The position numbers were made by a program, and so were the translations under genes. 64,000 bases of DNA from Cyanobacteriota bacterium. Its GTDB lineage: Bacteria; Cyanobacteriota; Cyanobacteriia; PCC-6307; Cyanobiaceae. The DNA is taken from the NCBI GenBank assembly GCA_046052125.1, contig JBJOMY010000001.1:288001-352000 (forward strand), read 5' to 3'. The notes under the pieces are model-generated. The model was not told the origin of the DNA and did not search any database. It saw only the letters and a list, made by a program, of their open reading frames with translations. Below, piece by piece: positions 1 to 64,000 of this stretch (positions are counted from its first letter, which is position 1; every line of letters begins with the position of its first letter).

Positions 1-6
1 CATCCA

Positions 7-306
7 TCAGCTGAGCTCTTGGTTGGCCACCTTCTCCCGGATCGCACGCAGCAACCGCCGCACCGCAGGTTCAACGTCCGCTAGTCCGCCACTATGACGA
101 TCACGGCGGGCTTCAAAGAACAGGACGCAGCGCAGCTCCGTCAGGGATATCGCTGGGCCTGCATTGGCTAGATCCGCGCAGGCCTCGAAACTGCCTGCCA
201 CCTCATAGCCATTGATGGTGTGGGCAAAGGATGGCCAGTCGCTGAAGTCACCCTCGGGGTCAGGGATCAGCTCCAGCTTGAGCTGGTTATTGGGAATCGT
301 GCGCAT
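7..306 (-). CDS. Hypothetical protein (~99 aa)
   Basis: The track ORF 7..438 has a more plausible ATG at 306 (MRTIPNNQL...). Protein-like motifs WPSFAHTINGYE and LRCVLFFEARRDRHSGG. Confidence 0.6.
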   Translation of the reverse strand: MRTIPNNQLKLELIPDPEGDFSDWPSFAHTINGYEVAGSFEACADLANAGPAISLTELRCVLFFEARRDRHSGGLADVEPAVRRLLRAIREKVANQELS

Positions 307-478
307 CGTTGAGCAGCGTGTCTTGATCCAAGGGTTGCGACCGCCCCCAGAACTAGAACCTTCGGGAGCTCCCTGCAGCCTGACAACACAAGCCAGCTGG
401 ATTAATCCCCTAAGTGGGGGATAGAACAAGCGTGTCAACCCAGGAGAATTCGCCTAGAACGCAGCAAGGGGCATCTCC

Positions 479-1864
479 TTGATGGGCCACAGAGTTTTTC
501 GGCAATTGCTCGCAGGAATTTGGCTCGCAGGAGCCGCGCTGCAGGTGCCGCTACCAGCTCGCTCAGCGGACGATTGCAAGAACCCCGCTCGGCTGGATCC
601 CCAGGAACGCACACGCTGCTCTCTGCAAGACGGTGATGGCGGAGGGAAGAAGGCGGTGGATGGTGGCACTGGTCTCCAGGTCATCGAGCTCACCACTGAC
701 CTGGACTGGAAGAACGCCAACAAGGCCTCCATCCCCTGGTCAAAGGTCGTCAAGATCCGCTCCGCCCTCGATGGCACCTACGAGCTGGCGGTGTTTGATC
801 GCGATTACACCTCCGACTTCAGTTCAGGCGCTAAGGAAGGGGTCGCAACCAAGTGGACCGTCGACACCCTCAAAGGTGTGGTGTTCACAGCAGGTGGCTG
901 CGGCTTTTGGACCTGCACCTACGGCCGCGGAACGGTGGCTGACCTGCCAGATGTCGTGGAACTGCACACCAGTGGCAAGAGCTATCGGCTCTATGGCTCG
1001 AGCGGTGAATTCCCCATCCCGCAGGCCTTCATCGATGACCTGCTCGCAGCAGGTGCCGGGGCCTCGCTCAATCTGAAGCTGATCCGCGGATCCACTGGCG
1101 GCTCAGTGGTGCCCGTTGGCAAAGGAACGGTGGCGGCTCTCCAGCAGCTGTACAGCAAAGCCATTCAGACATGGGAGAAACCGGCCATTGCTTTGACGCC
1201 TCAAAACGTGAGCGGTCAGCCGCTACTGGTGGAGACCGTCGCAACCAGCTCCCTTCCCTCGGTTGTGATGCTCAAGAACGATCGAAGCATTGGCAGTGGC
1301 TTCGTGATCGCAGCCAATGGCCTGATCCTCACCAACCGCCATGTCACAGCCGGCGGTAGCCGTCGTTTCCAGATCAGCGCCGAAGGTGGTCTGAAAACAG
1401 AGGGCGAGGTGATTTATGTGGATCGCAAGCTTGACTTCGCCTTGGTGCGGGCGGATGGGCTCAGTCGCCTTAAGCCATTACCGCTTTGCTATGCGAGCTA
1501 TCCCAAACCAGGCCAGGCTGTGGTGGCGCTGGGATCACCGTTGGGGCTAGCCGGAACGGTGACCCAAGGGATCGTCAGCGCCGTGCGCGCCCCGAGCGGT
1601 GACCTCAAAGACACGGCTCCCAACTACGTCACCCTGATCCAAACGGACGCCTCGATCAGCCCCGGTAACAGCGGTGGGCCGTTGCTCAACAGCAGCGGCG
1701 AGGTGGTGGGCGTCAACACCTGGGCGCTGCGCGGTGATGACGGCCGCGCCCAAAACGTGAACTTCGCGATCTCCATCGTCGACGTGCTCAAGTCGCTGGA
1801 AGCACGCAGCCCTGGCCTGATCAAGGGCGCCAACGCCTGCGGCAATCAGATCGCCTCTAAGTGA
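479..1864 (+). CDS. Secreted trypsin-like (S1C/HtrA-like) serine protease with an unknown N-terminal domain and no PDZ domain
   Basis: N-terminal signal-like stretch. Catalytic motifs GSGFV, LTNRHV (His), DFALV (Asp), ISPGNSGGPLLN (Ser). Confidence 0.88.
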   Translation: MMGHRVFRQLLAGIWLAGAALQVPLPARSADDCKNPARLDPQERTRCSLQDGDGGGKKAVDGGTGLQVIELTTDLDWKNANKASIPWSKVVKIRSALDGTYELAVFDRDYTSDFSSGAKEGVATKWTVDTLKGVVFTAGGCGFWTCTYGRGTVADLPDVVELHTSGKSYRLYGSSGEFPIPQAFIDDLLAAGAGASLNLKLIRGSTGGSVVPVGKGTVAALQQLYSKAIQTWEKPAIALTPQNVSGQPLLVETVATSSLPSVVMLKNDRSIGSGFVIAANGLILTNRHVTAGGSRRFQISAEGGLKTEGEVIYVDRKLDFALVRADGLSRLKPLPLCYASYPKPGQAVVALGSPLGLAGTVTQGIVSAVRAPSGDLKDTAPNYVTLIQTDASISPGNSGGPLLNSSGEVVGVNTWALRGDDGRAQNVNFAISIVDVLKSLEARSPGLIKGANACGNQIASK

Positions 1865-2373
1865 GCAAGTCCCCCGATCAGGGGATGAAGAGCACCAGCC
1901 GTTCCGGCAACGCTGTATCCAGGCACGAACAAGCCATGACCAACAGTTCAGCAACACGATTCCCGATCAGCCCCAGCGATGAGCAACTCCGGGACACCCA
2001 CAACGCGATGCGCTCTGCCCTGATCAGCGTGAACATCTCCCGCGGGATCTTCCGGAGCCAGAGCGAGAAGCGCGGCGTGGTGATCACCGAGCTGCAGCGG
2101 GAGCTCCAGGAGCTGGAGGCTGCCCTCGGCAATGAGGCCAGGGCCAAAGCACGGCTGCATGCCATGAACAGCCGCCTTGTGGAGGTGATCCGAGAGCTGG
2201 AAGCCACCGGTGACGCCATTGCCGAAGCGGTTGAGGAAAGCCAGCAGCAGAGCGGCTTCTGGCTGGTGCGGATGTTTCAACAGCTCGTACAGCTGGCACG
2301 CCAGTGGCGATCGGTGAAGGCCAAGGCCGCTGCGATCGCGAGTGAGACCGGCCAGATCGAACCCGAGGGGTGA
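1861..2373 (+). CDS. Coiled-coil hypothetical protein
   Basis: Heptad-rich ELQRELQELEAAL...RLVEVIRELE. The GTG overlaps the protease TGA (GTGA, 1861-1864). Alternative ATG at 1936. Confidence 0.7.
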   Translation: MSKSPDQGMKSTSRSGNAVSRHEQAMTNSSATRFPISPSDEQLRDTHNAMRSALISVNISRGIFRSQSEKRGVVITELQRELQELEAALGNEARAKARLHAMNSRLVEVIRELEATGDAIAEAVEESQQQSGFWLVRMFQQLVQLARQWRSVKAKAAAIASETGQIEPEG

Positions 2374-2376
2374 TCG

Positions 2377-2757
2377 ATGACCAGCCCCTCAATCGCGGAT
2401 CTACTCGAAGCAACTAGCCGCGAGCTCGCCGGCACCGATGCCCGTGTCTACCGGCGGGTCGGTGAGCACCTGCAGCGCACCGCTAAGGCCATCGAAGAGC
2501 TGAGCGCACCCGCGGAGCCAAGTCCTAGGGCACTGGCCTTGCTGGGGAAGGGAAGCTTCCTGCAGCAGAGCGTGGCCACCCTCAAATCGCTCTGCAAACA
2601 ACACGGGATACCGGGCTACAGCAAGTTGAAGAAGGCTGACCTGGCAAGGGTTTTGGAGCAGCATGGGCTCGAGCCACCGCCTCGGCCATTGGAAAGCTTC
2701 AGCAAGAAAGAGCTGATTGGGTTGGTGAAGCAGCTTCTCAACCAAGAACGTCGATGA
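2377..2757 (+). CDS. Small protein with a Rho-termination-factor N-terminal (Rho_N/HeH)-like domain
   Basis: SVATLKSLCKQHGIPGYSKLKKADLARVL matches the Rho_N pattern. Starts 3 nt after the upstream stop. Confidence 0.7.
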   Translation: MTSPSIADLLEATSRELAGTDARVYRRVGEHLQRTAKAIEELSAPAEPSPRALALLGKGSFLQQSVATLKSLCKQHGIPGYSKLKKADLARVLEQHGLEPPPRPLESFSKKELIGLVKQLLNQERR

Positions 2758-2911
2758 CCGCAGCCGTGCTCGAAACAAAGAGAGAATCAATCACCCCACC
2801 ACAAGACAACTGGAGGACCGAGCTTGGAGGGCTAAGAGATGGAAAATCAGAGCAATATGGACCGAAGGCATATCAGGTACGTCACTTAGAGATTTCAACC
2901 TCGACAAATAC

Positions 2912-5900
2912 ATGAGACTAGTCAGAAATACCGGCCAAGACCGCGTCGCCGAGATAGTCCGGCGATCGCTTCAAAAGAGCGTGGGATTAAGCGTGGTCAG
3001 CGAGAGCCTATCCATATTTGGTTTTGCCGACCTCCTCGCTGAACTCAATAGCGTGGACTCTTGTCAGCTCATACTGCCACCAAAGGAAACGGATCTTGAA
3101 ATACTGGGAACCACAGCAGATAGACCTGCACGGAACCGCCTTCAGAGTCGCTGGCTAGCAAGTCGTCTCCTGCAATGGATAACAGAGAAAGGGAATATTC
3201 GACGTGCGGCAACAAAAGTTCCTCAAGGTGCAATCGTTGTTCGGGATGGCGACCTTCAGCCAGTGCAGGCATTGATCGGCGCTCTCTCCTTGAGCAGCCA
3301 CGGACTGGGCCTCACACCAGGCAATCCACTGAGCTTGATTCAGGCTTCAGAGAACAAAGAGGAAGCTCAGTTAATCGATAGTTGGCTGAATGCACAATGG
3401 AACTTGCTCGCAGAAGATGAACAAGCTAAGGCCTCACTGCTAGACCACCTACGTCCCATAACAGAGCACCGTGCGCCCATACTGATTTATGCGCTGATTC
3501 TTGAAAAGCTTTTTAGCGGTCAAGAAGGTCAGTTAGACGAAGATCAGATCGTTAATGCCGCGACAGGAATCCGCAAGACCGTCGTCTGGAACAAGCTTTA
3601 CAAATTCCAGCGTGATGGCGTGATCGGCGCAATCGACAAACTCAACAGGTTTGGAGGATGCATCATTGCCGATAGCGTTGGGCTCGGCAAGACATTCGAG
3701 GCACTGGCCATCATCAAGTACCAGGAATTGCGCAATGACCGCGTTTTGGTGCTCTGCCCTAAGCGACTTCGCGACAACTGGACGCTCTACACAGCCAACG
3801 ATCGTCGGAATGTCCTTGCTGCGGATCGCTTCAACTATGACGTTTTGAACCACACGGACCTCTCACGCGATGCTGGGCTCTCGGGCGATATTGACCTTGC
3901 CCATGTGAACTGGGGCAATTACGACCTCGTCGTCATCGACGAATCACATAACTTCCGAAACAAGAAGACGCCCCAAGCGGAAGGTGAGACCCGCTACGAC
4001 CGGTTGATGCGCAAGATCATTCACGAGGGGGTGAAGACACGGGTGCTCATGTTGTCTGCTACCCCGGTTAACAATCGCCTTGCTGATCTGCGCAACCAAA
4101 TTTCATTCGCGACGGAAGGTGACGACAGAGCCCTGATCGACCATGGCATCAACAGCATCGACGCCACCACTCGCTTAGCGCAGAAGCAATTCAACCGTTG
4201 GCTCGATCTGGAGGAGGCGGACCGTACGCCGTCTCTTTTGGTCGAGATGCTGGGCTTCGACTACTTCACGCTGCTTGACCATCTAACGATCGCGAGATCC
4301 AGGCGCCACATCGAGAAGTACTACGGCACTGCCGAAACCGGCCGTTTCCCCGACCGACTCAAGCCAATCAATATCAAGGCAGATGTGGACAGTGCAGGGG
4401 CTTTCCCGCCCATTGCCGACATCAATCGAGAGATCCGCCGATTGAACCTGGCTTCCTATGCACCATTGCGCTATGTGCTCCCACACAAGCAGGCGGCCTA
4501 TGACCGCAAGTACAGCACCGAGGTCAAGGGCGGGAGCGGGTTCTTTCGCCAGGCAGACCGCGAGGAAAGCCTGATCCATCTTCTGCGCGTCAACGTTCTC
4601 AAGCGAATGGAGAGCGCTGTTTCCTCCTTTGCGCTGACGTTGCAACGCCAGCTCTCTGACGTAGAAGCCACTCTCGCTCGCATCGAGGCACAAGCTGATG
4701 AGCTCGAGGAAGTTGATATCGAGAATGTGGACCTTGACGATCCAACTTTTGAGAGCCTTCTCGTGGGCCGCAAGATCAAGGTCCTGCTAAAGGATGTCGA
4801 TCTTGTTCGTTGGAAGCAGGACCTGAGCGAAGACCGCGACAGGCTGGTCAAGCTTGTCGCAGCTGCCCAAGACGTTGAGCCAGAGCGGGACGCCAAGCTC
4901 CAGGCCTTGCGCGAGCTGATTGCTCAAAAATGCCAACAGCCAATCAATCCCGGCAACCGCAAGCTGATTGTCTTCACAGCGTTTGCCGATACCGCCAGGT
5001 ATCTCTACGAGCAGCTTGCTCCGTGGGCGAACAAGACGCTTAGTCTCCATGCGGCATTGGTCACAGGCACCGGTAGCAACCAAGCCACGTTGCCGCTTCT
5101 GCGAAAGGACCTGGCGTCGATCCTGTCTGCTTTTGCGCCACGCGCAAAGGAACGGCCTGCGGATCTTGCGAGCGAGGGTGAACTGGAACTGCTCATCGCC
5201 ACCGACTGCATCTCTGAGGGGCAGAACCTGCAGGACTGCGATTGGCTGATCAACTACGACATCCATTGGAATCCAGTACGGATCATCCAGCGTTTCGGTC
5301 GTATCGACCGCCTTGGCTCACCAAACGAGCGGATTCAGCTGGTCAACTTCTGGCCAAACATGGAACTTGAGGAATACATCAACTTGGAACAGCGCGTCAG
5401 CGGGCGCATGGTCTTGCTCGACATCTCCGCCACAGGCGAGGAGAACCTGATCGAGCAGCAGTCGGGCAACCCGATGAATGACCTTGAGTACCGGCGTAAG
5501 CAGCTCCTGAAGCTCCAAGACGCGGTCATCGATCTCGAGGACCTCTCTACTGGCGTTTCCATCGCCGACCTGACGCTGAGCGACTTCCGCATCGACCTCG
5601 CTGAGTACAGGCGGGCACACCCCGAGGCGCTGGACTCGTTACAGCTGGGCACGATGGCTGTCACGACAACGGCTGAGGCCGATCTTCCCCCCGGCATCAT
5701 CTTCTGTCTTCGTTCGGAGAGCGAGGCTGCCAAGCAGGCGTTCGAGCCTGGATACCCCATGGCACCCCATTACCTCGTGCATATGGGCGATGACGGTGCC
5801 GTGCTGCTGCCCTTTACCCAAACCAAACGCATCCTTGACCGGCTGAAGCGTCTATGCGGGGGACGGGACCAACCCGACCAAGCGGCTTGTGCTCGCTTTG

Positions 5901-6109
5901 ACAAAGCCTCGAAGCAAGGCGCGGACATGCGTCACGCGCAGCGCTTGCTGGCAGCAGCAGTGGGTTCCGTTGTCGGCAAGACGGAGCAACGTGCCGTCGC
6001 CAGCTTGTTCGCCCCGGGTGGCACGCACATATTGGCTGGCGAGTTTGCCGGGATCGATGACTTTGAGGTGATTGCCTTCCTCGTCATCCTTCCGGAGGCG
6101 GCGCAATGA
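2912..6109 (+). CDS. SNF2-family (SF2) helicase associated with type III R-M
   Basis: ADSVGLGKT (Walker A), VIDESHN (Walker B), LSATP, TDCISEGQNLQ, QRFGRIDR. Confidence 0.9.
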   Translation: MRLVRNTGQDRVAEIVRRSLQKSVGLSVVSESLSIFGFADLLAELNSVDSCQLILPPKETDLEILGTTADRPARNRLQSRWLASRLLQWITEKGNIRRAATKVPQGAIVVRDGDLQPVQALIGALSLSSHGLGLTPGNPLSLIQASENKEEAQLIDSWLNAQWNLLAEDEQAKASLLDHLRPITEHRAPILIYALILEKLFSGQEGQLDEDQIVNAATGIRKTVVWNKLYKFQRDGVIGAIDKLNRFGGCIIADSVGLGKTFEALAIIKYQELRNDRVLVLCPKRLRDNWTLYTANDRRNVLAADRFNYDVLNHTDLSRDAGLSGDIDLAHVNWGNYDLVVIDESHNFRNKKTPQAEGETRYDRLMRKIIHEGVKTRVLMLSATPVNNRLADLRNQISFATEGDDRALIDHGINSIDATTRLAQKQFNRWLDLEEADRTPSLLVEMLGFDYFTLLDHLTIARSRRHIEKYYGTAETGRFPDRLKPINIKADVDSAGAFPPIADINREIRRLNLASYAPLRYVLPHKQAAYDRKYSTEVKGGSGFFRQADREESLIHLLRVNVLKRMESAVSSFALTLQRQLSDVEATLARIEAQADELEEVDIENVDLDDPTFESLLVGRKIKVLLKDVDLVRWKQDLSEDRDRLVKLVAAAQDVEPERDAKLQALRELIAQKCQQPINPGNRKLIVFTAFADTARYLYEQLAPWANKTLSLHAALVTGTGSNQATLPLLRKDLASILSAFAPRAKERPADLASEGELELLIATDCISEGQNLQDCDWLINYDIHWNPVRIIQRFGRIDRLGSPNERIQLVNFWPNMELEEYINLEQRVSGRMVLLDISATGEENLIEQQSGNPMNDLEYRRKQLLKLQDAVIDLEDLSTGVSIADLTLSDFRIDLAEYRRAHPEALDSLQLGTMAVTTTAEADLPPGIIFCLRSESEAAKQAFEPGYPMAPHYLVHMGDDGAVLLPFTQTKRILDRLKRLCGGRDQPDQAACARFDKASKQGADMRHAQRLLAAAVGSVVGKTEQRAVASLFAPGGTHILAGEFAGIDDFEVIAFLVILPEAAQ

Positions 6110-6864
6110 ATGCCACAGACCTGATCGCCGCGTTAGATCTACCGGCCAACTCACGGGTGGACCGGCGCGTGCCCAAGACGTTGCTGTTGGAGCATGGAGC
6201 TCCCACGGCTTCGGACAAGCGCCGCATCAGGGATGGCATTGAAGAGGTGCAGTGGGTAGCGACGCTCAAGCCCACGACTATCGGTGTGCCTGCTTTCCGT
6301 GATGCAGCGCGCGAATACCCGGAGATTTCAGTTCTGACGGTGGCCTTGCGAGCGGGCGCCAAAGCCGAGAGGCTGTCAGAGCTGCTGCACCGTGCCGTGC
6401 CCTACCCGCTGTTCCTGCTCTTGGACGTGGGCACAGGGCTCACCCTCTCACTGGCCCACAAGCGCTGGTCGCAGGGCGAGGCGGGTGCCACTGTGCTGGA
6501 TGGAGACCTGGTTGCGGCGTCTGTAGCTCCGGCCAGCTCCACCCAGGTGACCACGTCGTTCCTCGAAGCGCTCTCGCTGAGCGCACAGCCGCGAGCTGAC
6601 CTGTTCAAGCTTTACCAGGGCTGGATCGATGCGGTGCTAGCCCTGCTTGCGGCTCAGCTAACAGGGCGCTTCAGCCTGCCAGGGTCGCTGGCACATGCCA
6701 ATGCCAGACGGGAGGCGTTGCGCGAATCCGCCCAGCTGGAGGCCGAGATCACCCGCCTGCGGGCTGCCGCTGCCAAGGAGAAGCAGGTGTCCCGCCGGGT
6801 AGAACTGAACATGGCACTGAAGCACGCAGAGGCGGCCCGAGCCTCCGCGCTGACACGCCTCTGA
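6106..6864 (+). CDS. DUF4391-like protein
   Basis: RRVPKTLL...LHRAVPYP...AHKR and C-terminal coiled coil KEKQVSRRVELN. ATGA overlap with the helicase; typical position before a type III Mod gene. Confidence 0.75.
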   Translation: MNATDLIAALDLPANSRVDRRVPKTLLLEHGAPTASDKRRIRDGIEEVQWVATLKPTTIGVPAFRDAAREYPEISVLTVALRAGAKAERLSELLHRAVPYPLFLLLDVGTGLTLSLAHKRWSQGEAGATVLDGDLVAASVAPASSTQVTTSFLEALSLSAQPRADLFKLYQGWIDAVLALLAAQLTGRFSLPGSLAHANARREALRESAQLEAEITRLRAAAAKEKQVSRRVELNMALKHAEAARASALTRL

Positions 6865-6877
6865 GGCCTAAGACACG

Positions 6878-8878
6878 ATGAAGAAACTGACTGCCGGCGA
6901 TCCCGAGACCATGAGCCCAGACCTGGTCGCGGCGAATCTCGAGCGGCTCAAGGCACAGTTTCCAGAACTGGTCACGGAAGGGCCGAATGGTTCTGCCGTG
7001 AATGTGGATGTCCTGAAGGCGCTGGTCGGCGATAAAACCGTGACGGATGCTGACGAGAAATACGGCCTCAACTGGCATGGAAAACGTCAGGCCCGGCAAC
7101 TGGCGCTCATGCCCTCGACTGGCACATTGCGTCCCTGCCCGGAAGAGAGCGTGGACTGGGACACCACGCAGAACCTGATGATCGAAGGGGACAACCTGGA
7201 GGTGCTCAAGCTCCTGCAGAAGAGCTACGCGGGAAAAGTTAAACTCATATATATTGACCCTCCATACAATACCGGCAATGATTTCGTCTACCCGGACGAC
7301 TATGTTGACTCAATAAAAAACTATCACGAGCTAACAGGCCAAGTCGAGGGCGGAGCAAGAGTATCAACAAATACAGAGGCGTCTGGCCGTTTCCATACTG
7401 AATGGCTAAACATGATGCTACCCAGACTTCAGCTTGCAAGCCAATTGCTGAGCAAAGACGAAGGGGTGCTCATGGTATCTATTGGCGACCACGAAGTTCA
7501 TCACACAAGACTGCTTATTGACACGGTACTTGGCATGGAGAACTTCATTGGAAGCTTTGTATGGCAAGGAGGCAGAAAGAATGATGCCAGGCTAATTTCC
7601 AATAGCCATGACTATATCCTGGTTTACGCAAAAAATCTTGCCGCTATCCGGAGCGCAGACTCTCGCTGGCGAGAGAAGAAAGATGGACTCGATCCCGTCT
7701 ATGAAAAAGTCGCGGAACTGCGCTTGCTACACGGGGAAGACTTTGCAGCCATGCACAGCGAGATGCTTCGATGGTTTCGGGAGCTTCCCGAAGGGCATCC
7801 TTCAAAGCCACACGCTCATTTTAATTATATTGATAGCAGAGGAGTCTTCTTTCCTGATAATCTTCGCAGCCCCAACCCAAGGCCAAATCTTGTTTTCGAC
7901 TGGAAAGGATACCAGCCACACCCGAATGGGTGGGCATACAGCAGAGAGAAGATGGAACGCCTCGATGCAGAAGACAGGCTTGTTTATCCAGCATCTAAAA
8001 CGCAAAGGGTTAAAATTAAGTCCTATCTTCATGAACACGAAGAGTGGGCTCCAGGGTCCGTCTTTTACAAGGACAGAAGAGCTGCTTCAAAAGCCCTGAC
8101 CAGCTTAATGGGGGAAGAAGTATTTAGCTATCCCAAGGACATTGATGTTCTTGCAAGGTTCATCTCCGCAATCACAAAAGATGGCGATATAGTGATGGAC
8201 TTCTTCGCGGGTTCGGGCGCGACGGGGCATGCTGTTATGAAGGCCGAATCGCAACGACCTCTTAAGAGACGCTATATACTTGTCCAGCTCCCTGAGCAGC
8301 TAGAAATCAGTAATAGCGAGCAAGAGAAGGCAGCAAGATTTTGCATTGATATCGGCAAGCCGTGCACCATTGCAGAGCTCACAAAAGAGGGGCTTCGCCG
8401 TGCAGGCCAGTCTGTTCAAGGTTACAACCCGCTGTTGGCAGGCGATCTTGGCTTTCGGGTCTTCAAACTCGATTCCAGCAACATCCGCGCATGGGAGCCA
8501 GATCCTAACAATCTTGACCAGACAGTCCTTGATTACACGAACCATATCAAGGATGGTCGCACCGAGCAGGACATTCTCTACGAACTGCTTCTCAAGCTGG
8601 GACTTGAGTTGTGCGTGCCGATCGAACAAAAAGACATTGCTGGCAAAACCGTGCACAGCATTGGCGGCGGTGTCCTGATGGCCTGCCTTGCGCCTGAGAT
8701 TGCAAGTGAAAATGTGGAGCATCTTGCACAAGGACTGGTGGCCTGGCATCAGGTCCTTGCTCCAGCAGGCGACACCACCTGTGTGTTTCGCGACAGCGCT
8801 TTTGCTGATGATGTGGCCAAAATCAATCTCGCAGCCATTTTGAATCAGCACGGTCTAATGAACGTGCGGAGCTTGTGA
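6878..8878 (+). CDS. mod: Type III restriction-modification methyltransferase subunit (beta-class N6-adenine MTase)
   Basis: IEGDNLEVLKLL, YIDPPYN (motif IV), DFFAGSGATGHA (motif I) and GFRVFKLDSSN, in beta-class motif order. Confidence 0.93.
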   Translation: MKKLTAGDPETMSPDLVAANLERLKAQFPELVTEGPNGSAVNVDVLKALVGDKTVTDADEKYGLNWHGKRQARQLALMPSTGTLRPCPEESVDWDTTQNLMIEGDNLEVLKLLQKSYAGKVKLIYIDPPYNTGNDFVYPDDYVDSIKNYHELTGQVEGGARVSTNTEASGRFHTEWLNMMLPRLQLASQLLSKDEGVLMVSIGDHEVHHTRLLIDTVLGMENFIGSFVWQGGRKNDARLISNSHDYILVYAKNLAAIRSADSRWREKKDGLDPVYEKVAELRLLHGEDFAAMHSEMLRWFRELPEGHPSKPHAHFNYIDSRGVFFPDNLRSPNPRPNLVFDWKGYQPHPNGWAYSREKMERLDAEDRLVYPASKTQRVKIKSYLHEHEEWAPGSVFYKDRRAASKALTSLMGEEVFSYPKDIDVLARFISAITKDGDIVMDFFAGSGATGHAVMKAESQRPLKRRYILVQLPEQLEISNSEQEKAARFCIDIGKPCTIAELTKEGLRRAGQSVQGYNPLLAGDLGFRVFKLDSSNIRAWEPDPNNLDQTVLDYTNHIKDGRTEQDILYELLLKLGLELCVPIEQKDIAGKTVHSIGGGVLMACLAPEIASENVEHLAQGLVAWHQVLAPAGDTTCVFRDSAFADDVAKINLAAILNQHGLMNVRSL

Positions 8879-8885
8879 CATCGCG

Positions 8886-11858
8886 ATGATGAAGCTCCAT
8901 TTCGAACCTGATCTCGACTATCAGCTCACAGCGATCGAATCTGTCTGTGATCTATTTCGTGGTCAGGAGACCTGCCGTACCGAATTTACCGTCACCAAGA
9001 GTGCACTTGGTGGGGCGTTCATACCCGGTCTTGAGAGTGATCTAGGCGTCGGCAACCGCCTGACGCTGCTTGAAGACGAGCTGCTCAAAAACCTCAGCGG
9101 CATCCAACTCCGTCATGGCCTACCACCTTCTGTTGAGCTCACCTCACGCGACTTCACTGTGGAGATGGAGACTGGGACCGGTAAAACCTACGTCTACTTG
9201 CGCACCATCTTCGAGCTGAATAAGCGCTATGGCTTCAACAAGTTTGTCATCGTGGTCCCTTCAGTGGCGATCAAAGAGGGGGTCTATAAATCACTGCAGA
9301 TCACTGAGCAGCACTTCAAGGGCCTCTACGCAGGAGTTCATTGCGACTACTTTCTCTACGACTCAAACAAGCTTGGCCAGGTTCGCAATTTCGCAACCAG
9401 CGCCAGCATCCAAATCATGGTGGTCACCGTTGGGGCTATCAATAAGAGGGACGTCAATAACCTCTACAAGGAGAGCGAAAAGACAGGTGGCGAAAAGCCG
9501 ATTGACTTGATCAAGGCAACAAGACCCATTGTGATTGTTGATGAGCCTCAGAGCGTCGATGGTGGCCTGCAAGGGAGTGGGAAAAGAGCGCTTGAGGCAA
9601 TGAGTCCACTTTGCACATTGCGCTACTCCGCCACCCATGTGGATCGCCATCACATGGTCTATCGCCTAGATGCGGTCGATGCCTATGAGAAGCGACTTGT
9701 CAAGCAAATCGAAGTGGCCTCAGCCACCGTAGAAGATGCTCACAACAAGCCCTATGTGCGGCTCTTGTCGGTGAAGAACCAGCGAGGAATGATTAGCGCT
9801 CAGGTTGAGCTTGATTTGCAGACAGCCACGGGTGGTGTTCGACGTCAGACAGTCACCGTGCAAGATGGTGACGATCTCGCGCAGACCACTGGTCGCACTA
9901 TCTATGCCAACTGCCGAATCGGAGAGATACGAGTCGCCAAAGGCGGTGAATATTTAGAACTACGCGTTCCCGGCGCGGACCAATATCTGCAGATCGGACA
10001 AGCCTGGGGCGATGTTGACTTGCTAGCTGTTCAACGTGAGATGATTCGCCGCACGATCCGTGAGCATCTCGACAAGGAAAAGCGGCTGCGTCCACAGGGC
10101 ATCAAAGTTCTCTCTCTCTTCTTCATTGATGAGGTGGCGAAATACCGCTCCTATGACAGTGAGGGTAATGCCGTTAAAGGCGACTACGCGCGCATCTTTG
10201 AAGAGGAGTATCGGCGTGCAGCGGCACTGCCTGACTACCACACACTGTTTCAAGAAGTTGATCTTTCGCATGCAGCCGAAGATGTCCACAACGGCTACTT
10301 CTCGATTGACAGGGCTGGGGGCTGGACAAATACCGCCGAAAACAATCAGACGAACCGTGACAACGCAGAACGCGCCTACAACCTGATCATGAAGGAGAAG
10401 GAGAAGTTGTTGTCATTGCAAACTCCTTTGAAATTCATTTTCTCGCACTCAGCCTTGAAAGAAGGCTGGGACAGTCCCAATGTGTTCCAAATCTGTACCC
10501 TGCGCGATATTTCAACTGAACGTGAGCGTCGACAAACCATTGGCCGTGGTCTCCGCCTGTGTGTAAACCAGCAAGGCGAGCGCCGCCGCGGTTTTGACGT
10601 CAATACCTTGACCGTCATTGCGATGGAGAGCTACGAGCAATTTGCTGAACGCTTGCAGAAGGAAATTGAAGAAGACACTGGCATTCGCTTTGGTGTCGTG
10701 GAATCTCATGAGTTCGCAAGCATCGCGGTCGTCAGTTCTGACGGCAGCATTGCTCCGCTGGGGGTTGAACAGTCCAGAGTTTTGTGGGATCACTTCAAGG
10801 CAGAAGGCCATCTGGATAACCGCGGCAAAGTTCAGGATTCGCTCAGGGATGCCCTGAAGAGCGGCTCACTCACCGTGCCTCAGCCATTCGAGGCGCAGCG
10901 TGACCAAATCACGGCCGTTCTCAAAAAGCTGGCAGGACGTCTTGAGATCAAGAATGCCGATGAGCGCCGTCAGGTGCGTACCCGACAGGCGGTGCTGCAC
11001 AGCCCTGAGTTCAAGGCGTTATGGGATCGCATCAAGCACAAGACCACCTACAGGGTGGAATTTGACAACGAACGGCTGATTGAGACCTGTATCCGTGCTG
11101 TGCAGGCAGCGCCGCCGATTCCGAAAACCCGCCTGCAATGGCGCAAGGCTGACCTCGCCATCGGACAGGCGGGTGTCGAGGCTATAGAGCGTGAGGGAGC
11201 AGCCACAGTGGTGCTTGACGAAAGAGACATCCAGCTTCCCGATCTACTCACAGATCTCCAGGACCGCACACAGCTCACCAGACGCAGCCTGCAGCGCATT
11301 CTGAGCGGCAGCCTGCGGCTCGATGATTTCAAGAGCAATCCGCAAGCCTTCATTGTGCTCACCGCCGAGGCGATCAATCGGTGCAAACGCCTTGTTGTAG
11401 TAGATGGGATTAAATATCAGCGCCTTGGCGATGAACACTATTACGCTCAGGAACTCTTCGAGAAAGAGGAGTTGACAGGCTATCTAAGAAATCTTCTGGA
11501 TACCACCAAGGCTGTCTATGAGCAGGTGGTTTACGACTCGGAGATTGAACGAAGCTTTGGAGACCAGCTCGAGAAGAACAGTGCGGTCAAGGTCTATGCG
11601 AAATTGCCAGACTGGTTCACTGTGCCGACACCGTTAGGCGGCTACAACCCAGATTGGGCCGTCCTCATTGAGAAGGACGGAACTGAGAGGCTCTATTTCG
11701 TGGTGGAAACAAAAAGCAGTCTTTTTACAGATGACCTGCGAGACAAGGAGCGAGCAAAGATTGAATGCGGCAAGGCTCACTTCAATGCTCTGAGACAGGG
11801 CGAAACATCCGCCACTTACTTGGTCGCGAGAACTCTTGAAGAAGTCCTTGGGGATTAG
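8886..11858 (+). CDS. res: Type III restriction endonuclease subunit
   Basis: EMETGTGKTYVY, IVDEPQ, LRYSAT, LKEGWDSPNVFQIC, QTIGRGLR, and C-terminal PD-(D/E)xK motif YNPDW...VVETK. Confidence 0.93.
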   Translation: MMKLHFEPDLDYQLTAIESVCDLFRGQETCRTEFTVTKSALGGAFIPGLESDLGVGNRLTLLEDELLKNLSGIQLRHGLPPSVELTSRDFTVEMETGTGKTYVYLRTIFELNKRYGFNKFVIVVPSVAIKEGVYKSLQITEQHFKGLYAGVHCDYFLYDSNKLGQVRNFATSASIQIMVVTVGAINKRDVNNLYKESEKTGGEKPIDLIKATRPIVIVDEPQSVDGGLQGSGKRALEAMSPLCTLRYSATHVDRHHMVYRLDAVDAYEKRLVKQIEVASATVEDAHNKPYVRLLSVKNQRGMISAQVELDLQTATGGVRRQTVTVQDGDDLAQTTGRTIYANCRIGEIRVAKGGEYLELRVPGADQYLQIGQAWGDVDLLAVQREMIRRTIREHLDKEKRLRPQGIKVLSLFFIDEVAKYRSYDSEGNAVKGDYARIFEEEYRRAAALPDYHTLFQEVDLSHAAEDVHNGYFSIDRAGGWTNTAENNQTNRDNAERAYNLIMKEKEKLLSLQTPLKFIFSHSALKEGWDSPNVFQICTLRDISTERERRQTIGRGLRLCVNQQGERRRGFDVNTLTVIAMESYEQFAERLQKEIEEDTGIRFGVVESHEFASIAVVSSDGSIAPLGVEQSRVLWDHFKAEGHLDNRGKVQDSLRDALKSGSLTVPQPFEAQRDQITAVLKKLAGRLEIKNADERRQVRTRQAVLHSPEFKALWDRIKHKTTYRVEFDNERLIETCIRAVQAAPPIPKTRLQWRKADLAIGQAGVEAIEREGAATVVLDERDIQLPDLLTDLQDRTQLTRRSLQRILSGSLRLDDFKSNPQAFIVLTAEAINRCKRLVVVDGIKYQRLGDEHYYAQELFEKEELTGYLRNLLDTTKAVYEQVVYDSEIERSFGDQLEKNSAVKVYAKLPDWFTVPTPLGGYNPDWAVLIEKDGTERLYFVVETKSSLFTDDLRDKERAKIECGKAHFNALRQGETSATYLVARTLEEVLGD

Positions 11859-12065
11859 CGCTTCTGGCCCTGGAGAGAAGGCTTGGCTTTATCCAAAGCA
11901 TTATACATCCCCTGCACTGGAGTCTTTTCAGTATGGTTCTTGAGCGCCACGGGGTTGAATCTCTACCTCATTCAGCACTCAGACATCTCAACCTCTGACA
12001 CCCAAATCAAAAACAAAGCAAAGAAAAAGCCCGTTTGTTCGACGACTAAATAGCGCGACCCCCGC

Positions 12066-12356
12066 TCAGCGCTCCTGCAGAACCACCCCAGACCTGAGCA
12101 CGGAGACACGATCCACCGCTAGGTCCTCCGCCGCTGGGTGACTGCGCCGGAGTTCCTGCAGCAGGAGCGACTCAAGCTGCTCTCCTTCCAGCCAGGCGGG
12201 GACCCATTGGGTTCGGCTCATGGACAGCCAAGCCGGCCACCGCTCGGTCACGGTGTCACCGGCGGTGGTTCCCGCCACCCAGACCGTGGCGGTCTCGCCC
12301 TGCTGCAGAACGCGGTAGTGCACCCTCAGCTTGTTGTGGGGAAGGGCTGAGTTCAT
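12066..12356 (-). CDS. Hypothetical protein
   Basis: ATG at 12356 (MNSALPHNKLRVHY) overlaps the stop of the Nif11-like gene (ATGA). Confidence 0.55.
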   Translation of the reverse strand: MNSALPHNKLRVHYRVLQQGETATVWVAGTTAGDTVTERWPAWLSMSRTQWVPAWLEGEQLESLLLQELRRSHPAAEDLAVDRVSVLRSGVVLQER

Positions 12357-12550
12357 CCCTGGGCCGCCTGCTCCTGTTCCCGCTGCTCCTCCTGCCACGC
12401 ACGCTGCAGATCGATCCGCGTGATCCGGTAACCGAGGCGCCGTGCCGCAAGGATCAGCTCCTTACGGGAGCGGCAGTGCTTGAGCGCCCGTTGGAGGGCG
12501 CTATCGGCCTCCACGTCGTCCACAAAACGCTCCAGCTCGGACCAGCTCAT
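12353..12550 (-). CDS. Nif11-like leader-domain protein
   Basis: MSWSELERFVDDVEADSALQRAL...LILAARRLGYRITRIDL matches the Nif11 pattern. ATG at 12550. Confidence 0.8.
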   Translation of the reverse strand: MSWSELERFVDDVEADSALQRALKHCRSRKELILAARRLGYRITRIDLQRAWQEEQREQEQAAQG

Positions 12551-12714
12551 CGGAGGGAAAGCCCTGGATCTCTCACCATGCCAAGGGTGTCTGAGCTGCG
12601 CCAGGTTCCGTGGATCACACTCCTCCAGACCCCGCGTCAGCACTGAGGAAACCGGCCGGAACACCGGCCGGCGGGAGGTTCAAAAGATCGAGCCGTGGTC
12701 CCTTTGTTCCCGGC

Positions 12715-13158
12715 TCAGTCCGCAGAGCTTGAACCATCCCAATTGGAGCTGTGCTTGATCACAGCGGTGCAGAAATTCAACAACTCCCGGGGGGTCATGT
12801 CGTGCTTGGCGTCATTGGTGCGCCAAGCGCAGATCACGAAGTCCGGTTCCGGTTGGTTGGTGCGGTGATCAATGGTGGGGAGCATCGCGTAGCGCTTCTT
12901 GTGCTCGCCTTTGCCCTCGGCGGCTTCACGATTGTCGTAAGTGCCGATCAGCTCCCACTCGAGCCACTCGCCGGTCCAGTGGTCGAACCCCTGGGAAGCC
13001 AGCACCGCTTCATGGATCGCCAGCCGGTACTGCTGCACATTGCCAACGCCGCCACGTTTCTGATCTCGCTTGGACAACGTCACCGCCTTGCGCTGCACCC
13101 AGCCGGGGTAGGTGGCTTTGGAGACGTCCGGCATCCAGTCAGGGGCGGGGGTGTTCAT
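12715..13158 (-). CDS. Putative HNH-like nuclease
   Basis: LPTIDH...FVICAWRTNDAKHDM resembles the DH...N..K beta-beta-alpha-Me motif. Confidence 0.55.
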   Translation of the reverse strand: MNTPAPDWMPDVSKATYPGWVQRKAVTLSKRDQKRGGVGNVQQYRLAIHEAVLASQGFDHWTGEWLEWELIGTYDNREAAEGKGEHKKRYAMLPTIDHRTNQPEPDFVICAWRTNDAKHDMTPRELLNFCTAVIKHSSNWDGSSSAD

Positions 13159-13200
13159 CGAGATGGGGTGCTCCGGAAGAAAGATCGTTTCACTGCGTGC

Positions 13201-13914
13201 TCAAGCCAGCCCCAACCCCTCAATCCCCTGCCAACCCAGATAGAGCCCGAGAGCAACGCCCACCAGACCTACCAGCAGATCGCCTTTGGCGAACAACCAC
13301 TGCTTCCCGCGCTCCAGGATCGCCAGCACGCGCTCAGGGCCGGCCAACACCAGAGCCAGCAGTGGGATTAGCAACAGGCTTGCGCTCACCAGGCTGAACA
13401 CGCCTGTGGCCAGGAGTTCGCTGGCAGTGCCAAGGCCTGACGCCAGCAACGTGCCGGCCGTCTTGGTGAACAAAAACAGCGCGTCGGGTCGCACCACCTC
13501 CAGGGCCGCACTGATCGCGAGGAGCAGCGGAAGCGGCATGGCGCAGAACTGATCGAGCTTGCGGGTCCAACCCGGTGGCTCTGCGCTGCCATCCCCTTTG
13601 TTGAGAAGTTCCTTCAGGCCCAGCCCCAACAGCACGCCGGCGGCCACCAGATCCAGGCCGGTGCGGTGGCTGCTGCCCTTGTCCATGCTCAGAAACAGCC
13701 CATGGCCCACGGTGGTGAGCAGCGTCACCGCAACAGCGGCGGTGATCAGCCAACCGGCCACAAACCAACCCCCGCGGTGCAGAGGCTTCGGCCCGAGCAG
13801 GATCAGCAGCAGCAGGCCGATGTGCAGCGGCGAGAGCCCAATCGCCAACCCAAAGGCGGCCAGCTCACCAAGCAGGGAACCAAGGCCCTGGCTTGCGGCC
13901 ACGGGATCAGCCAT
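13201..13914 (-). CDS. GAP/Sap-family (LysE-like) membrane protein
   Basis: FGLAIGLSPLHIGLLLLIL...GGWFVAGW, about 6 hydrophobic segments, PPGW motif. Confidence 0.7.
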   Translation of the reverse strand: MADPVAASQGLGSLLGELAAFGLAIGLSPLHIGLLLLILLGPKPLHRGGWFVAGWLITAAVAVTLLTTVGHGLFLSMDKGSSHRTGLDLVAAGVLLGLGLKELLNKGDGSAEPPGWTRKLDQFCAMPLPLLLAISAALEVVRPDALFLFTKTAGTLLASGLGTASELLATGVFSLVSASLLLIPLLALVLAGPERVLAILERGKQWLFAKGDLLVGLVGVALGLYLGWQGIEGLGLA

Positions 13915-14009
13915 GGGAAGGATCAGTGATGCAGTGGATCTTCCCCCCATGGACCGGAATCGGGAAGGTGTAGCGCTTGCGCATCAGCCCGATTCGAAGC
14001 TGCTGGACA

Positions 14010-14510
14010 ATGCCATCCATGGCACAAACCTCTCCCCGTCAACCCCAGCTCTTGCGCCTGCTCCACGGCGCGATGGTGGTGTTGGTGCCTTTGGCCTGGC
14101 TGAGTGGTGCAGTGGTGTTCTCCAATCACGACGGGCGCTGGCTGCGCCTACCCGTGCAGGTGCCTGGCAACTGGATCGACATCCACGGAACGATCGGCGT
14201 GCTGCTCTGGCCGCTGGCCGCCCTGTTTTTGATCTATGCCCTGAGCGTGGGGCGCTTCCGCTTGCGCCAGGGCGCCAATGCCGCCGCCCTGATCGCTCTG
14301 GTGCTGGCGGTGGGCAGCGGCAAGTTCATGCAGGAAGACTGGCTGCGCAACGGCGATCTGAATCACGTCGTGTATCACCTGCACGTGCTGGCCTGGCTGT
14401 TGATCGCAGGAGCCGTGGCCTGGCACATCGCGGGTGTGTTCTCCCGTGGTGGCGTGCCGTTGGCGAGCTCGATGTTTCGGCTCAACACGGTCAAAGGCTC
14501 GTCGAAGTGA
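14010..14510 (+). CDS. Cytochrome b/b561-like di-heme membrane protein
   Basis: LRLLHG, IDIHG, YHLH and WHIA histidines on four hydrophobic helices. Confidence 0.75.
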   Translation: MPSMAQTSPRQPQLLRLLHGAMVVLVPLAWLSGAVVFSNHDGRWLRLPVQVPGNWIDIHGTIGVLLWPLAALFLIYALSVGRFRLRQGANAAALIALVLAVGSGKFMQEDWLRNGDLNHVVYHLHVLAWLLIAGAVAWHIAGVFSRGGVPLASSMFRLNTVKGSSK

Positions 14511-14521
14511 GCTGATAGGCG

Positions 14522-14908
14522 ATGCGCAACCTCACTTGGGACGAGTTTGAGCTGGCGGTGAACCGCATCGCGGAGCACTGCCGTGATGGCCAATTCAGCG
14601 GGGTGTACGGCATTCCCCGAGGCGGCCTGGTGCTCGCAGTGACGCTCAGCCATCGGCTGAATCTGCCCCTCCTGCCCAGCGCCCAACCCGGTTGCCTGCT
14701 GGTGGACGACGTGTACGAAACCGGGCTCACCCTCGAGCGCTATCGACAGCTCGAGCACTGCACGGCGATGGTGTGGGTGAGCAAGGCCGAGCCGCAGTGG
14801 TGGCAGGCGGTGGAGGTGGTGCAATCCAGCGAATGGATCGTGTTTCCGTGGGAAAGCGCCGCTGCCGCCGCCGCGGATGAACAGGCCTATCGAGCCTCCC
14901 GGCCATGA
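14522..14908 (+). CDS. Short type I phosphoribosyltransferase (XGPRT-like)
   Basis: GVYGIPRGGL, PRPP-binding LLVDDVYETGLTL, C-terminal WIVFPWE. Confidence 0.85.
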   Translation: MRNLTWDEFELAVNRIAEHCRDGQFSGVYGIPRGGLVLAVTLSHRLNLPLLPSAQPGCLLVDDVYETGLTLERYRQLEHCTAMVWVSKAEPQWWQAVEVVQSSEWIVFPWESAAAAAADEQAYRASRP

Positions 14909-15384
14909 CGCGTCCCACCCTTTATCTGGCCTCCCCCTACGGCTTCTCTCCCCACTGGCGTGAGCGGCTGCTTCCCGATTTCGTTCAAGCCCTCGAGGCT
15001 CTCGGGCTGGAGGTGTGGGAGCCGTTCACACGCAACGGCCAGGTGGATCTGGCAGAACCAGGCTGGGCCTGGCGGGTGGCCCAGGCCGACCTGCAGGACA
15101 TGCGTGATGCCGATGCGCTGCTCGCCATCGTGAACGGAACGCCTCCTGATGAGGGCGTGATGCTCGAACTGGGCGCGGCGATCGCGCTCGGCAAACCCGT
15201 GTTTCTCTACCGCGACGACTTCCGCCGTTGCAGTGATTCTGAGGACTATCCCCTCAACTTGATGGTGTTCAGCGGCCTGCCGCAACAGGGCTGGCAGGAG
15301 TGGCTTTACGGCTCGATCCACGAGCTCAGTGATCCCGGCAAGGCCCTGGTGCGCTGGATCCAGGGCACCGCAGAGCAGCAGTGA
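14905..15384 (+). CDS. Nucleoside 2-deoxyribosyltransferase / nucleotide N-glycosidase family protein
   Basis: LYLASP, ADLQDMRDAD, PDEGVMLELGAAIALGKPV (catalytic Glu), NLM. ATGA overlap with the PRTase. Confidence 0.88.
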   Translation: MTRPTLYLASPYGFSPHWRERLLPDFVQALEALGLEVWEPFTRNGQVDLAEPGWAWRVAQADLQDMRDADALLAIVNGTPPDEGVMLELGAAIALGKPVFLYRDDFRRCSDSEDYPLNLMVFSGLPQQGWQEWLYGSIHELSDPGKALVRWIQGTAEQQ

Positions 15385-15393
15385 AGGCCTGCC

Positions 15394-16083
15394 ATGGCTG
15401 AAGCGGCTGTGCGCGTAAAAATCTGCGGCGTGCGCCGCCCGGAGGATGCCCGCCTAGCGGCCCACCTTGGCGCCGATGCGGTTGGCGTGCTGGTGGGCCA
15501 GAGCCATCCCAGCGGCGACTTCATCGAACCGTCCACCGCATCCGCAATCCTGCGGGAGCTGCCAAAGCAGGTGACCGGAATGCTGGTGAGCCACCTCGAG
15601 GATCCAGCCGCCCTGTTGGAGCTGATCGATCTACTCCACCCAGGGGCCCTGCAACTGCACAGCGCCATTCATCCAGAGGCCGTTCGACAGATCCGCCAGG
15701 CCAGACCGGATCTGCTGCTCACCAAGGCCGTGCACGGCAACGCCGGCAATCCGCTGGAGACGATCCGGCAGTACGGCCAGCTGGTGGATGGCTTCGTGGC
15801 CGACAGCTGCAATCCCGCCACGGGCCAGGTAGGCGGCACAGGCCTCACCCACGATTGGGCCATCAGCGCCGATCTCGTGCGGCAAGCCCCCGTGCCGCTC
15901 TGGCTAGCGGGGGGCCTGACACCACACAACGTGGCGGTGGCAATCGCGCAGGTGCAGCCCTGGGGCGTGGATGTGAACAGCGGCGTGAAGGGCCCCGATG
16001 GCTTCAAGTGCCCGCAGCTGCTGCAGGCATTCATCCAAGCCGCCAAGGGGAACGCCAGTTCAAGCCCCCGCTCGCCAGGATGA
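15394..16083 (+). CDS. trpF: Phosphoribosylanthranilate isomerase-family protein (TrpF-like, possibly a paralog)
   Basis: VKICG, LQLH, DS...[27 protein letters not shown]. Confidence 0.8.
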
Positions 16084-17786
16084 GCCCAGGCCACCCTGAA
16101 GCCGGATCTGCCGTGTCGACCACCACCTTCGCGGAGTTCGCGCAACGGGCCGACTATTCGCTGCTGGAGACGCTGCAGCCGGATCCCAAGGCCACCAGCG
16201 ATGGCCAGGACCATCAGCCGCGCCAGGTGTTCTCGGGGCACTACGTGCCGGTCAAGCCCACGCCGATTCCGGCGCCGGAATACGTGGCCCACAGCCGCAT
16301 CTTGTTTGCCGAGCTGGGGCTGAGCGACTCACTCGTACACGACGACGCGTTCCAGCGGCTGTTCTCCGGCGACAGCAGCGTGGCCACCGGGCCGATGCGG
16401 CCGTTTGGCTGGGCCACCGGTTACGCCCTCTCGATCTACGGCACCGAATACATCCAGCAGTGCCCCTTCGGCACGGGCAACGGCTATGGCGACGGCCGGG
16501 CCATCTCGATCTTTGAAGGACTGTTTGAAGGCCAACGCTGGGAACTGCAGCTCAAAGGAGGTGGCCCCACCCCCTACTGCCGCGGCGCCGATGGCCGCGC
16601 TGTGCTGCGCTCCAGCGTGCGCGAGTTTCTGGCCCAGGAGTTCATGCACGCCCTGGGGGTTCCCAGCTCCCGCTCGCTCACGCTCTACATGTCGCGCGCC
16701 GAAGCGGTGCGGCGGCCCTGGTATTCGCCCAACTCCCGCTCGTTCGATCCCGATGTGATGGTCGACAACCCAGCGGCGATCACCACACGGGTGGCGCCCT
16801 CGTTCCTGCGGGTGGGGCAGCTGGAGTTGTTTGCACGCCGGGCCCGCAGCAATGGCCATGCCGCCGCCTTGCGCGAGCTGCAGATGATCACGGCCCATCT
16901 GATCGAGCGCAACTACCGCTCGCAGATCAATGCGTCTCTGCCCTTCCACGAGCAGGTGCTGGAGCTGGCCCGCTTGTTCCGCGAGCGGCTCACCACTCTG
17001 GTGGCGAACTGGATGCGCGTGGGCTACTGCCAGGGCAACTTCAACAGCGACAACTGCGCCGCCGGTGGCTACACCCTCGATTACGGCCCCTTCGGCTTCT
17101 GCGAGCTGTTCGACCCACGCTTCCAGCCCTGGACCGGTGGCGGGGAGCACTTCTGCTTCTTCAACCAACCGGCGGCCGCTGAGGTGAATTACGGGATGTT
17201 CGTGAAATCGCTGCGGCCCCTGCTGGAAGGCGACAGCGAGGCCATGGCCGAACTGGATGCGATCCAAAGCGGCTTTGCCGAAGCCATGGCACAGGCGATG
17301 GAGACGATGTGGGCCAGCAAGCTCGGACTACCCCGCTACGACGGCGAGCTGATGCAGGAGTTTCTGCAGCTGCTGGTGAATTCCAGGGCTGATTACACGA
17401 TCTTCTTCCGCCGCCTGTCAGAGATCCCCGAGCAGCTGGAACCCCTCAAGGAGAGCTTCTATCTGCCCAGCTCAGAGGAGCTCGATGCGCAGTGGAGCAG
17501 CTGGCTGGTGCGCTGGAGGGAGGCGATCAAGTCGAACGGCAACCTTGAGGAGACATCCGCTGCGATGAAGCGGGTGAACCCCGCAATCACCTGGCGCGAA
17601 TGGCTGATCGCTCCCGCCTACGAACGAGCGGCCCAGGGCGACACCCAGCTGATCCAGGAACTGCAGGCGCTGTTCAGCGATCCCTACAGCGACTGCCCCC
17701 CAGAGCTGGCCGCCAAATACGACCGGCTCAAACCCCGCGAGTTCTTCAACGCAGGAGGCGTGTCGCACTACAGCTGTTCGTCGTGA
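16080..17786 (+). CDS. selO: SelO/YdiU-family protein adenylyltransferase
   Basis: [48 protein letters not shown]-terminal SCSS. ATG 16080 overlaps the trpF stop; alternative GTG at 16113. Confidence 0.92.
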
Positions 17787-17790
17787 AGCA

Positions 17791-18612
17791 TCAACCGAGC
17801 ATGCGCATTCGCACAAGTGAATCCCACAAACGCGTGGGCATGAGCCGCTGCACGAGCACCGCCTCAGATTCGCTGCCGCAGCGGTAGCGGGGATTGGGAT
17901 CGCTGGCCTGTAGAGCAGCTGCGATGGTGCGAGCCACCACCTCAGGCTCTGAGCCCCTGCGGAATCCATCGGCCCAGCCGGCGGCAACCCGCCGCATCAT
18001 CGAACCCCAAACAGGGTCGAGCCCTTCGCGCTGCATGGCATCAGCCGTAACGCCCTCAAAGCCGGTGCGGATCAAGCCGGGCTCCACCAGCACCACGTGA
18101 ACGCCGAACTGGTGCAGCTCCAGGCGCAGGGCATCACTGATCGCCTCCACGGCGTGCTTGCTCGCGCCATACCAACCGGCCCCGGGTGTCACGAAGCGGC
18201 CGGCGATGGAGGAGAGGTTCACGATGCAGCCGCGGCGCCGTTCGCGCATCGCCGGCAGCAGCAGCTGGGTGAGGCCCACCAGGCCGAACACATTCACTTC
18301 AAACATGGCTCGGGCCCGATCGAGAGCCATTGTTTCCACCGGGCCCACATCGCCATAGCCGGCGTTGTTCACCAACGCATCGAGCGCGCCGACGCGTTCG
18401 CTAATGGCATGAGCAAGCGCATCGCGTGAGCTCGGGTCGACCAAATCCAGGGGGAAGATCTCAGCGCCGCGGCTGCGCAGCGGCTCCATCGCTTCAACCC
18501 GGCGCGCTGCAGCCAACACGCGCCAGCCCTGATCGATCAGGCGATGGGCCGTGGCCAAGCCAATGCCGCTGGAGGCACCGGTGATCAACACACTGCGGCG
18601 GGCGTCAGCCAT
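17791..18612 (-). CDS. Short-chain dehydrogenase/reductase
   Basis: ITGASSGIG, NNAG, YGASK. Start at ATG 18612 (MADARRS). Confidence 0.9.
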   Translation of the reverse strand: MADARRSVLITGASSGIGLATAHRLIDQGWRVLAAARRVEAMEPLRSRGAEIFPLDLVDPSSRDALAHAISERVGALDALVNNAGYGDVGPVETMALDRARAMFEVNVFGLVGLTQLLLPAMRERRRGCIVNLSSIAGRFVTPGAGWYGASKHAVEAISDALRLELHQFGVHVVLVEPGLIRTGFEGVTADAMQREGLDPVWGSMMRRVAAGWADGFRRGSEPEVVARTIAAALQASDPNPRYRCGSESEAVLVQRLMPTRLWDSLVRMRMLG

Positions 18613-18696
18613 CGGATTCCAAGCGACGGTTGCACTGTGGCGGATGAAGACTGCAGCTAGGGTCAAAAACGAGGCAACCCCTGCGCGACAGAGCCT

Positions 18697-19509
18697 GTGA
18701 ACAGCAATCAGGGCTGTCTTCTGCTGGTGGGCCTGGTGGTGGGGTTGCCGATCCTGATGGCGCTCTGGCCGCTTGTGGTTGTGGTGGGCGTGTTGGGCCT
18801 GGTGGTGTGGGTCGTGCAGATCTACAGCCAACAAGTCACCGCGCTGGAATTGAAGAACTGGAATTCCAGGCACGGGCAGGCCATCTGCCGCTGGAAGAAC
18901 CAGCACGGTGTGATTCAGGAGCTAGTGGGCAGCCAACAGATCCTGGAACTGAAGGTGTCGCTGCTCGATCAAGACAGCGGCCGCGCCATGTTGGTCGACG
19001 AGCAGATCAAGCTGGCACCTGCGCCTGGAGCAGGGTTATGTTCGGCCCGAGACATCACAACACGCCTCGAGCGAACCGGCATTGAACTGATCGGCGAGCT
19101 TTCGGTGGAAGCCAAAGCGATGCGAACTGCCCTGCAGTGTGTTGAGGAAATTCTCTGGAGCAGCCATGCCCTCGAGGATTTGCAGCAAATGGGGCGAGAC
19201 GCAGAGCACACGATCACGATCGCGCCGGGAAATGAACTGCTGGAGCCAGCCATTCCACAGCTGCTGAAAGCCAAAGCGAATGTGGAACGTGAAATCGAGC
19301 TGATTCAGAACGCCGTTCGCGAGAGCAGCGCGATGTTGAACGACCTGGGGGAGTTTCTTTCCGTGCCTGCGAGCATCAGACCTGTACTCAACTTCGACCC
19401 CACAACGAGGCACCGGCCCGAGCGGCTGCAGGAATTACAAGCCTCGTTCGAGGAGGTGGTGCTACTGAATCAGGTGTATCGCGAGCTATCCGAAAACAAG
19501 CTGATCTGA
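18697..19509 (+). CDS. Hypothetical protein with N-terminal membrane anchor and helical C-terminus
   Basis: 270-aa ORF with a strongly hydrophobic N-terminus. Confidence 0.7.
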   Translation: MNSNQGCLLLVGLVVGLPILMALWPLVVVVGVLGLVVWVVQIYSQQVTALELKNWNSRHGQAICRWKNQHGVIQELVGSQQILELKVSLLDQDSGRAMLVDEQIKLAPAPGAGLCSARDITTRLERTGIELIGELSVEAKAMRTALQCVEEILWSSHALEDLQQMGRDAEHTITIAPGNELLEPAIPQLLKAKANVEREIELIQNAVRESSAMLNDLGEFLSVPASIRPVLNFDPTTRHRPERLQELQASFEEVVLLNQVYRELSENKLI

Positions 19510-19518
19510 AGCAGGCTC

Positions 19519-20304
19519 ATGACTATCTTGAAACGTTGGATACTGATTCTTTTGGGGGTTGCAGGCGCCAGCAGCCTTGCCCTCATGGCGGTCTTTCCAG
19601 GGCCTAGAAGCATGATCGCGTTCACTCTGCTTACAGGAATTGGACGCGACCAGTTCCAAGCCATCATCGACGAACTGGAAAACAATGCTATTCAGAACAA
19701 GGAACCGACGAAGCATCAACGCGAATTCTTAGAACACTTTTACTGGACCCTCGCCGAAGGAGGAAAGCTGAGTGGCTTCGCACGACAGTCTGGCGAGCTG
19801 ATGAGCCACTACCTCAACAGAAGCGGCGTTGATTTCAAGCTCAACAGAACGATATTTACCGACAATTCCAACGTGATGCTTCAGGCCCACCTGATCAAGG
19901 GAAAGATTAGTGCTGCGCAGTGCCCCAATAATCAGGTGTTCAAAACAGATGAGTTCTACATGCCACACCCGTCCAGCCCCGACAGCGTATTTGGCCTGTA
20001 TTACGGCACATTGGAGGCACGCACCCATCGAGCAGGCTCTGATTGCGAAATCCACTGGAGAGCAGAAGTTCCCTGGATCTGGCCCAGTTACACAGACATC
20101 ACGAAGAAAACAGGAACACCCCATGGCGAGAGCTTCCCACTTCCGAGCCTTCGCTCCATCCTACTAGGAATCGACCATTCTCTCTATGTCGACAACGGCC
20201 TTGGTCGCTATATTGAAGACCACGGACTAGCAAAAAGATTTGTCGCATATGGCGAATGGCATGACAAGGAAAGCCTCCAGGAACTGCCACAGCCTGGCAA
20301 CTAA
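19519..20304 (+). CDS. Hypothetical protein with N-terminal signal/anchor
   Basis: 261-aa ORF 9 nt after the upstream stop, with hydrophobic N-terminus and A/T-richer codons. Confidence 0.7.
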   Translation: MTILKRWILILLGVAGASSLALMAVFPGPRSMIAFTLLTGIGRDQFQAIIDELENNAIQNKEPTKHQREFLEHFYWTLAEGGKLSGFARQSGELMSHYLNRSGVDFKLNRTIFTDNSNVMLQAHLIKGKISAAQCPNNQVFKTDEFYMPHPSSPDSVFGLYYGTLEARTHRAGSDCEIHWRAEVPWIWPSYTDITKKTGTPHGESFPLPSLRSILLGIDHSLYVDNGLGRYIEDHGLAKRFVAYGEWHDKESLQELPQPGN

Positions 20305-21091
20305 GCAGCCAGCGCACGATGAAAGCTACTGGGGCAAGCACCTGAAAACGCTCCTCAGCCGCATCAACCGACCCTATCCCAAAACACAATTTCCCGAATC
20401 TTTAAGCATTCTCCAGAAAAGACGCCTTGGCTGCTCCATCGCGATATTTCAAGCTGGAGAAGCTGGGGAGGGACGCCTAGCACGAGAAATCAACGGATTC
20501 AAGACTCCCTACATCGACGAGACCTATCGAGAGGCGTGTCGACTCTTTGTTGCGGAAGAAGGAAGACATGGAAGGATTCTTGATGACATGCTCAAGGAAT
20601 TAGATACGACGAGAAAGCGTGACAGCCGAACAGAACATTTATTTATCCATGCCAGGAGGCTTGCTGGCATTCGCATCAAGCTTCTTGTTCTACTTCTAGC
20701 GGAACTGGTGGGATTTTCTTACTATTCGGCACTCGTCAATCTACTGGATGAGTGCCCAGCGAAAGGCGCCTTATCCGAGATACGGGACGACGAGCACGAC
20801 CATTTGCGATTTCATCTGGACTTTTTTAGGTGCATGAGCAGGCACAGCGGCATAGCCGGTGCGCTTAGCGCGCTTCTTTGCTTAGTCATTGGATTGAGCA
20901 GCTTTGCTTTAGTTGCAGCGGAACATCGAGCAGCACTGGCCTGTATGGGTGGTAATGCGTGGGGTTTTGCTTTAGAAGGCTGGCGGCGCGTAGTCTCCTT
21001 AAGCTTTTTAATTCTCCCAATATCAAGCACTCATTCCATGGCTGGCGAGAAATGGTTGGAGTCCATTCAGACATCCAACACCAACCCTTAA
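20240..21091 (+). CDS. Ferritin-like (di-iron carboxylate) domain protein
   Basis: FQAGEAG, LFVAEEGRHG, AELVGFSYY and IRDDEHDHLRFH give an E...ExxH...E...ExxH layout. Start uncertain (20240/20249/20261). Confidence 0.7.
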   Translation: MSHMANGMTRKASRNCHSLATKQPAHDESYWGKHLKTLLSRINRPYPKTQFPESLSILQKRRLGCSIAIFQAGEAGEGRLAREINGFKTPYIDETYREACRLFVAEEGRHGRILDDMLKELDTTRKRDSRTEHLFIHARRLAGIRIKLLVLLLAELVGFSYYSALVNLLDECPAKGALSEIRDDEHDHLRFHLDFFRCMSRHSGIAGALSALLCLVIGLSSFALVAAEHRAALACMGGNAWGFALEGWRRVVSLSFLILPISSTHSMAGEKWLESIQTSNTNP

Positions 21092-21192
21092 CCCAATACC
21101 ATCAGATCAGAAATGGATGCCTGGCATCTGAAAACTGAATTGTTATTGGGATGGGGACCCATCAGTGATCCACCACAGACAACAGCTCAACA

Positions 21193-21632
21193 GTGGCAAT
21201 CTTTCCTGTTCTGGTGATCGTGCATGCCCTGGCGGCCACGGTGTGGACCGGCGGGCACCTGGTGCTGGATCTGCGGGTGTTGCCCAGAGCACTCAAGGAG
21301 CAGAGCGCCCAGGCCATCCGTGACTTCGAAGAGCTGTTTGAACCCCTCGCCCTCACGGCCTTGGCGATTCAGGTGATTACGGGCCTGTGGATGGGCTCGA
21401 TGTACCTCCCTGACTAACAGGGCTTGTTCCACCCAGCAACCCAATCGTGATCATTATCGGTACCAAGCTCGTGCTGCTCGGCGGCACCGCAGTATTAGCC
21501 GTGCATGCGCATCTGTGCTTGATCCCCCAGCTTAGCGACAGCAAAATCAGCGGGCTGGTCTGGCATAACCACGCAATCACGGCATTGGCGATTGCGTTTG
21601 TGGTTGTGGGTGGGCTGATCCGAGTGGGTTGA
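21193..21632 (+). pseudogene. CopD-like membrane protein, disrupted
   Basis: HALAATVWTGG...QVITGLW is followed by TAA at 21415-21417. The C-terminal half (TKLVLL...AVHAH) is in another frame (21447..21632). Confidence 0.7.
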
Positions 21633-22090
21633 GAGAGGCGAATTAGCTCTGCACCAGTACGGGAAGAGGAAGCTCAACGCGCTAACACAGGGCCAATCGT
21701 GGGATTACAGAGAAGGGAAGTGAGCACCCCCACCTTCACCCAGAGGGAGATGCGCCGACGATGCGTGAACCCCACAGTGAACTCGGTGATGTGGCGCAGA
21801 CATCGCCCCGTAGCCGCAAGAGCAAGACGCCGCCTTGGATACCTTGATTGATGATCCACAGGGCTGCATAACCCTGACTGAGATAACAACTGCTGCGCTC
21901 AAGCCTCGAGCATCTCTCAGCAGAGACGTGAACGCTTTCCTTGCCTGCCAGGTCCTAAATAGGTGAATCGTGAAACCGACCGACACCAGAGCAAGTCGAC
22001 CACGAGATGCCAGCGGTGAACACTTGCAACCGGTGCCAAGGCGCTCATTAAGGGCGCCTTGTTTGATAATGGGCATCCAGTGGTGGGTTG

Positions 22091-22249
22091 ATGCCTTCTC
22101 TTCTTTCCACCATCACCGCAGCAGCTCTATTGGCGCCAGCCAATCCACTGATGATCCCCGCCAAAAACGGCAACACCTGCCCTGGCGGCACCAGCTACGC
22201 CGGTGCGGGCTATTGCAAAGTGCGCTATCGAGCGAGTCAATCCCGGTGA
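22091..22249 (+). CDS. Small putatively secreted Cys-containing peptide (52 aa; not in the ORF track)
   Basis: Manual translation MPSLLSTITAAALLAPANPLMIPAKNGNTCPGGTSYAGAGYCKVRYRASQSR. Its stop overlaps the next GTG (GTGA). Confidence 0.55.
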   Translation: MPSLLSTITAAALLAPANPLMIPAKNGNTCPGGTSYAGAGYCKVRYRASQSR

Positions 22250-22895
22250 TCAGCGATCGCTATAGCGGGGCCTTGCGCGGGACAGAGGAGCTCCACCGCG
22301 ACCAGCGCCGCAAGTGCAAAGGTGTGCCTTACATCTCCCACCAGATCAGCATCAGCGCCCTGGTATGCGAAGACAGCGGCACAAAAGATCAGCCATCGCC
22401 GCCTGGCTGCGCATCGCCATTGAGGACGCCTGCCAGAGCTCTGGCTCTATTGCCGAACGCTTCGGAGAAGCCGTGGCCGATATTGTGCGCGAATGCACTG
22501 ACACCAGCGACAACGCACCACCGGGCGAGAAGGAACCGTGGCTACTGCGTAATACACTCAACATCGTCTCACTCGAGCACAAGCCCGAGGCCTTGCTGTT
22601 GGTGAAGGCCGCCGACAAGGCCCACAACGCCGGCGACATGGTGCTCGAGGCGCGGCGCGATCCCGCTTTGTAGAGCAAGTTCAACGCCGGGATTGGGGGA
22701 TCGCCCAGGTATCTGCTGCGGATCTACCAACAACTTCAACACCAGCTGCCTCAGAGCCGTTCGGTGGGACGGCTGGGAGAAGCCGTGAGTGGAATCCTCT
22801 CGATGGGCGGCTTCAAGAAGGGCCTAGTGCCAAAGAGGTTCGCCCCAGCTGTGTGGGCAGCGGGGTACGCAGACCGCATCGGGACGCAGGAGTGA
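22246..22895 (+). pseudogene. HD-domain (SpoT/MESH1-like) hydrolase, disrupted
   Basis: LHRDQRRK..GVPYISH, then a frameshift near 22392 to AIAAWLRIAIED (HD lost), FGEAVADIVRECTD and ADKAHN. In-frame TAG at 22671; the frame continues to TGA 22895. Confidence 0.8.
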
Positions 22896-23390
22896 TTCCC
22901 CTGTCATTAGCTCTGGCAGCCGCTGCCCTAGTGGCCCAAACCCATCCCCGCCACCGTGGTGTCCATCGGCGACGGCGACACCCTGCGCGTGCGCGAAGGC
23001 AACCGCACCCTGAATGTGCGCCTGGCCTGCATCGATGCCCCCGAAACCAGCCAGGCGCCCCATGGCGCCAATGCCCGAACCCAACTTCAGGCCCTGGCCC
23101 CGCTCGGCTCCAGCGTGGAGCTGCGCATCCAAGCCACCGACCGCTACGGCCGCTCCGTCGCCGAACTGAGCCGCAACGGCCGCAACCTCAACCAAGCCCT
23201 GGTGGCCTCGGGCGCCTCCTTTGTGTACTGGCAGTACATCGCCGGCTGCGACCGCCAGACCTACAGCCGCCTCGAATCCCAGGCCCGCCTGCGGGGACTC
23301 GGGGTATGGAGCGTGCCCGGCGGGGTGCGTCGGCCGTGGGATTTCAGGGCAGGGAACCGGCGCCCGAAGACCACCGGTGTTGCTCAGTGA
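22892..23390 (+). pseudogene. Thermonuclease (SNase-family) with its signal peptide separated by a 1-nt frameshift
   Basis: SIGDGDTL, VRLACIDAPE, DRYGR. The upstream frame encodes VIPLSLALAAAALVAQT; removing one C at 22941-22943 fuses them (AQTIPATVVSIGDGDT). Confidence 0.75.
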
Positions 23391-23450
23391 CTCAAACAAT
23401 CCACCCTGCCAACGGCCAGTCCAGATAAATTTGAAAAGCCGTGGTTGTGA

Positions 23451-23699
23451 GTGCTCGTGACCACCATTGAGATCACCCTCCCAGACGCTCTCGCTGAAGA
23501 AGCCAAAGGTGCCGGCCTTCTCTCTGCCGAGGCCATCGAAGATCTCCTGCACACCAAGCTGATGGAAGACCGATTGACACGTCTTCAGCAGGCGCGAGAT
23601 CTGCTTTCAGCTCAGCCAGTGGAGGCGATGACCCAGCAGGAGATCAACGCCGAGATCAAGGCGTACCGCCAGGAACAGCGGTTTGCGGCTCGTTCTTGA
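23451..23699 (+). CDS. Putative antitoxin
   Basis: IEITLPDALAEEAK..GLLS...MTQQEINAEIKAYR. Small gene overlapping the start of the PIN gene. Confidence 0.7.
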   Translation: MLVTTIEITLPDALAEEAKGAGLLSAEAIEDLLHTKLMEDRLTRLQQARDLLSAQPVEAMTQQEINAEIKAYRQEQRFAARS

Positions 23700-24067
23700 C
23701 ACCAACACTGCACTGTCAGGCCTGATCTGGCACGGTTCAACTGCTTTCCTCTGTGCCTTTGTTGGCGGAGCTAGAGGGAGTGCTGCAACGGCCAAAGTTT
23801 CGAGAGGCGATTCAGCGGCGTGGCGTAAAGGTGAGCGATCTCTTTGATGGCTATGCCGCGCTCGTGCGTTGTGTGGAACCGGCTGAATTGCCCAACCCCG
23901 TATGCCGTGATTCCGATGACGATCAGGTGCTGGCTGCAGCCATCAGCGGCAAGGCCGACCTGATCGTGTCTGGCGATGATGATCTCCTCGCGCTGCGCAG
24001 CTTTCAGGGGATTGAGATCGTGTCAGCAAGGCATGCCCTGACGCTGCTTGGTCTGGCCCAAAGCTGA
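23683..24067 (+). pseudogene. PIN-domain (VapC-like) toxin with internal deletion/frameshift
   Basis: TTG 23683 gives LRLVLDTNTALSGLIW. The rest (LLAELEGVL..RDSDDDQVLAAA..ADLIVSGDDDLL) is in a different frame from about 23753. Confidence 0.8.
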
Positions 24068-24308
24068 TCCATTGACTGCAAGCGGTGGCCATAGGGGCCA
24101 CGACGGCCAACGAGGGGAAAACAGCCTGGGAAAGATCTGATCCCTGGCCCGCAGCGTTGGCCAGTTGCGATGAGATTTCGTCCAACAGGCCCAGGCATGT
24201 CTCGACGCAGATGCGCATGAGGGAGTGTGCGAGCTGCAGCGTGGTTTGTCGGCCCGGCCCTCAGACAGGCGAAGTTGTGAAGCACGCCAGCTGGCCCAGA
24301 ATGAGTCG

Positions 24309-24656
24309 ATGGCCATCGTGAAAAACACACCGATCGAACAGCGCCTCGCGCAGATGGCGAGCGGGATCCAGCAGTTGATCCCAGCTGCTGAGGTTCGGCT
24401 TTTCGGCTCCCGGGCCCGCGGCGATGCACGCCCCGATTCCGATGTCGACCTGTTGATCACCGCCCCAGACGCTTGGCTTGCAAGTCGGGATCGCTTTGCT
24501 CTGCTGAGTGATCTCTGGGGGGCGGTTGCCCAACCCGATCTTTCGGTGGACCTGGTGCTGCATTCCACCAGCGAAGCGGCCCGCCGCGCGAAGGAACCGG
24601 GATCCCTAGTTCATGAGGCCATCCACGAAGGCGTTTTGCTCCATGGCAGCCCCTGA
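24309..24656 (+). CDS. Minimal nucleotidyltransferase (MNT) antitoxin
   Basis: LFGSRARGDARPDSDVDL (GS-x10-DxD). ATG at 24309. Confidence 0.88.
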   Translation: MAIVKNTPIEQRLAQMASGIQQLIPAAEVRLFGSRARGDARPDSDVDLLITAPDAWLASRDRFALLSDLWGAVAQPDLSVDLVLHSTSEAARRAKEPGSLVHEAIHEGVLLHGSP

Positions 24657-25017
24657 AGCCGAGCGATTGCTGCGAGTAGCTCTCCGCGACCTGAAGATGG
24701 CCCGCCACCTGCTGGATCCCGAGGTGGATGAGGCCAGCTGGGGCTGGGCAACGCAACAGTGCCTTGAGAAAACTCTCAAAGCCTGGCTTCACGTCGTTGG
24801 GATCAAACCACCCCAAACCCACGATCTGGCGCGTCTTCTGATGCTGCTGGAAGAGGCCAACGTCGACATCTCCACTCTTCTGCCGCTTCGGGCTTTCACC
24901 GCCTTCGCAGTGCAGTTCCGCTACGACGACGAACCTGAGCTGCTCGGTTTGGAGCGCTCCGTTTGGACCGACCGCGCACAAGCCCTGATTGAAAACGTTC
25001 AGAGCCTGATCAGCTGA
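24643..25017 (+). CDS. HEPN-domain protein
   Basis: QQCLEKTLKA, PQTHDLARL, AVQFRY. Overlaps the end of the MNT gene. Confidence 0.85.
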   Translation: MAAPEAERLLRVALRDLKMARHLLDPEVDEASWGWATQQCLEKTLKAWLHVVGIKPPQTHDLARLLMLLEEANVDISTLLPLRAFTAFAVQFRYDDEPELLGLERSVWTDRAQALIENVQSLIS

Positions 25018-25121
25018 AGCTTGAATCTCTACGGGCCTCCATGTGAATCCCGGTGAACACCAGTTGCCGGTGGCCCGCGGCCGATCGAGCCTGCTGGTGT
25101 CAGCCCGCCCGGTGGGAAGCC

Positions 25122-25361
25122 ATGCACAGCGCAGAGGCGTTACGCGATCGCTACCTCAAGCGAGAGAGCAGCCCCGGAGAGATCAACGCCATCGCCCGCA
25201 CCTATGCGGCGCTGCGCTCGATCCCCTTCCAGCAGGCGCTCGAGGAGGTGCACGACGGCATCGGGTTCGAACTCAGTGATGCCTCCCAGCAACCCTTCCC
25301 CTGGGGGGAGGTGAGCCGGTCGCTGGTGCCGCTGGGGCGCCAGTGGATCAACGGCGTTTGA
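25122..25361 (+). CDS. Hypothetical protein
   Basis: ATG 25122 within track ORF 25053..25361; host-like codon usage. Confidence 0.5.
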   Translation: MHSAEALRDRYLKRESSPGEINAIARTYAALRSIPFQQALEEVHDGIGFELSDASQQPFPWGEVSRSLVPLGRQWINGV

Positions 25362-25404
25362 GTTCGCGTACGGTGAGGCCACCGCAATGACGGGCAGGCC
25401 TCCG

Positions 25405-25662
25405 ATGAGCGACAGCCAAGGACTCACCATCGCTGAATTGGAGGCCAAATACTTTCTGTACCGCAAGGCCCTCAAGCAGTTGCTTCTGGAGGGCAGGCCC
25501 CCCGCCAACATCGAAAAAACGCTCTGTTGGAGCCGGCTCGAAACCCTCCACAACTGCCTGCCACGCCAATACAAATCCCCTGATCACATCCGCCATCAGT
25601 TGCGGCGGGAAATCGAGCGGGAACAGGGCGAAAGCCTCGAGCGCAGCACCGTGGCGCGCTGA
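25405..25662 (+). CDS. DUF3136-like cyanobacterial protein
   Basis: LTIAELEAKYFLYRKALK...TLCWSRLETLHNCLPRQYKSP. Confidence 0.75.
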   Translation: MSDSQGLTIAELEAKYFLYRKALKQLLLEGRPPANIEKTLCWSRLETLHNCLPRQYKSPDHIRHQLRREIEREQGESLERSTVAR

Positions 25663-25743
25663 TACCAGCGGACGTTCTGGCCTCCAGCGGAGGCCCGCTG
25701 CTGCGGGCCGGTGTCAGCGTGAGACCTGGCTGCGACCCGCCCG

Positions 25744-26883
25744 TTGGCTCAACGATCCGATGCTGAGCTGATCGCGATCGCCGAAGCCTTCCACGGGCCT
25801 GGCTCGGTGTGCTCCGTTGCACCCCTGGGCAACGGCAATGTGAATGACACCTATCTGGTGCGCACCCAGGGCGAACCAGCCGTGTTGCAGCGGCTGAACA
25901 CGCGGGTGTTCAACCAGCCGAAGCTGGTGCTTCAAAACCTGCAGGTGCTCGGCGAGCACATCCAGCAGAAGCTCGAGGGCTCAGAACGCCATCCCGTGCT
26001 GAGTGGCCGCCGCTGGCAATTGCCCCAGCTCGTGTGCACCGTCGATCAGCAGCAAAGCTGGCACTGCTGCGAGGCCGGCGAGATCTGGCGCACGATCACC
26101 TACGTGCCTGACGCCGACTGCGTGGATGTGGTGGAGGGTCCGGCCCAGGCGCGGGAGCTGGGCATCGGCCTCGGACTGTTTCACCAGCTGATCAGCGATC
26201 TGCCCCCAACCGCTCTGGCCGACACGCTGGAGGGCTTCCACATCACGCCCCTTTATTTGGAGGCGTATCACAAGGCGCTGGTGAACACCGAGCAGCAACC
26301 CTGTGAAGCCAGCGAGCGTTGCATCGCCTTCATTCGCGAGCGCGAACAGCTCTGCGATCTGCTTGAGCGGGCCAAGGAGCGCGGTGAGCTGCCCCTGCGC
26401 CCGATCCACGGCGATCCGAAGATCAACAACGTGCTGCTCGATCGCGAGTCCGGCCAGGCGGTGGCGCTGATCGATCTCGACACCGTGAAGCCCGGCCTGG
26501 TGCATTACGACATCGGTGATTGCCTGCGCTCTTGCTGCAATCGCCTCGGCGAGGAAACCCTCGACTTCGACGCCGTGCACTTCGATCTGGAGCTGGCCGA
26601 GGCGATCCTTGAGGGCTACCTGGGCGTGGCCGGAAGCTTCCTCAGCGAATCCGAGCTGCGCTACATCCCCGATGCGGCCCGGCTGATCAGCTTCGAGCTG
26701 GGGCTGCGCTTCTTCAGCGATTACCTCTGCGGCAGCACCTACTTCAAGGCCGATCGCCCCCGCCACAACCTCGATCGGGCCCTGGTGCAGTTCGCGCTCA
26801 CCGCCAGCATCGAAGCGCAATTGCCGGCACTGCGGCAGCTGGTGGAGCGCCTCGCCGCCCAACCAATCGCCAGCCGCAGCTGA
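25744..26883 (+). CDS. Aminoglycoside-phosphotransferase-like kinase (N-acetylhexosamine 1-kinase-like)
   Basis: LGNGNVNDTY, LQRLN, IHGDPKINN, IDLDTV, DIGD. Confidence 0.85.
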   Translation: MAQRSDAELIAIAEAFHGPGSVCSVAPLGNGNVNDTYLVRTQGEPAVLQRLNTRVFNQPKLVLQNLQVLGEHIQQKLEGSERHPVLSGRRWQLPQLVCTVDQQQSWHCCEAGEIWRTITYVPDADCVDVVEGPAQARELGIGLGLFHQLISDLPPTALADTLEGFHITPLYLEAYHKALVNTEQQPCEASERCIAFIREREQLCDLLERAKERGELPLRPIHGDPKINNVLLDRESGQAVALIDLDTVKPGLVHYDIGDCLRSCCNRLGEETLDFDAVHFDLELAEAILEGYLGVAGSFLSESELRYIPDAARLISFELGLRFFSDYLCGSTYFKADRPRHNLDRALVQFALTASIEAQLPALRQLVERLAAQPIASRS

Positions 26884-27422
26884 TGGAGGCGTTGCACCCG
26901 TTCGAGCCACAGCCATGGCTCACAGGCACCGAGCTCAAAGCATCTGCCAAGTGGTTGCCAGGGCAGCTCGAGGTGAGCTTCGCGCTGCACACACCGGCCG
27001 AATCGCTGGTGCGCCCTCGAGCCTGCGCGCAACTCCAGCGGCGCGATGAGCTCTGGCAGAGCACCTGCTTTGAAGCGTTTTTCGCCGAGCCCGGCCAGGA
27101 GCGCTACTGGGAGATCAACCTCGCTCCCAACGGCCACTGGAACGTGTATCGCCTCGATCGCTACCGCCAGGGCCTGCGCCCCGAACCGCTGGTGAGCGGG
27201 CTCACCTACGCCCTGCGCCGGAGCGCCACGGAGCTACAGCTCAGCTTCAGCCTCAACCTGCAACCACTGCTCGCTGAGAGCGCTGGCCTGGAGTGCTCAC
27301 TCACCGCTGTGCTCGATCACCCGCAGCATGGCTGCAGCTTCTGGGCTCTGCACCACAGCGGCGATCAGGCGGACTTCCATTGCCGCGACAGCTTCAGGCC
27401 GCTCCTGCCCGCCCAAGGCTGA
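26883..27422 (+). CDS. DOMON-like domain protein
   Basis: RRDELWQSTCFEAF..YWEINLAPNGHWNVY..ADFH. TGATG overlap with the kinase. Confidence 0.78.
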   Translation: MEALHPFEPQPWLTGTELKASAKWLPGQLEVSFALHTPAESLVRPRACAQLQRRDELWQSTCFEAFFAEPGQERYWEINLAPNGHWNVYRLDRYRQGLRPEPLVSGLTYALRRSATELQLSFSLNLQPLLAESAGLECSLTAVLDHPQHGCSFWALHHSGDQADFHCRDSFRPLLPAQG

Positions 27423-27506
27423 ACACCACGGCTGTAAGGCGCTGATCTCAAGCTTCAGACCTTGATCCCAAAGCGGAAATGAAACCGTGCATTTCGGCAG
27501 ACTTGA

Positions 27507-27731
27507 TTGAGATCCGTAGCGTGCGATACATCCAGAGCAAAGTCCTTGCACGTCACCCACTGCGGCGAAGAGCATCTGCTTCAGCTCAGCAGCGCTGAAG
27601 CATCAACCCTGGTGGATGCCTGCGCGCTGCTGCTGCTGGCCTCGAGAAGCGCTCCGGGCTGCGCCCTCAACCACGACATGAGCGCCCTGCTGCAAACCCT
27701 GTTCGAACAGTTCAGCAGCCACAGCGTGTAG
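27507..27731 (+). CDS. Hypothetical protein
   Basis: Short ORF filling the gap before the DUF2499 gene; start uncertain. Confidence 0.45.
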   Translation: MRSVACDTSRAKSLHVTHCGEEHLLQLSSAEASTLVDACALLLLASRSAPGCALNHDMSALLQTLFEQFSSHSV

Positions 27732-27741
27732 AACCGAGGGC

Positions 27742-28035
27742 ATGCATGCCCTCACGCTGCCCACCTGGTGGATTCATGTGGCCTCGGTGATCGAGTGGGG
27801 CCTGGCGATGCTCGCGATTCAACGCTTCGGGCAACAGCGGCACGAGCCTGAATGGAATTGGCTGGCCCTAGCGATGCTGCCGGCCTTCGTGAGCGCCATG
27901 GCCGCCTGCACCTGGCACCTGTTTGACAACGCCGCAGAACTGCACGGTCTGGTGGTGCTCCAGGCCGCCTGCACCACTCTCGGCAACACCGCCATGGCAG
28001 GCGCCGCCTGGAATCTGGCCCGACGCAGCCCATGA
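27742..28035 (+). CDS. DUF2499 / Ycf49-like membrane protein
   Basis: MHALTLPTWWIHVASVIEW...SAMAACTWHLFDN. Confidence 0.85.
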   Translation: MHALTLPTWWIHVASVIEWGLAMLAIQRFGQQRHEPEWNWLALAMLPAFVSAMAACTWHLFDNAAELHGLVVLQAACTTLGNTAMAGAAWNLARRSP

Positions 28036-28361
28036 GTGCGCTTGATCCAGCGGGTTGGCTGCAGGCCCTGGGCGGGATTGATCCGGCTCCCTTCTTCGGG
28101 CTGTCGTTGTTGCCCTATCTGGCCTTTCTCTGGTGGAGCTGGAAATCGGGCCGCATGCCACGGCTGGCCCTCTGGGGCTTTGCCCTCACCCTGCTGTTTG
28201 TGGCCATCACCATCGCCGCAGCCCTGATCGCGGAGGGTGTGTACGGGAAGCAGCTGGCAGATGTAGATCCGCTCCATGGCGGAGCTGAACTCTTTCTCAC
28301 CCTCAGCAATGTGTTGGTGCTGCTCGGATTCAGCCGCGCCAAATCCGATGCGCAGCAGTGA
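28032..28361 (+). CDS. DUF3593 membrane protein
   Basis: FGLSLLPYLAFL...LADVDPLHGGAELFLTLSN. ATGA overlap with DUF2499. Confidence 0.85.
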   Translation: MSALDPAGWLQALGGIDPAPFFGLSLLPYLAFLWWSWKSGRMPRLALWGFALTLLFVAITIAAALIAEGVYGKQLADVDPLHGGAELFLTLSNVLVLLGFSRAKSDAQQ

Positions 28362-28429
28362 ATAAGTCTTAAGCGGCGCGTGTCAAAGCGCGGTGGCACT
28401 CGGAAGATGAAGCGTCGCCCGAGAATTCG

Positions 28430-28687
28430 ATGCTCGCCTCCCTGCTGGCTATCGCCCCCGCATCTGTGTCCTGGTCGCCCAAGGTGGGCCTGGTGATGAT
28501 CGTTGCCAACGTGATCGCCATCGGCATCGGCAAGGCCACCATCAAGTACCCCAACGAAGGCGCTCAGCTCCCCAACGCCGCGATGTTCGGCGGCATGAGC
28601 CACGCCTCCCTGCTGGCCACCACCTCCTTCGGCCACGTGCTCGGCATGGGCGCCATCCTCGGCCTGGCTGCCCGCGGCGTGATCTGA
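28430..28687 (+). CDS. psaK: Photosystem I subunit PsaK
   Basis: WSPKVGLVMIVANVIAI...LLATTSFGHVLGMGAILGL. Confidence 0.93.
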   Translation: MLASLLAIAPASVSWSPKVGLVMIVANVIAIGIGKATIKYPNEGAQLPNAAMFGGMSHASLLATTSFGHVLGMGAILGLAARGVI

Positions 28688-28694
28688 GCCCAGC

Positions 28695-29894
28695 TCAGCG
28701 CCAGCCCAGCAGATAGGGCAACGCTTTGAAGCCATAGCGCTCAAAGCGGTAATCGAACAGCAGCGCCGAGAGATCCTCGGCGCTGCGTTCCGCTTCCAAA
28801 CCGTGCAGCAACCGCTGCAACCGGTTGTCTCCCCGCTCCCCGTGCAGGCTCAGCCAGGTGCGCCGGGCTAGACGACCACTGAGTGACCAGCGCCAGCCCA
28901 GCCGCCGCCGCAGCTTGGGGGCATAGCTCCGCAGCAGTTGGGGCTTGCCGGCCAGAGCTTCAAGCAACAGCGGCGCGAGCACCTCACTGCTGGCCATCGC
29001 GTGGCGAATGCCTTCGCCGCCCAGCAAGTTGCCGGTGCTCACCGCATCGCCAAGGCCAAGCAAACATCCGCGCTGATGGGGCTCCCGCCGGCGGATCGTG
29101 CTCCGGATCAAGCCCCCATGGCGATCGAGCACCACCGCATCGCTGAGATCAAGCCGTTGCTGCAACCCGCGCAGCAGTCCGTGCAATGGCGGTTGAGCAC
29201 GCGCAGCGTCGTGCAAGCGGCACACGCCCAGCTTCAACTGGCCTGGCGCCATCGGAAACACCCAGCCGTAGCCCTGGGGCACCCAGCCGCTGCCGAGACT
29301 GAAGCTGAGCTGGTGCGCCCAGGCCTGCCAGCTGGCCTGCGGCACCTGCAGCAACCACTCCACCCCCTCACCACTCACCAGCTCTCCCGCCGCTGCGGGC
29401 GGCTCACCGATCAGCGCCCGCCGCTGGCCCGTGGCATCCACAAGCCAACGGCATCGAATCTCGCGCCGATCACCACCCGGGCCTCGCAGCGAGGCCATCG
29501 CACCACCAGCGGCGCCGGGCTGCCACCGCTGCACGCTCCAGCCGAGCTGCACCCTCACGCACTGGCCAACGGCTCGCTCCGCCAGCCACTGGCGCAGGCT
29601 GCCGAAATCCAGCACCGCCCCCAGAACGTGATCGGCCTGCCACTGGCGCCGCTGATCATCCGGGCCGAACAACTGCCAGCTGCGCCACTGCGCCGCCTGC
29701 ACCTGCGCAGGCAACTCGAACTCCTGCACGGCCTCCATCGGCAGGGCCGCACTACTGAACGCGCTGTGGCGCAGATCCAAGAGCGGATCCACCACCTGCA
29801 CCGAGGCCCCGGCCTGAGCGAGCAAGCGGGCCAGATGCAGCCCGGCCGGCCCGGCGCCGGCAATCAGAACATCAACGCTCTGCGGATCAGACAC
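28695..29894 (-). CDS. FAD-dependent oxidoreductase (geranylgeranyl-reductase-like)
   Basis: [27 protein letters not shown]...[13 protein letters not shown] at 29894 overlaps the dxs end. Confidence 0.82.
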
Positions 29895-31794
29895 CCACAG
29901 CCTGACGGCGCAGGGAGCCGAAGCGCTTGAGGATGCTGTCCGCCATCTGGGTGGGGGTAAGGCCGAGGGCCTGCTTGCTCTGATCCGGGGTGGCGTGATC
30001 CACGAGCACATCGGGGATACCGATGCGGTGCACCGGCACGAGCACGTCGTGGTCGTTGAGGGTTTCCACCACGGCGGCACCGAAGCCACCGGCGAGGCAA
30101 CCTTCTTCCAGGGTCACCACCCGGCCGATGCGCTTGGCCATCGGCAGGATCAGCGCTTCATCCAGGGGCCGCAAGAAGCGGGCGTTGATCACGGCGGCCC
30201 GAACACCCTGCTCCTGGAGAAGTCCGGCGGTGGCCATGGCCGGATACACCATGGCGCCGTAGGCCACGATCAGCAGATCGTCGCCGTCGGCGAGCAGTTC
30301 GCCGCGCCCGATCTCCAGGGGCTCCCAGCCCTCTTCCATCAGGGCAGCGCCTTCGCCTTCGCCGCGGGGGATCCGCAGTGCGGTAGGGCCGTTGTGCTGC
30401 AGGCAGGTCACCATCATCCGCTGCAGTTCCGCCTCATCCTTCGGTGCCATCACCGTGAAGTTGGGCACGCAGCGCAGATAGCTGATGTCGTACTGACCCT
30501 GGTGCGTGGGGCCATCGGCGCCCACCACGCCAGCGCGATCGAGCACGAAAGTCACGGGCAGGTTCTGAATGCCAACGTCGTGGATCAGTTGGTCGTAAGC
30601 GCGCTGCAGGAAGGTGCTGTAGATCGCGCACACCGGCCGCAGGCCTTCGCAGGCCATACCGGCGGCCATGGTCACGGCGTGCTGCTCGGCGATGCCCACA
30701 TCGAAATATTGATGGGGCCGGGCCTTCTCCAGCAGATCGAGCCCCGTACCGGTGGCCATGGCGGCGGTGATGCCCACCACACGCGGGTTCTGCTCACACA
30801 GCTTCACCAACGTTTGGCCAAACACCTTGCTGTAGCTAGGGGGTTTGGGCTTGCTGGAGGGGTAGGCCTTACCGGTGGCCAGATCGAAGGCGCTCTGGGC
30901 GTGGTAGCCCACTTGGTCTTCCTCGGCGTAGGCATAGCCCTTGCCCTTGGTGGTGGCCACATGCACCAGCACCGGCCCCTCGTGGGCGTGGGCCTGCTGG
31001 AACACCTGGATCATCCCGGCCATGTCGTGGCCATCCACCGGGCCCATGTAGGTAAAGCCCAGCTCCTCAAACACGGCGCCCACCTTGGGCACCGCCAGGC
31101 GCTTCATGCTCTCTTTGAGGTTCTTCAGCTCGGTGGGCAGCTCACCGTGCATGAAGGGCAGATGCTTGATCGCCTCTTCGGCGTTGTCCTGCAGAAACTG
31201 CAGCGGCTTGCTGTGCCGCATGCGGTTGAGGTGGGTGCTCAGCGCGCCCACGGGCGGGCTGATCGACATGTCGTTGTCGTTGAGCACCACCAGCAGGCGG
31301 GTGTGCGGCAGGTGGCCGGCGTGGTTGATCGCCTCCAGGGCCATGCCGCCGGTGAGCGAGCCATCGCCGATCACCGCCACACATTTGAAGTCTTCACCGC
31401 GCTGATCGCGGGCCAGGGCCATGCCCAGGGCAGCTGAGATCGAGGTGCTGGCGTGGCCGGCGCCGAAATGGTCAAAGCTGCTCTCGCAGCGCTTCAAGTA
31501 ACCCGCCACGCCGTTTTGTTGGCGCAGCGTGTGGAAATCGTTGTAGCGGCCGGTGATCAGCTTGTGGGGATAGGCCTGGTGGCCCACATCCCACACCACC
31601 CGATCGTGGTCGAGATCGAGGGTTTGGTACAGCGCGAGGGTGAGTTCCACCACCCCGAGGCCGGGGCCGAGGTGTCCACCGCTGGTGCTCACCACTTCCA
31701 GATGCCGCTCACGGATCTGGCGGGCGATGCCCTCGAGCTCGGCGATGCTCAGGCCATGCAGCTGATTCGGATGCGTCAGCTCGCTGAGATGCAT
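29887..31794 (-). CDS. dxs: 1-deoxy-D-xylulose-5-phosphate synthase
   Basis: [53 protein letters not shown]. Confidence 0.97.
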
Positions 31795-31912
31795 GCCCTG
31801 GGCCTTGATTGGGGTTCAGCCTACGGTCTCAACTCAGGCCGTTGGTGCCTCCTGGCACGAATCGCGGATCGATGTCAGAGGCTTGTCACACTGGGGAGGT
31901 GAGTCAGGGGCG

Positions 31913-33484
31913 ATGAGCGACACCAACACCGTGCCCATGCTGCTGCGCATCCTGCGGGCCCGCGTGTACGACGTGGCGATCGAATCGCCGCTCGACCCCG
32001 CCCCCAACCTCTCGCGGCGCCTCAACAACACGGTGCTGCTCAAGCGAGAAGACCTGCAGCCGGTGTTCAGCTTCAAGCTGCGCGGCGCCTACAACAAGAT
32101 GGCGGGCCTCAGCCGCGAGGAGCTGGAGCGCGGCGTGATCGCCGCCAGCGCCGGCAACCACGCCCAGGGCGTGGCCCTTGGTGCCCAGAAACTCGGCTGC
32201 CGCGCCGTGATCGTGATGCCGGTCACCACACCGGAGATGAAGGTGCGGGCCGTTGCCGCCCGCGGGGCGGAGGTGGTGCTCCATGGCGACAACTACGACG
32301 CCGCCTGCAGCGAGGCCTACCGGCTGGCGGCTGAGCGCGGCCTCACCTTTATTCATCCCTTTGACGACCCGGATGTGATCGCCGGCCAGGGCACCATCGC
32401 CCTGGAAATCCTGCGCCAATGCTCCGAGCCGCCCGATGCCATCTACGTGGCCGTGGGCGGCGGCGGCCTGATCGCCGGCATCGCCTCCTATGTGAAATCC
32501 CTCTGGCCCCAGGTGGAAGTAATCGGGGTGGAGCCGGTGGATGCCGATGCGATGACACGCTCGCTGGCCCTCGGCGAGCGGGTGAAGCTCGAGCAGGTGG
32601 GCCTGTTCGCCGATGGCGTGGCCGTGCGGGAGGTGGGCGAGCAAACCTTTGAGCTGGCCCGACGCCATGTGGACGCGATGGTGACGGTGGACACCGATGC
32701 CATCTGCGCAGCCATCAAAGACGTGTTCGAAGACACGCGTTCGATCCTTGAGCCCGCCGGCGCCCTGGCCGTGGCTGGCATGAAGGCGGATGTGGCACGC
32801 CGCAACCTGAGCGGCCGCACCCTGGTGGCGGTGGCCTGCGGCGCCAACATGAATTTCGATCGGCTGCGCTTCGTGGCCGAACGCACCGAGATCAGCGAAG
32901 ACCGCGAGGCGATGCTGGCGGTGGAGATCCCGGAGCGGGCCGGCAGCCTCAGGGAGTTCTGCACGCTGCTCGGCGATCGCAACCTCACTGAATTCAGCTA
33001 CCGGCTCGCCGATCCTTCCCGCGCCCACATCTTTGTGGGGGTGCAAACCAGCGGCAGCCGCGATGAACAGGAGCTGATCGATCAGCTCAATGCCGCCGGC
33101 TTCCCCTGCCTCGATCTCTCGAACGACGAGCTCTCAAAGCTGCACCTGCGCCACATGGTTGGCGGGCGCATGCCGGCAGCCGCGGCTGAAGCCTGCAGCC
33201 ACACCCGTGAACTGCTTTATCGCTTCGAGTTTCCGGAGCGGCCGGGGGCGCTGATGCGCTTCCTCAGCAGCCTGCATCCCAACTGGAACATCAGCATCTT
33301 TCACTACCGCAACCACGGCGCCGACGTGGGCCGCATCGTGGTGGGCGTGCAGGTGCCGCCTGAGGAACTCGGGGAATGGCAGAGCTTCCTCGATGGCCTC
33401 GGCTATCAATACGTGGACGAAACCGACAACCCGGCCTATCGCCTCTTCCTGGGCGAGGTGGCCGGCGCCGTGGGGGTGGGATAA
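31913..33484 (+). CDS. ilvA: Threonine ammonia-lyase, biosynthetic
   Basis: KREDLQPVFSFKLRGA, SAGNHAQG, two regulatory ACT-like domains (PERAGS, FPERPGAL). Confidence 0.96.
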   Translation: MSDTNTVPMLLRILRARVYDVAIESPLDPAPNLSRRLNNTVLLKREDLQPVFSFKLRGAYNKMAGLSREELERGVIAASAGNHAQGVALGAQKLGCRAVIVMPVTTPEMKVRAVAARGAEVVLHGDNYDAACSEAYRLAAERGLTFIHPFDDPDVIAGQGTIALEILRQCSEPPDAIYVAVGGGGLIAGIASYVKSLWPQVEVIGVEPVDADAMTRSLALGERVKLEQVGLFADGVAVREVGEQTFELARRHVDAMVTVDTDAICAAIKDVFEDTRSILEPAGALAVAGMKADVARRNLSGRTLVAVACGANMNFDRLRFVAERTEISEDREAMLAVEIPERAGSLREFCTLLGDRNLTEFSYRLADPSRAHIFVGVQTSGSRDEQELIDQLNAAGFPCLDLSNDELSKLHLRHMVGGRMPAAAAEACSHTRELLYRFEFPERPGALMRFLSSLHPNWNISIFHYRNHGADVGRIVVGVQVPPEELGEWQSFLDGLGYQYVDETDNPAYRLFLGEVAGAVGVG

Positions 33485-33505
33485 CTTGCGCCTGAAGCTG
33501 GGGAC

Positions 33506-34144
33506 GTGATGGACGACACAACCCAGAACGCGTCGATCGAAGAGGAGCTCCAGCGAGAGCCCCCCGCAGCGGAGCTGTCGCTGCCAGCCAGGCTCGAGGC
33601 GATCCTCTATTTGAAGGGTCGCTCCATGACCCTTGGCGAGCTGGCCGAGATCAGCAGCGTGAGCCGTGAGCAGGTAGAGCTGGGCCTGATCACCCTGATG
33701 GCCGATTACGCCCACCGCGATACCGCCCTCGAAATCCGCCAGGAAGGCCAGCGCTACAGCCTGCAGCTGCGCGATGGCCTCGGCGAACTGGTGCAGAACC
33801 TGCTGCCGGTGGATCTCTCCACCGCCGCCCTGCGCACCCTGGCCACCATCGCCCTGAAGAAACGGATCCTGCAATCGGATCTGGTGGAGCTGCGCGGCTC
33901 CGGCGCCTACGACCACATCAAGGAACTGCTGGCCCAGAACTTCATCGAGCGCAAACGCCAGAGCGAGGGCCGCTCCTACTGGCTCACCCTGAGCGAGAAG
34001 TTCCACCGCACCTTCTCGATCAAAACCGAGGAGCTCAAACCGCGCCGCGCCGCCGCAGCCGAACCGGCTGTCGAACCGTTGCCCGAGCCAGTGCTCACCA
34101 GCAGCGCTGCGCTCAGCGACGACGACTGGGAGCAAGCGGCCTGA
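33506..34144 (+). CDS. scpB: SMC-Scp complex subunit ScpB
   Basis: LEAILY...LSTAALRTLATIA...ELRGSGAYDHIKEL. Confidence 0.88.
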   Translation: MMDDTTQNASIEEELQREPPAAELSLPARLEAILYLKGRSMTLGELAEISSVSREQVELGLITLMADYAHRDTALEIRQEGQRYSLQLRDGLGELVQNLLPVDLSTAALRTLATIALKKRILQSDLVELRGSGAYDHIKELLAQNFIERKRQSEGRSYWLTLSEKFHRTFSIKTEELKPRRAAAAEPAVEPLPEPVLTSSAALSDDDWEQAA

Positions 34145-34196
34145 AGCGCCAGGCTCCGGCACCGCTCCATAAACTCACTGCAAGCAGAGATCTCAC

Positions 34197-34486
34197 ATGT
34201 CCCCACTGGTTGGCGATCTGATCGGCGTTCTGCGCAGACCATCTCGATCTACACGCTGATCCTGCTGGTGCGGGTGCTGCTCAGCTGGTTCCCCAATCTC
34301 GACTGGGGCAATCCGGTGCTCTCCACCGTGAGCGCCGTAACCGATCCTTATCTCAACGCCTTCCGCGGCCTGATCCCGCCCCTGGGGGGCCTGGATCTCT
34401 CTGCGATCATCGCCTTCCTCGCCCTGCAGCTGATCCAGTCGCTGCTGGAGCAGAGCCGCGGCTTCTTCTATCAGGGCATCTACTGA
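34197..34486 (+). CDS. YggT/YlmG-family membrane protein with an apparent 1-nt frameshift
   Basis: RVLLSWFPN..PVL..VTDPYLNAFRGLIPPLGGLDLS. The ATG at 34197 (MSPLVGDLIGVL) is out of frame by one base near 34233. Confidence 0.8.
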
Positions 34487-34492
34487 ACAGCT

Positions 34493-34990
34493 CTAAGGAG
34501 CGTCCGCGACGGCCTGCTCCAGCGGAAGCAGGTCATCGAACTCACCAGCCCGGGTGCGCACAGGGGCGCTGAAGCCGCGCGCTTTCACGTTGGAGAAGGT
34601 GAACGGCCCAGGTGTGCCAGCGGGCACCGCCAGCCTCAGAGCAAAGCTCGAATCACCGGGGGGCACATCGCCGATCGATCCCACCCGCGCACGGTTCTGC
34701 AACACCGGCTCGCCGCTGGCATCCAGGATCTGAGCGAACACATCGGTATCCACCACGGGCTTACGGCCTGGATTGCTCACCGTGCCGCGCAGCACAAAGC
34801 AGCTGGCTCCGCTGGGGCGGCGCAGCTGAGGCTGAGCGCCGATGTCGTCGCTGGGGCAGGGATCGAGGCTCACCTCGCTCACGCTGAGGTTGGCTGCCAG
34901 GGCAGGAGCTGCCCAAGGGCCCGCGAGCACCAGGCCCAGCACCAGGGCTGCAGCGAACAGCGAGCGGAGTGGCCGGAGCAGCACGGGCAT
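34493..34990 (-). CDS. Conserved hypothetical exported protein
   Basis: Signal peptide ending APALA, followed by a beta-rich domain. Confidence 0.65.
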   Translation of the reverse strand: MPVLLRPLRSLFAAALVLGLVLAGPWAAPALAANLSVSEVSLDPCPSDDIGAQPQLRRPSGASCFVLRGTVSNPGRKPVVDTDVFAQILDASGEPVLQNRARVGSIGDVPPGDSSFALRLAVPAGTPGPFTFSNVKARGFSAPVRTRAGEFDDLLPLEQAVADAP

Positions 34991-35018
34991 CACAACAACG
35001 GATCCGGCAGCACAGCGC

Positions 35019-35348
35019 TCAGCGATGGTCACCGCTGCCTGAGATCACGTTACGGGCGGCGCGGCTGGCCAACTTGTTGAGGTTGGCCTCGGCGATCTCC
35101 GAAAGCTCAAAGCCCAGTTCGCTGGAGAGCTGGGCCACGTACCAGAGCACATCGCCCAGCTCCAGCTTCAGCGCCTCGCGCACCTCCGGCGAAAAGGTGC
35201 CGCCCTGATCACGCAGCACCTTCTTCACCTTGTCGGCCACCTCACCGGCCTCTCCGCAGAGGCCGAGGGTGGGATAAATCGGGTTGGCGCCCACATCCGG
35301 GTAGCGGGCCGTGCTGCGTGCACCCTGCTGATAGACGTTGAGATCCAT
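35019..35348 (-). CDS. MazG-like NTP pyrophosphohydrolase
   Basis: MDLNVYQ..TARYP..LGLCGEAGEVADKVKK..ELGDVLWY..NLNKL. Confidence 0.9.
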   Translation of the reverse strand: MDLNVYQQGARSTARYPDVGANPIYPTLGLCGEAGEVADKVKKVLRDQGGTFSPEVREALKLELGDVLWYVAQLSSELGFELSEIAEANLNKLASRAARNVISGSGDHR

Positions 35349-35408
35349 TGGCAGAGCAGGGCTGGCGGGCTCCGATGATAGGGTCGGCCTCAACTTTGGC
35401 CCTGCCGA

Positions 35409-36866
35409 ATGGCCCTGCCCGATCTCACGCGTCGCACCAAGATCGTGGCCACCATCGGCCCTGCTACCGAATCTCCCGAACAGCTGCGTCTGCTGATCGA
35501 AGCCGGTGCCACCACGTTCCGGCTGAATTTCTCCCACGGCGACCACAGCGAGCACGCCGCCCGCATCCGCACCATCCGCCAGGTGGCCGAGGAGATGCGC
35601 GTGCACATCGGCATCCTCCAAGACCTCCAGGGCCCCAAGATCCGCCTCGGCCGCTTCAGCGGGGGCCCGATCACCGTGGCCAAGGGTGATGCCTTCACCC
35701 TCACCTCCCGGGATGTGGCCTGCACCCAGGAGATCGCCACCGTCACCTACGACAAGCTGGCCGATGAAGTGGTGGCCGGCAGCCGCATCCTTCTCGATGA
35801 CGGCCGCGTGGAAATGGTGGTGGATCGCGTCGATAAGAGCGATCAAACCCTCTATTGCACCGTCACCGTGGGCGGGGTGCTCTCCAACAACAAAGGGGTG
35901 AATTTCCCCGATGTGCAGCTCTCGATCCGCGCCCTCACCGACAAGGACCGCACCGATCTGGCCTTCGGCCTGCAGCAGGGCGTGGATTGGGTGGCCCTCA
36001 GCTTTGTGCGCAATCCCTCCGACATGGAGGAGATCAAGGCCCTGATCGCCTCCCATGGCCACAACACCCCGGTGGTGGCCAAGATCGAGAAATTCGAAGC
36101 GATCGATCAGATCGACGCGATCCTGCCCCTCTGCGATGGGGTGATGGTGGCCCGTGGCGACCTGGGTGTGGAGATGCCGGCGGAGGAAGTGCCGCTGCTG
36201 CAGAAGGAGCTGATCCGCAAGTGCAACGGCCTCGGCATCCCGGTGATCACCGCCACCCAGATGCTCGATTCGATGGTGAGTTGCCCGCGCCCCACCCGCG
36301 CTGAGGTGAGCGATGTGGCCAACGCCATCCTCGATGGCACCGATGCCGTGATGCTCTCCAACGAGAGCGCCGTGGGCGACTTCCCCGTGGAAGCGGTGGC
36401 CACCATGAGCCAGATCGCCCGGCGCATCGAGCGGGATTACCCCCGCCGCGAAAACGACAGCCAGCTGGCCTCCACCATCCCCAACGCCATCAGCCACGCG
36501 GTGAGTTCCATCGCCCGTCAGCTCGAAGCGGCGGCGATCCTCCCCCTCACCAAGAGCGGCGCCACAGCGCGCAACGTGAGCAAGTTCCGGCCCAGCACAC
36601 CGATCCTGGCGATCACCAGCGAGAAGAAGGTGGCCTCCCAGCTGCAACTCGTGTGGGGCGTGCACCCGTTGCTAGTCGTGGATGCCGACAGCGCCACCGC
36701 CAGCTTCAACCGCGCCATGGAGATGGCCACCGATGAAGCGCTGTTGCGCGAGGGCGATCTGGTGATCCAAACCGCCGGCACCGTGGCCGATGTGAGCGGC
36801 TCCACCGACCTGGTGAAGGTGAGCATCGTGGGCAAGGGCACGGTGCTCGATCCCACCATCATTTGA
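35409..36866 (+). CDS. pyk: Pyruvate kinase
   Basis: RRTKIVATIGP, RLNFSHG, DLQGPKIR, MVARGDLG, ATQMLDSM, PTRAEVSDVANA. Confidence 0.97.
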   Translation: MALPDLTRRTKIVATIGPATESPEQLRLLIEAGATTFRLNFSHGDHSEHAARIRTIRQVAEEMRVHIGILQDLQGPKIRLGRFSGGPITVAKGDAFTLTSRDVACTQEIATVTYDKLADEVVAGSRILLDDGRVEMVVDRVDKSDQTLYCTVTVGGVLSNNKGVNFPDVQLSIRALTDKDRTDLAFGLQQGVDWVALSFVRNPSDMEEIKALIASHGHNTPVVAKIEKFEAIDQIDAILPLCDGVMVARGDLGVEMPAEEVPLLQKELIRKCNGLGIPVITATQMLDSMVSCPRPTRAEVSDVANAILDGTDAVMLSNESAVGDFPVEAVATMSQIARRIERDYPRRENDSQLASTIPNAISHAVSSIARQLEAAAILPLTKSGATARNVSKFRPSTPILAITSEKKVASQLQLVWGVHPLLVVDADSATASFNRAMEMATDEALLREGDLVIQTAGTVADVSGSTDLVKVSIVGKGTVLDPTII

Positions 36867-36908
36867 TCCAGGCCTGCAGCATGTAGGCCCGCCCATTCGC
36901 CAGAGGCC

Positions 36909-38138
36909 ATGGCCCTAAAACTCGCCATGGGTGAAACCGTGGGGATGGCTTTGGCCACCCTGCGGGCCAACCGCCTGAGATCACTGCTCACGATGCTGGG
37001 CATCGTGATCGGCAATGCCTCGGTGATCACCCTAGTGGGGGTGGGTCGCGGCGCCCAAAACCTGGCGGAGGGTCAGCTCAACACCCTCGGCGCCAACGTG
37101 CTGTTTGTGGTGCCCGGCAACAACGACAGCCGCCGCCAGGGCATCGACTTTCCGAAAACCCTGGTGCTCGAGGACGCCGAAGCGATCGCCGAGCAGGTGC
37201 CGAGCGTGAAACGGGTGGTGCCCCAGATCACCTTGAGCGCGGTGCTGCAGGCCGGGGCCAAGAGTTCAAGCGCCACGGTGTCGGGAATCACGCCTGAATT
37301 CCTGAGCGTGCGCCGCTTTGAGGTGGCCCAGGGGCGCTTCATCGATCAGCGCGACCTCGAGGGCGCCCGCAACGTGGTGGTGATCGGCCCCGACCTGCGC
37401 GAAAAACTGCTGCCCCTGGGCTCCGCCATCGGCAAGCAACTGCGCATTCGCGATCAGAGCTTTGAGGTGATCGGTGTGATGGCGCCGAAAGGCGCGGTGT
37501 TCGGTCAGAACCAGGACGAGGCCGCCTACATCCCGCTCTCCACCATGGTGAGCAAGCTGTCGGGCCGGGATCCCACCTATGGGGTGAGCCTCAACTTCAT
37601 CAGCGTGGAAGCGCGGGATGAAGCGAGCACCAGCGCCGCCAAATTCCAGATCACCAACCTGCTGCGCCAGCGGCACAACATCCTTCGGGAAGACGATTTC
37701 GCCGTGCGCTCTCAAAAGGATGCGCTTTCCATCGTGGGTACGATCACCGGCGGTCTCACGCTGATGCTCGGGGCGATCGGCGCCATCTCCCTGCTGGTGG
37801 GGGGCATCGGGATCATGAACATCATGTTGGTGTCGGTGAGTGAGCGCACCTCCGAGATCGGCCTGCGCAAAGCGATCGGCGCCCGCAGCAGCGATGTGCT
37901 CGCTCAGTTCCTGGTGGAAGCGCTGGTGCTCTCCAGCCTGGGGGGCGTGATCGGCAGCGCCCTCGGCCTCTCAGCCGTTACAGCCGTGGCTGCCTTCACG
38001 CCGCTCCCCGCCGCGATCGGTGGCGTGAGCGTGCTGATCACGGTGGGGCTGTCCGGAACGATCGGCCTGGTGTTCGGCGTGCTGCCAGCCCGGCGCGCCG
38101 CGCGGCTCGATCCGATCACGGCCCTGCGCAGCCTGTAA
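36909..38138 (+). CDS. MacB/FtsX-family ABC transporter permease
   Basis: RSLLTMLGIVIG, GGIGIMNIMLVSVSERTSEIGLRKAIGA, PARRAARLDPI. Confidence 0.92.
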   Translation: MALKLAMGETVGMALATLRANRLRSLLTMLGIVIGNASVITLVGVGRGAQNLAEGQLNTLGANVLFVVPGNNDSRRQGIDFPKTLVLEDAEAIAEQVPSVKRVVPQITLSAVLQAGAKSSSATVSGITPEFLSVRRFEVAQGRFIDQRDLEGARNVVVIGPDLREKLLPLGSAIGKQLRIRDQSFEVIGVMAPKGAVFGQNQDEAAYIPLSTMVSKLSGRDPTYGVSLNFISVEARDEASTSAAKFQITNLLRQRHNILREDDFAVRSQKDALSIVGTITGGLTLMLGAIGAISLLVGGIGIMNIMLVSVSERTSEIGLRKAIGARSSDVLAQFLVEALVLSSLGGVIGSALGLSAVTAVAAFTPLPAAIGGVSVLITVGLSGTIGLVFGVLPARRAARLDPITALRSL

Positions 38139-38311
38139 GCCCGGCGCCGTCTCTGAACCCTTGGGCCGGGGTCGCTTCAGCCACCGAAATAGCGGCGCCC
38201 AAAAAGAAAGAAAAGCCGAAGAAAGAAAAAGCGTCGCCAAACAGCATCAACTGCGACCATTCGCGCGGCCGCTGGATGGCTTGATAAGGCTTCGATTCGG
38301 CAAGCCTTCCC

Positions 38312-38605
38312 TTGGCGCAGCTCACCTGTGGCTATCGCAACAGCAGCGATCGGATGGTGATCGTGCGTTGCATCGGGCCCCAAGAGTTCTTTCTGGAGCG
38401 CGTGGTGTTCCCGTTTGAGCTGCTGAGTTTCCTGGCACCGGCCGAGAGCGTGGTGCAGATCTGGACCCATGGCCTCGGCGGACCGGAGCTGCGCGAAACC
38501 ATCAAGGTGGAGGAGCTCGGCGTGGAAGCAGCTGATCTTCTGGAGGCTCGCCAGCCAATCAGCAGCATTGGTGAAGCGGCTTCGAACTGGCAGCAGGCCT
38601 CCTGA
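38312..38605 (+). CDS. DUF1830-like protein
   Basis: CGYRNSSDRMVIVRC...FLERVVFPFE. Confidence 0.75.
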   Translation: MAQLTCGYRNSSDRMVIVRCIGPQEFFLERVVFPFELLSFLAPAESVVQIWTHGLGGPELRETIKVEELGVEAADLLEARQPISSIGEAASNWQQAS

Positions 38606-38689
38606 ATGAGAGAGCGATTGCCCCAACAATCCCGATCCTGCGGGGGCTCGCTTTACACTTGTTAAACATCAAGACCTACTTGAGCGGCC

Positions 38690-40654
38690 ATGAATCAGCG
38701 CTGGCGCACCATTGCCCTCTGGGTGCTCCCTATCGGCGTCGCCCTGTTCCTGGGTTGGCAGGTGCTCGGTAACGGTGGCGGCCGGATGGCAGCCCCGAGC
38801 GGCCCCACCGTGGCTCCTCGCAATGCAGCAGTGGCCCGCATGAGCTACGGCCGCTTCCTCGACTACGTGGATGCCGGCCGCGTCACCGCCGTTGACATCT
38901 TTGATGGTGGCCGCACTGCCGTGGTGGAAGCGGTCGACCCCGACCTCGACAACCGCGTGCAACGCCTGCGCGTGGATCTGCCCGGTCTGGCGCCTGAGCT
39001 GGTGAACAACCTCAAAGACCAGGGCATCAGCTTCGACATTCACCCGCCCCGCCAGGCTCCTCCGGCCCTCGGCCTGCTGGGCAACCTGCTCTTCCCGCTG
39101 CTGCTGATCGGCGTCCTGGTGTTTCTGTCGCGCCGCGGCAATGGCATGCCCGGCGGCCCCGGCCAGGCGATGCAGTTCGGCAAGACCAAGGCGCGCTTCG
39201 CGATGGAAGCCGAAACCGGCGTCAAGTTTGACGACGTGGCCGGTGTGGAAGAAGCCAAGCAAGACCTCCAGGAGGTGGTCACCTTCCTGAAAACCCCTGA
39301 GCGCTTCACCTCCGTGGGCGCCAAGATTCCCAAAGGCGTGCTGCTGGTGGGCCCTCCCGGCACCGGTAAAACCCTTCTGGCCAAGGCGATCGCCGGCGAA
39401 GCCGGTGTGCCCTTCTTCTCCCTCTCCGGTTCGGAGTTTGTCGAGATGTTCGTGGGCGTTGGCGCCAGCCGTGTGCGCGATCTGTTCAAGCGCGCCAAGG
39501 AAAACAGCCCCTGCCTGATCTTTATCGACGAGATCGATGCGGTGGGTCGTCAGCGCGGCGCCGGTGTGGGCGGCGGCAACGACGAGCGAGAGCAGACCCT
39601 CAACCAGCTCCTCACCGAGATGGACGGCTTCGAGGGCAACAGCGGCATCATCATCATTGCCGCCACCAACCGGGCCGACGTGCTCGATTCGGCGCTGCTG
39701 CGTCCCGGTCGATTCGACCGCCAGGTGCAGGTGGACGTGCCCGACATCAAGGGCCGTCTTTCCGTTCTGAAGGTGCACTCCCGCGATAAGAAGCTCGCCG
39801 ACGACGTGAGCCTCGAGGCGATTGCCCGCCGCACCCCTGGCTTCTCCGGTGCCGACCTGGCCAACCTCCTTAACGAAGCGGCGATCCTCACGGCCCGCCG
39901 CCGTAAGGACGCCACCAGCCTCGCCGAGATCGACGACGCTGTTGATCGCATCATCGCCGGCATGGAGGGCAAACCCCTCACCGATGGTCGCAGTAAGCGC
40001 CTGATCGCCTACCACGAAGTGGGCCATGCCCTGGTGGGCACCCTGGTGAAGGCCCACGATCCTGTGCAGAAGGTCACCCTGATTCCCCGCGGTCAGGCCC
40101 AGGGCCTCACCTGGTTCTCCCCCGATGAAGAACAGATGCTGGTGAGCCGCGCCCAGCTGCGCGCCCGCATCATGGGCGCCCTCGGCGGCCGCGCTGCTGA
40201 GGATGTGGTGTTTGGCTACGCCGAAGTCACCACCGGCGCCGGCGGTGATATCCAGCAGGTGGCCTCGATCGCGCGCCAGATGGTCACCCGCTTCGGCATG
40301 AGTGAAGTAGGCCAGCTCTCCCTGGAAGCCGGCAACCAGGAGGTGTTCCTGGGCCGCGATCTGATGACCCGCAGCGATGGCTCCGATGCCACCGCCGCCC
40401 GCGTCGACCTGGCCGTGCGCCAGATCGTGCACAACTGCTACCAGGAAACCGTGAAGCTCGTGGCCGAAAACCGCGCCTGCATGGACCGCGTGGTGGAAGT
40501 GCTGATCGAGAAGGAAAGCCTTGATGGCGATGAATTCCGCGCCCTGGTGAGCGAGTTCACCTCCATTCCCGAGAAGGAGCGCTTCTCTCCGTTCCTGAGT
40601 GACAGCGACACCAGCAAGGAAGCTGAGCCCGCTGCCGAACCGGCCCAGGCCTGA
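38690..40654 (+). CDS. ftsH: ATP-dependent zinc metalloprotease FtsH (FtsH2-type)
   Basis: [36 protein letters not shown]. Confidence 0.97.
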
Positions 40655-40680
40655 TCCACCTTCCAGCGATCCCCTTCCAG

Positions 40681-40709
40681 AGCCCGCACCCAGGTGCGGG
40701 CTTTTTTTT
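40681..40709 (+). terminator. Intrinsic terminator after ftsH
   Basis: Stem AGCCCGCAC/GTGCGGGCT followed by a T run (40702-40709). Confidence 0.85.
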
Positions 40710-40848
40710 AGCGCCGCTTACGGCAGCGGTCGGAGCAGTAGATCACTTCCTCCCATACCGTGGCCCACTTTTTGCGCCATAAAAAAGGCCTGCCGCATAC
40801 AGGGCAGACCTTGCTAGGGCGCTCTGAAGGAGGGCGCCCTTTGCCCAT
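40708..40848 (-). CDS. DUF2256-family small Cys-rich protein (46 aa; not in the ORF track)
   Basis: Manual translation [46 protein letters not shown]. Confidence 0.85.
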
Positions 40849-40858
40849 CGGCCGCTGC

Positions 40859-41449
40859 TTAGACGGCACGCACTGGACGCTTATCGATCACCTTGTCGAT
40901 CAGGCCGTATTCAGCGGCTTCAACGGGGGACATGAAGAAGTCGCGGTCGGTGTCTTCCTCGATGCGGCTGAGGGGCTGACCGGTGCGATCGGAGAGCTCC
41001 TGGTTGAGCTTCTTCTTGAGATAGAGAATCTCGTCTGCCTGAATGCGGATGTCGCTGGCCTGACCGCGGGCACCACCCAAGGGCTGGTGGATCATGATCC
41101 GCGAGTGGGTGAGGCTGCTGCGCTTGCCCTTGGCACCGGCGCAGAGCAGGAAGGCACCCATCGAGGCAGCGAGGCCCACGCACACGGTGTGAACATCGGG
41201 CTTGATGTGCTGCATCGTGTCGAAGATGCCGAGGCCGTCGTAGACGGAGCCGCCTGGGGAGTTGATGTAGAGGTAGATGTCCTTCTCAGGATCCTCAGCC
41301 TCCAGGAACAGCAGCTGAGCCACGATCCGGTTGGCGGATTCCGAGGTGACCGGCTCACCCAAGAAGATGATCCGCTCGCGCAGCAGACGGGAATAGATAT
41401 CGAACGCGCGCTCGCCCCGGCCCGACTCTTCGATCACGATCGGGATCAT
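40859..41449 (-). CDS. clpP: ATP-dependent Clp protease proteolytic subunit
   Basis: [47 protein letters not shown]. Confidence 0.96.
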
Positions 41450-41548
41450 CGACACAGGGTGCTCAACAGCTGGCGGGATCCTACTGAGCTTCAACCGAGT
41501 TCAGCGTTGCTCGCGAGCTAGGGTCCACGCACCTTGAACCATCTGGAC

Positions 41549-42220
41549 GTGGGCGCCAGCCAGACCGTTGCCGACAGCAAGCGTGTTTTCCATAGCGCCT
41601 TTCCTTATGTGATTGCCCCGATCCACCGCCGCTTGGTGGATGAACTGCTGGTGGAGCTACACCTGCTCAGCCACCAGAAGGGGTTTCAGGCCGATGGCCT
41701 CTTCGCGGTGGGCCTCACCCAGGTGTTCGACAGCTTCTCCAACGGCTATCGCCCCGAATCGCAGCGGGAGCCGCTGTTCCAGGCCCTCTGCAGCGCCAAT
41801 GGCTTTGATGCCGTGGCCCTGCGTGCCAAGGCTGATGAGGCCCGCAAGAGCGTGGGCGTGCACAGCGTGGACGAGGTGAAGGGTTGGCTCTCCAGCAAGG
41901 GCGAAGGCGCACCCGCGTTGCTCTCCAGCCTCCTCAACGAGGTGCAGCGCCCCAACTTCCACTACTCACGCCTGGTGGCCGTGGGTCTGCTCAGCCTGCT
42001 GCAGAGCGCCCAGGGCGCCGATGCCATGGATCCGCAGGCCCTTCGCAGCGCTGCCCATGAGGTGGGCGAGGCCATGGGCCTGATCAAAGACCGCGTGGAT
42101 AAAGACCTCAGCCTCTACGCCAGCAACATCGAGAAGATGAGCCAGGCGGTGGAATTGATGGAGGAAACCCTCGCCGCTGAGCGCCGCCGCCGCGAGCGGG
42201 CCGAGAGCAGCGCTACCTGA
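41549..42220 (+). CDS. psb29: Photosystem II biogenesis protein Psb29/Thf1
   Basis: TVADSKRVFH...RRLVDELLVELHLL...HYSRLVAVGL...KDLSLY. Confidence 0.9.
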   Translation: MGASQTVADSKRVFHSAFPYVIAPIHRRLVDELLVELHLLSHQKGFQADGLFAVGLTQVFDSFSNGYRPESQREPLFQALCSANGFDAVALRAKADEARKSVGVHSVDEVKGWLSSKGEGAPALLSSLLNEVQRPNFHYSRLVAVGLLSLLQSAQGADAMDPQALRSAAHEVGEAMGLIKDRVDKDLSLYASNIEKMSQAVELMEETLAAERRRRERAESSAT

Positions 42221-43463
42221 GTTGGAGGCGGCCCGCCAGGGCGCTCTGCCCTGATCCTCGGCCCTGCAGCACCAGCTGGGCCGAGCGCCGCACCACCAGC
42301 GGTAATCCCGGAGGCAGCAGCTGCTGGGCCTCCAGGAGTGACGGCTGGATCAACAGCTGCCAATCGGCACCAGCAGGAGCCTCGAGCGGCAACGCCTGGG
42401 TGGGGCTGGGGCCAAGGAACAACAGGAGCTGATCGGCGCCCAGCCAGCGCCAGCCACCAACGGTTTCACCGTCTTCACGGCTCCAGAGCGAGAGCGCCGC
42501 AGCGGGCTGGGAGCGGCTGAGGCCCTGGCTCTCGAGGGTGCGGCTCAGGTCTTGTAGCCAGCGATCCCACAGCTCCCGCTCGCCGGGCAGCCGCACCAGC
42601 AATTGCAACCCTGCCCGGTAAGGCCCCTTGGGCTGGGAGGCCAGGCGCAGCGCAAATGGTGCCGCCTGAAGCCGCCTCACCTGTTCGCTGCCGAGGCCGT
42701 AGCGCTCGGCAAGCGTGTTACGGAGCAGGGCAGTGCTGAGAAGGCCGCGCAGCAGTAGCTCCATCCGCAGCCCACGCAGCTCCAACAACTGCGAAGGCGG
42801 AGGTGGTGCGCCCAAGGAAGGAACCCCCAGGCGATCGGGGGCCGCCTGCATCGCATCGGGGCTGGCATCCGCCTCACCCTGCCAAACCAGTGCAGAGCCC
42901 TCGCTGCGCAGGACCAGGCAGCCCTGCTGGAGCGTCATCGCAAGGGGCGCCAGCGGGCCGAGCATCTGGGCCAGAGCGGCTGGATTCCAGTGCACTGCTT
43001 CGCGTTGGAGCAGATCCTGGCTGCAGCGTTGATCCAAGCCGCGGGGCGGGCGGCGGCGCAGCTTGAGCTGTTCCTGCAGCAGTTGCCGGGCCAGGGGGCT
43101 GGGAGCCACCACGATCAGATCATCCACCCGCAGGCCATTGGCCGGGAGAGGCTCGGAGGCGTTGGCGGGAAACACCAGGTAAGCGCCGGCATCGCCGTGG
43201 GGGCCCCAGAACTGCCACCAGAAGCGACGCTGCAAACGCCAGTGGCGTTCGGCCTCCTGGGGGCCGAGGCGCTGCTGCCACAGGGCTGGGGGAGGTTGGG
43301 CCGGACGGGCGGCGAAGCTCTGGAGCAGGGCCGCATCGGGCATCAACCGATCCAGGCCGCTGGCCAGCTTGCGGGGCAACAGCAACAGCAACGCGGCTGG
43401 AGCCACCAGCAGAGCGGCGGTGGTGAGGGCCGTGACCCGCAGCGGAAAGTCCTTCAGACGCAC
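42213..43463 (-). CDS. Hypothetical protein with N-terminal anchor
   Basis: Long ORF; GTG at 43463 overlaps the end of the upstream radical SAM gene. Confidence 0.65.
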   Translation of the reverse strand: MRLKDFPLRVTALTTAALLVAPAALLLLLPRKLASGLDRLMPDAALLQSFAARPAQPPPALWQQRLGPQEAERHWRLQRRFWWQFWGPHGDAGAYLVFPANASEPLPANGLRVDDLIVVAPSPLARQLLQEQLKLRRRPPRGLDQRCSQDLLQREAVHWNPAALAQMLGPLAPLAMTLQQGCLVLRSEGSALVWQGEADASPDAMQAAPDRLGVPSLGAPPPPSQLLELRGLRMELLLRGLLSTALLRNTLAERYGLGSEQVRRLQAAPFALRLASQPKGPYRAGLQLLVRLPGERELWDRWLQDLSRTLESQGLSRSQPAAALSLWSREDGETVGGWRWLGADQLLLFLGPSPTQALPLEAPAGADWQLLIQPSLLEAQQLLPPGLPLVVRRSAQLVLQGRGSGQSALAGRLQLR

Positions 43464-44695
43464 GCCGGCACAGCGCTGTAGAGCGTGGTGCGCTGACGCA
43501 CGGGGCGCTGCAGCGAACGGGCGGCAGCCTCCAGGGCATCGGCGCTCTGGGCCGTTCCGCCGAGGGCTCCGGCCGCACTGGTGATGCTCTCTTCCATCAA
43601 CGTGCCCCCCAGATCGTTGCAGCCCCAACGCAGCGCCTCGGTGGCGCCAGCGAGGGTGAGCTTCACCCAGCTGGGCTGGTGATTGACGAACCAGCGGCCG
43701 AGCAGCAGCCGAGCCTGGGCCGTGAGGGCGAGCATGTCGGTGCGGTCAGGCTGATCGCGGCCCACCCGCTGACGCAGGGGGGCAGGAGCGTGCGCGCCGA
43801 TAAAGGGGAGCAACACAAACTCGCTGAACCCGGCGTGTTGATGCTGCCAGGCCACCTGCTGCAAAGCCACCAGGGTGAGCAGATGGGCGGCGCGATGCGC
43901 CGTGGTTTCGAGATGACCAGCCATCAGCGTGGCCGTGCTCGGCAGCCCGCTGCGATGCACCTGCAGCACCACGGCGCACCACTCACGAGCCGTGAGCTTC
44001 TCAGGGCAGAGGCGCGCGCGCACCGATTCCTCCAGCACCTCCGCGGCAGTGCCCGGAATCGAGCCAAGCCCGGAGGCCATCAGTGCATCGATCACCGCTT
44101 GAAGCGGAATCTGGTCCTGCTCGGCGATAAACAGGAGCTCCTGGGGAGAGAAGGCATGCAGGTGCAGCCCAGGCGCCGCCTGCAGCAAAGCCTCCAGCAG
44201 CGCCTGGTAGTAGCGCAAGGATGAACCATCCAGCCGGGCCTCAGGATTCAGCCCACCCTGAATACACAGCTCTGTAGCCCCGAGCCCGTGGGCCTCGGCG
44301 GCCCGCTCCTGAAGCAGCTCAAAGCCATGCCAGTAGGCCCCTTCGGCGCCCGGGTCACGCCGGAAAGCGCAGAAGCTGCAGTGCTGCAGGCAGTGGTTGG
44401 TGAAATTGAGGTTGCGGTTCACCACATAGGTGACCGTGTCTCCCGCCAGCTCAGCACGCAGCTGGTCGGCCTGAAGGCGCAGAGCCTCGCTGGCCGGCTG
44501 CCGCAACAGCTGTTCAGCCAAGGCCACGGCATCAGGGCCGGTGGGGCAGTGATCCAGCTGTTCCGCGAGCTGGCTCTGGAGCGCTTCGCCCCAGCCGTTG
44601 GACCCAGCAGCATCAAGCGCGGGCGGCACTTGGGCCAACACGGCTTCAGAGGTCAGCCAGGCCCAGGGGTCAAACGACTCCCAAAGCTGGCTCAC
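43454..44695 (-). CDS. cofH: CofH-family radical SAM protein
   Basis: VTYVVNRNLNFTNHCLQHCSFCAF, PGTAAEVL, NDLGGTLMEESIT, RQRTTLY. Confidence 0.82.
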   Translation of the reverse strand: MSQLWESFDPWAWLTSEAVLAQVPPALDAAGSNGWGEALQSQLAEQLDHCPTGPDAVALAEQLLRQPASEALRLQADQLRAELAGDTVTYVVNRNLNFTNHCLQHCSFCAFRRDPGAEGAYWHGFELLQERAAEAHGLGATELCIQGGLNPEARLDGSSLRYYQALLEALLQAAPGLHLHAFSPQELLFIAEQDQIPLQAVIDALMASGLGSIPGTAAEVLEESVRARLCPEKLTAREWCAVVLQVHRSGLPSTATLMAGHLETTAHRAAHLLTLVALQQVAWQHQHAGFSEFVLLPFIGAHAPAPLRQRVGRDQPDRTDMLALTAQARLLLGRWFVNHQPSWVKLTLAGATEALRWGCNDLGGTLMEESITSAAGALGGTAQSADALEAAARSLQRPVRQRTTLYSAVPACV

Positions 44696-44874
44696 CGCAG
44701 CGCCTTGGCTTTGGAGCGAGGACGCACCGGAGTGGGTTGCTGGCGGCGGCGACGATCACGCCATTCCACCGTGGAGAGGTAGATCACACCACCGCTCACA
44801 AACACCAGCAACAACGCCGCAAGGATGGCCAGCACGTTGTTGAGCGTGAGGCCACCGACAACAACGTCGCTCAC
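44692..44874 (-). CDS. Small single-pass membrane protein
   Basis: LAILAALLLVFVSGGVIYLSTVEWRDRRRR. Starts 2 nt after the petN stop and overlaps the cofH start. Confidence 0.7.
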   Translation of the reverse strand: MSDVVVGGLTLNNVLAILAALLLVFVSGGVIYLSTVEWRDRRRRQQPTPVRPRSKAKALR

Positions 44875-44876
44875 GC

Positions 44877-44978
44877 TCAGAAGTTGATGGAGCCGTCGCC
44901 GTTACGGCCCCAGACCACCATGGCGATCGAGAAGGTGAAGACGGCGCACAGGGCGGCCCAACCCACGGTGACCAGCAT
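44877..44978 (-). CDS. petN: Cytochrome b6f subunit PetN (not in the ORF track)
   Basis: Manual translation [33 protein letters not shown]. Confidence 0.93.
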
Positions 44979-45054
44979 GGAGCTGTTGCAAATGTGCCAG
45001 GAGTGTAGCCAGCGCTGGGGGCCAGACTGAAGCCCCCAAGCGGCTTGTGATCAG

Positions 45055-45336
45055 ATGGCACAACAGGCGGTGAAGGAGCGGCAGCGGGTGCAAGTCCCCT
45101 ACCCCAATGGCCGCGTGATCGTGCTCGATGACGACCACAACACCTTTCAACACGTGGTGGATGTGCTCGTGCGCTACATCCCGGGCATGCATCCGGACCG
45201 AGCCTGGGAGCTGGCCCACCAGATCGATGGCGAGGGATCAGCGGTGGTGTGGAGCGGTCCCCTGGAGCAGGCGGAGCTCTATCACCAGCAGCTCGGCGCC
45301 GAGGGGCTCACGATGGCTCCGGTGGAACGCTGTTAG
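45055..45336 (+). CDS. clpS: Clp protease adaptor ClpS
   Basis: VIVLDDDHNTFQHVV...IDGEGSAVVWSGPLEQAELY. Confidence 0.9.
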   Translation: MAQQAVKERQRVQVPYPNGRVIVLDDDHNTFQHVVDVLVRYIPGMHPDRAWELAHQIDGEGSAVVWSGPLEQAELYHQQLGAEGLTMAPVERC

Positions 45337-45358
45337 GAAACAACAGGCAGCCGCGCGC

Positions 45359-45583
45359 TCAACCGCGGCTGTGCAGCAGCAGGTTGAACAACGGCCGCGT
45401 GCTCAGCCGCCTCGACTGGGCATCGAGTACGTAGCTGAGGATCCGGCCCGAACACACGGCCAAGCCCCGCACCCGCTCTTCCCCGTGTTGCTCAAGGGAG
45501 ATCAGCTGTGTGTGAGATCCCAGTTGGCGCAGCAGCTCCCGCCGAACGAGCTCATGCCTCTCAGGATGTGCCCGGGCTGCCAT
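45359..45583 (-). CDS. Hypothetical protein
   Basis: 74-aa ORF between clpS and DUF2103. Confidence 0.55.
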   Translation of the reverse strand: MAARAHPERHELVRRELLRQLGSHTQLISLEQHGEERVRGLAVCSGRILSYVLDAQSRRLSTRPLFNLLLHSRG

Positions 45584-45648
45584 GGGGGCTGATCAGGGAT
45601 CAAAGGTTTAGCAGCAATGCCTAGGGTTGACGACCACTTGCAGCAGCC

Positions 45649-45927
45649 ATGGGCCGGCTGGTGATCACCCACAGCACCTACCTGGAGGGTCTGATCCCGC
45701 TGCTCAAGCGGCTGGTGCGTGATCCGGCGATCGACACGATCACTCCAGCCGTGATTGCGCGGGTGAAGGGCCGCGCGCCGGAACTGCGGCTGCGGGTCTC
45801 CACTCCAATCACCGGCGGCTGGAAGCTCGTGGCCCGCCGCGGCAGCAGCGCCCAGGAGGTGTTCATCGTGACCGGCCTCGAGGCCCCCGAACTTGAGCAG
45901 CGCATTGAGCAGGCCCTCAGCCGCTGA
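45649..45927 (+). CDS. DUF2103-family protein
   Basis: GRLVITHSTYLEGLIP...GWKLVARRGSSAQEVF. Confidence 0.85.
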   Translation: MGRLVITHSTYLEGLIPLLKRLVRDPAIDTITPAVIARVKGRAPELRLRVSTPITGGWKLVARRGSSAQEVFIVTGLEAPELEQRIEQALSR

Positions 45928-45932
45928 AACGA

Positions 45933-46340
45933 TCAGCCACTGAACCGCTCGCTCCAGATCGGAAACTCCGGCAGCAACGCCTGTAACTGCTGATTGGGCC
46001 CCCGATAGAAGGTTTCGAGGTGCTGTTTCACCTCCACCGGGATCTCGGCTTTGGCCCGGCCCACGTTCTCTGCAGCTGAAGCTAGAGGCAGCGGCTTGGG
46101 ATCCAGACCCAGAAAACGCTGCACCTGCGCGTAGGCCTCTTCCGGATCAGCGAAAAAGTCTTCACTGCGCAACACGAGCAACTGCTCCCGCGGATAAAAC
46201 CGCAGCACCTGCTGGATCTGCTCCGCGTATAGCCCACGCCGTTTGTAGTGATTGGGCTTGCCCTGGCCCGATGGTTCGGAGCTCATCAAGGCCTCAGCCG
46301 GGGAGTGCTGTTCCACGCCGCGTTGCACCTGATGGCCGTG
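45933..46340 (-). pseudogene. C-terminal remnant of a PAPS-dependent sulfotransferase-like protein
   Basis: YKRRGLYAEQI...YPREQLLVLRSEDFFADP...VQRFLGL...FYRGPNQQL. No N-terminal PAPS-binding loop is visible; the 5' boundary is approximate. Confidence 0.6.
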
Positions 46341-46452
46341 GTGGATGTGTGGGGTGATGGCATCAACAAGCTGGCCACGCTGGCGGTGACCAACTTCGCG
46401 GTTTACGACAACCTGTTTGGAACCTGAGCCGGCCACGGGCTGAGCGCACACC

Positions 46453-46704
46453 ATGGCCCCAGTTGTGGCTGACGTTGTGCGCTCCTCTTTAGCTCTGGCG
46501 GTGACCAGCGTGCTCGCCTTAAGCGGCGCAACGACAGCACAGGCGGTCAGCCTTGATCAGGCCTGCCAAACATTCGCCAGCAAACTCAGCGCAGCCCAAG
46601 CCTCTGGCGACAAGGACAAAGCGCAAAAGACTTACACGCAGGGCAGCAAACGCATCGCCAGCAAATTCAATGGCGCCACGTGCCCGAACGTGAAAGCGCC
46701 CTGA
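46453..46704 (+). CDS. Small putatively secreted protein with two Cys
   Basis: Signal ending AQA; mature part with QAC...ATCP. Confidence 0.6.
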   Translation: MAPVVADVVRSSLALAVTSVLALSGATTAQAVSLDQACQTFASKLSAAQASGDKDKAQKTYTQGSKRIASKFNGATCPNVKAP

Positions 46705-46712
46705 ACGAGATT

Positions 46713-46897
46713 TGGGTGAACCGCTGTGCCGTTCTGCCCCAGATTCCGACCTGGATAAACCAGAAGGGGAGTCAAAGCGAAGATTCGTTTCCGGCTACGA
46801 GGCCGGTCTACGGCACTGTCGCGACAGACGCCCCAAGTCGAAAAGGGAGTCAGATCAGAAAACTGTAGAAGGCAGTCACCAACACAGCAGTCCGCAG
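46713..46897 (-). ncRNA. ssrS: 6S RNA (SsrS/SsaA)
   Basis: Lies directly downstream of purK, the known picocyanobacterial position. Minus-strand ends pair (ACTGCTGTGTT / GGCACAGCGGT; CTGCCTT / GGGGCAG) around a pyrimidine-rich central bubble. About 185 nt; ends approximate. Confidence 0.8.
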
Positions 46898-46902
46898 AAA
46901 TC

Positions 46903-48153
46903 CTAGACCGCCTGAGCGGGTGGCAACGGCCAGATCTGCCGCACTTGATCGAGGCGTTGCATCGCCTCCTGGCGGCGTGCTTCAGGCTCGCTTTGGCGCA
47001 GCAGCACGGTCACGTGGCCCAGCTTGCGACCCACAGATGAGCCGGCCTTCCCATACCAATGCAGATGGGCATCCGCCAGGTTGCTGAGGGCCTGGCGCTG
47101 ATCCTGATACTCAGCCGCAGGGTCATCGCCGTTGCGCTCCTCAAACCCCAGCAGATTCACCATCAAGGCTCCCGGTGCCACCAAGGCGGGTTCAGCAACA
47201 CGCTCACCGGCCACACAGGTGAGCTGCAGATCGAACTGGCTCTGGGTGCAGGCCTCAATCGAATAGTGGCCGGAGTTGTGGGTGCGAGGCGCCAGCTCAT
47301 TGATCATCAAGCCGCGGGGGCCGTAGAAAAACTCGATCGAGAGCACCCCCACGTAATTGAGCGAGGTGAGCAGCGAGGCGGCCATGTTGCGCACGGATTG
47401 CTGCAAAGCGTGGCTCGCTTCAAAAGGGGCGAGAACCCAATCGCACACCTGCTGATGTTGATGGGTCTGCACCACCGGCAGACACACCACATCCCCCGAT
47501 TGATCGCGGGCGGCCACCACCGCCAGCTCCAGCTCGAAGCTCACGAACTCCTCAACGATCCAGTTCAGAGGATCGACGCGTTGCAGCAGATCCTCGAGGT
47601 CGGCATCGCTGCGCAGCACCGCCGTGCCCTTGCCGTCGTAACCGCCACTGGCGGCCTTGGCCATCAGGGGGTAGGCAAACCCCTGGGGAAGAAGCGATGG
47701 CTCCTCGGCTTTGGCTTGTGCCTGGTGATCCGCCTGATGGTGCTCATCGGCGGAGGGATCCTCCGGCTCATTCACCTGTTGCAGAGGGAACCAGGCCGGC
47801 GAAGGGAGGTTGAAGCGATTCAGCAATTCACGCTGGCTGCGCTTGCAAACCAGCGGAGCGAGGGCATTGAGATCGGGCAGAAAGCACACCCCATCGGAGG
47901 CCAGCGGCGCCAGCCCCTTGAGGTCCACCCATTCGTTTTCAAAACTGATGGCGCTGCAACGGCTGGCCAGCTCCCGGGTGGCCTGCACATCGCGCACATC
48001 GGCCTGCACCACACTGGTGGCCAAGGCCACAGCAGGGTCGTGGACGCCGGGGGTCTGCACATGCAGCTCCACGCCGCGGCGACGGGCAGCCTCAGCCAGC
48101 ATCCAGGCCAGTTGACCGCCGCCCACGATTCCAACTGATCTGGCAGCGCCCAT
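46903..48153 (-). CDS. purK: N5-carboxyaminoimidazole ribonucleotide synthase
   Basis: VGIVGGGQLAWML, GGYDGKG, NELAPRTHNSGH, WYGK..GRKLGHVT. Confidence 0.95.
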   Translation of the reverse strand: MGAARSVGIVGGGQLAWMLAEAARRRGVELHVQTPGVHDPAVALATSVVQADVRDVQATRELASRCSAISFENEWVDLKGLAPLASDGVCFLPDLNALAPLVCKRSQRELLNRFNLPSPAWFPLQQVNEPEDPSADEHHQADHQAQAKAEEPSLLPQGFAYPLMAKAASGGYDGKGTAVLRSDADLEDLLQRVDPLNWIVEEFVSFELELAVVAARDQSGDVVCLPVVQTHQHQQVCDWVLAPFEASHALQQSVRNMAASLLTSLNYVGVLSIEFFYGPRGLMINELAPRTHNSGHYSIEACTQSQFDLQLTCVAGERVAEPALVAPGALMVNLLGFEERNGDDPAAEYQDQRQALSNLADAHLHWYGKAGSSVGRKLGHVTVLLRQSEPEARRQEAMQRLDQVRQIWPLPPAQAV

Positions 48154-48214
48154 GCGCATGAGTGCTCAATGGCTCAATGTCGCATCCGCGGGGGCTGGGC
48201 GGAAGCGGGCGGGC

Positions 48215-49111
48215 TCAGCTGAAACCTTTATCGCCGGCAAAGGCAAAGCGCACCAGGCTGAGCAGCAGCACGATCACAAACAGCGCCAGGCCCACCGTGC
48301 AGGCGTAGCTGATCTCCAACTCGGCGAAGGCCTGGTCGTAGACGTAATACACCAGGGTTTTGGTGGCATCAGCAGGACCGCCCTGGGTCATCAGATACAC
48401 CTCCTCAAACACCTTGGTGGCCGCGATCGCTGAGATCACCGCCACCAAAGTCACGTAGGGGCGCAGCAGCGGCAGGGTGATGTCGAGGTGTTTGCGCCAT
48501 CCCTCACTGCCATCCAGCTCGGCCGCTTCATAGAGATCAGCGCTGATCCCCTGCAGGCCAGCCAGGAAGATCACCATGTAGTAGCCGAGTCCCTTCCAGA
48601 GGGTCACCACCATCACCGAGGGCAGCGCCAGCACGGGGTTGGTGAGGAAGCCGATGGGCTCAAAGCCATTGGGCAGGAGCGCGCTGAGCCAACCGTTAAT
48701 CAGCCCGGTTTCGGCATAGAGCCAGCGGAAGGCGATGGCGGCCACCACGATCGACACCAGTACCGGCGTGTAGAAGGCGGCGCGGAACCAGTGGATCCCC
48801 GGCAGCGAGCGGTTCACCAGCACAGCCAGAGCAAGGGAGCCGAGCACCACCGGCGGCACCACACCCACGAGATAAAGAAGCGTGGTGCCCAGCACCTTGA
48901 AGAACATCGGATCGGCCAAGAGCCGCCGGATGTTGGCCAGACCCACAAACCGCAGCGGCTCGCTCACATCCAGGCCGCTCTGGGTGAAGCTCATCACCAG
49001 AGCCATCGCCGCGGGAATCAACACCGAGAGGGCGATCAGCGCCAGCCCCGGAGCGAGGAAGCCCCAGGCCGTTGCGGTTGCGTTGCCGGTGCGAGGGGAA
49101 GGCTCAGACAT
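48215..49111 (-). CDS. Carbohydrate ABC transporter permease
   Basis: [25 protein letters not shown] loop LYEAAELDG. Confidence 0.9.
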
Positions 49112-49168
49112 GCAGCCAGCCGTGATCGCGCCATTGTGGGAGATCCTTCTCGATCAGCCAGTCGCCTG

Positions 49169-51007
<1,839 letters not shown>

Positions 51008-51043
51008 ACGGCCGATAGCCTCAGGCGACACCAGCGTTGTTCC

Positions 51044-52162
51044 ATGAGCGCCACGGCCGCCGCGATCCGCACCATCGAGGTGGCACTCAGCGCCAACCCC
51101 TACCCGGTGCTGATCGGGCGCGGTGCGCTGAACAGCCTCGGCGAGCAGATCCGTGCCCAGGGAATCAAGGCCGGCACCAAAGTGCTGGTGGTGACCAACC
51201 CCGTGGTGAACGATCACTACGGCGCCACCGCCATGGCCAGCCTGGAGGCGGCCGGCTTCAGCGCCAGCCTGCTGGTGATCGAAGCGGGTGAAGACCAAAA
51301 AACCCCGGCCACCGTGGCCCAGATCCACGACGCCGCCTTTGCGCGCAAACTCGAGCGCGGCTCCCTGATCGTGGCCCTCGGTGGCGGTGTGGTGGGTGAC
51401 ATGGCGGGGTTTGCCGCCGCCACCTGGCTGCGCGGCATCGCCGTGGTGCAGGTGCCCACCACCCTGCTGGCCATGGTGGATGCCTCGATCGGCGGCAAAA
51501 CCGGGGTGAATCACCCGGGGGGCAAAAACCTGATCGGCGCCTTCCATCAGCCGCGCCTGGTGCTGATCGATCCAGACACGCTCAAAACCCTGCCGGAACG
51601 GGAGTTCCGCGCGGGGATGGCCGAGGTGATCAAGTACGGCGTGATCGGCGACGCCGAGCTGTTCCGAGAGCTAGAGGCTGCTGGCGAGCGACTGGCCTCC
51701 ATGCAAACCCTGCCCTCCGAGCTGCTGCAAAGCGTGCTCGAGCGGTCCGCTGCCGCCAAGGCGAAGGTGGTGGCCGCCGACGAACGGGAGGGCGGCCTGC
51801 GGGCGATCCTCAACTACGGCCACACGCTCGGCCACGTGGTGGAAGCCCTCTGCGGCTATGGCACCTATCTGCACGGCGAAGCTGTGGCGATCGGCATGGT
51901 GGCCGCCGGTGAACTGGCCCTGGAGCTGGGCCTGTGGAGCGCTGAAGAACAACGCCGCCAGCGGGACGTGATTGCGGCGGCCGGCTTGCCGCTCACCTGG
52001 CCGGATCTGGAGCCGGCAGCCGTGCTCGAGTGCCTCCAGGGCGATAAGAAAGTGCGCGATGGCTGCGTGCGCTTCGTGCTGCCCACGGCTCTCGGCCAGG
52101 TGGAGATCCGCAGCGACGTGACGGGTGATCAGGTGCTCGCCGCTCTGGAGCGCTGCCGCTAA
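51044..52162 (+). CDS. aroB: 3-dehydroquinate synthase
   Basis: [41 protein letters not shown]. Confidence 0.96.
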
Positions 52163-52174
52163 GGGCCGCAGCGA

Positions 52175-52852
52175 TCAAGCGATCGAGCTCACCGCTCGAG
52201 CGATCAACACCGTGAGGATCAGGATCGCCAGCAACACCTGCAGCGCCATCACCAGCTTGGCGGGCCTGGAGATCAGCGCCTCACTGGTGGGGCCGTAGGT
52301 GGAATTCACATTGAGCGAGATAAACAAATAGTCAATTAAGTGAGGGAAAGGCGGTGCTTCGCCTTCACGACTGGGCCAGACGAAAGCCCCACCAGGTGTG
52401 CTCACATCAAGGAATACATAAATGAACATGAACACCAGCACGCTCTCCATGTACACCGCACCCACATCCCAGAGGCTGGCCAACCCACCCCCTTTGTGAT
52501 GGCCGGCAGTGAAAATCATCGCGAACACATTGGCGATCACCTGCAGCACGGAAAAGCACAGATACACAAGCCCCCAGCGAAACAGGGGCTTGCGATGGCC
52601 CCGTAGTAAGGCCACCACAAGCCCCAGGGTGACCACCACAAACAACACCGTGCCGGCGCGCTCCACGTTGGCCACCAGTCCCTTGAACGACGGCGCAATC
52701 ACCTGATCCTGTTCGAGGTGATGGGCCAGCAGCAGATCCATGATCCACACGGTGGTGGTGGCCACAATCACCGCGATCCGCCCGCGGCCGTGGGTGAGCC
52801 GCTCCCGCAGCAGATCAGCAGGAGAAGCGTTCCTCTGATCCATGGAGATCAC
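52175..52852 (-). CDS. Membrane protein with a pore-loop-like segment (DUF1345/ion-channel-like)
   Basis: Several TM segments; IDYLFISLNVNSTYGPT...KLVMALQ. Confidence 0.6.
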   Translation of the reverse strand: MISMDQRNASPADLLRERLTHGRGRIAVIVATTTVWIMDLLLAHHLEQDQVIAPSFKGLVANVERAGTVLFVVVTLGLVVALLRGHRKPLFRWGLVYLCFSVLQVIANVFAMIFTAGHHKGGGLASLWDVGAVYMESVLVFMFIYVFLDVSTPGGAFVWPSREGEAPPFPHLIDYLFISLNVNSTYGPTSEALISRPAKLVMALQVLLAILILTVLIARAVSSIA

Positions 52853-52884
52853 GCTGTGAGCCGCACCCCCGCAGGATGCAGCGC

Positions 52885-54081
52885 TCAGCCCAGCGGTGGA
52901 TCATTCAGAAACAAAGCGCTGTTGATCGGTGCGGCGGTGCCGTCGTCCCTTGCAAAAGCCACCCAACGGAAATCACCGAGGGTGTGGGGGTCCACCAGCC
53001 GCAGCAAAGCCTCACGGCGCGCCAACAGATTCGCCAGTTCGCCCGCAGGCTGCTGCTGCAACGCATGCAGCCGTTGAGCCAAACCGAGCGCCAGCAGGGC
53101 TTCCCCCTGACGCCGCTGCCCGAGGGGCTGCCAGCCATGGGCGGCCGCCGCCGCTTCCAGGCTCTCTAAGCAGAGGTGGGCCGTGAGATCCCAGTGGCCC
53201 GGCTCCTGCAGCGGATCGTCGCTGGCCTGTTGGCGCCGGTAGGCCATCAGGGTGCCGTTGCTGCGCTGCGGGGCGTAGTAGCGCCACGCCTCGTGGGCGT
53301 AATCGATCACCAGCAACACGCCCGAGCGCAACCCAGCTGCTGCCTGCTGCAGCCAGAGACCAAGCTCCGGATGCAGTTCTGTGCACCAGCCCGGGGGCCG
53401 CTGAGAGCCTGCAGGGGAAAGGCCCAAAGGCGCGAGTTGCGCGTTGGCTTCGGGGTCCAGGGGCTCGCCGGGCTCGAGCCGCAGCGAGGGCCCAGCGGCC
53501 GGATCCTCGTGTAGGGCCACCCGTTGGCTGCGCCAGAGAGCCCCGTCCCACTCGATGCGCTCCACCGCCAAGGCATCGAGCACTTCATGGGCCAGCAGCA
53601 CACCAGCCACCGGCTGAGCAGCCAACGCCTCGGCGCTGAGCCAGCGGCAGGGCAGTGGTGCCTCCGCCAAGCGACGCCGCTGCCGCTCGGCCATGCCGGC
53701 ATTGGGCTCGATCAACACCAGCGTGGTGCGAGCAGCCAGATGGGGCCAGCCCGCCGCCAGCTGCTCCGCAAGCTGCAGGGCCAGATCCCCCTCGCCAGGA
53801 CCGGCCTCCACCAGAGCCAAGGGCTGATCCGCTGGTTGCTTCTCCAGCCATTGGGCAATCTGTGGCGCCAGCAGGGCAGCGAAATCGGGCCCGAGGGATG
53901 GGGAGGTGGCGAAATCGCCACGGGGGCCCACCTGCAGGCGGCCACTGCCGTAGGCGCCGTGTTGGGGGTCGTGCAGGGCCCACTGCATGTAGATACGAAA
54001 GGGCACTGAGCCACCAGCGGCCTGCAGGCGCTCCGCCAGCCAGGGCGGAGCGGGATGGGAGCGCGCGGCGCTGGAGGTCAC
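52885..54081 (-). CDS. SAM-dependent methyltransferase, MidA/NDUFAF7 family
   Basis: GDFATSP, VEAGPGEG, HEVLDAL, IDY, DLTAH. Confidence 0.9.
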   Translation of the reverse strand: MTSSAARSHPAPPWLAERLQAAGGSVPFRIYMQWALHDPQHGAYGSGRLQVGPRGDFATSPSLGPDFAALLAPQIAQWLEKQPADQPLALVEAGPGEGDLALQLAEQLAAGWPHLAARTTLVLIEPNAGMAERQRRRLAEAPLPCRWLSAEALAAQPVAGVLLAHEVLDALAVERIEWDGALWRSQRVALHEDPAAGPSLRLEPGEPLDPEANAQLAPLGLSPAGSQRPPGWCTELHPELGLWLQQAAAGLRSGVLLVIDYAHEAWRYYAPQRSNGTLMAYRRQQASDDPLQEPGHWDLTAHLCLESLEAAAAAHGWQPLGQRRQGEALLALGLAQRLHALQQQPAGELANLLARREALLRLVDPHTLGDFRWVAFARDDGTAAPINSALFLNDPPLG

Positions 54082-54129
54082 AACGGGATGCAGGGCTCAG
54101 GGAGAATGCCCGCCACTGAAGCAGGCGCC

Positions 54130-54936
54130 ATGAAGAGAGTGATGAGCTGGCTTGCGGGAGCAGCCCTCAGCCTGGCGCTGCTGCTGGGGTTCGGCGCCGG
54201 CCCGGCCCTGGCCTATGACAACCCCGACCTGCTGCCCGATCACCCCACCCCGGTGATCGATCTGGCCAAGATCCTCACCGACACCCAGCGCACGGCGCTG
54301 GAAGCCGAGCTCAACGATTTCGAAGCGGTAAGCGGCTGGAAGCTGCGGGTACTCACCCAGTACGACCGGACGCCCGGCCTCGCCGTCAAAGACTTCTGGG
54401 GCCTGGATGAGCGCAGCCTGCTGCTGATCGCCGATGAGCGCGGCGGCAACCTGCTCAACTTCAACGTGGGCGATGCGCTGTTTGCTCTGATGCCGCGCAC
54501 GTACTGGGTGGAGCTGCAGACGCGCTTCGGCAACGTGTATTACGTGCGCGATCACGGCCAAGACGCCGCGATCATTGATTCGCTGCACACGGTGAAGGGG
54601 TGCCTCGAGATCGGCGGCTGCCAAGTGGTGCCAGGCCTGCCCCAGGAGCAGTGGCTGCTGACGCTGGCCACCTCGATACTGGGAGGCCTGATTGTGGGGT
54701 TTGCCGCCTACCCGCGCAAGCCGGAACACACGGTGGAGTGGGCCTGGGTGCTGCTGCTCTCACCGCTCTGGGTGATTCTGTTCGGCGTGTTCGGCGTGGC
54801 CCCGATCATCACCCGGACCCCCGACATCCTGCCGCTGGTGCGTAATGCTCTTGGTTTCGTTGGCGCTATTGCCGTGGCGTATCTGATTGCCCAGAACACC
54901 GTGGGCAAGCAACGCCTCAAGGACAGCGAAACCTGA
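54130..54936 (+). CDS. TPM-domain membrane protein
   Basis: TPVIDLAKILT, GWKLRVLTQ..TPG, ELQTRFGN, followed by TM helices. Confidence 0.8.
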   Translation: MKRVMSWLAGAALSLALLLGFGAGPALAYDNPDLLPDHPTPVIDLAKILTDTQRTALEAELNDFEAVSGWKLRVLTQYDRTPGLAVKDFWGLDERSLLLIADERGGNLLNFNVGDALFALMPRTYWVELQTRFGNVYYVRDHGQDAAIIDSLHTVKGCLEIGGCQVVPGLPQEQWLLTLATSILGGLIVGFAAYPRKPEHTVEWAWVLLLSPLWVILFGVFGVAPIITRTPDILPLVRNALGFVGAIAVAYLIAQNTVGKQRLKDSET

Positions 54937-54939
54937 GGG

Positions 54940-55809
54940 TCAGAGCTTTTGGGCGAGGCTGCGGGGCCCAACCCGCTCCAAGCGCTCGAGACGGCAGCGC
55001 AGTGAATCCGCCGGCTCGCAGCTGGGCTGCTGCGCCACTGCCGTAGCGACACCGGCGAGGGCCCGCAGCTCCTGCAGGTTGGCCTCATAGAAGGCCTTCA
55101 GCGCCGCGTAGCGCTTCACCGGCTGGCCGTAGTAGCTCTGACCAGCAAGGGTGGGGAATGAGGCCCATTCCGGTGCCAACTTGGCGGCCAGATGGGGAGT
55201 GAACAGTCCCTGATCGGCCAACTGCAGCGCGCCACGGCGCTGAATCAGAAACAGGGCCGCCTGATCCTGAACCTCAGGACCAAACCCCTGGAGCTGCAGG
55301 CTGCGGCTGGCCAGAGCCCAGGTGAAGGGCATGAACTGGTAGGCACCAGCAGCCGCACTGGCGTAACGGCCAGTGGAAATCACACGATCGGGATGGCGAT
55401 CGAGGCCAGGCATCAGGCCTCCACCAAACATGATTCGGTAGCCCAAGTCTTCACCGCGAGCCCAGGTGCCCTCGGCGTAGCGGATCGTGTTGAGCAAGGC
55501 GCGCCGCTCAGGGGTGAGCGCGTAACGGAAGACCCCCTCGAGGGAAGAAAGACCGTCGGTGCCGTTGAGCAAGGCCAGCTGTGAGCGGGGCCGTACGGAA
55601 TCTCCGAAGCCCGTGGGGCGCGATGCCAACACCGGTGACTGCACAGCCATCTGCATCGGTGCCGACATCCGCAGCGGCTCGATCAGGCTTGCCGCTGATG
55701 CCTCAGCTCGGACAGGCGCTTGAAAGAGGCAGGCCGATGCTGCCGCCCCAAGACCCGCCATCAGAGCAGGAGAGCAATGGGTGCGCAGAGATAGACCGTT
55801 CGCTAACAA
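54940..55809 (-). CDS. Lambda-R-like lysozyme/lytic transglycosylase (GH104-like)
   Basis: ALLNTIRYAEGT, SAAAGAYQF..TW, FGPEVQDQAA, EWASFP..YGQ. Start uncertain. Confidence 0.85.
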   Translation of the reverse strand: MLANGLSLRTHCSPALMAGLGAAASACLFQAPVRAEASAASLIEPLRMSAPMQMAVQSPVLASRPTGFGDSVRPRSQLALLNGTDGLSSLEGVFRYALTPERRALLNTIRYAEGTWARGEDLGYRIMFGGGLMPGLDRHPDRVISTGRYASAAAGAYQFMPFTWALASRSLQLQGFGPEVQDQAALFLIQRRGALQLADQGLFTPHLAAKLAPEWASFPTLAGQSYYGQPVKRYAALKAFYEANLQELRALAGVATAVAQQPSCEPADSLRCRLERLERVGPRSLAQKL

Positions 55810-56115
55810 ACCGATTCAAATGGCAAACAACAACCCTCAAGCCATCGAAGAGATGGCTATCAAGAAACTTCAGCTACTAAGTCTCTGGTCAACGCCCAGA
55901 AAGGCTCACTGCAACAAAGGAGAGAGGGCAGCGAAGCAACAAGAACTTGAAGGACAGACGCTTCTTAAACAGAAACGCAGAGGGCATTAAAGATCAGTTG
56001 CGAAGAGTTTGACTCACAAACTCGCGCAAGGGAAATGCACTAGTGCCACCGCATTAACCGTCCACAGTCATCAAAAACTGTCTTGACGCATTCAGATCAC
56101 CGACCTCAACAGGGT

Positions 56116-57231
56116 TTAGTGATCAGGAGCAGCGTTACTGTTAGCGATGCTTTTGGCCACATCTTTGCCGCGGGCTGTAGCAATCAGCACAGCTGCTGCC
56201 TGATCAGCGCCATCACACGGCAGCGGCTCAGCGAGGGGAGGCAACAACGGCTGATCCAGCTGCCAATCGCCATGCTCCAGTTGAACGCGACTGAGAAAGC
56301 GATGCCAACCATGGCGCTGCAACGCTTGCTCCAGCACGGGCGCCTCCGCAAATCCCTCACGCCGCACCAAGTGAATGCCGAGACCAGCCGTCAGGGCTTC
56401 ACAGAAGGTGCTGTAACCCGGTTTGGTGATGATCCGGCTGCAGAGCGGCATCAGCTCCAAGGGGCGCAACTCCGGTGGAATCAAAGTGGCATTGCTGGCG
56501 GCCTGGGCTACGGCGGCATCACTCACCAGAAAGTGGTGGTCTGGCCAATTCCGCAACAGCTCCGGCGCCAGGCTGAGGCCCAAGCCACCAAATCCCACCA
56601 GAACGGTGTGCTCCGGTGCGGCGCTGAGTTGCAGCTGCTCCCGCAACCGCTCAGGCCGATGTCGCGGGCGACCCGCGGTGAGCCCCACAGCGGTGGCCGG
56701 CACCCCCCAATCCATGGGCATCGACAAGGGGCATCGAATCAGGGCCGTTCCCTGGCGATAGGCGCTCAGGGCCCGATCAGCCCAGGGCTGGAACGCGGCT
56801 CCCATGGGCCCATAGATGGCATCCCAGCCAAAATTGGCGAGCCAAACCAGCGGGGCTCCGGCCGCTGAGGCCAAGGCCGCCGCAGCCGGTGCCACATCCC
56901 CCAGCACGAGCACCGATTGGCGTTGAGCAGCCAACCAGCGAGCCTCCTGCTCGATCTGGGCCGGCAGCTGCTGCTCGAGCTGCGTGAGCGCGGCCAGGGT
57001 GGCATCAGCATCAGCGCCAAGGGCATCGGCCTGAATCACGCCCACATCCCAGCGGCAGGGGCGCTGCTCAAACGGCACCGCACCGAAGGCGAGCTGCAGA
57101 AAGGCTGGAGCGATCGGGGTGGAGAGCACGATCCGCCAGCTGGGTTGCTGCGCATGGAGCGTCGAGAGCACTGCGGCCACCCGAGAGCCATGGCCAAAGC
57201 CATGGCCGCTCACGCAGGCGTAAATCAGCAC
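56116..57231 (-). CDS. GT-B-fold glycosyltransferase-like protein
   Basis: VSGHGFGHGSR, NFGWD, ITKPGYSTFCE. Confidence 0.7.
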   Translation of the reverse strand: MLIYACVSGHGFGHGSRVAAVLSTLHAQQPSWRIVLSTPIAPAFLQLAFGAVPFEQRPCRWDVGVIQADALGADADATLAALTQLEQQLPAQIEQEARWLAAQRQSVLVLGDVAPAAAALASAAGAPLVWLANFGWDAIYGPMGAAFQPWADRALSAYRQGTALIRCPLSMPMDWGVPATAVGLTAGRPRHRPERLREQLQLSAAPEHTVLVGFGGLGLSLAPELLRNWPDHHFLVSDAAVAQAASNATLIPPELRPLELMPLCSRIITKPGYSTFCEALTAGLGIHLVRREGFAEAPVLEQALQRHGWHRFLSRVQLEHGDWQLDQPLLPPLAEPLPCDGADQAAAVLIATARGKDVAKSIANSNAAPDH

Positions 57232-58115
57232 GGCTGAAGCTCAGCCGCCCGCAACAGCGTGTGGCGATAGCGAAGGGTGCCATCAGGTCCGTACCAGCGA
57301 TGGCTGATTTCAGTGAGCTCGCCGTCGCGCAGCTCCACCCAGCTGAAGTGGCGCAGGGCCATACCCTGCTCGTCGTGGCTGTGGCGGGGAACGAAGGCGG
57401 TATTGAGATAGGCGGTGCCGGCGCGATCACGGCAAAAGCTGAGCCGTTCCCCCTGGCCTCGCTTGAGCTGGTGATGCATGTGGCCGAACACCACCAGCGG
57501 CAGCGGGCGGTGCTGGCGGATCTGATCGATGGCAAGGGCGAGATCCTGATCGCCCCAGTCGCAGGCGGGAGGTTTCCAATCCCGGCCGCAGGGATCCGAG
57601 GCATGACTGCCCAGGCCACTGGGACCGCAGTGCGCCAGCAGGATCAACGGCAGGGCTGGATCGGCCTTGAGCGCAGCGGCACTGATGCGTGCCGCCGACT
57701 CCTGCAAGGTGACCGGCCCGAACGCCGCTAGGGCCGCCTGGTTGAGGTGAAAGCCGCCGCCGGCACTGGCGGGCCTACCGCCCACCACAGCCAGCCCCGG
57801 GGGATGGAGCTCCCTGAGCCCCCAGCCGCAATGGCGCTCACCCAGGGCATCGAGCTGACGCTGCAGTGTGCGGCCGCTGGCGTCACGGCCGGTGTCGTGG
57901 TTACCGAGCACGCAGGCCAGCGGCAAGGAAAGCCGCGCGAGCCGGGCGGGAATCCGGGGCTGACCATCGCTGAGGTCTCCCACCACCAGCAACGCATCGG
58001 GCGACAACAGCTCGAGAAGCTGCTCATCAACGCTGTCCCATTGCCCGTGCAGATCTCCGGCGATGGCGATGCGGAGCTCTGCCAAACGGGTGCCTAGGCT
58101 GCCGCCATCCTGCAC
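57225..58115 (-). CDS. Calcineurin-like metallophosphoesterase (TIGR04168-like)
   Basis: GDLHG, VGD, GNHD, AHCGP, FGHMH. Confidence 0.82.
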
Positions 58116-58132
58116 CAGGTAAGGCCAGACCT

Positions 58133-59101
58133 TTGGTTTTCGCGGCTGCCCAGAACACCAGCGACGGTTGTCCGCCCCACGCGCAACTGCCGGCTGCGAT
58201 TGCTGAGCTCAAGCGCCAGCGCAAGGCCGTGATCCTGGCGCACTACTACCAGGAGCCCGAGATCCAAGACATCGCTGATTTCATCGGTGATTCCCTTGAG
58301 CTCTCCCGCAAGGCCGCCGCCACCGACGCCGAGGTGATCGTGTTCTGCGGGGTGCACTTCATGGCCGAGGTGGCCAAGATCCTGAGCCCGGGAAAAACCG
58401 TGTTGCTGCCGGATCTCGAGGCCGGCTGCACCCTCGCCGATGCCTGCCCGGCTGATGCCTTCGCGGCCTTCCGGGCCAGTCACCCCGAACACCTGGTGGT
58501 GAGCTACATCAATTGTTCAGCGGCGGTGAAGGCCCAGAGCGATCTGATCTGCACCAGCAGCAACGCCGTGGATCTGGTGAAGCAGCTGCCCGCGGATCGA
58601 CCGATCCTGTTTGCGCCGGATCAAAACCTCGGCCGCTGGGTGCAGCGCCAGAGCGGCCGCGAGCTCACCCTCTGGCCCGGCAGCTGCATCGTGCACGAAA
58701 CCTTCAGCGAGCAGGCGCTGTTGCAGCTCAAGCTCGAGCACCCGGGCGCTGAGGTGCTGGCCCATCCGGAATGCCAGCAACACCTGCTCGATCACGCCGA
58801 TTTCATCGGTTCCACCAGCGCATTGCTGCGCCGCGCCGAAGCCAGTGAGGCCAGCGGTTTCATCGTGCTCACCGAGCCCGGGATCCTGCACCAGATGCGC
58901 AAAGCGGTGCCCGGCAAGGAGTTCTTTGAGGTGCCAGGTGCCGATGGCTGCAGCTGCAACGCCTGCCCCTACATGCGCCTCAACACGCTCGAGAAGCTGT
59001 GGCAGTGCCTAAACGACATGGCCCCAGCAATCGAACTCGATGAGGCGATGCGGCAGCGGGCCCTGGCACCGATCCAGAAGATGCTGGAGATGAGCCGCTA
59101 G
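58133..59101 (+). CDS. nadA: Quinolinate synthase
   Basis: [40 protein letters not shown]. Confidence 0.96.
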
Positions 59102-60186
59102 TAGCTGTAGTTGGCCACGAACAGGCTGGTGTCATCCGATGGCTCCGAGCCGGGCTCATAAGCCCCACGGCTGGCGGCCCCGTTGGCGCGGGCCCGAGCC
59201 ATCAACGCCGCCTGCCCCGCGGCCAAGTCATTGCCGCCCCAGTGCTTGATGCAGGAGTGCTGCAAAGCGCGGCCGTAGGAGAAGCCGAGGTGCCACGGGG
59301 CAAAGCCCTGGGCAGCCACCTGGTTGATGGCGTTCAGGCAGAGGCTGGCGTCCTCCTCGCTCAGGCCGCCGCTGAGAAAGAGGATCGCCGGCACCGCAGC
59401 GGGAACCGTGCGGCTGAGGGTGCGCACCGTGAATTCCCCCACCTCCTCGGCACTGGCCTGCTGGGGGCAGGCGGCTCCGGCGCAGGTCATAGAAGGTTTG
59501 AGCAGGCTGCCCTCCAGAAACACACCGTTGATCGCCAGGGCTTCGTAGGTGGTGCGCAGCACCCATTCCTGCACCGAAGCGGTGGTGGTGATGTCGTGGT
59601 CGCCATCCATCAGGATCTCGGGCTCCACGATCGGCACCAGGCCCTGCTCCTGCACCGTGCGGGCATAGCGGGCCAGGCCCCAGGCGTTCTCACGCACCGC
59701 CAACTCTGAGGGCGCCCCGTTGCCGCTGATTTGCAACACCGCCCGCCATTTGGCAAACCGGGCGCCACGGGCGTAGTAGCGCGCGGCCCGCTCCGCCAGC
59801 CCCTTCAGGCCGGTGCACCAGCTCTCCCCGGTCACACCACCGGCAAGAGGTTCCACCCCCTGATCCACCTTGATGCCGGGAACGATGCCCTGCCTCTGGA
59901 ACAGCTCAACGATCGGGGCGCTCCCGGCCTCGGCCGTGCTGTCTTGAAACAGGGTTTCCTCGTAGAGGATCACCCCGGAGATGTGCTCGCTTAGGCCGTC
60001 TGTGGTGGCCAGCAGGCTGCGGTAAGCACGCCGGTGCTCCTCGGTGTTCTCCAGGCCGATGGCCTCGAAGCGCTTGCCGATCGTGCCGGTGGATTCATCC
60101 GCCGCCAGCAACCCCGTGCCCGGCGCCGCCAGAGCCGCTGCGGTGGCGGCGAGCTCATCGCGGAAATCGTTCAACGCCATGGCCAA
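59098..60186 (-). CDS. Class I fructose-bisphosphate aldolase (eukaryote-type family)
   Basis: [46 protein letters not shown]-terminal Tyr. Confidence 0.95.
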
Positions 60187-60307
60187 CAGCCGGAAGAATC
60201 ACCCCCTGGCTAGAAACGGCTCAGGCGTGCGTCAACGGAGTGACGCAGAGCTGCAACGCGGCTGGTCATGATTCAGCGCTAACCACGCTCCACAAGCCCC
60301 ACCGCCG

Positions 60308-61375
60308 ATGCCCCTCGCCCCAGGCGGCCTGCTGCAGCTCAGCCCCGAGGGGCTCTACTGCCCAGCGGCGCGGGCCTGGATCGATCCCTGGCGCCCCGTG
60401 CCGCGGGCGCTGATCACCCACGCCCATGCCGATCACGCCCGGCCGGGCTGCGGCGAGTACTGGGCGATTGGCGCCAGTGAGGGGATCCTGCGGGAACGGC
60501 TCGGCGCGGAGATCAAGCTGCTGCCGGTGGAGTACGGCCAGCTGCACCGGATCGGCGATGCGCGCGTGTCGTTCCATTCGGCGGGTCATGTGTTGGGCAG
60601 CGCCCAGATCCGGCTGGAGGCCGGCGGCGAAAGCTGGCTGGTGAGCGGCGACTACAAACGCTGCGCCGATCCCAGCTGTGCCCCTTTCGAACCGGTACAG
60701 GCGGATGTGCTGATCAGCGAAGCCACCTTCGGGCTGCCGATCTACCGCTGGAAGAGCGGTGCCGAGATCGCAGCGGAGATCCTGGAGTGGTGGCGCAGCG
60801 CTCCGGATCGCCCCTCGGTGCTGTTCGCCTATGCCTTCGGCAAGGCACAGCGGGTTCTGGCAGAGCTTCATCGCCTCGAGGTGAGCGACGAGGTGCTGCT
60901 GCATGGCGCCGTGGAGCGGCTGATGGCGCCTTACCGGCAGGCGGGCGTGGCGATGCCTCCCACCCGGCCATTGGCTGAGCTGGAACGCGGCGCCGATCTG
61001 AGCGGCCGGCTGCTGATCGCTCCACCGGCGGCCCATCGCAGCCGCGGGCTGGGGCGCTTCGCCAAGGCCCAGAACGGCTTCGTGAGCGGCTGGATGGCCG
61101 TGCGCGGCGCCCGCCGACGACGCGGCTACGGACGCGGTTTCGTGATGAGCGACCACGCCGACTGGGCCGGACTGCTGCAGAGCGTTCGGGAAAGCCAGGC
61201 CCAACAGGTGTATGTGACCCACGGCCAGAGCAACGTGTTGGCGCGCTACCTGCAGGAGGTGGAGGGGATCAGCGCCGCGCCGCTGGAGGGGCACTTCGAG
61301 GCCGAACGCTTCGACGACGACACACCGGCAGACAGCGACGGTGCCGCAACCGCGGCGAGCTCTGCAGAGAACTGA
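60308..61375 (+). CDS. Ligase-associated DNA damage response exonuclease (MBL/beta-CASP-like)
   Basis: ITHAHADH, AGHVLGSAQ, SGDYK, EATFGLP, SDHADW, VTHG. Confidence 0.9.
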   Translation: MPLAPGGLLQLSPEGLYCPAARAWIDPWRPVPRALITHAHADHARPGCGEYWAIGASEGILRERLGAEIKLLPVEYGQLHRIGDARVSFHSAGHVLGSAQIRLEAGGESWLVSGDYKRCADPSCAPFEPVQADVLISEATFGLPIYRWKSGAEIAAEILEWWRSAPDRPSVLFAYAFGKAQRVLAELHRLEVSDEVLLHGAVERLMAPYRQAGVAMPPTRPLAELERGADLSGRLLIAPPAAHRSRGLGRFAKAQNGFVSGWMAVRGARRRRGYGRGFVMSDHADWAGLLQSVRESQAQQVYVTHGQSNVLARYLQEVEGISAAPLEGHFEAERFDDDTPADSDGAATAASSAEN

Positions 61376-63030
61376 TGCAAGCCTTCGCTGCCCTCTTCCG
61401 TCAGCTGGATGGCACCAGCAGCACCAGCGCCAAACTCGCGGCCCTGGAGGCCTATTTCCGGAGCGTGCCTCCCGCTGATGCGGCCTGGGCCCTGGCGCTG
61501 CTGCTAGGCAAACGGCGCAAGCGCTTGATCACCGGGCGGCGGCTAAGGGAGATCTGCCTGGCCTCCACAGGCCTGCCGGAATGGTTGTTTGAGGCCTGCC
61601 ATGCCCAGGTGGGTGATTCAGCCGAAACGGTGGCCTTGGTGTGGCAGCAACGCCCGGATCACCAAAGCCATCCCCAATCCAGCCGCTCTGGCCTTGAGCA
61701 ACCTCTGGCCCAGTGGATGGATGAGCGACTCCCCGCCCTCGCCGCCCTTCAGGGAGATGAACAAGCCCAAGCGGTGCAGGCCTGTTGGCGCAGCCTGCCG
61801 GCTGATGAACTGCTGCTGGTGAACAAGCTGCTCAGCGGCGGCTTTCGCGTGGGCGTCTCCACCGGGCTGGTCACCCGGGCGCTGGCCCGCAGCGCAGAGC
61901 TCGATGAGGCGTTGGTGGCGCACCGGCTGATGGGTGGGTTCAGCCCAAGTGCAGAAGCCTTCGCCGCGCTCACCGCCGCAGCCGGCCATGGCGAGGATTG
62001 CTCCGCCCGGCCCTATCCCTTTTTCCTGGCCAGCCCGCTGGAGCCTGGCCAGCTGGAGCACACGTCTCCCGAAAGCTGGCAGCTGGAGTGGAAATGGGAT
62101 GGGATCCGCGGTCAGTTGATTCACCGCGCCGGCGGTTGCAGCCTCTGGAGCCGCGGCGAAGAACTAATCAATGAGGCCTTCCCCGAGCTCATCGCCCTGG
62201 CGGAGGAATTGCCCCAGGGAACGGCGCTGGATGGGGAGGTGATCGTCTGGCATGGCGACGCCGAAACGCCGGAATCCTTCGCCAGCCTGCAGCGGCGGCT
62301 TGGGCGCAAGACACCGAGCCGCAGCCTGCAGCGCGACTGTCCCGCAGCATTTGTGGCCTACGACCTGCTCGAGCATCAGGGCATTGATCTGCGTCAGCAG
62401 CCCTTGCAGCAGCGGCGCGAGCTATTGGAGCAGCTGCATCAGAGCTGGCGGCAGCAACCCGAAACCGCAACCACAGGGCGCCTTCGCCTCTCGGCCACGC
62501 AAACCCTCCAACGCTGGAGCGAGCTAGATGCGGTGCGCGACCAAGCACGTGCAAAGCGAGCTGAAGGGCTGATGCTCAAAGCCCTCGACTCGCCCTATCT
62601 GGTGGGGCGCAAACGCGGCCACTGGTGGAAGCACAAGCTCGAGCCACTGCGGCTGGATGCCGTGCTGCTCTACGCCCAGGCCGGTAGCGGTAAGCGCGCC
62701 AACCTCTACACCGATTACAGCTTCGGCCTCTGGAACGACGACGGCGAGTTGGTGACCTTCGCCAAGGCCTACTCCGGACTCGACGATGGTGAAATCCGTC
62801 AGCTGGACCGCTGGATTCGCGCCCACACCACCGAGCGCTTCGGGCCGGTGCGAGCCGTAGAGCCGCTGCAGGTGTTTGAGCTGGCCTTTGAGGGCATTCA
62901 GGCCTCGAAACGCCACAAGTCCGGCTTCGCGGTGCGCTTCCCGCGCATCAGCCGCTGGCGCAGCGACAAACCGGCCAGCGAAGCCGACAGCCTGGCCAGC
63001 GCCCGGGCGCTGATGGAGCAGTTGGCATGA
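61375..63030 (+). CDS. ATP-dependent DNA ligase
   Basis: EWKWDGIR, LDGE, YDLL, EGLMLK, WWKHK, VRFPR. Confidence 0.94.
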   Translation: MQAFAALFRQLDGTSSTSAKLAALEAYFRSVPPADAAWALALLLGKRRKRLITGRRLREICLASTGLPEWLFEACHAQVGDSAETVALVWQQRPDHQSHPQSSRSGLEQPLAQWMDERLPALAALQGDEQAQAVQACWRSLPADELLLVNKLLSGGFRVGVSTGLVTRALARSAELDEALVAHRLMGGFSPSAEAFAALTAAAGHGEDCSARPYPFFLASPLEPGQLEHTSPESWQLEWKWDGIRGQLIHRAGGCSLWSRGEELINEAFPELIALAEELPQGTALDGEVIVWHGDAETPESFASLQRRLGRKTPSRSLQRDCPAAFVAYDLLEHQGIDLRQQPLQQRRELLEQLHQSWRQQPETATTGRLRLSATQTLQRWSELDAVRDQARAKRAEGLMLKALDSPYLVGRKRGHWWKHKLEPLRLDAVLLYAQAGSGKRANLYTDYSFGLWNDDGELVTFAKAYSGLDDGEIRQLDRWIRAHTTERFGPVRAVEPLQVFELAFEGIQASKRHKSGFAVRFPRISRWRSDKPASEADSLASARALMEQLA

Positions 63031-64000
63031 GCACTCCACTCGCACCGATCGAGGCCTGGTTCGCCGAGCAGGGCTGGAGCCCGATGGCATTCCAGCGGCA
63101 GTGCTGGCAGGCCTATCTGGCGGGCGAAAGCGGACTGCTGCAGGTGCCCACCGGCTCCGGCAAGACCTACGCCGCCGTGATGGGCCCGATCGCGGAAATG
63201 CTGGCGGCGCAGCAAAACGACCCAAAAACCCGCGGCCTGCGGCTGCTGGTGATCACACCGCTGCGGGCCCTCAGCCGCGATCTGGCCCTGGCGATTGAGC
63301 AACCGATCACCGCCATGGGCTGGCCACTGCGGGTGGCGATCCGCAATGGCGATACGGCCACCTATGAGCGCAGCAAGCAACTACGCACCCCGCCCGAGAT
63401 CCTGATCACCACCCCCGAATCGCTGAGCGTGCTGCTGGCCAACGCCAAGGCACCCGAGCTGTTCGCCCAGCTGCAGGCGGTGGTGCTCGATGAATGGCAC
63501 GAGCTCATGGGCAGTAAGCGCGGCAGCCAAACGGAGCTCTGCCTCAGCTGGTTGCGGCGGCTGCGGCCCCAGCTGCGCACCTGGGCGATCAGCGCAACCA
63601 TCGGCAACCTTGAAGAAGCCGCACGAGCCGCCCTCGGGATGGCCGCGGGCACGCCGCGGATTGTCACCTCCGAGATCCAGCGAGCCACAGCGATCCGCAG
63701 CCTGCTGCCCGAGAGCATCGACGGCTTCCCCTGGGGCGGTCACCTGGGGCTGCGCATGTATGAGGAGCTGGTGGCCGGACTGGATCCGGCGGTGAGCACG
63801 CTGCTGTTCACCAACACCCGCAACCAGGCCGAACGCTGGCATCAGTGTTTGCGCTTTGCCTGCCCGGAGATGGAGGACGCCCTGGCGCTCCACCACAGCG
63901 CCATCGACCGCGCCGAACGCGAAGCGATTGAAGCGCGGGTGAAGGCTGGCGAGTTGCGCTGGGTGGTGTGCACCAGCTCCCTGGATCTGGGAGTCGACTT
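63027..64000 (+). CDS. Ligase-associated Lhr-like DEXH helicase (runs off the window end)
   Basis: ATG 63027 overlaps the ligase stop. PTGSGKT, ITPLRAL, ITTPESL, VLDEWHEL, ISAT, FTNTR, HHS, CTSSLDLGVD. Confidence 0.92.
   Translation, partial: MSTPLAPIEAWFAEQGWSPMAFQRQCWQAYLAGESGLLQVPTGSGKTYAAVMGPIAEMLAAQQNDPKTRGLRLLVITPLRALSRDLALAIEQPITAMGWPLRVAIRNGDTATYERSKQLRTPPEILITTPESLSVLLANAKAPELFAQLQAVVLDEWHELMGSKRGSQTELCLSWLRRLRPQLRTWAISATIGNLEEAARAALGMAAGTPRIVTSEIQRATAIRSLLPESIDGFPWGGHLGLRMYEELVAGLDPAVSTLLFTNTRNQAERWHQCLRFACPEMEDALALHHSAIDRAEREAIEARVKAGELRWVVCTSSLDLGVD

Follow-up and report, generated by a model that had tools for sequence, protein, structure and literature searches.

A Type III restriction-modification cassette with conserved SNF2 ATPase and DUF4391 companions, the SNF2 protein carrying a degenerate PLD-like domain

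Type III restriction-modification is the textbook example of long-range DNA communication by diffusion with just two subunits. Why, then, should a Type III pair be accompanied by an additional motor from another family and by a DUF4391 protein? The question is raised by a four-gene cassette in a 64,000-nt stretch of DNA from a Cyanobacteriota bacterium (contig JBJOMY010000001.1, positions 288,001 to 352,000), the whole of which is referred to below as the window. The predicted features are as follows.

2912-6109, + strand: SNF2-family ATPase, 1065 aa
2912..3400, + strand: degenerate PLD-like (HKD) domain, SNF2 residues ~1-160, from alignment to L104 (borders approximate)
3614..5400, + strand: SNF2 ATPase core, residues ~235-830, from motifs and invariant alignment columns (borders approximate)
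5401..6106, + strand: SNF2 C-terminal domain, residues ~830-1065, common to Type III-linked and sibling proteins
6106..6109, + strand: ATGA, SNF2 stop overlapping DUF4391 start
6106-6864, + strand: DUF4391 protein, 252 aa
6878-8878, + strand: Type III Mod methyltransferase, 666 aa
7565-8440, + strand: variable centre of Mod, presumably target-recognizing, residues ~230-520, from comparison with the paralogue
8886-11858, + strand: Type III Res, 990 aa
~11508-11795, + strand: C-terminal PD-(D/E)XK endonuclease domain of Res, residues 875-970

The four same-strand reading frames, the ATGA overlap, and the gaps of 13 nt between DUF4391 and Mod (GGCCTAAGACACG) and 7 nt between Mod and Res (CATCGCG) agreed exactly with the coordinates given in a preliminary description of this DNA. 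The cassette sits within a low-GC island: SNF2, Mod, and Res have GC contents of 0.51 to 0.56 and DUF4391 has one of 0.65, compared with 0.63 for the window. No tRNA was found at window positions 1 to 22000, and promoter- or terminator-like sites were not in excess inside the cassette. Flanking reading frames, scanned over ~3 kb on each side, included a trypsin-like peptidase, small frames belonging to no family, SfLAP, and others. Counterparts of the window's upstream reading frames, and of an HNH gene upstream of the second copy described below, were absent from the other loci.

The Mod protein matched Pfam N6_N4_Mtase (92.6 bits) and, over its full length, the PADLOC model MTase_III (E 4.1e-201), and its translation contained DPPY and FAGSG. 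Res matched Pfam ResIII, DEAD, and RE_endonuc and PADLOC REase_III (1343 bits), with TGTGKT and VDEPQ in its translation and PD...ETK in the endonuclease domain. The motif names used here (GLGKT, DESH, SATP, QRFGRIDR, DPPY, FAGSG, and so on) follow the usage for these families. By domains, motifs, and adjacency, the pair is classified as Type III restriction-modification. It shares with the classical Type III systems (EcoP15I and EcoP1I; Mod2Res) a DPPY Mod with a variable centre, the adjacent Mod-Res order, and a Res that combines an SF2 ATPase with a C-terminal PD-(D/E)XK endonuclease. It differs in having two extra conserved upstream genes, one for the SNF2 protein, whose PLD is dead, and one for DUF4391, and in its Res, which scored 364 bits against NCBIfam PRK15483, under the cutoff of 564, and therefore falls in a distinct subfamily. 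As a class, Type III systems hemimethylate an asymmetric site, and their cleavage requires ATP and a pair of unmethylated sites in inverse orientation. Classical Type III cleavage is described as involving two inversely oriented sites and ATP-triggered diffusion (PMC3413136 and PMC4490356).

The SNF2 protein matched Pfam SNF2-rel_dom and Helicase_C and contained GLGKT, DESH, SATP, and QRFGRIDR; the assignment of its core also draws on invariant columns in a 34-sequence alignment. Its best PADLOC model was C3a139, "HKD+Snf2" (E 2.7e-111), and the match to NCBIfam RapA was weak (54 bits; cutoff, 576). Pfam detected no family in residues 1 to 240, even at E values up to 10. The PLD relationship of the N terminus was found by alignment with L104, a PLDc_2-positive (Pfam) SNF2 protein adjoining an Eco57I/MmeI-like methyltransferase, to which the window protein is 41% identical full-length over 1103 columns (pairwise alignment). 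In the window protein, QGA stands in place of the catalytic HxK and GALS in place of GSxN. Both motifs were replaced in 55/55 alignable close Type III-linked SNF2 proteins and retained in 50/50 sibling PLD-SNF2 proteins with a complete N terminus. In a FastTree phylogeny, unrooted and with long branches flagged, one bipartition with an SH-like support of 91 separated 56 Type III-linked from 53 sibling SNF2 rows, and the PLD loss is read from it as a single clade-level event, not as 105 independent observations. The Type III-linked SNF2 motor is predicted to be nuclease-dead at its PLD domain. The preliminary description had held all motifs of the cassette to be intact. This is true of both ATPases, the methylase, and the Res nuclease but does not extend to the SNF2 N-domain, since its catalytic residues are replaced.

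Alignment and domain content place the PLD-SNF2 nuclease-motor of the AchA6III-type "Type IIG-like" systems as the closest relative of the helicase. AchA6III is described by Blow et al. (2016; PMC4752239) as an MmeI-like methyltransferase/TRD without the PD-ExK motif, adjoining a fused PLD endonuclease/translocase, and the siblings in this study (L103 to L105 and L116 to L195) were matched to it by architecture. The SNF2 proteins of both types form one family over their full length, with the same best PADLOC model, and in both the motor gene lies directly upstream of a DUF4391 or DUF4391-like reading frame. In contrast to the siblings, which keep the PLD catalytic residues, the Type III-linked proteins have lost them; DUF4391 is here encoded on its own and has an extra helical hairpin, the methylase is a Type III Mod rather than an Eco57I/MmeI-like enzyme, and the Res nuclease-ATPase is added. 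The cassette thus has the "HKD+Snf2" translocase of the AchA6III type and lacks both its active PLD and its DUF4391-fused MTase-TRD.

The kinship appears to extend to DUF4391 itself. The window protein matched PF14335 with 239 bits (cutoff, 29.9) over model positions 1 to 230 of 232, and the same model scored 38.2 bits on residues 78 to 214 of the L103 methyltransferase. Among 120 listed relatives of the L103 N terminus, 69 bore PF14335 together with Eco57I/MmeI methylase labels, and a profile-profile comparison of DUF4391 with the methylase N-domain gave a probability of 68% (E 4.7e-5, 101 columns). This moderate profile score and the partial-domain Pfam matches argue that DUF4391 is homologous to the N-domain fused to the sibling MmeI-like methyltransferase.

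An AlphaFold2 model of DUF4391 (pLDDT, 95.7; pTM, 0.91) consisted of an alpha/beta domain at residues 1 to 190, followed by a helical hairpin at residues 193 to 252. The description of this protein as a coiled-coil adaptor therefore holds only in part, as the protein is not mainly coiled coil. PADLOC and NCBIfam models did not match it, a Foldseek search of the PDB found nothing at E values up to 0.001 (best, 3.9e-2), the family profile, run against PDB sequences, gave nothing below an E value of 1.9, and the ESM Atlas gave no usable match. With VIA-align, the full model retrieved only generic helical hairpins matching residues 193 to 252 (Z up to 9.4). The N-domain alone had no match with a Z of at least 5, the best being 2qx2_A (Z 4.8; rmsd, 4.1; 113 aligned). 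Nuclease domains appeared among its low-Z matches, namely, the HsdR fragment 3h1t_A (Z 3.8; rmsd, 4.0; 98 aligned), BpuSI 3s1s_A (Z 3.2; rmsd, 4.5; 117 aligned), 9y1l_B (Z 3.4), and 3ijm_B (Z 3.0). No new fold is claimed. As there was no convincing fold match, the case for an adaptor was argued from the absence of conserved catalytic residues: E73, H95, and R96 are invariant in close relatives and lost in distant members with the same gene context, which suggests that DUF4391 acts as an adaptor rather than an enzyme. A 1419-aa protein, P0216, in which an SF1 helicase and RNase_H_2 are joined to DUF4391, was rejected as a Rosetta-stone fusion, since L037 and L075 carry this helicase as cargo in a gene of its own, immediately upstream of DUF4391; read-through would account for P0216 as well as fusion would.

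For the partner of the putative adaptor, complex prediction was carried out with DUF4391 against SNF2 residues 1-235 and 560-1065. The complex score was 0.54, against 0.00 for the best of 3 controls, a level at which most predictions are wrong unless there was prior reason to expect the pairing. The mark set for this score was passed by 116/157 solved complexes and 2/215 mismatched pairs; scores of 0.60 or below came from only 18/157 solved complexes and from both of the mismatches that passed. The runs agreed in at least 73% of contacts, with a partner pLDDT of at least 80, and the score fell to 0.00 when SNF2 residues 560-1065 were replaced, which hints that DUF4391 may bind the SNF2 protein.

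A second intact four-gene copy was found ~407 kb away in the same genome. Identity between the copies was 85% for SNF2, 82% for DUF4391, and 87% for Res, compared with 54% for Mod. The ends of the two Mod proteins are near-identical and their centres unalignable, a pattern read as a swapped centre, so that the predicted target-recognition regions differ. Since the other three proteins are alike and only the Mod centre is swapped, each specificity has its own SNF2-DUF4391, and the source genome would have two specificities. Both copies lie in strain-specific islands, and DUF4391 was found in 0/29 genomes of the same family.

The linkage of the four genes was examined in a sample fetched via DUF4391 relatives, comprising the 80 best-scoring of 511 matching stretches from one-genome-per-species contigs; DUF4391 in this sample is 52 to 67% identical to the query, so mainly one subfamily is represented. 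Within these best 80 of 511, SNF2 lay upstream on the same strand at 48/49 loci with at least 7 kb of upstream sequence, and Mod followed by Res lay downstream at 43/43 loci with at least 9.9 kb of downstream sequence. Because all four genes were in order at 32/33 loci with both long flanks (the exception was L030), the gene order is not due to chance. It is conserved across many phyla, persists in L099 to L102, whose DUF4391 proteins are only 15 to 18% identical, and is found on E. coli plasmids, including an IncFIB plasmid. SNF2 and DUF4391 overlapped in 36/46 cargo-free loci (median distance, -4), and the DUF4391-Mod gap was 0 to 30 nt in 33/38 loci. Pairwise identities across 37 loci were correlated most for SNF2-DUF4391 (0.75), followed by DUF4391-Res (0.66), SNF2-Res (0.59), and Res-Mod (0.50), although co-divergence alone could reflect co-inheritance. 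Taken with the order across many phyla and the overlap, these values uphold the earlier view of SNF2 and DUF4391 as dedicated companions of Mod-Res.

The dependence is one-sided. Neither DUF4391 without Mod-Res nor SNF2-DUF4391-Mod without Res was seen among the 43 loci with sufficient downstream sequence. In 401 genomes of another phylum, DUF4391 was present in 22, a count that includes one genome chosen for having the cassette, and 20 of these 22 also had a Res homologue; another 25 genomes had a Res homologue but no DUF4391. Intact Mod-Res without SNF2 or DUF4391 was found in L107, L108, L110, L113, and L114. In a Res tree (FastTree, unrooted, long branches flagged), these five module-free loci required 5 changes among 61 four-gene rows; Mod-Res thus occurs repeatedly without the module. 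The proposal that close two-gene Mod-Res relatives are decayed was rejected, as Mod is intact in L107 and L108. L106 has a Mod remnant only, L111 has a split Mod, and L109 and L112 end too near the contig edge to be judged. The module is accordingly not needed for Mod-Res to persist, as would be expected equally of a helper and of an independent effector.

Comparison with other systems separated the cassette from those with which an SNF2 protein might associate it. Class 1 DISARM likewise encodes an SNF2-superfamily ATPase with a DNA methyltransferase and includes a PLD-type domain, but in the cassette the methylation function belongs to a Type III Mod and Res is present. The DrmD equivalogs scored far under their cutoffs (NF038317, 160 bits versus 610; NF038318, 107 versus 950), as did that of ZorD (NF041790, 21.6 bits versus 1500), and neither DrmA, DrmB (DUF1998), nor DrmC was found among the flanking reading frames within ~3 kb on each side. 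The likeness to DISARM and Zorya drawn in the preliminary description therefore comes down to the SNF2 superfamily. The Hma and DUF499-centred "BREX-related" systems (PMC11232893 and PMC12839542) also combine an SNF2 helicase bearing a nuclease domain with a methyltransferase, in an operon that serves as a slot for inserted defense genes. Hma is characterized (PMC11232893) by DUF3883/NOV_C, DUF1156, and DUF499 proteins; these domains were absent from the four cassette proteins in Pfam searches, and PADLOC HmaA matched only the generic helicase part of SNF2 (E 1.5e-22). By these model scores and family searches, the cassette is not DISARM, Zorya, or Hma. In the literature texts searched, no description of a Type III cassette with SNF2-DUF4391 was found, as the preliminary description had supposed; papers naming DUF4391 contained nothing on its function, one usage resembling a slip for DUF7941, and no mention of "PF14335" was found. 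New here are the second copy, the dead PLD, the AchA6III-type kinship, the DUF4391 homology, and the one-sided dependence on Mod-Res.

The explanation we favor, to which we give somewhat better than an even chance, is that of a composite Type III system, with Mod-Res assisted by an accessory SNF2 motor that is nuclease-dead and docks via DUF4391. Judging from family membership, Mod would mark host sites and Mod-Res would cut unmarked incoming DNA, with SNF2 and DUF4391 as a second, accessory subcomplex. This subcomplex would descend from the nuclease-motor half of an AchA6III-type system. In the Type III-linked lineage, the PLD nuclease would have been inactivated because Res now supplies the cut, while the DUF4391 domain would have split off as a protein of its own, its translation coupled to that of the motor, and gained its C-terminal helical hairpin. 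As a noncatalytic adaptor, DUF4391 may hold the SNF2 motor and couple it to Mod-Res or to Mod-marked DNA, and contact between SNF2-DUF4391 and Mod or Res would be expected. The SNF2 protein would then be an ATP-driven translocase assisting restriction, which could power communication over long distances along DNA, lengthen its range, or displace bound proteins, beyond what a diffusing Type III enzyme could do alone. The roles put forward in the preliminary description, namely, removal of anti-restriction proteins, remodelling of DNA, or a backup, may equally apply, as the present results speak neither for nor against them.

Coupling of the motor to Mod-Res, if real, would alter the abilities of Type III systems and which phages and plasmids are stopped. 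It would also call for a separate class in REBASE, PADLOC, and DefenseFinder, where at present Mod and Res are all that is recognized. The matter is of some breadth, as the cassette is common in the one-genome-per-species contigs, in the phylum sample, and on plasmids. DUF4391 is also given its first testable role, and the pairing of a dead PLD with Res and standalone DUF4391, on the one hand, and a live PLD with a fused DUF4391-methylase, on the other, is a ready-made evolutionary experiment on module exchange between restriction systems.

The one-sided dependence leads to an alternative that is unlikely but has to be weighed, in which two effectors share one methyltransferase. SNF2-DUF4391 would be an independent arm that does not touch Res and takes Mod methylation as its self mark. 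Unmethylated sites would be recognized by DUF4391, as a descendant of a nuclease-like domain of Type IIG, and the nuclease-dead motor would block replication or injection without cutting, as in BREX. That SNF2-DUF4391 was not seen without Mod-Res at the 43 loci with sufficient flank, while the reverse occurs, would fit a system depending solely on the methylation mark; moreover, the motor no longer has a working nuclease, and the sibling DUF4391-like domain is part of a site-reading methyltransferase. However, neither Foldseek nor VIA-align found a DNA- or methyl-reading fold for DUF4391, the Res-free SNF2-DUF4391-Mod cassettes that such an arrangement predicts are missing from the 43 loci with sufficient downstream sequence, and the SNF2-Res correlation at least matches that of Res-Mod.

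The composite reading could also be taken further, to a conversion of the diffusing Type III enzyme into a motor-driven complex resembling Type I or Type ISP, which we regard as quite unlikely. On this view, a Type IIG nuclease domain survives as DUF4391, now reused for docking, and would clamp the nuclease-dead SNF2 translocase onto Mod-Res; the complex could reel in DNA, push past bound proteins, and cleave where there is just one site or where sites share the same orientation. If SNF2 does translocate while tethered to Mod-Res, methylase/TRD recognition, an ATP-driven double-stranded DNA translocase, and a separate nuclease domain would be held in common with Type I and Type ISP, whereas the motor is SNF2 rather than HsdR-type and the subunit makeup differs; the likeness is a functional analogy. 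If true, this conversion would deprive phages of the escape from Type III restriction that site orientation offers them and would be a natural case of one restriction class rebuilt from another's parts.

It is rather improbable that the module is a housekeeper that does not attack invaders but strips or recycles Mod-Res stalled on host DNA, limiting self-cutting after replication, entry into a new host, or a change of specificity. RapA, an SNF2 protein, recycles RNA polymerase in this manner. The cassette is mobile, as indicated by its low-GC island, its occurrence on plasmids, and its patchy distribution in the family, so its establishment in new hosts must be frequent, and the source genome has to accommodate two copies with different Mod centres; a nuclease-dead motor would also suit such a task. 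Classical Type III systems nevertheless do without it, EcoP15I and EcoP1I managing with no SNF2-like factor, and the motor descends from a nuclease-motor that attacked invaders.

Genes were inserted between the cassette genes at 15/74, 15/70, and 32/57 of the three junctions, respectively. Such cassettes do attract unrelated defense genes and Mod-Res does exist on its own, but it is very improbable that SNF2-DUF4391 is an autonomous two-gene defense system that merely settled beside Type III in defense islands, given that cargo differs from locus to locus while SNF2-DUF4391 never varies in its upstream place or its gene order, even at the lowest DUF4391 identities, that no pair lacking Mod-Res turned up where the flanking sequence was long enough, and that nuclease loss in exactly the Res-linked lineage would be hard to explain for an autonomous system. 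Examples of the cargo genes were GmrSD, Schlafen-like AlbA_2, RhuM, DarT-Macro, Fic, HepT, and TIR.

Four co-directional open reading frames were found in the window at exactly the coordinates given in the preliminary description, which had proposed a four-gene extended Type III system with an ATGA overlap and gaps of 13 and 7 nt:

479-2757: neighbours directly upstream of the cassette, namely a gene for a Trypsin_2 peptidase (461 aa) with two small ORFs
2912-6109, + strand: SNF2 ATPase, 1065 aa; Pfam SNF2-rel_dom/Helicase_C
6106-6109, + strand: ATGA common to the SNF2 and DUF4391 genes, followed by gaps of 13 nt (DUF4391-Mod) and 7 nt (Mod-Res)
6106-6864, + strand: DUF4391, 252 aa; Pfam DUF4391, 239 bits versus a cut-off of 29.9
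6878-8878, + strand: Mod, 666 aa; Pfam N6_N4_Mtase; PADLOC MTase_III, E 4e-201
8886-11858, + strand: Res, 990 aa; Pfam ResIII and RE_endonuc; PADLOC REase_III, 1343 bits

The motifs described as intact were read from the translations, and those of the ATPase, the methylase and the Res nuclease were all present. Res scored under the cut-off of the NCBIfam model PRK15483 (364 versus 564), and DUF4391 gave no match in the NCBIfam model search. The GC content was 0.51-0.56 in SNF2, Mod, and Res and 0.65 in DUF4391, compared with 0.63 for the window; a second dip (0.54-0.60, against about 0.65 around it) was observed downstream of the cassette at about 18500-20500. No tRNA was found near the cassette in a scan of window positions 1-22000, and simple scans showed no excess of promoter- or terminator-like sites within it. 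The best PADLOC model for the helicase was "C3a139, HKD+Snf2" (E 2.7e-111), with the DrmD models far behind. The comparison with DISARM and Zorya that had been drawn for this helicase was not borne out, as its NCBIfam scores were 160 for DrmD (cut-off 610) and 21.6 for ZorD (cut-off 1500); the cassette is neither DISARM nor Zorya nor Hma. No publication naming or testing it was found among the papers searched, in agreement with the earlier statement that no mechanistic description was known.

Relatives of DUF4391 numbered 1336 representative clusters in a 50%-identity library (E up to 0.001), and a scan of one-genome-per-species contigs gave 511 stretches encoding one. The best 80 of the 511 stretches were taken as the sample of loci; their record titles point to many phyla, and with DUF4391 52-67% identical, these are the closest relatives, so the sample covers mainly one sub-family. 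The cassette genes were located in these loci by tblastn with the window proteins as queries. Of the 49 loci that extended 7 kb or more upstream, 48 had the SNF2 gene there on the same strand, and Mod and then Res followed in all 43 loci with at least 9.9 kb downstream. The proposed co-occurrence was upheld, with all four genes present in 32 of the 33 loci whose flanks were both long enough; the exception, L030, was without the SNF2 gene. In loci free of cargo, the SNF2 stop and DUF4391 start overlapped in 36/46, and gaps of 0-30 nt were found between DUF4391 and Mod (33/38) and between Mod and Res (16/19). The same order was kept in four low-GC genomes with a DUF4391 merely 15-18% identical, in eight genomes from another phylum with Res about 38-54% identical, and on an E. 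coli IncFIB plasmid.

Some individual loci departed from the common form. The SNF2 frame of L202 (G654:C2:235000-249000; ORF 9000-13955, - strand) was 1651 aa long, with an N-terminus extended by about 560 aa relative to other cassettes. In a Chlorobiaceae locus (L071:10001-10576), a stop codon lay inside the first 192 codons of the DUF4391 frame, which could reflect either a pseudogene or an error in the sequence. Among 50,697 phage records, one matched DUF4391 (MF172979.1, Erysipelothrix phage phi1605, 6457-7131, 23.5% identity); its annotations there were "methyl-accepting chemotaxis protein" and "DEAD/DEAH box helicase-like protein," and the match looks like a mis-annotated cassette copy.

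The window cassette was without cargo genes. Across the 80 sampled loci, gaps of more than 300 nt were observed at SNF2-DUF4391 in 15/74, at DUF4391-Mod in 15/70, and at Mod-Res in 32/57. By Pfam, the genes held there included GmrSD, AlbA_2/HATPase_c_4 (Schlafen-like), AAA_14 with DUF4143, an SF1 helicase with RNase_H_2, RhuM, AIG2/GGACT, YhcG, Fic, DarT with Macro, HepT, TIR, and PLD, among others. This cargo differed between loci while the four core genes were constant; the cassette is a slot for variable defence-type cargo. In one database protein (P0216, 1419 aa), the RNase_H_2/SF1-helicase protein was joined to DUF4391, a fusion that could stem from read-through or a miscall because in two loci (L037:3441-6845 and L075:6568-9993) this helicase has its own gene immediately upstream of DUF4391.

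A sibling arrangement was found via weak DUF4391 matches within very long ORFs. In L103 to L105, an SNF2 protein with Pfam PLDc_2 was followed by an Eco57I/MmeI-like methyltransferase of 1150-1300 aa, a layout described by Blow et al. 2016 (PMC4752239) for AchA6III, in which an MmeI-like MTase/TRD lacking the PD-ExK motif neighbours a fused PLD endonuclease/translocase; the likeness of these loci to AchA6III is one of architecture. The window SNF2 and the L104 protein were 41% identical over 1103 columns, from N- to C-terminus, and shared the same best PADLOC model. In the PLD region, LHGK...GSSN of L104 corresponded to PQGA...GALS in the window protein. An N-terminal alignment showed His replaced by Gln, and no Lys, in all 55 alignable close Type III-linked SNF2 proteins (a further row, L024, was unalignable at the motif and stands outside the 55); HxK was also absent from four distant Type III-linked proteins and kept in L104 and L105. 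The sibling sample was enlarged with 80 metagenome loci fetched via the sibling methyltransferase, and an SNF2 match was found upstream on the same strand in 73. Six of the other seven had less than 750 nt upstream, and L170 had 6 kb. None of the 80 matched the window Mod, Res, or standalone DUF4391, and HxK and GSSN were both kept in 50/50 sibling SNF2 ORFs with a complete N-terminus. In the FastTree phylogeny built from 109 SNF2 proteins, with long branches flagged, a single branch (SH-like support 91) separated 56 Type III-linked from 53 sibling rows. The split between dead and live PLD domains is thus genuine, though it reflects a single ancient event rather than many.

The DUF4391 protein also had a counterpart in the sibling layout. 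The Pfam model matched residues 78-214 of the L103 methyltransferase with 38.2 bits (cut-off 29.9), and querying with residues 1-260 of the same methyltransferase gave 472 proteins; PF14335 was combined with Eco57I, N6_Mtase, MmeI_Mtase, or TaqI_C labels in 69 of the 120 matches listed. When the profile of standalone DUF4391 (49 sequences) was compared with that of 23 of these methyltransferases, residues 78-178 aligned to methylase residues about 102-210 (probability 68%, E 4.7e-5, 101 columns). According to Blow et al. 2016 (PMC4752239), the PD-ExK nuclease domain of true MmeI-type enzymes occupies the position of the DUF4391-like segment. The AlphaFold2 model of the window DUF4391 was confident (pLDDT 95.7, pTM 0.91); in it, residues up to about 190 make up an alpha/beta domain, and residues 193-252 a helical hairpin. 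Nothing convincing came out of the fold searches; the weak matches to the N-domain included several nuclease domains (HsdR fragment, Z 3.8; 9y1l, Z 3.4; BpuSI, Z 3.2; 3ijm, Z 3.0), which would fit a much-diverged nuclease-like fold and prove nothing. Residues E73, H95, and R96 were invariant among close relatives and not kept in distant members with the same gene context, which argues for a role that would be structural rather than catalytic. In the sibling locus L205 (G519:C1:1541500-1555500, 4702-8737), the DUF4391-like part was a 353-aa ORF (23 bits) and the Eco57I-like methylase a 1053-aa ORF, in different frames with a 188-nt overlap; either a frameshift has occurred here or the fused gene has divided naturally, which would make the locus a possible intermediate towards standalone DUF4391.

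Three conclusions are robust: a Type III system was combined, a single time in evolution, with the motor half of an AchA6III-type system; after this joining, the motor lost its nuclease; and the DUF4391 domain turned into a separate protein, coupled to the motor. Binding between DUF4391 and the motor was examined by complex prediction, in which DUF4391 was modelled together with SNF2 residues 1-235 and 560-1065, using a separate alignment for each. The score was 0.54, against 0.00 for the best of three controls and likewise 0.00 when SNF2 560-1065 was replaced, and was classed as weak support. At least 73% contact agreement was obtained between runs, with partner pLDDT of at least 80. In the benchmark, 116/157 solved complexes and 2/215 mismatched pairs reached the mark; scores of 0.60 or below comprised just 18 of those 157 together with both passing mismatches. 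Because the gene overlap and co-conservation had made the pairing likely beforehand, the model lends mild support to DUF4391 binding the SNF2 motor.

The dependence between this module and Mod-Res was one-sided. Within 401 genomes from the phylum to which locus L078 belongs, one of which had been chosen for having DUF4391, DUF4391 was found in 22, a Res homologue (E up to 1e-20) in 45, and an SNF2 homologue (E up to 1e-60) in 24. A Res homologue accompanied DUF4391 in 20 of the 22 and an SNF2 homologue in 19; in those without one or the other, DUF4391 was at a contig end or fragmentary. The standalone SNF2-DUF4391 module was never seen apart from Mod-Res in loci with enough flank. Conversely, 25 genomes had a Res homologue without DUF4391, and 5/9 such loci fetched (L107, L108, L110, L113, and L114) carried intact Mod and Res with sufficient upstream sequence and neither SNF2 nor DUF4391; in L107 and L110, the pair was flanked by housekeeping genes. 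The remaining four were left uncounted (one Mod remnant, one split Mod, and two at contig ends). In L112 (G437:C47:1-8595), two tandem Mod genes (629 and 628 aa) and three small ORFs were observed upstream of one Res, with the contig ending just past the second Mod. In an unrooted FastTree tree of 72 Res proteins, with long branches flagged, the five two-gene rows each stood beside four-gene rows, amounting to five changes among 61 four-gene rows. Taken with the SNF2 tree, on which the module has a single origin, these changes would be read most simply as repeated loss of SNF2-DUF4391 from four-gene ancestors; Mod-Res can thus persist without the module. Pairwise-identity correlations over 37 complete loci were no lower for SNF2-DUF4391 (0.75), DUF4391-Res (0.66), and SNF2-Res (0.59) than for Res-Mod (0.50), which shows co-inheritance, not contact.

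DUF4391 may be pictured as an adaptor that would link the motor to Mod-Res or to Mod-marked DNA, with the SNF2 motor aiding restriction through translocation or obstacle clearance. Rival readings are that SNF2-DUF4391 is a second effector, independent of Res and using the mark of Mod in common with it, or that it is a recycling or anti-autoimmunity factor. Mere co-location with Mod-Res is the least likely, because gene order is conserved across bacteria, the motor has a traceable origin with a dead-PLD split, and the dependence on Mod-Res runs one way.

A search of the same genome with DUF4391 gave a second cassette about 407 kb from that in the window, on the opposite strand:

L003 (G000:C1:692000-711999), 4830-13656, - strand: copy 2, with SNF2, DUF4391, Mod, and Res again in that order and every frame open
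L003, ending 7 nt upstream of the copy 2 SNF2 gene: HNH_2 gene (347 aa)
L003, downstream of copy 2, on the other strand: staphylococcal-nuclease/Excalibur gene

DUF4391 was absent from 29 other genomes of the same family searched and above the cut-off in 7/401 genomes sampled from its own phylum, its own genome counted; on this evidence, both copies resemble islands gained by horizontal transfer. Their neighbours differed, and the HNH_2, staphylococcal-nuclease/Excalibur, Trypsin_2, and small-ORF neighbours did not recur in the other fetched loci. A different Trypsin_2 gene (278 aa) lay with a 210-aa ORF as cargo between DUF4391 and Mod at L099:7989-9438, with no similarity to that of the window (tblastn, E up to 1e-4). 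The copy 2 proteins (SNF2, 1065 aa; DUF4391, 251 aa; Mod, 624 aa; Res, 993 aa) were 85% (SNF2), 82% (DUF4391), and 87% (Res) identical to those of the window. The Mod proteins were 54% identical, near-same at both ends and unalignable in the centre. As the centres differ while the ends match, the sites recognised by the two cassettes are most likely different; each cassette has an SNF2 and a DUF4391 of its own.

Follow-up and report, generated by a model that had tools for sequence, protein, structure and literature searches.

In TrpF of T. maritima (1LBM/1NSJ), a Cys and an Asp presumably act as general base and general acid, respectively, and Arg36 is, we assume, the residue that binds the carboxylate of anthranilate. 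The nucleoside deoxyribosyltransferase of Chroococcidiopsis thermalis PCC 7203 (CtNDT; PDB 8PQP-8PQT, 8QC0 and 8RH3) performs both transfer and hydrolysis via a covalent Glu88-ribosyl intermediate, and the positions mutated in it were D62, E88 and M120, with E88 as nucleophile and D62 as catalytic Asp, according to the available sections of the report (PMC10913048). For Prochlorococcus, the accessible part of a 2026 preprint (10.64898/2026.09.23.753768) counts NDT, together with a 'hypoxanthine phosphoribosyltransferase', among the functions of nucleobase salvage. The TrpF of Chlamydia trachomatis (CT327), which belongs to the TrpF family and comes from a genome whose trp pathway is incomplete, is described in the available text of PMC4161248 as a promiscuous folate-bypass isomerase.

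We analysed a 64,000 nt stretch of DNA (the window, C1:288001-352000) from a freshwater picocyanobacterium, in which the ORF listing places five genes on the + strand at 14010-17786, encoding a putative cytochrome b561, a phosphoribosyltransferase (PRTase or PRT), a nucleoside deoxyribosyltransferase (NDT), a TrpF-like protein and a SelO protein (Table 1). An earlier, sequence-only reading had taken these for one operon and a candidate novel N-glycoside/nucleotide pathway, and its description of the layout was accurate in coordinates and junction sequences, with an 11 nt spacer between cytochrome b and PRTase (14511-14521), an ATGA overlap between PRTase and NDT (14905-14908), a 9 nt spacer between NDT and the TrpF-like gene (15385-15393), and a second ATGA overlap with the sequence caggATGAgcc before SelO (16080-16083). 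The same holds, for trpA-D and trpF, of its statement that the window has no other trp gene, as trpD is at C1:36232, outside the window, trpC on contig C5, trpB on C7, trpA on C4 and a separate housekeeping trpF, which it had advised looking for, on C3; the TrpF-like gene of the cluster (hereafter TrpF2) has no linkage to these trp genes. Gene identities, conservation pattern, junction homologies and paralog distribution were all observed directly in this study. The genes are real and probably co-transcribed. We consider it fairly likely that they do not form one pathway, and that they were brought together when a variable part of the chromosome was compacted, recently and in a restricted lineage.

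Table 1. Genes and presumed deletion junctions of the cluster (positions within the window)
Feature	Position	Strand	Details
Putative cytochrome b561-family membrane protein	14010..14510	+	166 aa from ATG at 14010; PF01292
Mini type I phosphoribosyltransferase, XGPRT-like	14522..14908	+	128 aa; PF00156
Nucleoside 2'-deoxyribosyl/ribosyl transferase (NDT)	14905..15384	+	PF05014; close CtNDT homologue
NDT/TrpF2 junction, read as deletion scar	15373..15396	+	DNA alignment with L068
TrpF2-type (beta-alpha)8 isomerase, phosphoribosylanthranilate isomerase paralog	15394..16083	+	PF00697
TrpF2/SelO junction, read as deletion scar	16050..16083	+	18 nt common with L068 SelO leader
SelO/YdiU-family protein adenylyltransferase	16080..17786	+	568 aa; PF02696

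Scans inside the cluster found no promoter-like sites, and five terminator-like sites against 3.6 expected, in neither case anything above chance. The NDT/TrpF2 junction is crossed by an RNA-library contig (X19, 15197-15444), which comes from a relative, with 5 differences in 248 nt, and may reflect carry-over of DNA into the library. The five genes are probably transcribed together.

The only conserved pair in the cluster is PRTase with NDT. The PRTase matched the Pribosyltran profile marginally (27.7 bits, cut-off 26.3) and over residues 7-50 only, and was far below the NCBIfam XPRT equivalog cut-off (40.2 vs 138 bits). A structural model of moderate confidence (pLDDT 72) had 1vdm and E. coli XGPRT as its best fold matches. 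In the sequence alignments to these two, residues 4-49 and 58-112 of the PRTase match residues 6-52 and 86-146 of the chain, and the PRPP motif LxVDDVYETGxT lies on the same motif of 1vdm. Between these blocks the PRTase has 8 residues, compared to 33 in 1vdm and about 30 in XGPRT, making it ~25 residues shorter in the beta-hairpin/flexible loop than solved purine PRTases. We take the absent segment to be the flexible-loop hairpin of type I PRTases, and because it is missing, the catalytic competence of this putative PRTase is not assured. Three motifs, GxPRGG, VDDVYETGxT and W..FPWE, do not vary among 24 orthologues. The NDT matched the Nuc_deoxyrib_tr profile with 106.8 bits (cut-off 28.8, profile positions 1-117) and aligned from one end to the other with CtNDT (chains 8RH3, 8QC0 and 8PQP-T), its best solved match (E=1e-65); D62, E88 and M120, which have the same numbering in CtNDT, are invariant in 23 orthologues. 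Since the NDT is so close to a characterised enzyme, the pair reads as a nucleobase/nucleoside salvage function. The NDT would act on (deoxy)nucleosides by exchanging the base or hydrolysing it off, via a Glu88-ribosyl intermediate as in CtNDT, and the mini-PRTase may then convert the freed base, presumably a purine, to a nucleotide with PRPP. NDT was matched in 75 of 201 genomes of the host's family, and among its 29 best loci other than the window's own, 24 have the PRTase alongside, in agreement with the suggestion that such pairs recur in picocyanobacteria. We take this first unit of the cluster to be the conserved picocyanobacterial salvage pair.

The TrpF2 protein matched the Pfam PRAI model over its full length (75.8 bits, cut-off 22.7, profile positions 1-193), but fell under the cut-off of all 13 NCBIfam trpF equivalog models (best 145.3 vs 215). 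Its best solved match is T. maritima TrpF (E=1.5e-22), with C11 and D137 of TrpF2 aligned to Cys7 and Asp126; the motifs for phosphate binding, GGxG and LxGGL, line up as well. Both C11 and D137 are unchanged across 15 TrpF2-type members. With its acid/base pair and its phosphate-binding motifs intact, TrpF2 most likely still carries out an Amadori rearrangement on an N-(5-phosphoribosyl)amine. The position of Arg36, where all 26 housekeeping picocyanobacterial TrpF proteins have S-(P/K)-R, is an Asp (D42) in TrpF2, and the protein has a family-specific loop, VGQxHxS..F, of which VGQxHxS is invariant in 15 diverse members. The second unit of the cluster would be an accessory isomerase in which this loop replaces the carboxylate-binding Arg. 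In the phylogenetic tree proposed earlier as a check, the 26 housekeeping TrpF proteins form their own branch (SH-aLRT 100) and TrpF2 falls outside that clade.

TrpF2 was found in 5/201 genomes of the host's family and in none of seven genomes of the same genus. In cyanobacteria, Nitrospirota, Clostridia and actinobacteria, members of the type come in addition to another copy, and they are retained in Verrucomicrobiota/Lentisphaerota and Myxococcota genomes in which no tryptophan pathway genes were found. We checked 15 other genomes, 10 directly and 5 being carriers from a 61-genome sample of the phylum of G203. Within the direct set, four genomes have TrpF2 together with a higher-scoring canonical TrpF, two are actinobacteria, and four gave no IGPS; TrpA was not found in the two of these last four that were searched for it, with genome completeness not reported. 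The carriers without a detected IGPS (TrpC) number six (G202, G203, G206, G207, G226 and G238; completeness not reported). In the phylum sample all three PRAI-positive, IGPS-negative genomes carry the TrpF2 type, and wherever a sole PRAI gene was typed in an IGPS-positive genome (11 cases) it was canonical, the typing having covered 16 of the 47 PRAI-positive, IGPS-positive genomes.

These data bear on the possibility that TrpF2 is simply a horizontally acquired second phosphoribosylanthranilate isomerase, redundant for tryptophan synthesis and without a new function, which would fit the retained Cys, Asp and phosphate-binding motifs as well as the full-length PRAI match. The available parts of two reports describe complementation of E. 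coli trpF mutants by the chlamydial TrpF (PMC4161248) and by Streptosporangiaceae TrpF homologues that co-occur with PriA (PMC13055916). Wider-clade members (38-43% identity) are located next to trpB/trpA in 6/80 TrpF2-like loci, and the boundary of a 'non-trp' type is therefore not sharp. Set against this are the persistence of the type in the six genomes without a detected IGPS, the Asp in place of Arg36 with the invariant VGQxHxS, and scores below the cut-off of every NCBIfam trpF equivalog model. Furthermore, among the 15 genomes the type was never the sole PRAI beside IGPS outside the two actinobacteria (0/11 in the phylum sample, none of the 10 checked directly). A redundant isozyme is consequently improbable, and the distribution suggests that TrpF2 functions elsewhere than in tryptophan synthesis. 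We tentatively suggest that the TrpF2 type may be a widespread, uncharacterised family of phosphoribosylamine Amadori isomerases with a natural substrate other than phosphoribosylanthranilate.

The nearest relatives whose gene order differs have AbrB, glnN, glgP and a desaturase between PRT-NDT, TrpF2 and SelO. Locus L068 has the order PRT-NDT-AbrB-glnN(-)-glgP-TrpF2-desaturase(-)-SelO-CBAH(-)-SDR(-), the same-genus genome G168 shows PRT-NDT-AbrB..glnN-glgP, and in G069 PRT-NDT-AbrB is followed, about 4 kb further downstream, by SelO. At the NDT/TrpF2 junction, the window corresponds to the 3' end of the L068 NDT gene up to GTGCGC-TGGATC and then to the L068 sequence just upstream of TrpF2; these two sequences stand 7.1 kb apart in L068, with similar short words at both ends, and we read the last NDT codons and the 9 nt spacer as stemming from the native TrpF2 leader. 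At the other side, 18 nt ending with the SelO ATG (CCCCCGCTCGCCAGGATG) are common to the window and the L068 SelO leader, and the TrpF2 frame appears to enter this native leader and to stop at the TGA overlapping the SelO ATG, at a place where L068 has the opposite-strand desaturase gene. Both junctions flanking TrpF2 look like deletion scars, with short breakpoint repeats that are imperfect and read from four-sequence alignments. That the change was a deletion here, as opposed to an insertion in relatives, is taken from the outgroup arrangements of L068, G168 and G069 and not from a rooted reconstruction. Upstream of PRT, homology stops at the PRT start codon.

The five-gene order recurs at locus L164 with 86-96% amino-acid identity, where the NDT/TrpF2 junction is 46 nt shorter and has a GTG start and a 10 nt overlap, and DNA contigs of run X3 bridge all four junctions. 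It is limited to L164 and the X3 contigs (about 86-97% identity), and was not found in 16 wider loci of relatives, L068 or 80 TrpF2-like loci. The order is thus seen in near-identical populations only, which comes close to the outcome, named in advance as refuting the earlier reading, of an order conserved nowhere. We propose that deletions took out the genes lying between the units in relatives and so gave the compact five-gene order. The TrpF paralog is, as suggested earlier, the unusual part of the cluster, but it does not appear to have been inserted into a PRT-NDT-SelO operon; intervening genes appear to have been lost instead. A deletion origin is compatible with an operon kept for useful co-expression, and the arrangement persists in at least two sampled populations.

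The sequence-only reading had combined the three enzymes into one pathway, with the PRTase making an N-phosphoribosyl compound of a non-canonical base, TrpF2 rearranging it, NDT supplying or removing the base, and cytochrome b and SelO exerting redox control. The tight junctions on a single strand, the RNA-library contig across the NDT/TrpF2 junction and the altered substrate loop of TrpF2 fit such a pathway, as does the bearing of all three chemistries on the ribose C1'-N bond, and the available text of PMC4161248 describes a Chlamydia TrpF that takes the RibA product, a pyrimidine N-ribosylamine phosphate. The units do not travel together, however. Two genomes carry TrpF2 (G074 and G129) from a genus in which NDT was found in none of four genomes searched, in two others (G156 and G176) TrpF2 is located far from NDT, and in all four the neighbours of TrpF2 vary and do not include the other four cluster genes. 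Conversely, 70 other genomes of the family have NDT-PRT with no TrpF2-type copy seen, and none of the 79 TrpF2-like loci besides L068 has a PRT or NDT neighbour. With opposite-strand genes separating the units in L068, apparent deletion scars on both sides of TrpF2, and a cytochrome b adjacency limited to the window and L164, we regard a joint pathway as very unlikely and prefer compaction of separate units. Compaction would have put TrpF2 on the transcript of the base-salvage pair and, if so, an unusual N-phosphoribosyl base could come within its reach.

The two outer genes are, with the same fair confidence as the compaction reading of which they are part, independent neighbours forming a third and a fourth unit. 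The cytochrome b, which has an alternative TTG start at 13977, matched Ni_hydr_CYTB with 37.5 bits (Pfam cut-off 30.1), and neither L068 nor any of the 16 wider loci from relatives yielded a copy in the 8 kb around PRT-NDT. The SelO frame is open at 15855-17786, with the ATG at 16080, and its Pfam match (232.8 bits, cut-off 22.8) spans the full length, with a score below the NCBIfam YdiU subfamily cut-off (297 vs 431). The proposed redox input from these two proteins is not borne out by relatives with another order, where the units are split by unrelated genes on both strands, and a suggested antiviral role found no backing either, as anti-phage defence models gave no match to any of the five.

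Least probable, and likewise very unlikely, is that TrpF2 and GTP cyclohydrolase II bypass FolE and FolQ in pterin/folate synthesis, as in C. trachomatis: the conversion of the RibA product to dihydroneopterin monophosphate by a TrpF (described in the available text of PMC4161248), the many TrpF2-type genes from Verrucomicrobiota and Lentisphaerota, relatives of Chlamydiae, and the survival of the type in genomes without detected tryptophan pathway genes would fit, but FolE (PF01227) occurs in the genome to which the window belongs as well as in 3/4 tested trp-lacking carriers, so that a bypass is unneeded there, and a figure legend in that same report (Fig. 5) has Verrucomicrobia and Lentisphaera retaining folE.

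Compared with the described systems, a comparison made by description and not by sequence for the C. trachomatis TrpF, the TrpF2-type carriers mostly keep FolE, unlike the folate bypass of that organism, whose TrpF acts by Amadori rearrangement on a nucleotide-derived N-ribosylamine phosphate (available text of PMC4161248). The PRTase has its top sequence and fold matches in E. coli Gpt (1A95 and related entries) and the P. horikoshii purine PRTase 1VDM, with which it shares the RGG loop, VDDxxxTGxT and the C-terminal W..PW. The SelO protein aligns over residues 51-540 (~490 residues) with P. syringae SelO 6EAC, with NSDN and DYG opposite NTDN and DFG, thus keeping the active-site Asp/Asn and DxG motifs, whereas HGV of 'HGVMNTDN' in 6EAC is QGN here, and in length it exceeds the bacterial SelO proteins of solved structure (P. 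syringae 6EAC, E. coli 6K20) by ~80 residues. The NDT has the same length as CtNDT, and differs from it in a C-terminal tail, specific to the lineage and about 6 residues long, made by the presumed deletion junction. Finally, the substrate loop of TrpF2 is two residues longer than that of T. maritima TrpF and carries a conserved QxHxS motif.

The five plus-strand ORFs with junctions of 11 nt, ATGA, 9 nt and ATGA proposed by the sequence-only reading were recovered in the ORF listing and junction sequence of the window, which corresponds to C1:288001-352000 in a 2.64-Mb, 99.96% complete genome related, by database records, to Synechococcus and Cyanobium. In line with the lack of other trp genes noted in that reading, trpC, trpD, trpB, trpA and a second trpF are all located outside the window. 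Pfam identified the products, in order, as cytochrome b561, a type I phosphoribosyltransferase (PRTase or PRT, a marginal, N-terminal match), a nucleoside deoxyribosyltransferase (NDT), a member of the phosphoribosylanthranilate isomerase (PRAI, TrpF) family, here named TrpF2, and SelO. The cluster is flanked upstream by a divergently oriented gene for an SfLAP-family membrane protein and downstream by a convergent gene for a short-chain dehydrogenase (SDR). An antiviral role, as suggested earlier, can be set aside, since PADLOC matched none of the five proteins (0/5). No credible Rfam match to a riboswitch or leader RNA was obtained in 12500-19500 of the window, with a miRNA model as sole match (26.9 bits versus a gathering score of 52).

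Upstream of the cluster is a complete type III restriction enzyme gene (PADLOC REase_III, 1343 bits), and the lower G+C of this segment (52-53%, versus 64-65% in the cluster) suggests a flexible island. A small Nif11-domain protein (Pfam) is encoded just upstream of the SfLAP gene; Nif11-domain proteins of this kind are leaders for ribosomal natural products in cyanobacteria.

Coordinates of the features in the window and in loci of other genomes
Feature	Record	Positions	Strand
Type III restriction enzyme	window	8886-11858	+
Nif11-domain protein	window	12353-12664	-
Five-gene cluster	window	14010-17786	+
RNA-library contig (run X19) bridging NDT/TrpF2	window	15197-15444	
SDR	window	17791-18906	-
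HD-domain gene	window	22213-23363	+
HD-domain gene, first piece matched in L068	window	22213-22392	
HD-domain gene, second piece matched in L068	window	22383-22892	
Possible isoprenoid context of TrpF2-like gene	L090	6439-7932	
Possible isoprenoid context of TrpF2-like gene	L098	6667-7971	
Possible isoprenoid context of TrpF2-like gene	L099	6761-8020	
613-aa ORF with TrpF2-like domain	L071	6831-8672	
NDT, first copy	L155 (G086:C9)	8001-8474	
NDT, second copy	L155 (G086:C9)	13433-13891	

Sixteen wider loci from relatives were compared for gene order, together with L068, a contig with genes 79-93% identical to those of the window. Neither cytochrome b nor SfLAP was detected within 8 kb of PRT-NDT in any of these loci, while SelO was found at that distance only in the relative G069 and in L068, and TrpF2 only in L068. 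The order in L068 is PRT-NDT-AbrB-glnN(-)-glgP-TrpF2-desaturase(-)-SelO-CBAH(-)-SDR(-)...HD-SNase, and the window keeps this order minus AbrB, glnN, glgP, the desaturase and CBAH. The same-genus genome G168 retains PRT-NDT-AbrB..glnN-glgP, and G069 retains PRT-NDT-AbrB, with SelO approximately 4 kb downstream of AbrB. The full five-gene order recurred only in near relatives of the window's organism, namely L164, a 50.5-kb metagenome contig (86-96% amino-acid identity, and the sole close relative returned by a metagenome scan with TrpF2 as query), and the source of sequencing run X3, in which DNA contigs bridged all four junctions. Cytochrome b, TrpF2 and SelO are not conserved neighbours of PRT-NDT, and the redox coupling via cytochrome b and SelO envisaged from the sequence found no supporting evidence.

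The records of L068 and L080 are titled as Asaia bogorensis and Salipiger bermudensis MAGs (that of L068 as a proteobacterium). Their genes are picocyanobacterial, with up to 93% identity to window proteins and TrpF2 sequences placed in the picocyanobacterial clade of our tree, and both contigs are probably mis-binned. The window's genome contains nine AbrB-like paralogs distributed over contigs C1, C3, C4 and C5, with 40-94% identity to the AbrB next to NDT in L068. The window's HD-domain gene aligns with the homologue in L068 as two pieces, which suggests a frameshift or split gene; a staphylococcal-nuclease-like gene follows, and the genome holds several such HD-SNase pairs.

Tight, overlapping junctions are often taken as proof of shared function. 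At the NDT/TrpF2 junction, DNA alignment showed that the window tracks the 3′ end of the L068 NDT gene as far as GTGCGC-TGGATC, and past this point matches the sequence just upstream of L068 TrpF2, 7.1 kb away in that contig, with a similar short word at both L068 ends of the junction; the last six codons of NDT and the 9-nt spacer would thus be the old TrpF2 leader. At the TrpF2/SelO junction, the window and the L068 SelO leader share 18 nt up to and including the SelO ATG, and the TrpF2 frame continues to a TGA overlapping that ATG. Both junctions look like deletion scars in these alignments. At the cytochrome b/PRT junction, homology with relatives upstream of PRT stops at the PRT start codon. 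Another 46 nt are gone from the NDT/TrpF2 junction of L164, leaving a start at GTG and an overlap of 10 nt. We consider it fairly probable, judging from aligned DNA, that the five-gene operon is an accident of gene loss. No supporting evidence was seen for the joint pathway of the cluster enzymes previously proposed. Junctions made by deletion call for caution when pathways are inferred from operons in streamlined genomes.

A promoter and terminator scan inside the cluster gave nothing above chance. One contig from RNA library X19 bridged the NDT/TrpF2 junction and further X19 contigs were located on cytochrome b, PRT, TrpF2 and SelO; the RNA runs X19 and X21 cover the stretch in part, and at the cytochrome b/PRT, PRT/NDT and TrpF2/SelO junctions none of their contigs extended at least 31 letters to both sides. 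As RNA libraries of such runs can contain DNA, which may be present in X19, co-transcription of the cluster is rated no higher than likely.

The PRT-NDT pair, noted beforehand as occurring in picocyanobacteria, was confirmed as recurrent there, with the PRTase gene directly upstream of NDT in 24 of the 29 best non-self NDT loci (exceptions L057, L060, L061, L064 and L066). NDT was matched in 75/201 family genomes (53/131 in the high-quality subset), and aligned end to end with the crystallised enzyme of Chroococcidiopsis thermalis (E=1e-65). The accessible text on that enzyme describes Glu88 as nucleophile, also tests D62, and reports a covalent (deoxy)ribosyl-enzyme intermediate with both transfer and hydrolysis (PMC10913048); D62 and E88 showed no variation across 23 orthologues. 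The PRTases form a conserved family of 127-128 residues with the purine PRTase of P. horikoshii and the XGPRT of E. coli as best matches in sequence and fold, and alignment to solved PRTases showed approximately 25 residues to be missing between the two matched blocks. To our knowledge this unusually small, loop-less form has apparently been assayed by nobody, and it merits experiment. NDT and a 'hypoxanthine phosphoribosyltransferase' are named together in the accessible part of a 2026 preprint on Prochlorococcus nucleobase salvage (10.64898/2026.09.23.753768). From these comparisons PRT-NDT may be read as an ordinary salvage pair, and NDT, SelO and cytochrome b are ordinary parts.

The SDR gene located after SelO recurs close to PRT-NDT in other genomes (L154, L155, L159, L068). 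In G049 and G086 (63-65% identity) it immediately precedes the pair in the same orientation, in G114 it follows at a distance of approximately 1.5 kb, and in L068 (93% identity) it is in the vicinity. It may have a better claim than TrpF2 or SelO to be a partner of the salvage pair. NDT is present twice in locus L155; the copies, which belong to the same genome, are separated by 5.4 kb, share 88% and 84% identity with the window NDT, and each have an SDR-like gene close by.

The TrpF2 paralog is truly odd. The genome has a separate housekeeping trpF on contig C3, where a site-2-protease-like ORF and FolE are its neighbours; it scored 95.2 bits versus 75.6 bits for TrpF2. In a 112-row tree, a branch with SH-aLRT 100 set off the 26 housekeeping picocyanobacterial TrpF sequences, and the window's TrpF2 fell outside them in a 7-row clade (SH-aLRT 97) with L164, L068, G156/L069, L070 and L080; this tree, which is without canonical TrpF of other phyla, supports separation from the housekeeping clade and not monophyly of the TrpF2 type. 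The paralog was found in 5/201 family genomes (G000, the window's own, G156, G074, G129 and the more distant G176) and in 0/7 same-genus genomes; besides these five, G001, G022, G057 and G198 each gave two weak TrpF matches. Both the housekeeping and the TrpF2 type are present in Synechococcus sp. MIT S9451. TrpF2 retains the catalytic Cys and Asp, aligns an Asp with Arg36 of T. maritima TrpF, which presumably binds the anthranilate carboxylate, and has a loop two residues longer with a conserved VGQxHxS..F motif. Its own clade, changed loop and rarity in the family uphold the earlier view that the TrpF paralog is the unusual part.

The neighbours of TrpF2 were different in each carrier genome of the family, and NDT was absent from the matches in the genus of G074 and G129 (0/4 genomes searched). 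Clustering of 1,725 neighbouring ORFs from 80 loci gave no universal partner, as the groups were lineage-specific and represented in ≤8 loci each, for example CoaX (Lentisphaerota) and a GGDEF protein (mycobacteria). An ORF designated u176, located upstream of TrpF2 in L068, L070 and L080 (approximately 51% identity), was dropped as candidate partner; it has no Pfam match, overlaps an opposite-strand ORF and is unrelated to the gene upstream of TrpF2 in G156. In Crocosphaera and Leptolyngbya the gene preceding the TrpF2-like one encodes prenyltransferase/squalene-hopene-cyclase-like repeats, and in a Myxococcota MAG the TrpF2-like gene adjoins a polyprenyl synthetase, so the context of these genes may be isoprenoid. 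The ORF in L071, from a verrucomicrobial MAG, has its TrpF2-like domain at residues 397-606 and no Pfam match in the N-terminal 390 residues, and represents either a fused gene or an ORF that was called too long.

Ten other genomes carrying a TrpF2-like gene were inspected directly. A higher-scoring canonical TrpF was also present in G204, G205, G208 and G209 (beside trpC in G204 and G209), two were actinobacteria with TrpC (G201 and G210), where PriA supplies TrpF activity according to the accessible text of PMC13055916, and in G202, G203, G206 and G207 IGPS (TrpC) was not found, nor was TrpA in those searched for it (G202 and G203). PRAI was matched in 50 and IGPS in 49 of 61 genomes from the phylum of G203. 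In this sample and in the ten genomes above, any of which may be incomplete, 'not found' for IGPS or TrpA does not equal absent. The three PRAI-positive, IGPS-negative genomes (G203, G226 and G238) all have the TrpF2 type, the second PRAI copies in G259 and G268 are likewise TrpF2-type, and sole PRAI genes in IGPS-positive genomes were canonical with a short S-x-R loop in 11/11 examined, a count that leaves out 31 PRAI- and IGPS-positive genomes of the sample. The edges of the TrpF2 type are blurred, since 6/80 more distant TrpF2-like loci (38-43% identity) adjoin trpB/trpA.

The TrpF2 type is the finding most worth following and merits experiment above all. If it acts outside tryptophan synthesis, this would represent a new reaction or repair step in phosphoribosylamine metabolism, and the database label 'phosphoribosylanthranilate isomerase' of its named relatives would need correcting. 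In full-text literature outside subscription journals, non-tryptophan TrpF was represented only by a chlamydial case and by PriA/TrpF co-occurrence, with nothing on the TrpF2 loop type. The Chlamydia trachomatis TrpF, in the accessible text, isomerises the GTP cyclohydrolase II product, thus bypassing FolE and FolQ, and keeps phosphoribosylanthranilate (PRA) isomerase activity as well (PMC4161248). A FolE-bypass role for TrpF2 was considered and is weakened, being unlikely here since FolE was found in the window's genome and in 3/4 trp-lacking TrpF2 carriers. In Streptosporangiaceae, TrpF homologues co-occurring with PriA complement E. coli trpF mutants, as described in the accessible part of that study (PMC13055916), and by analogy residual PRA activity of TrpF2 is quite possible.
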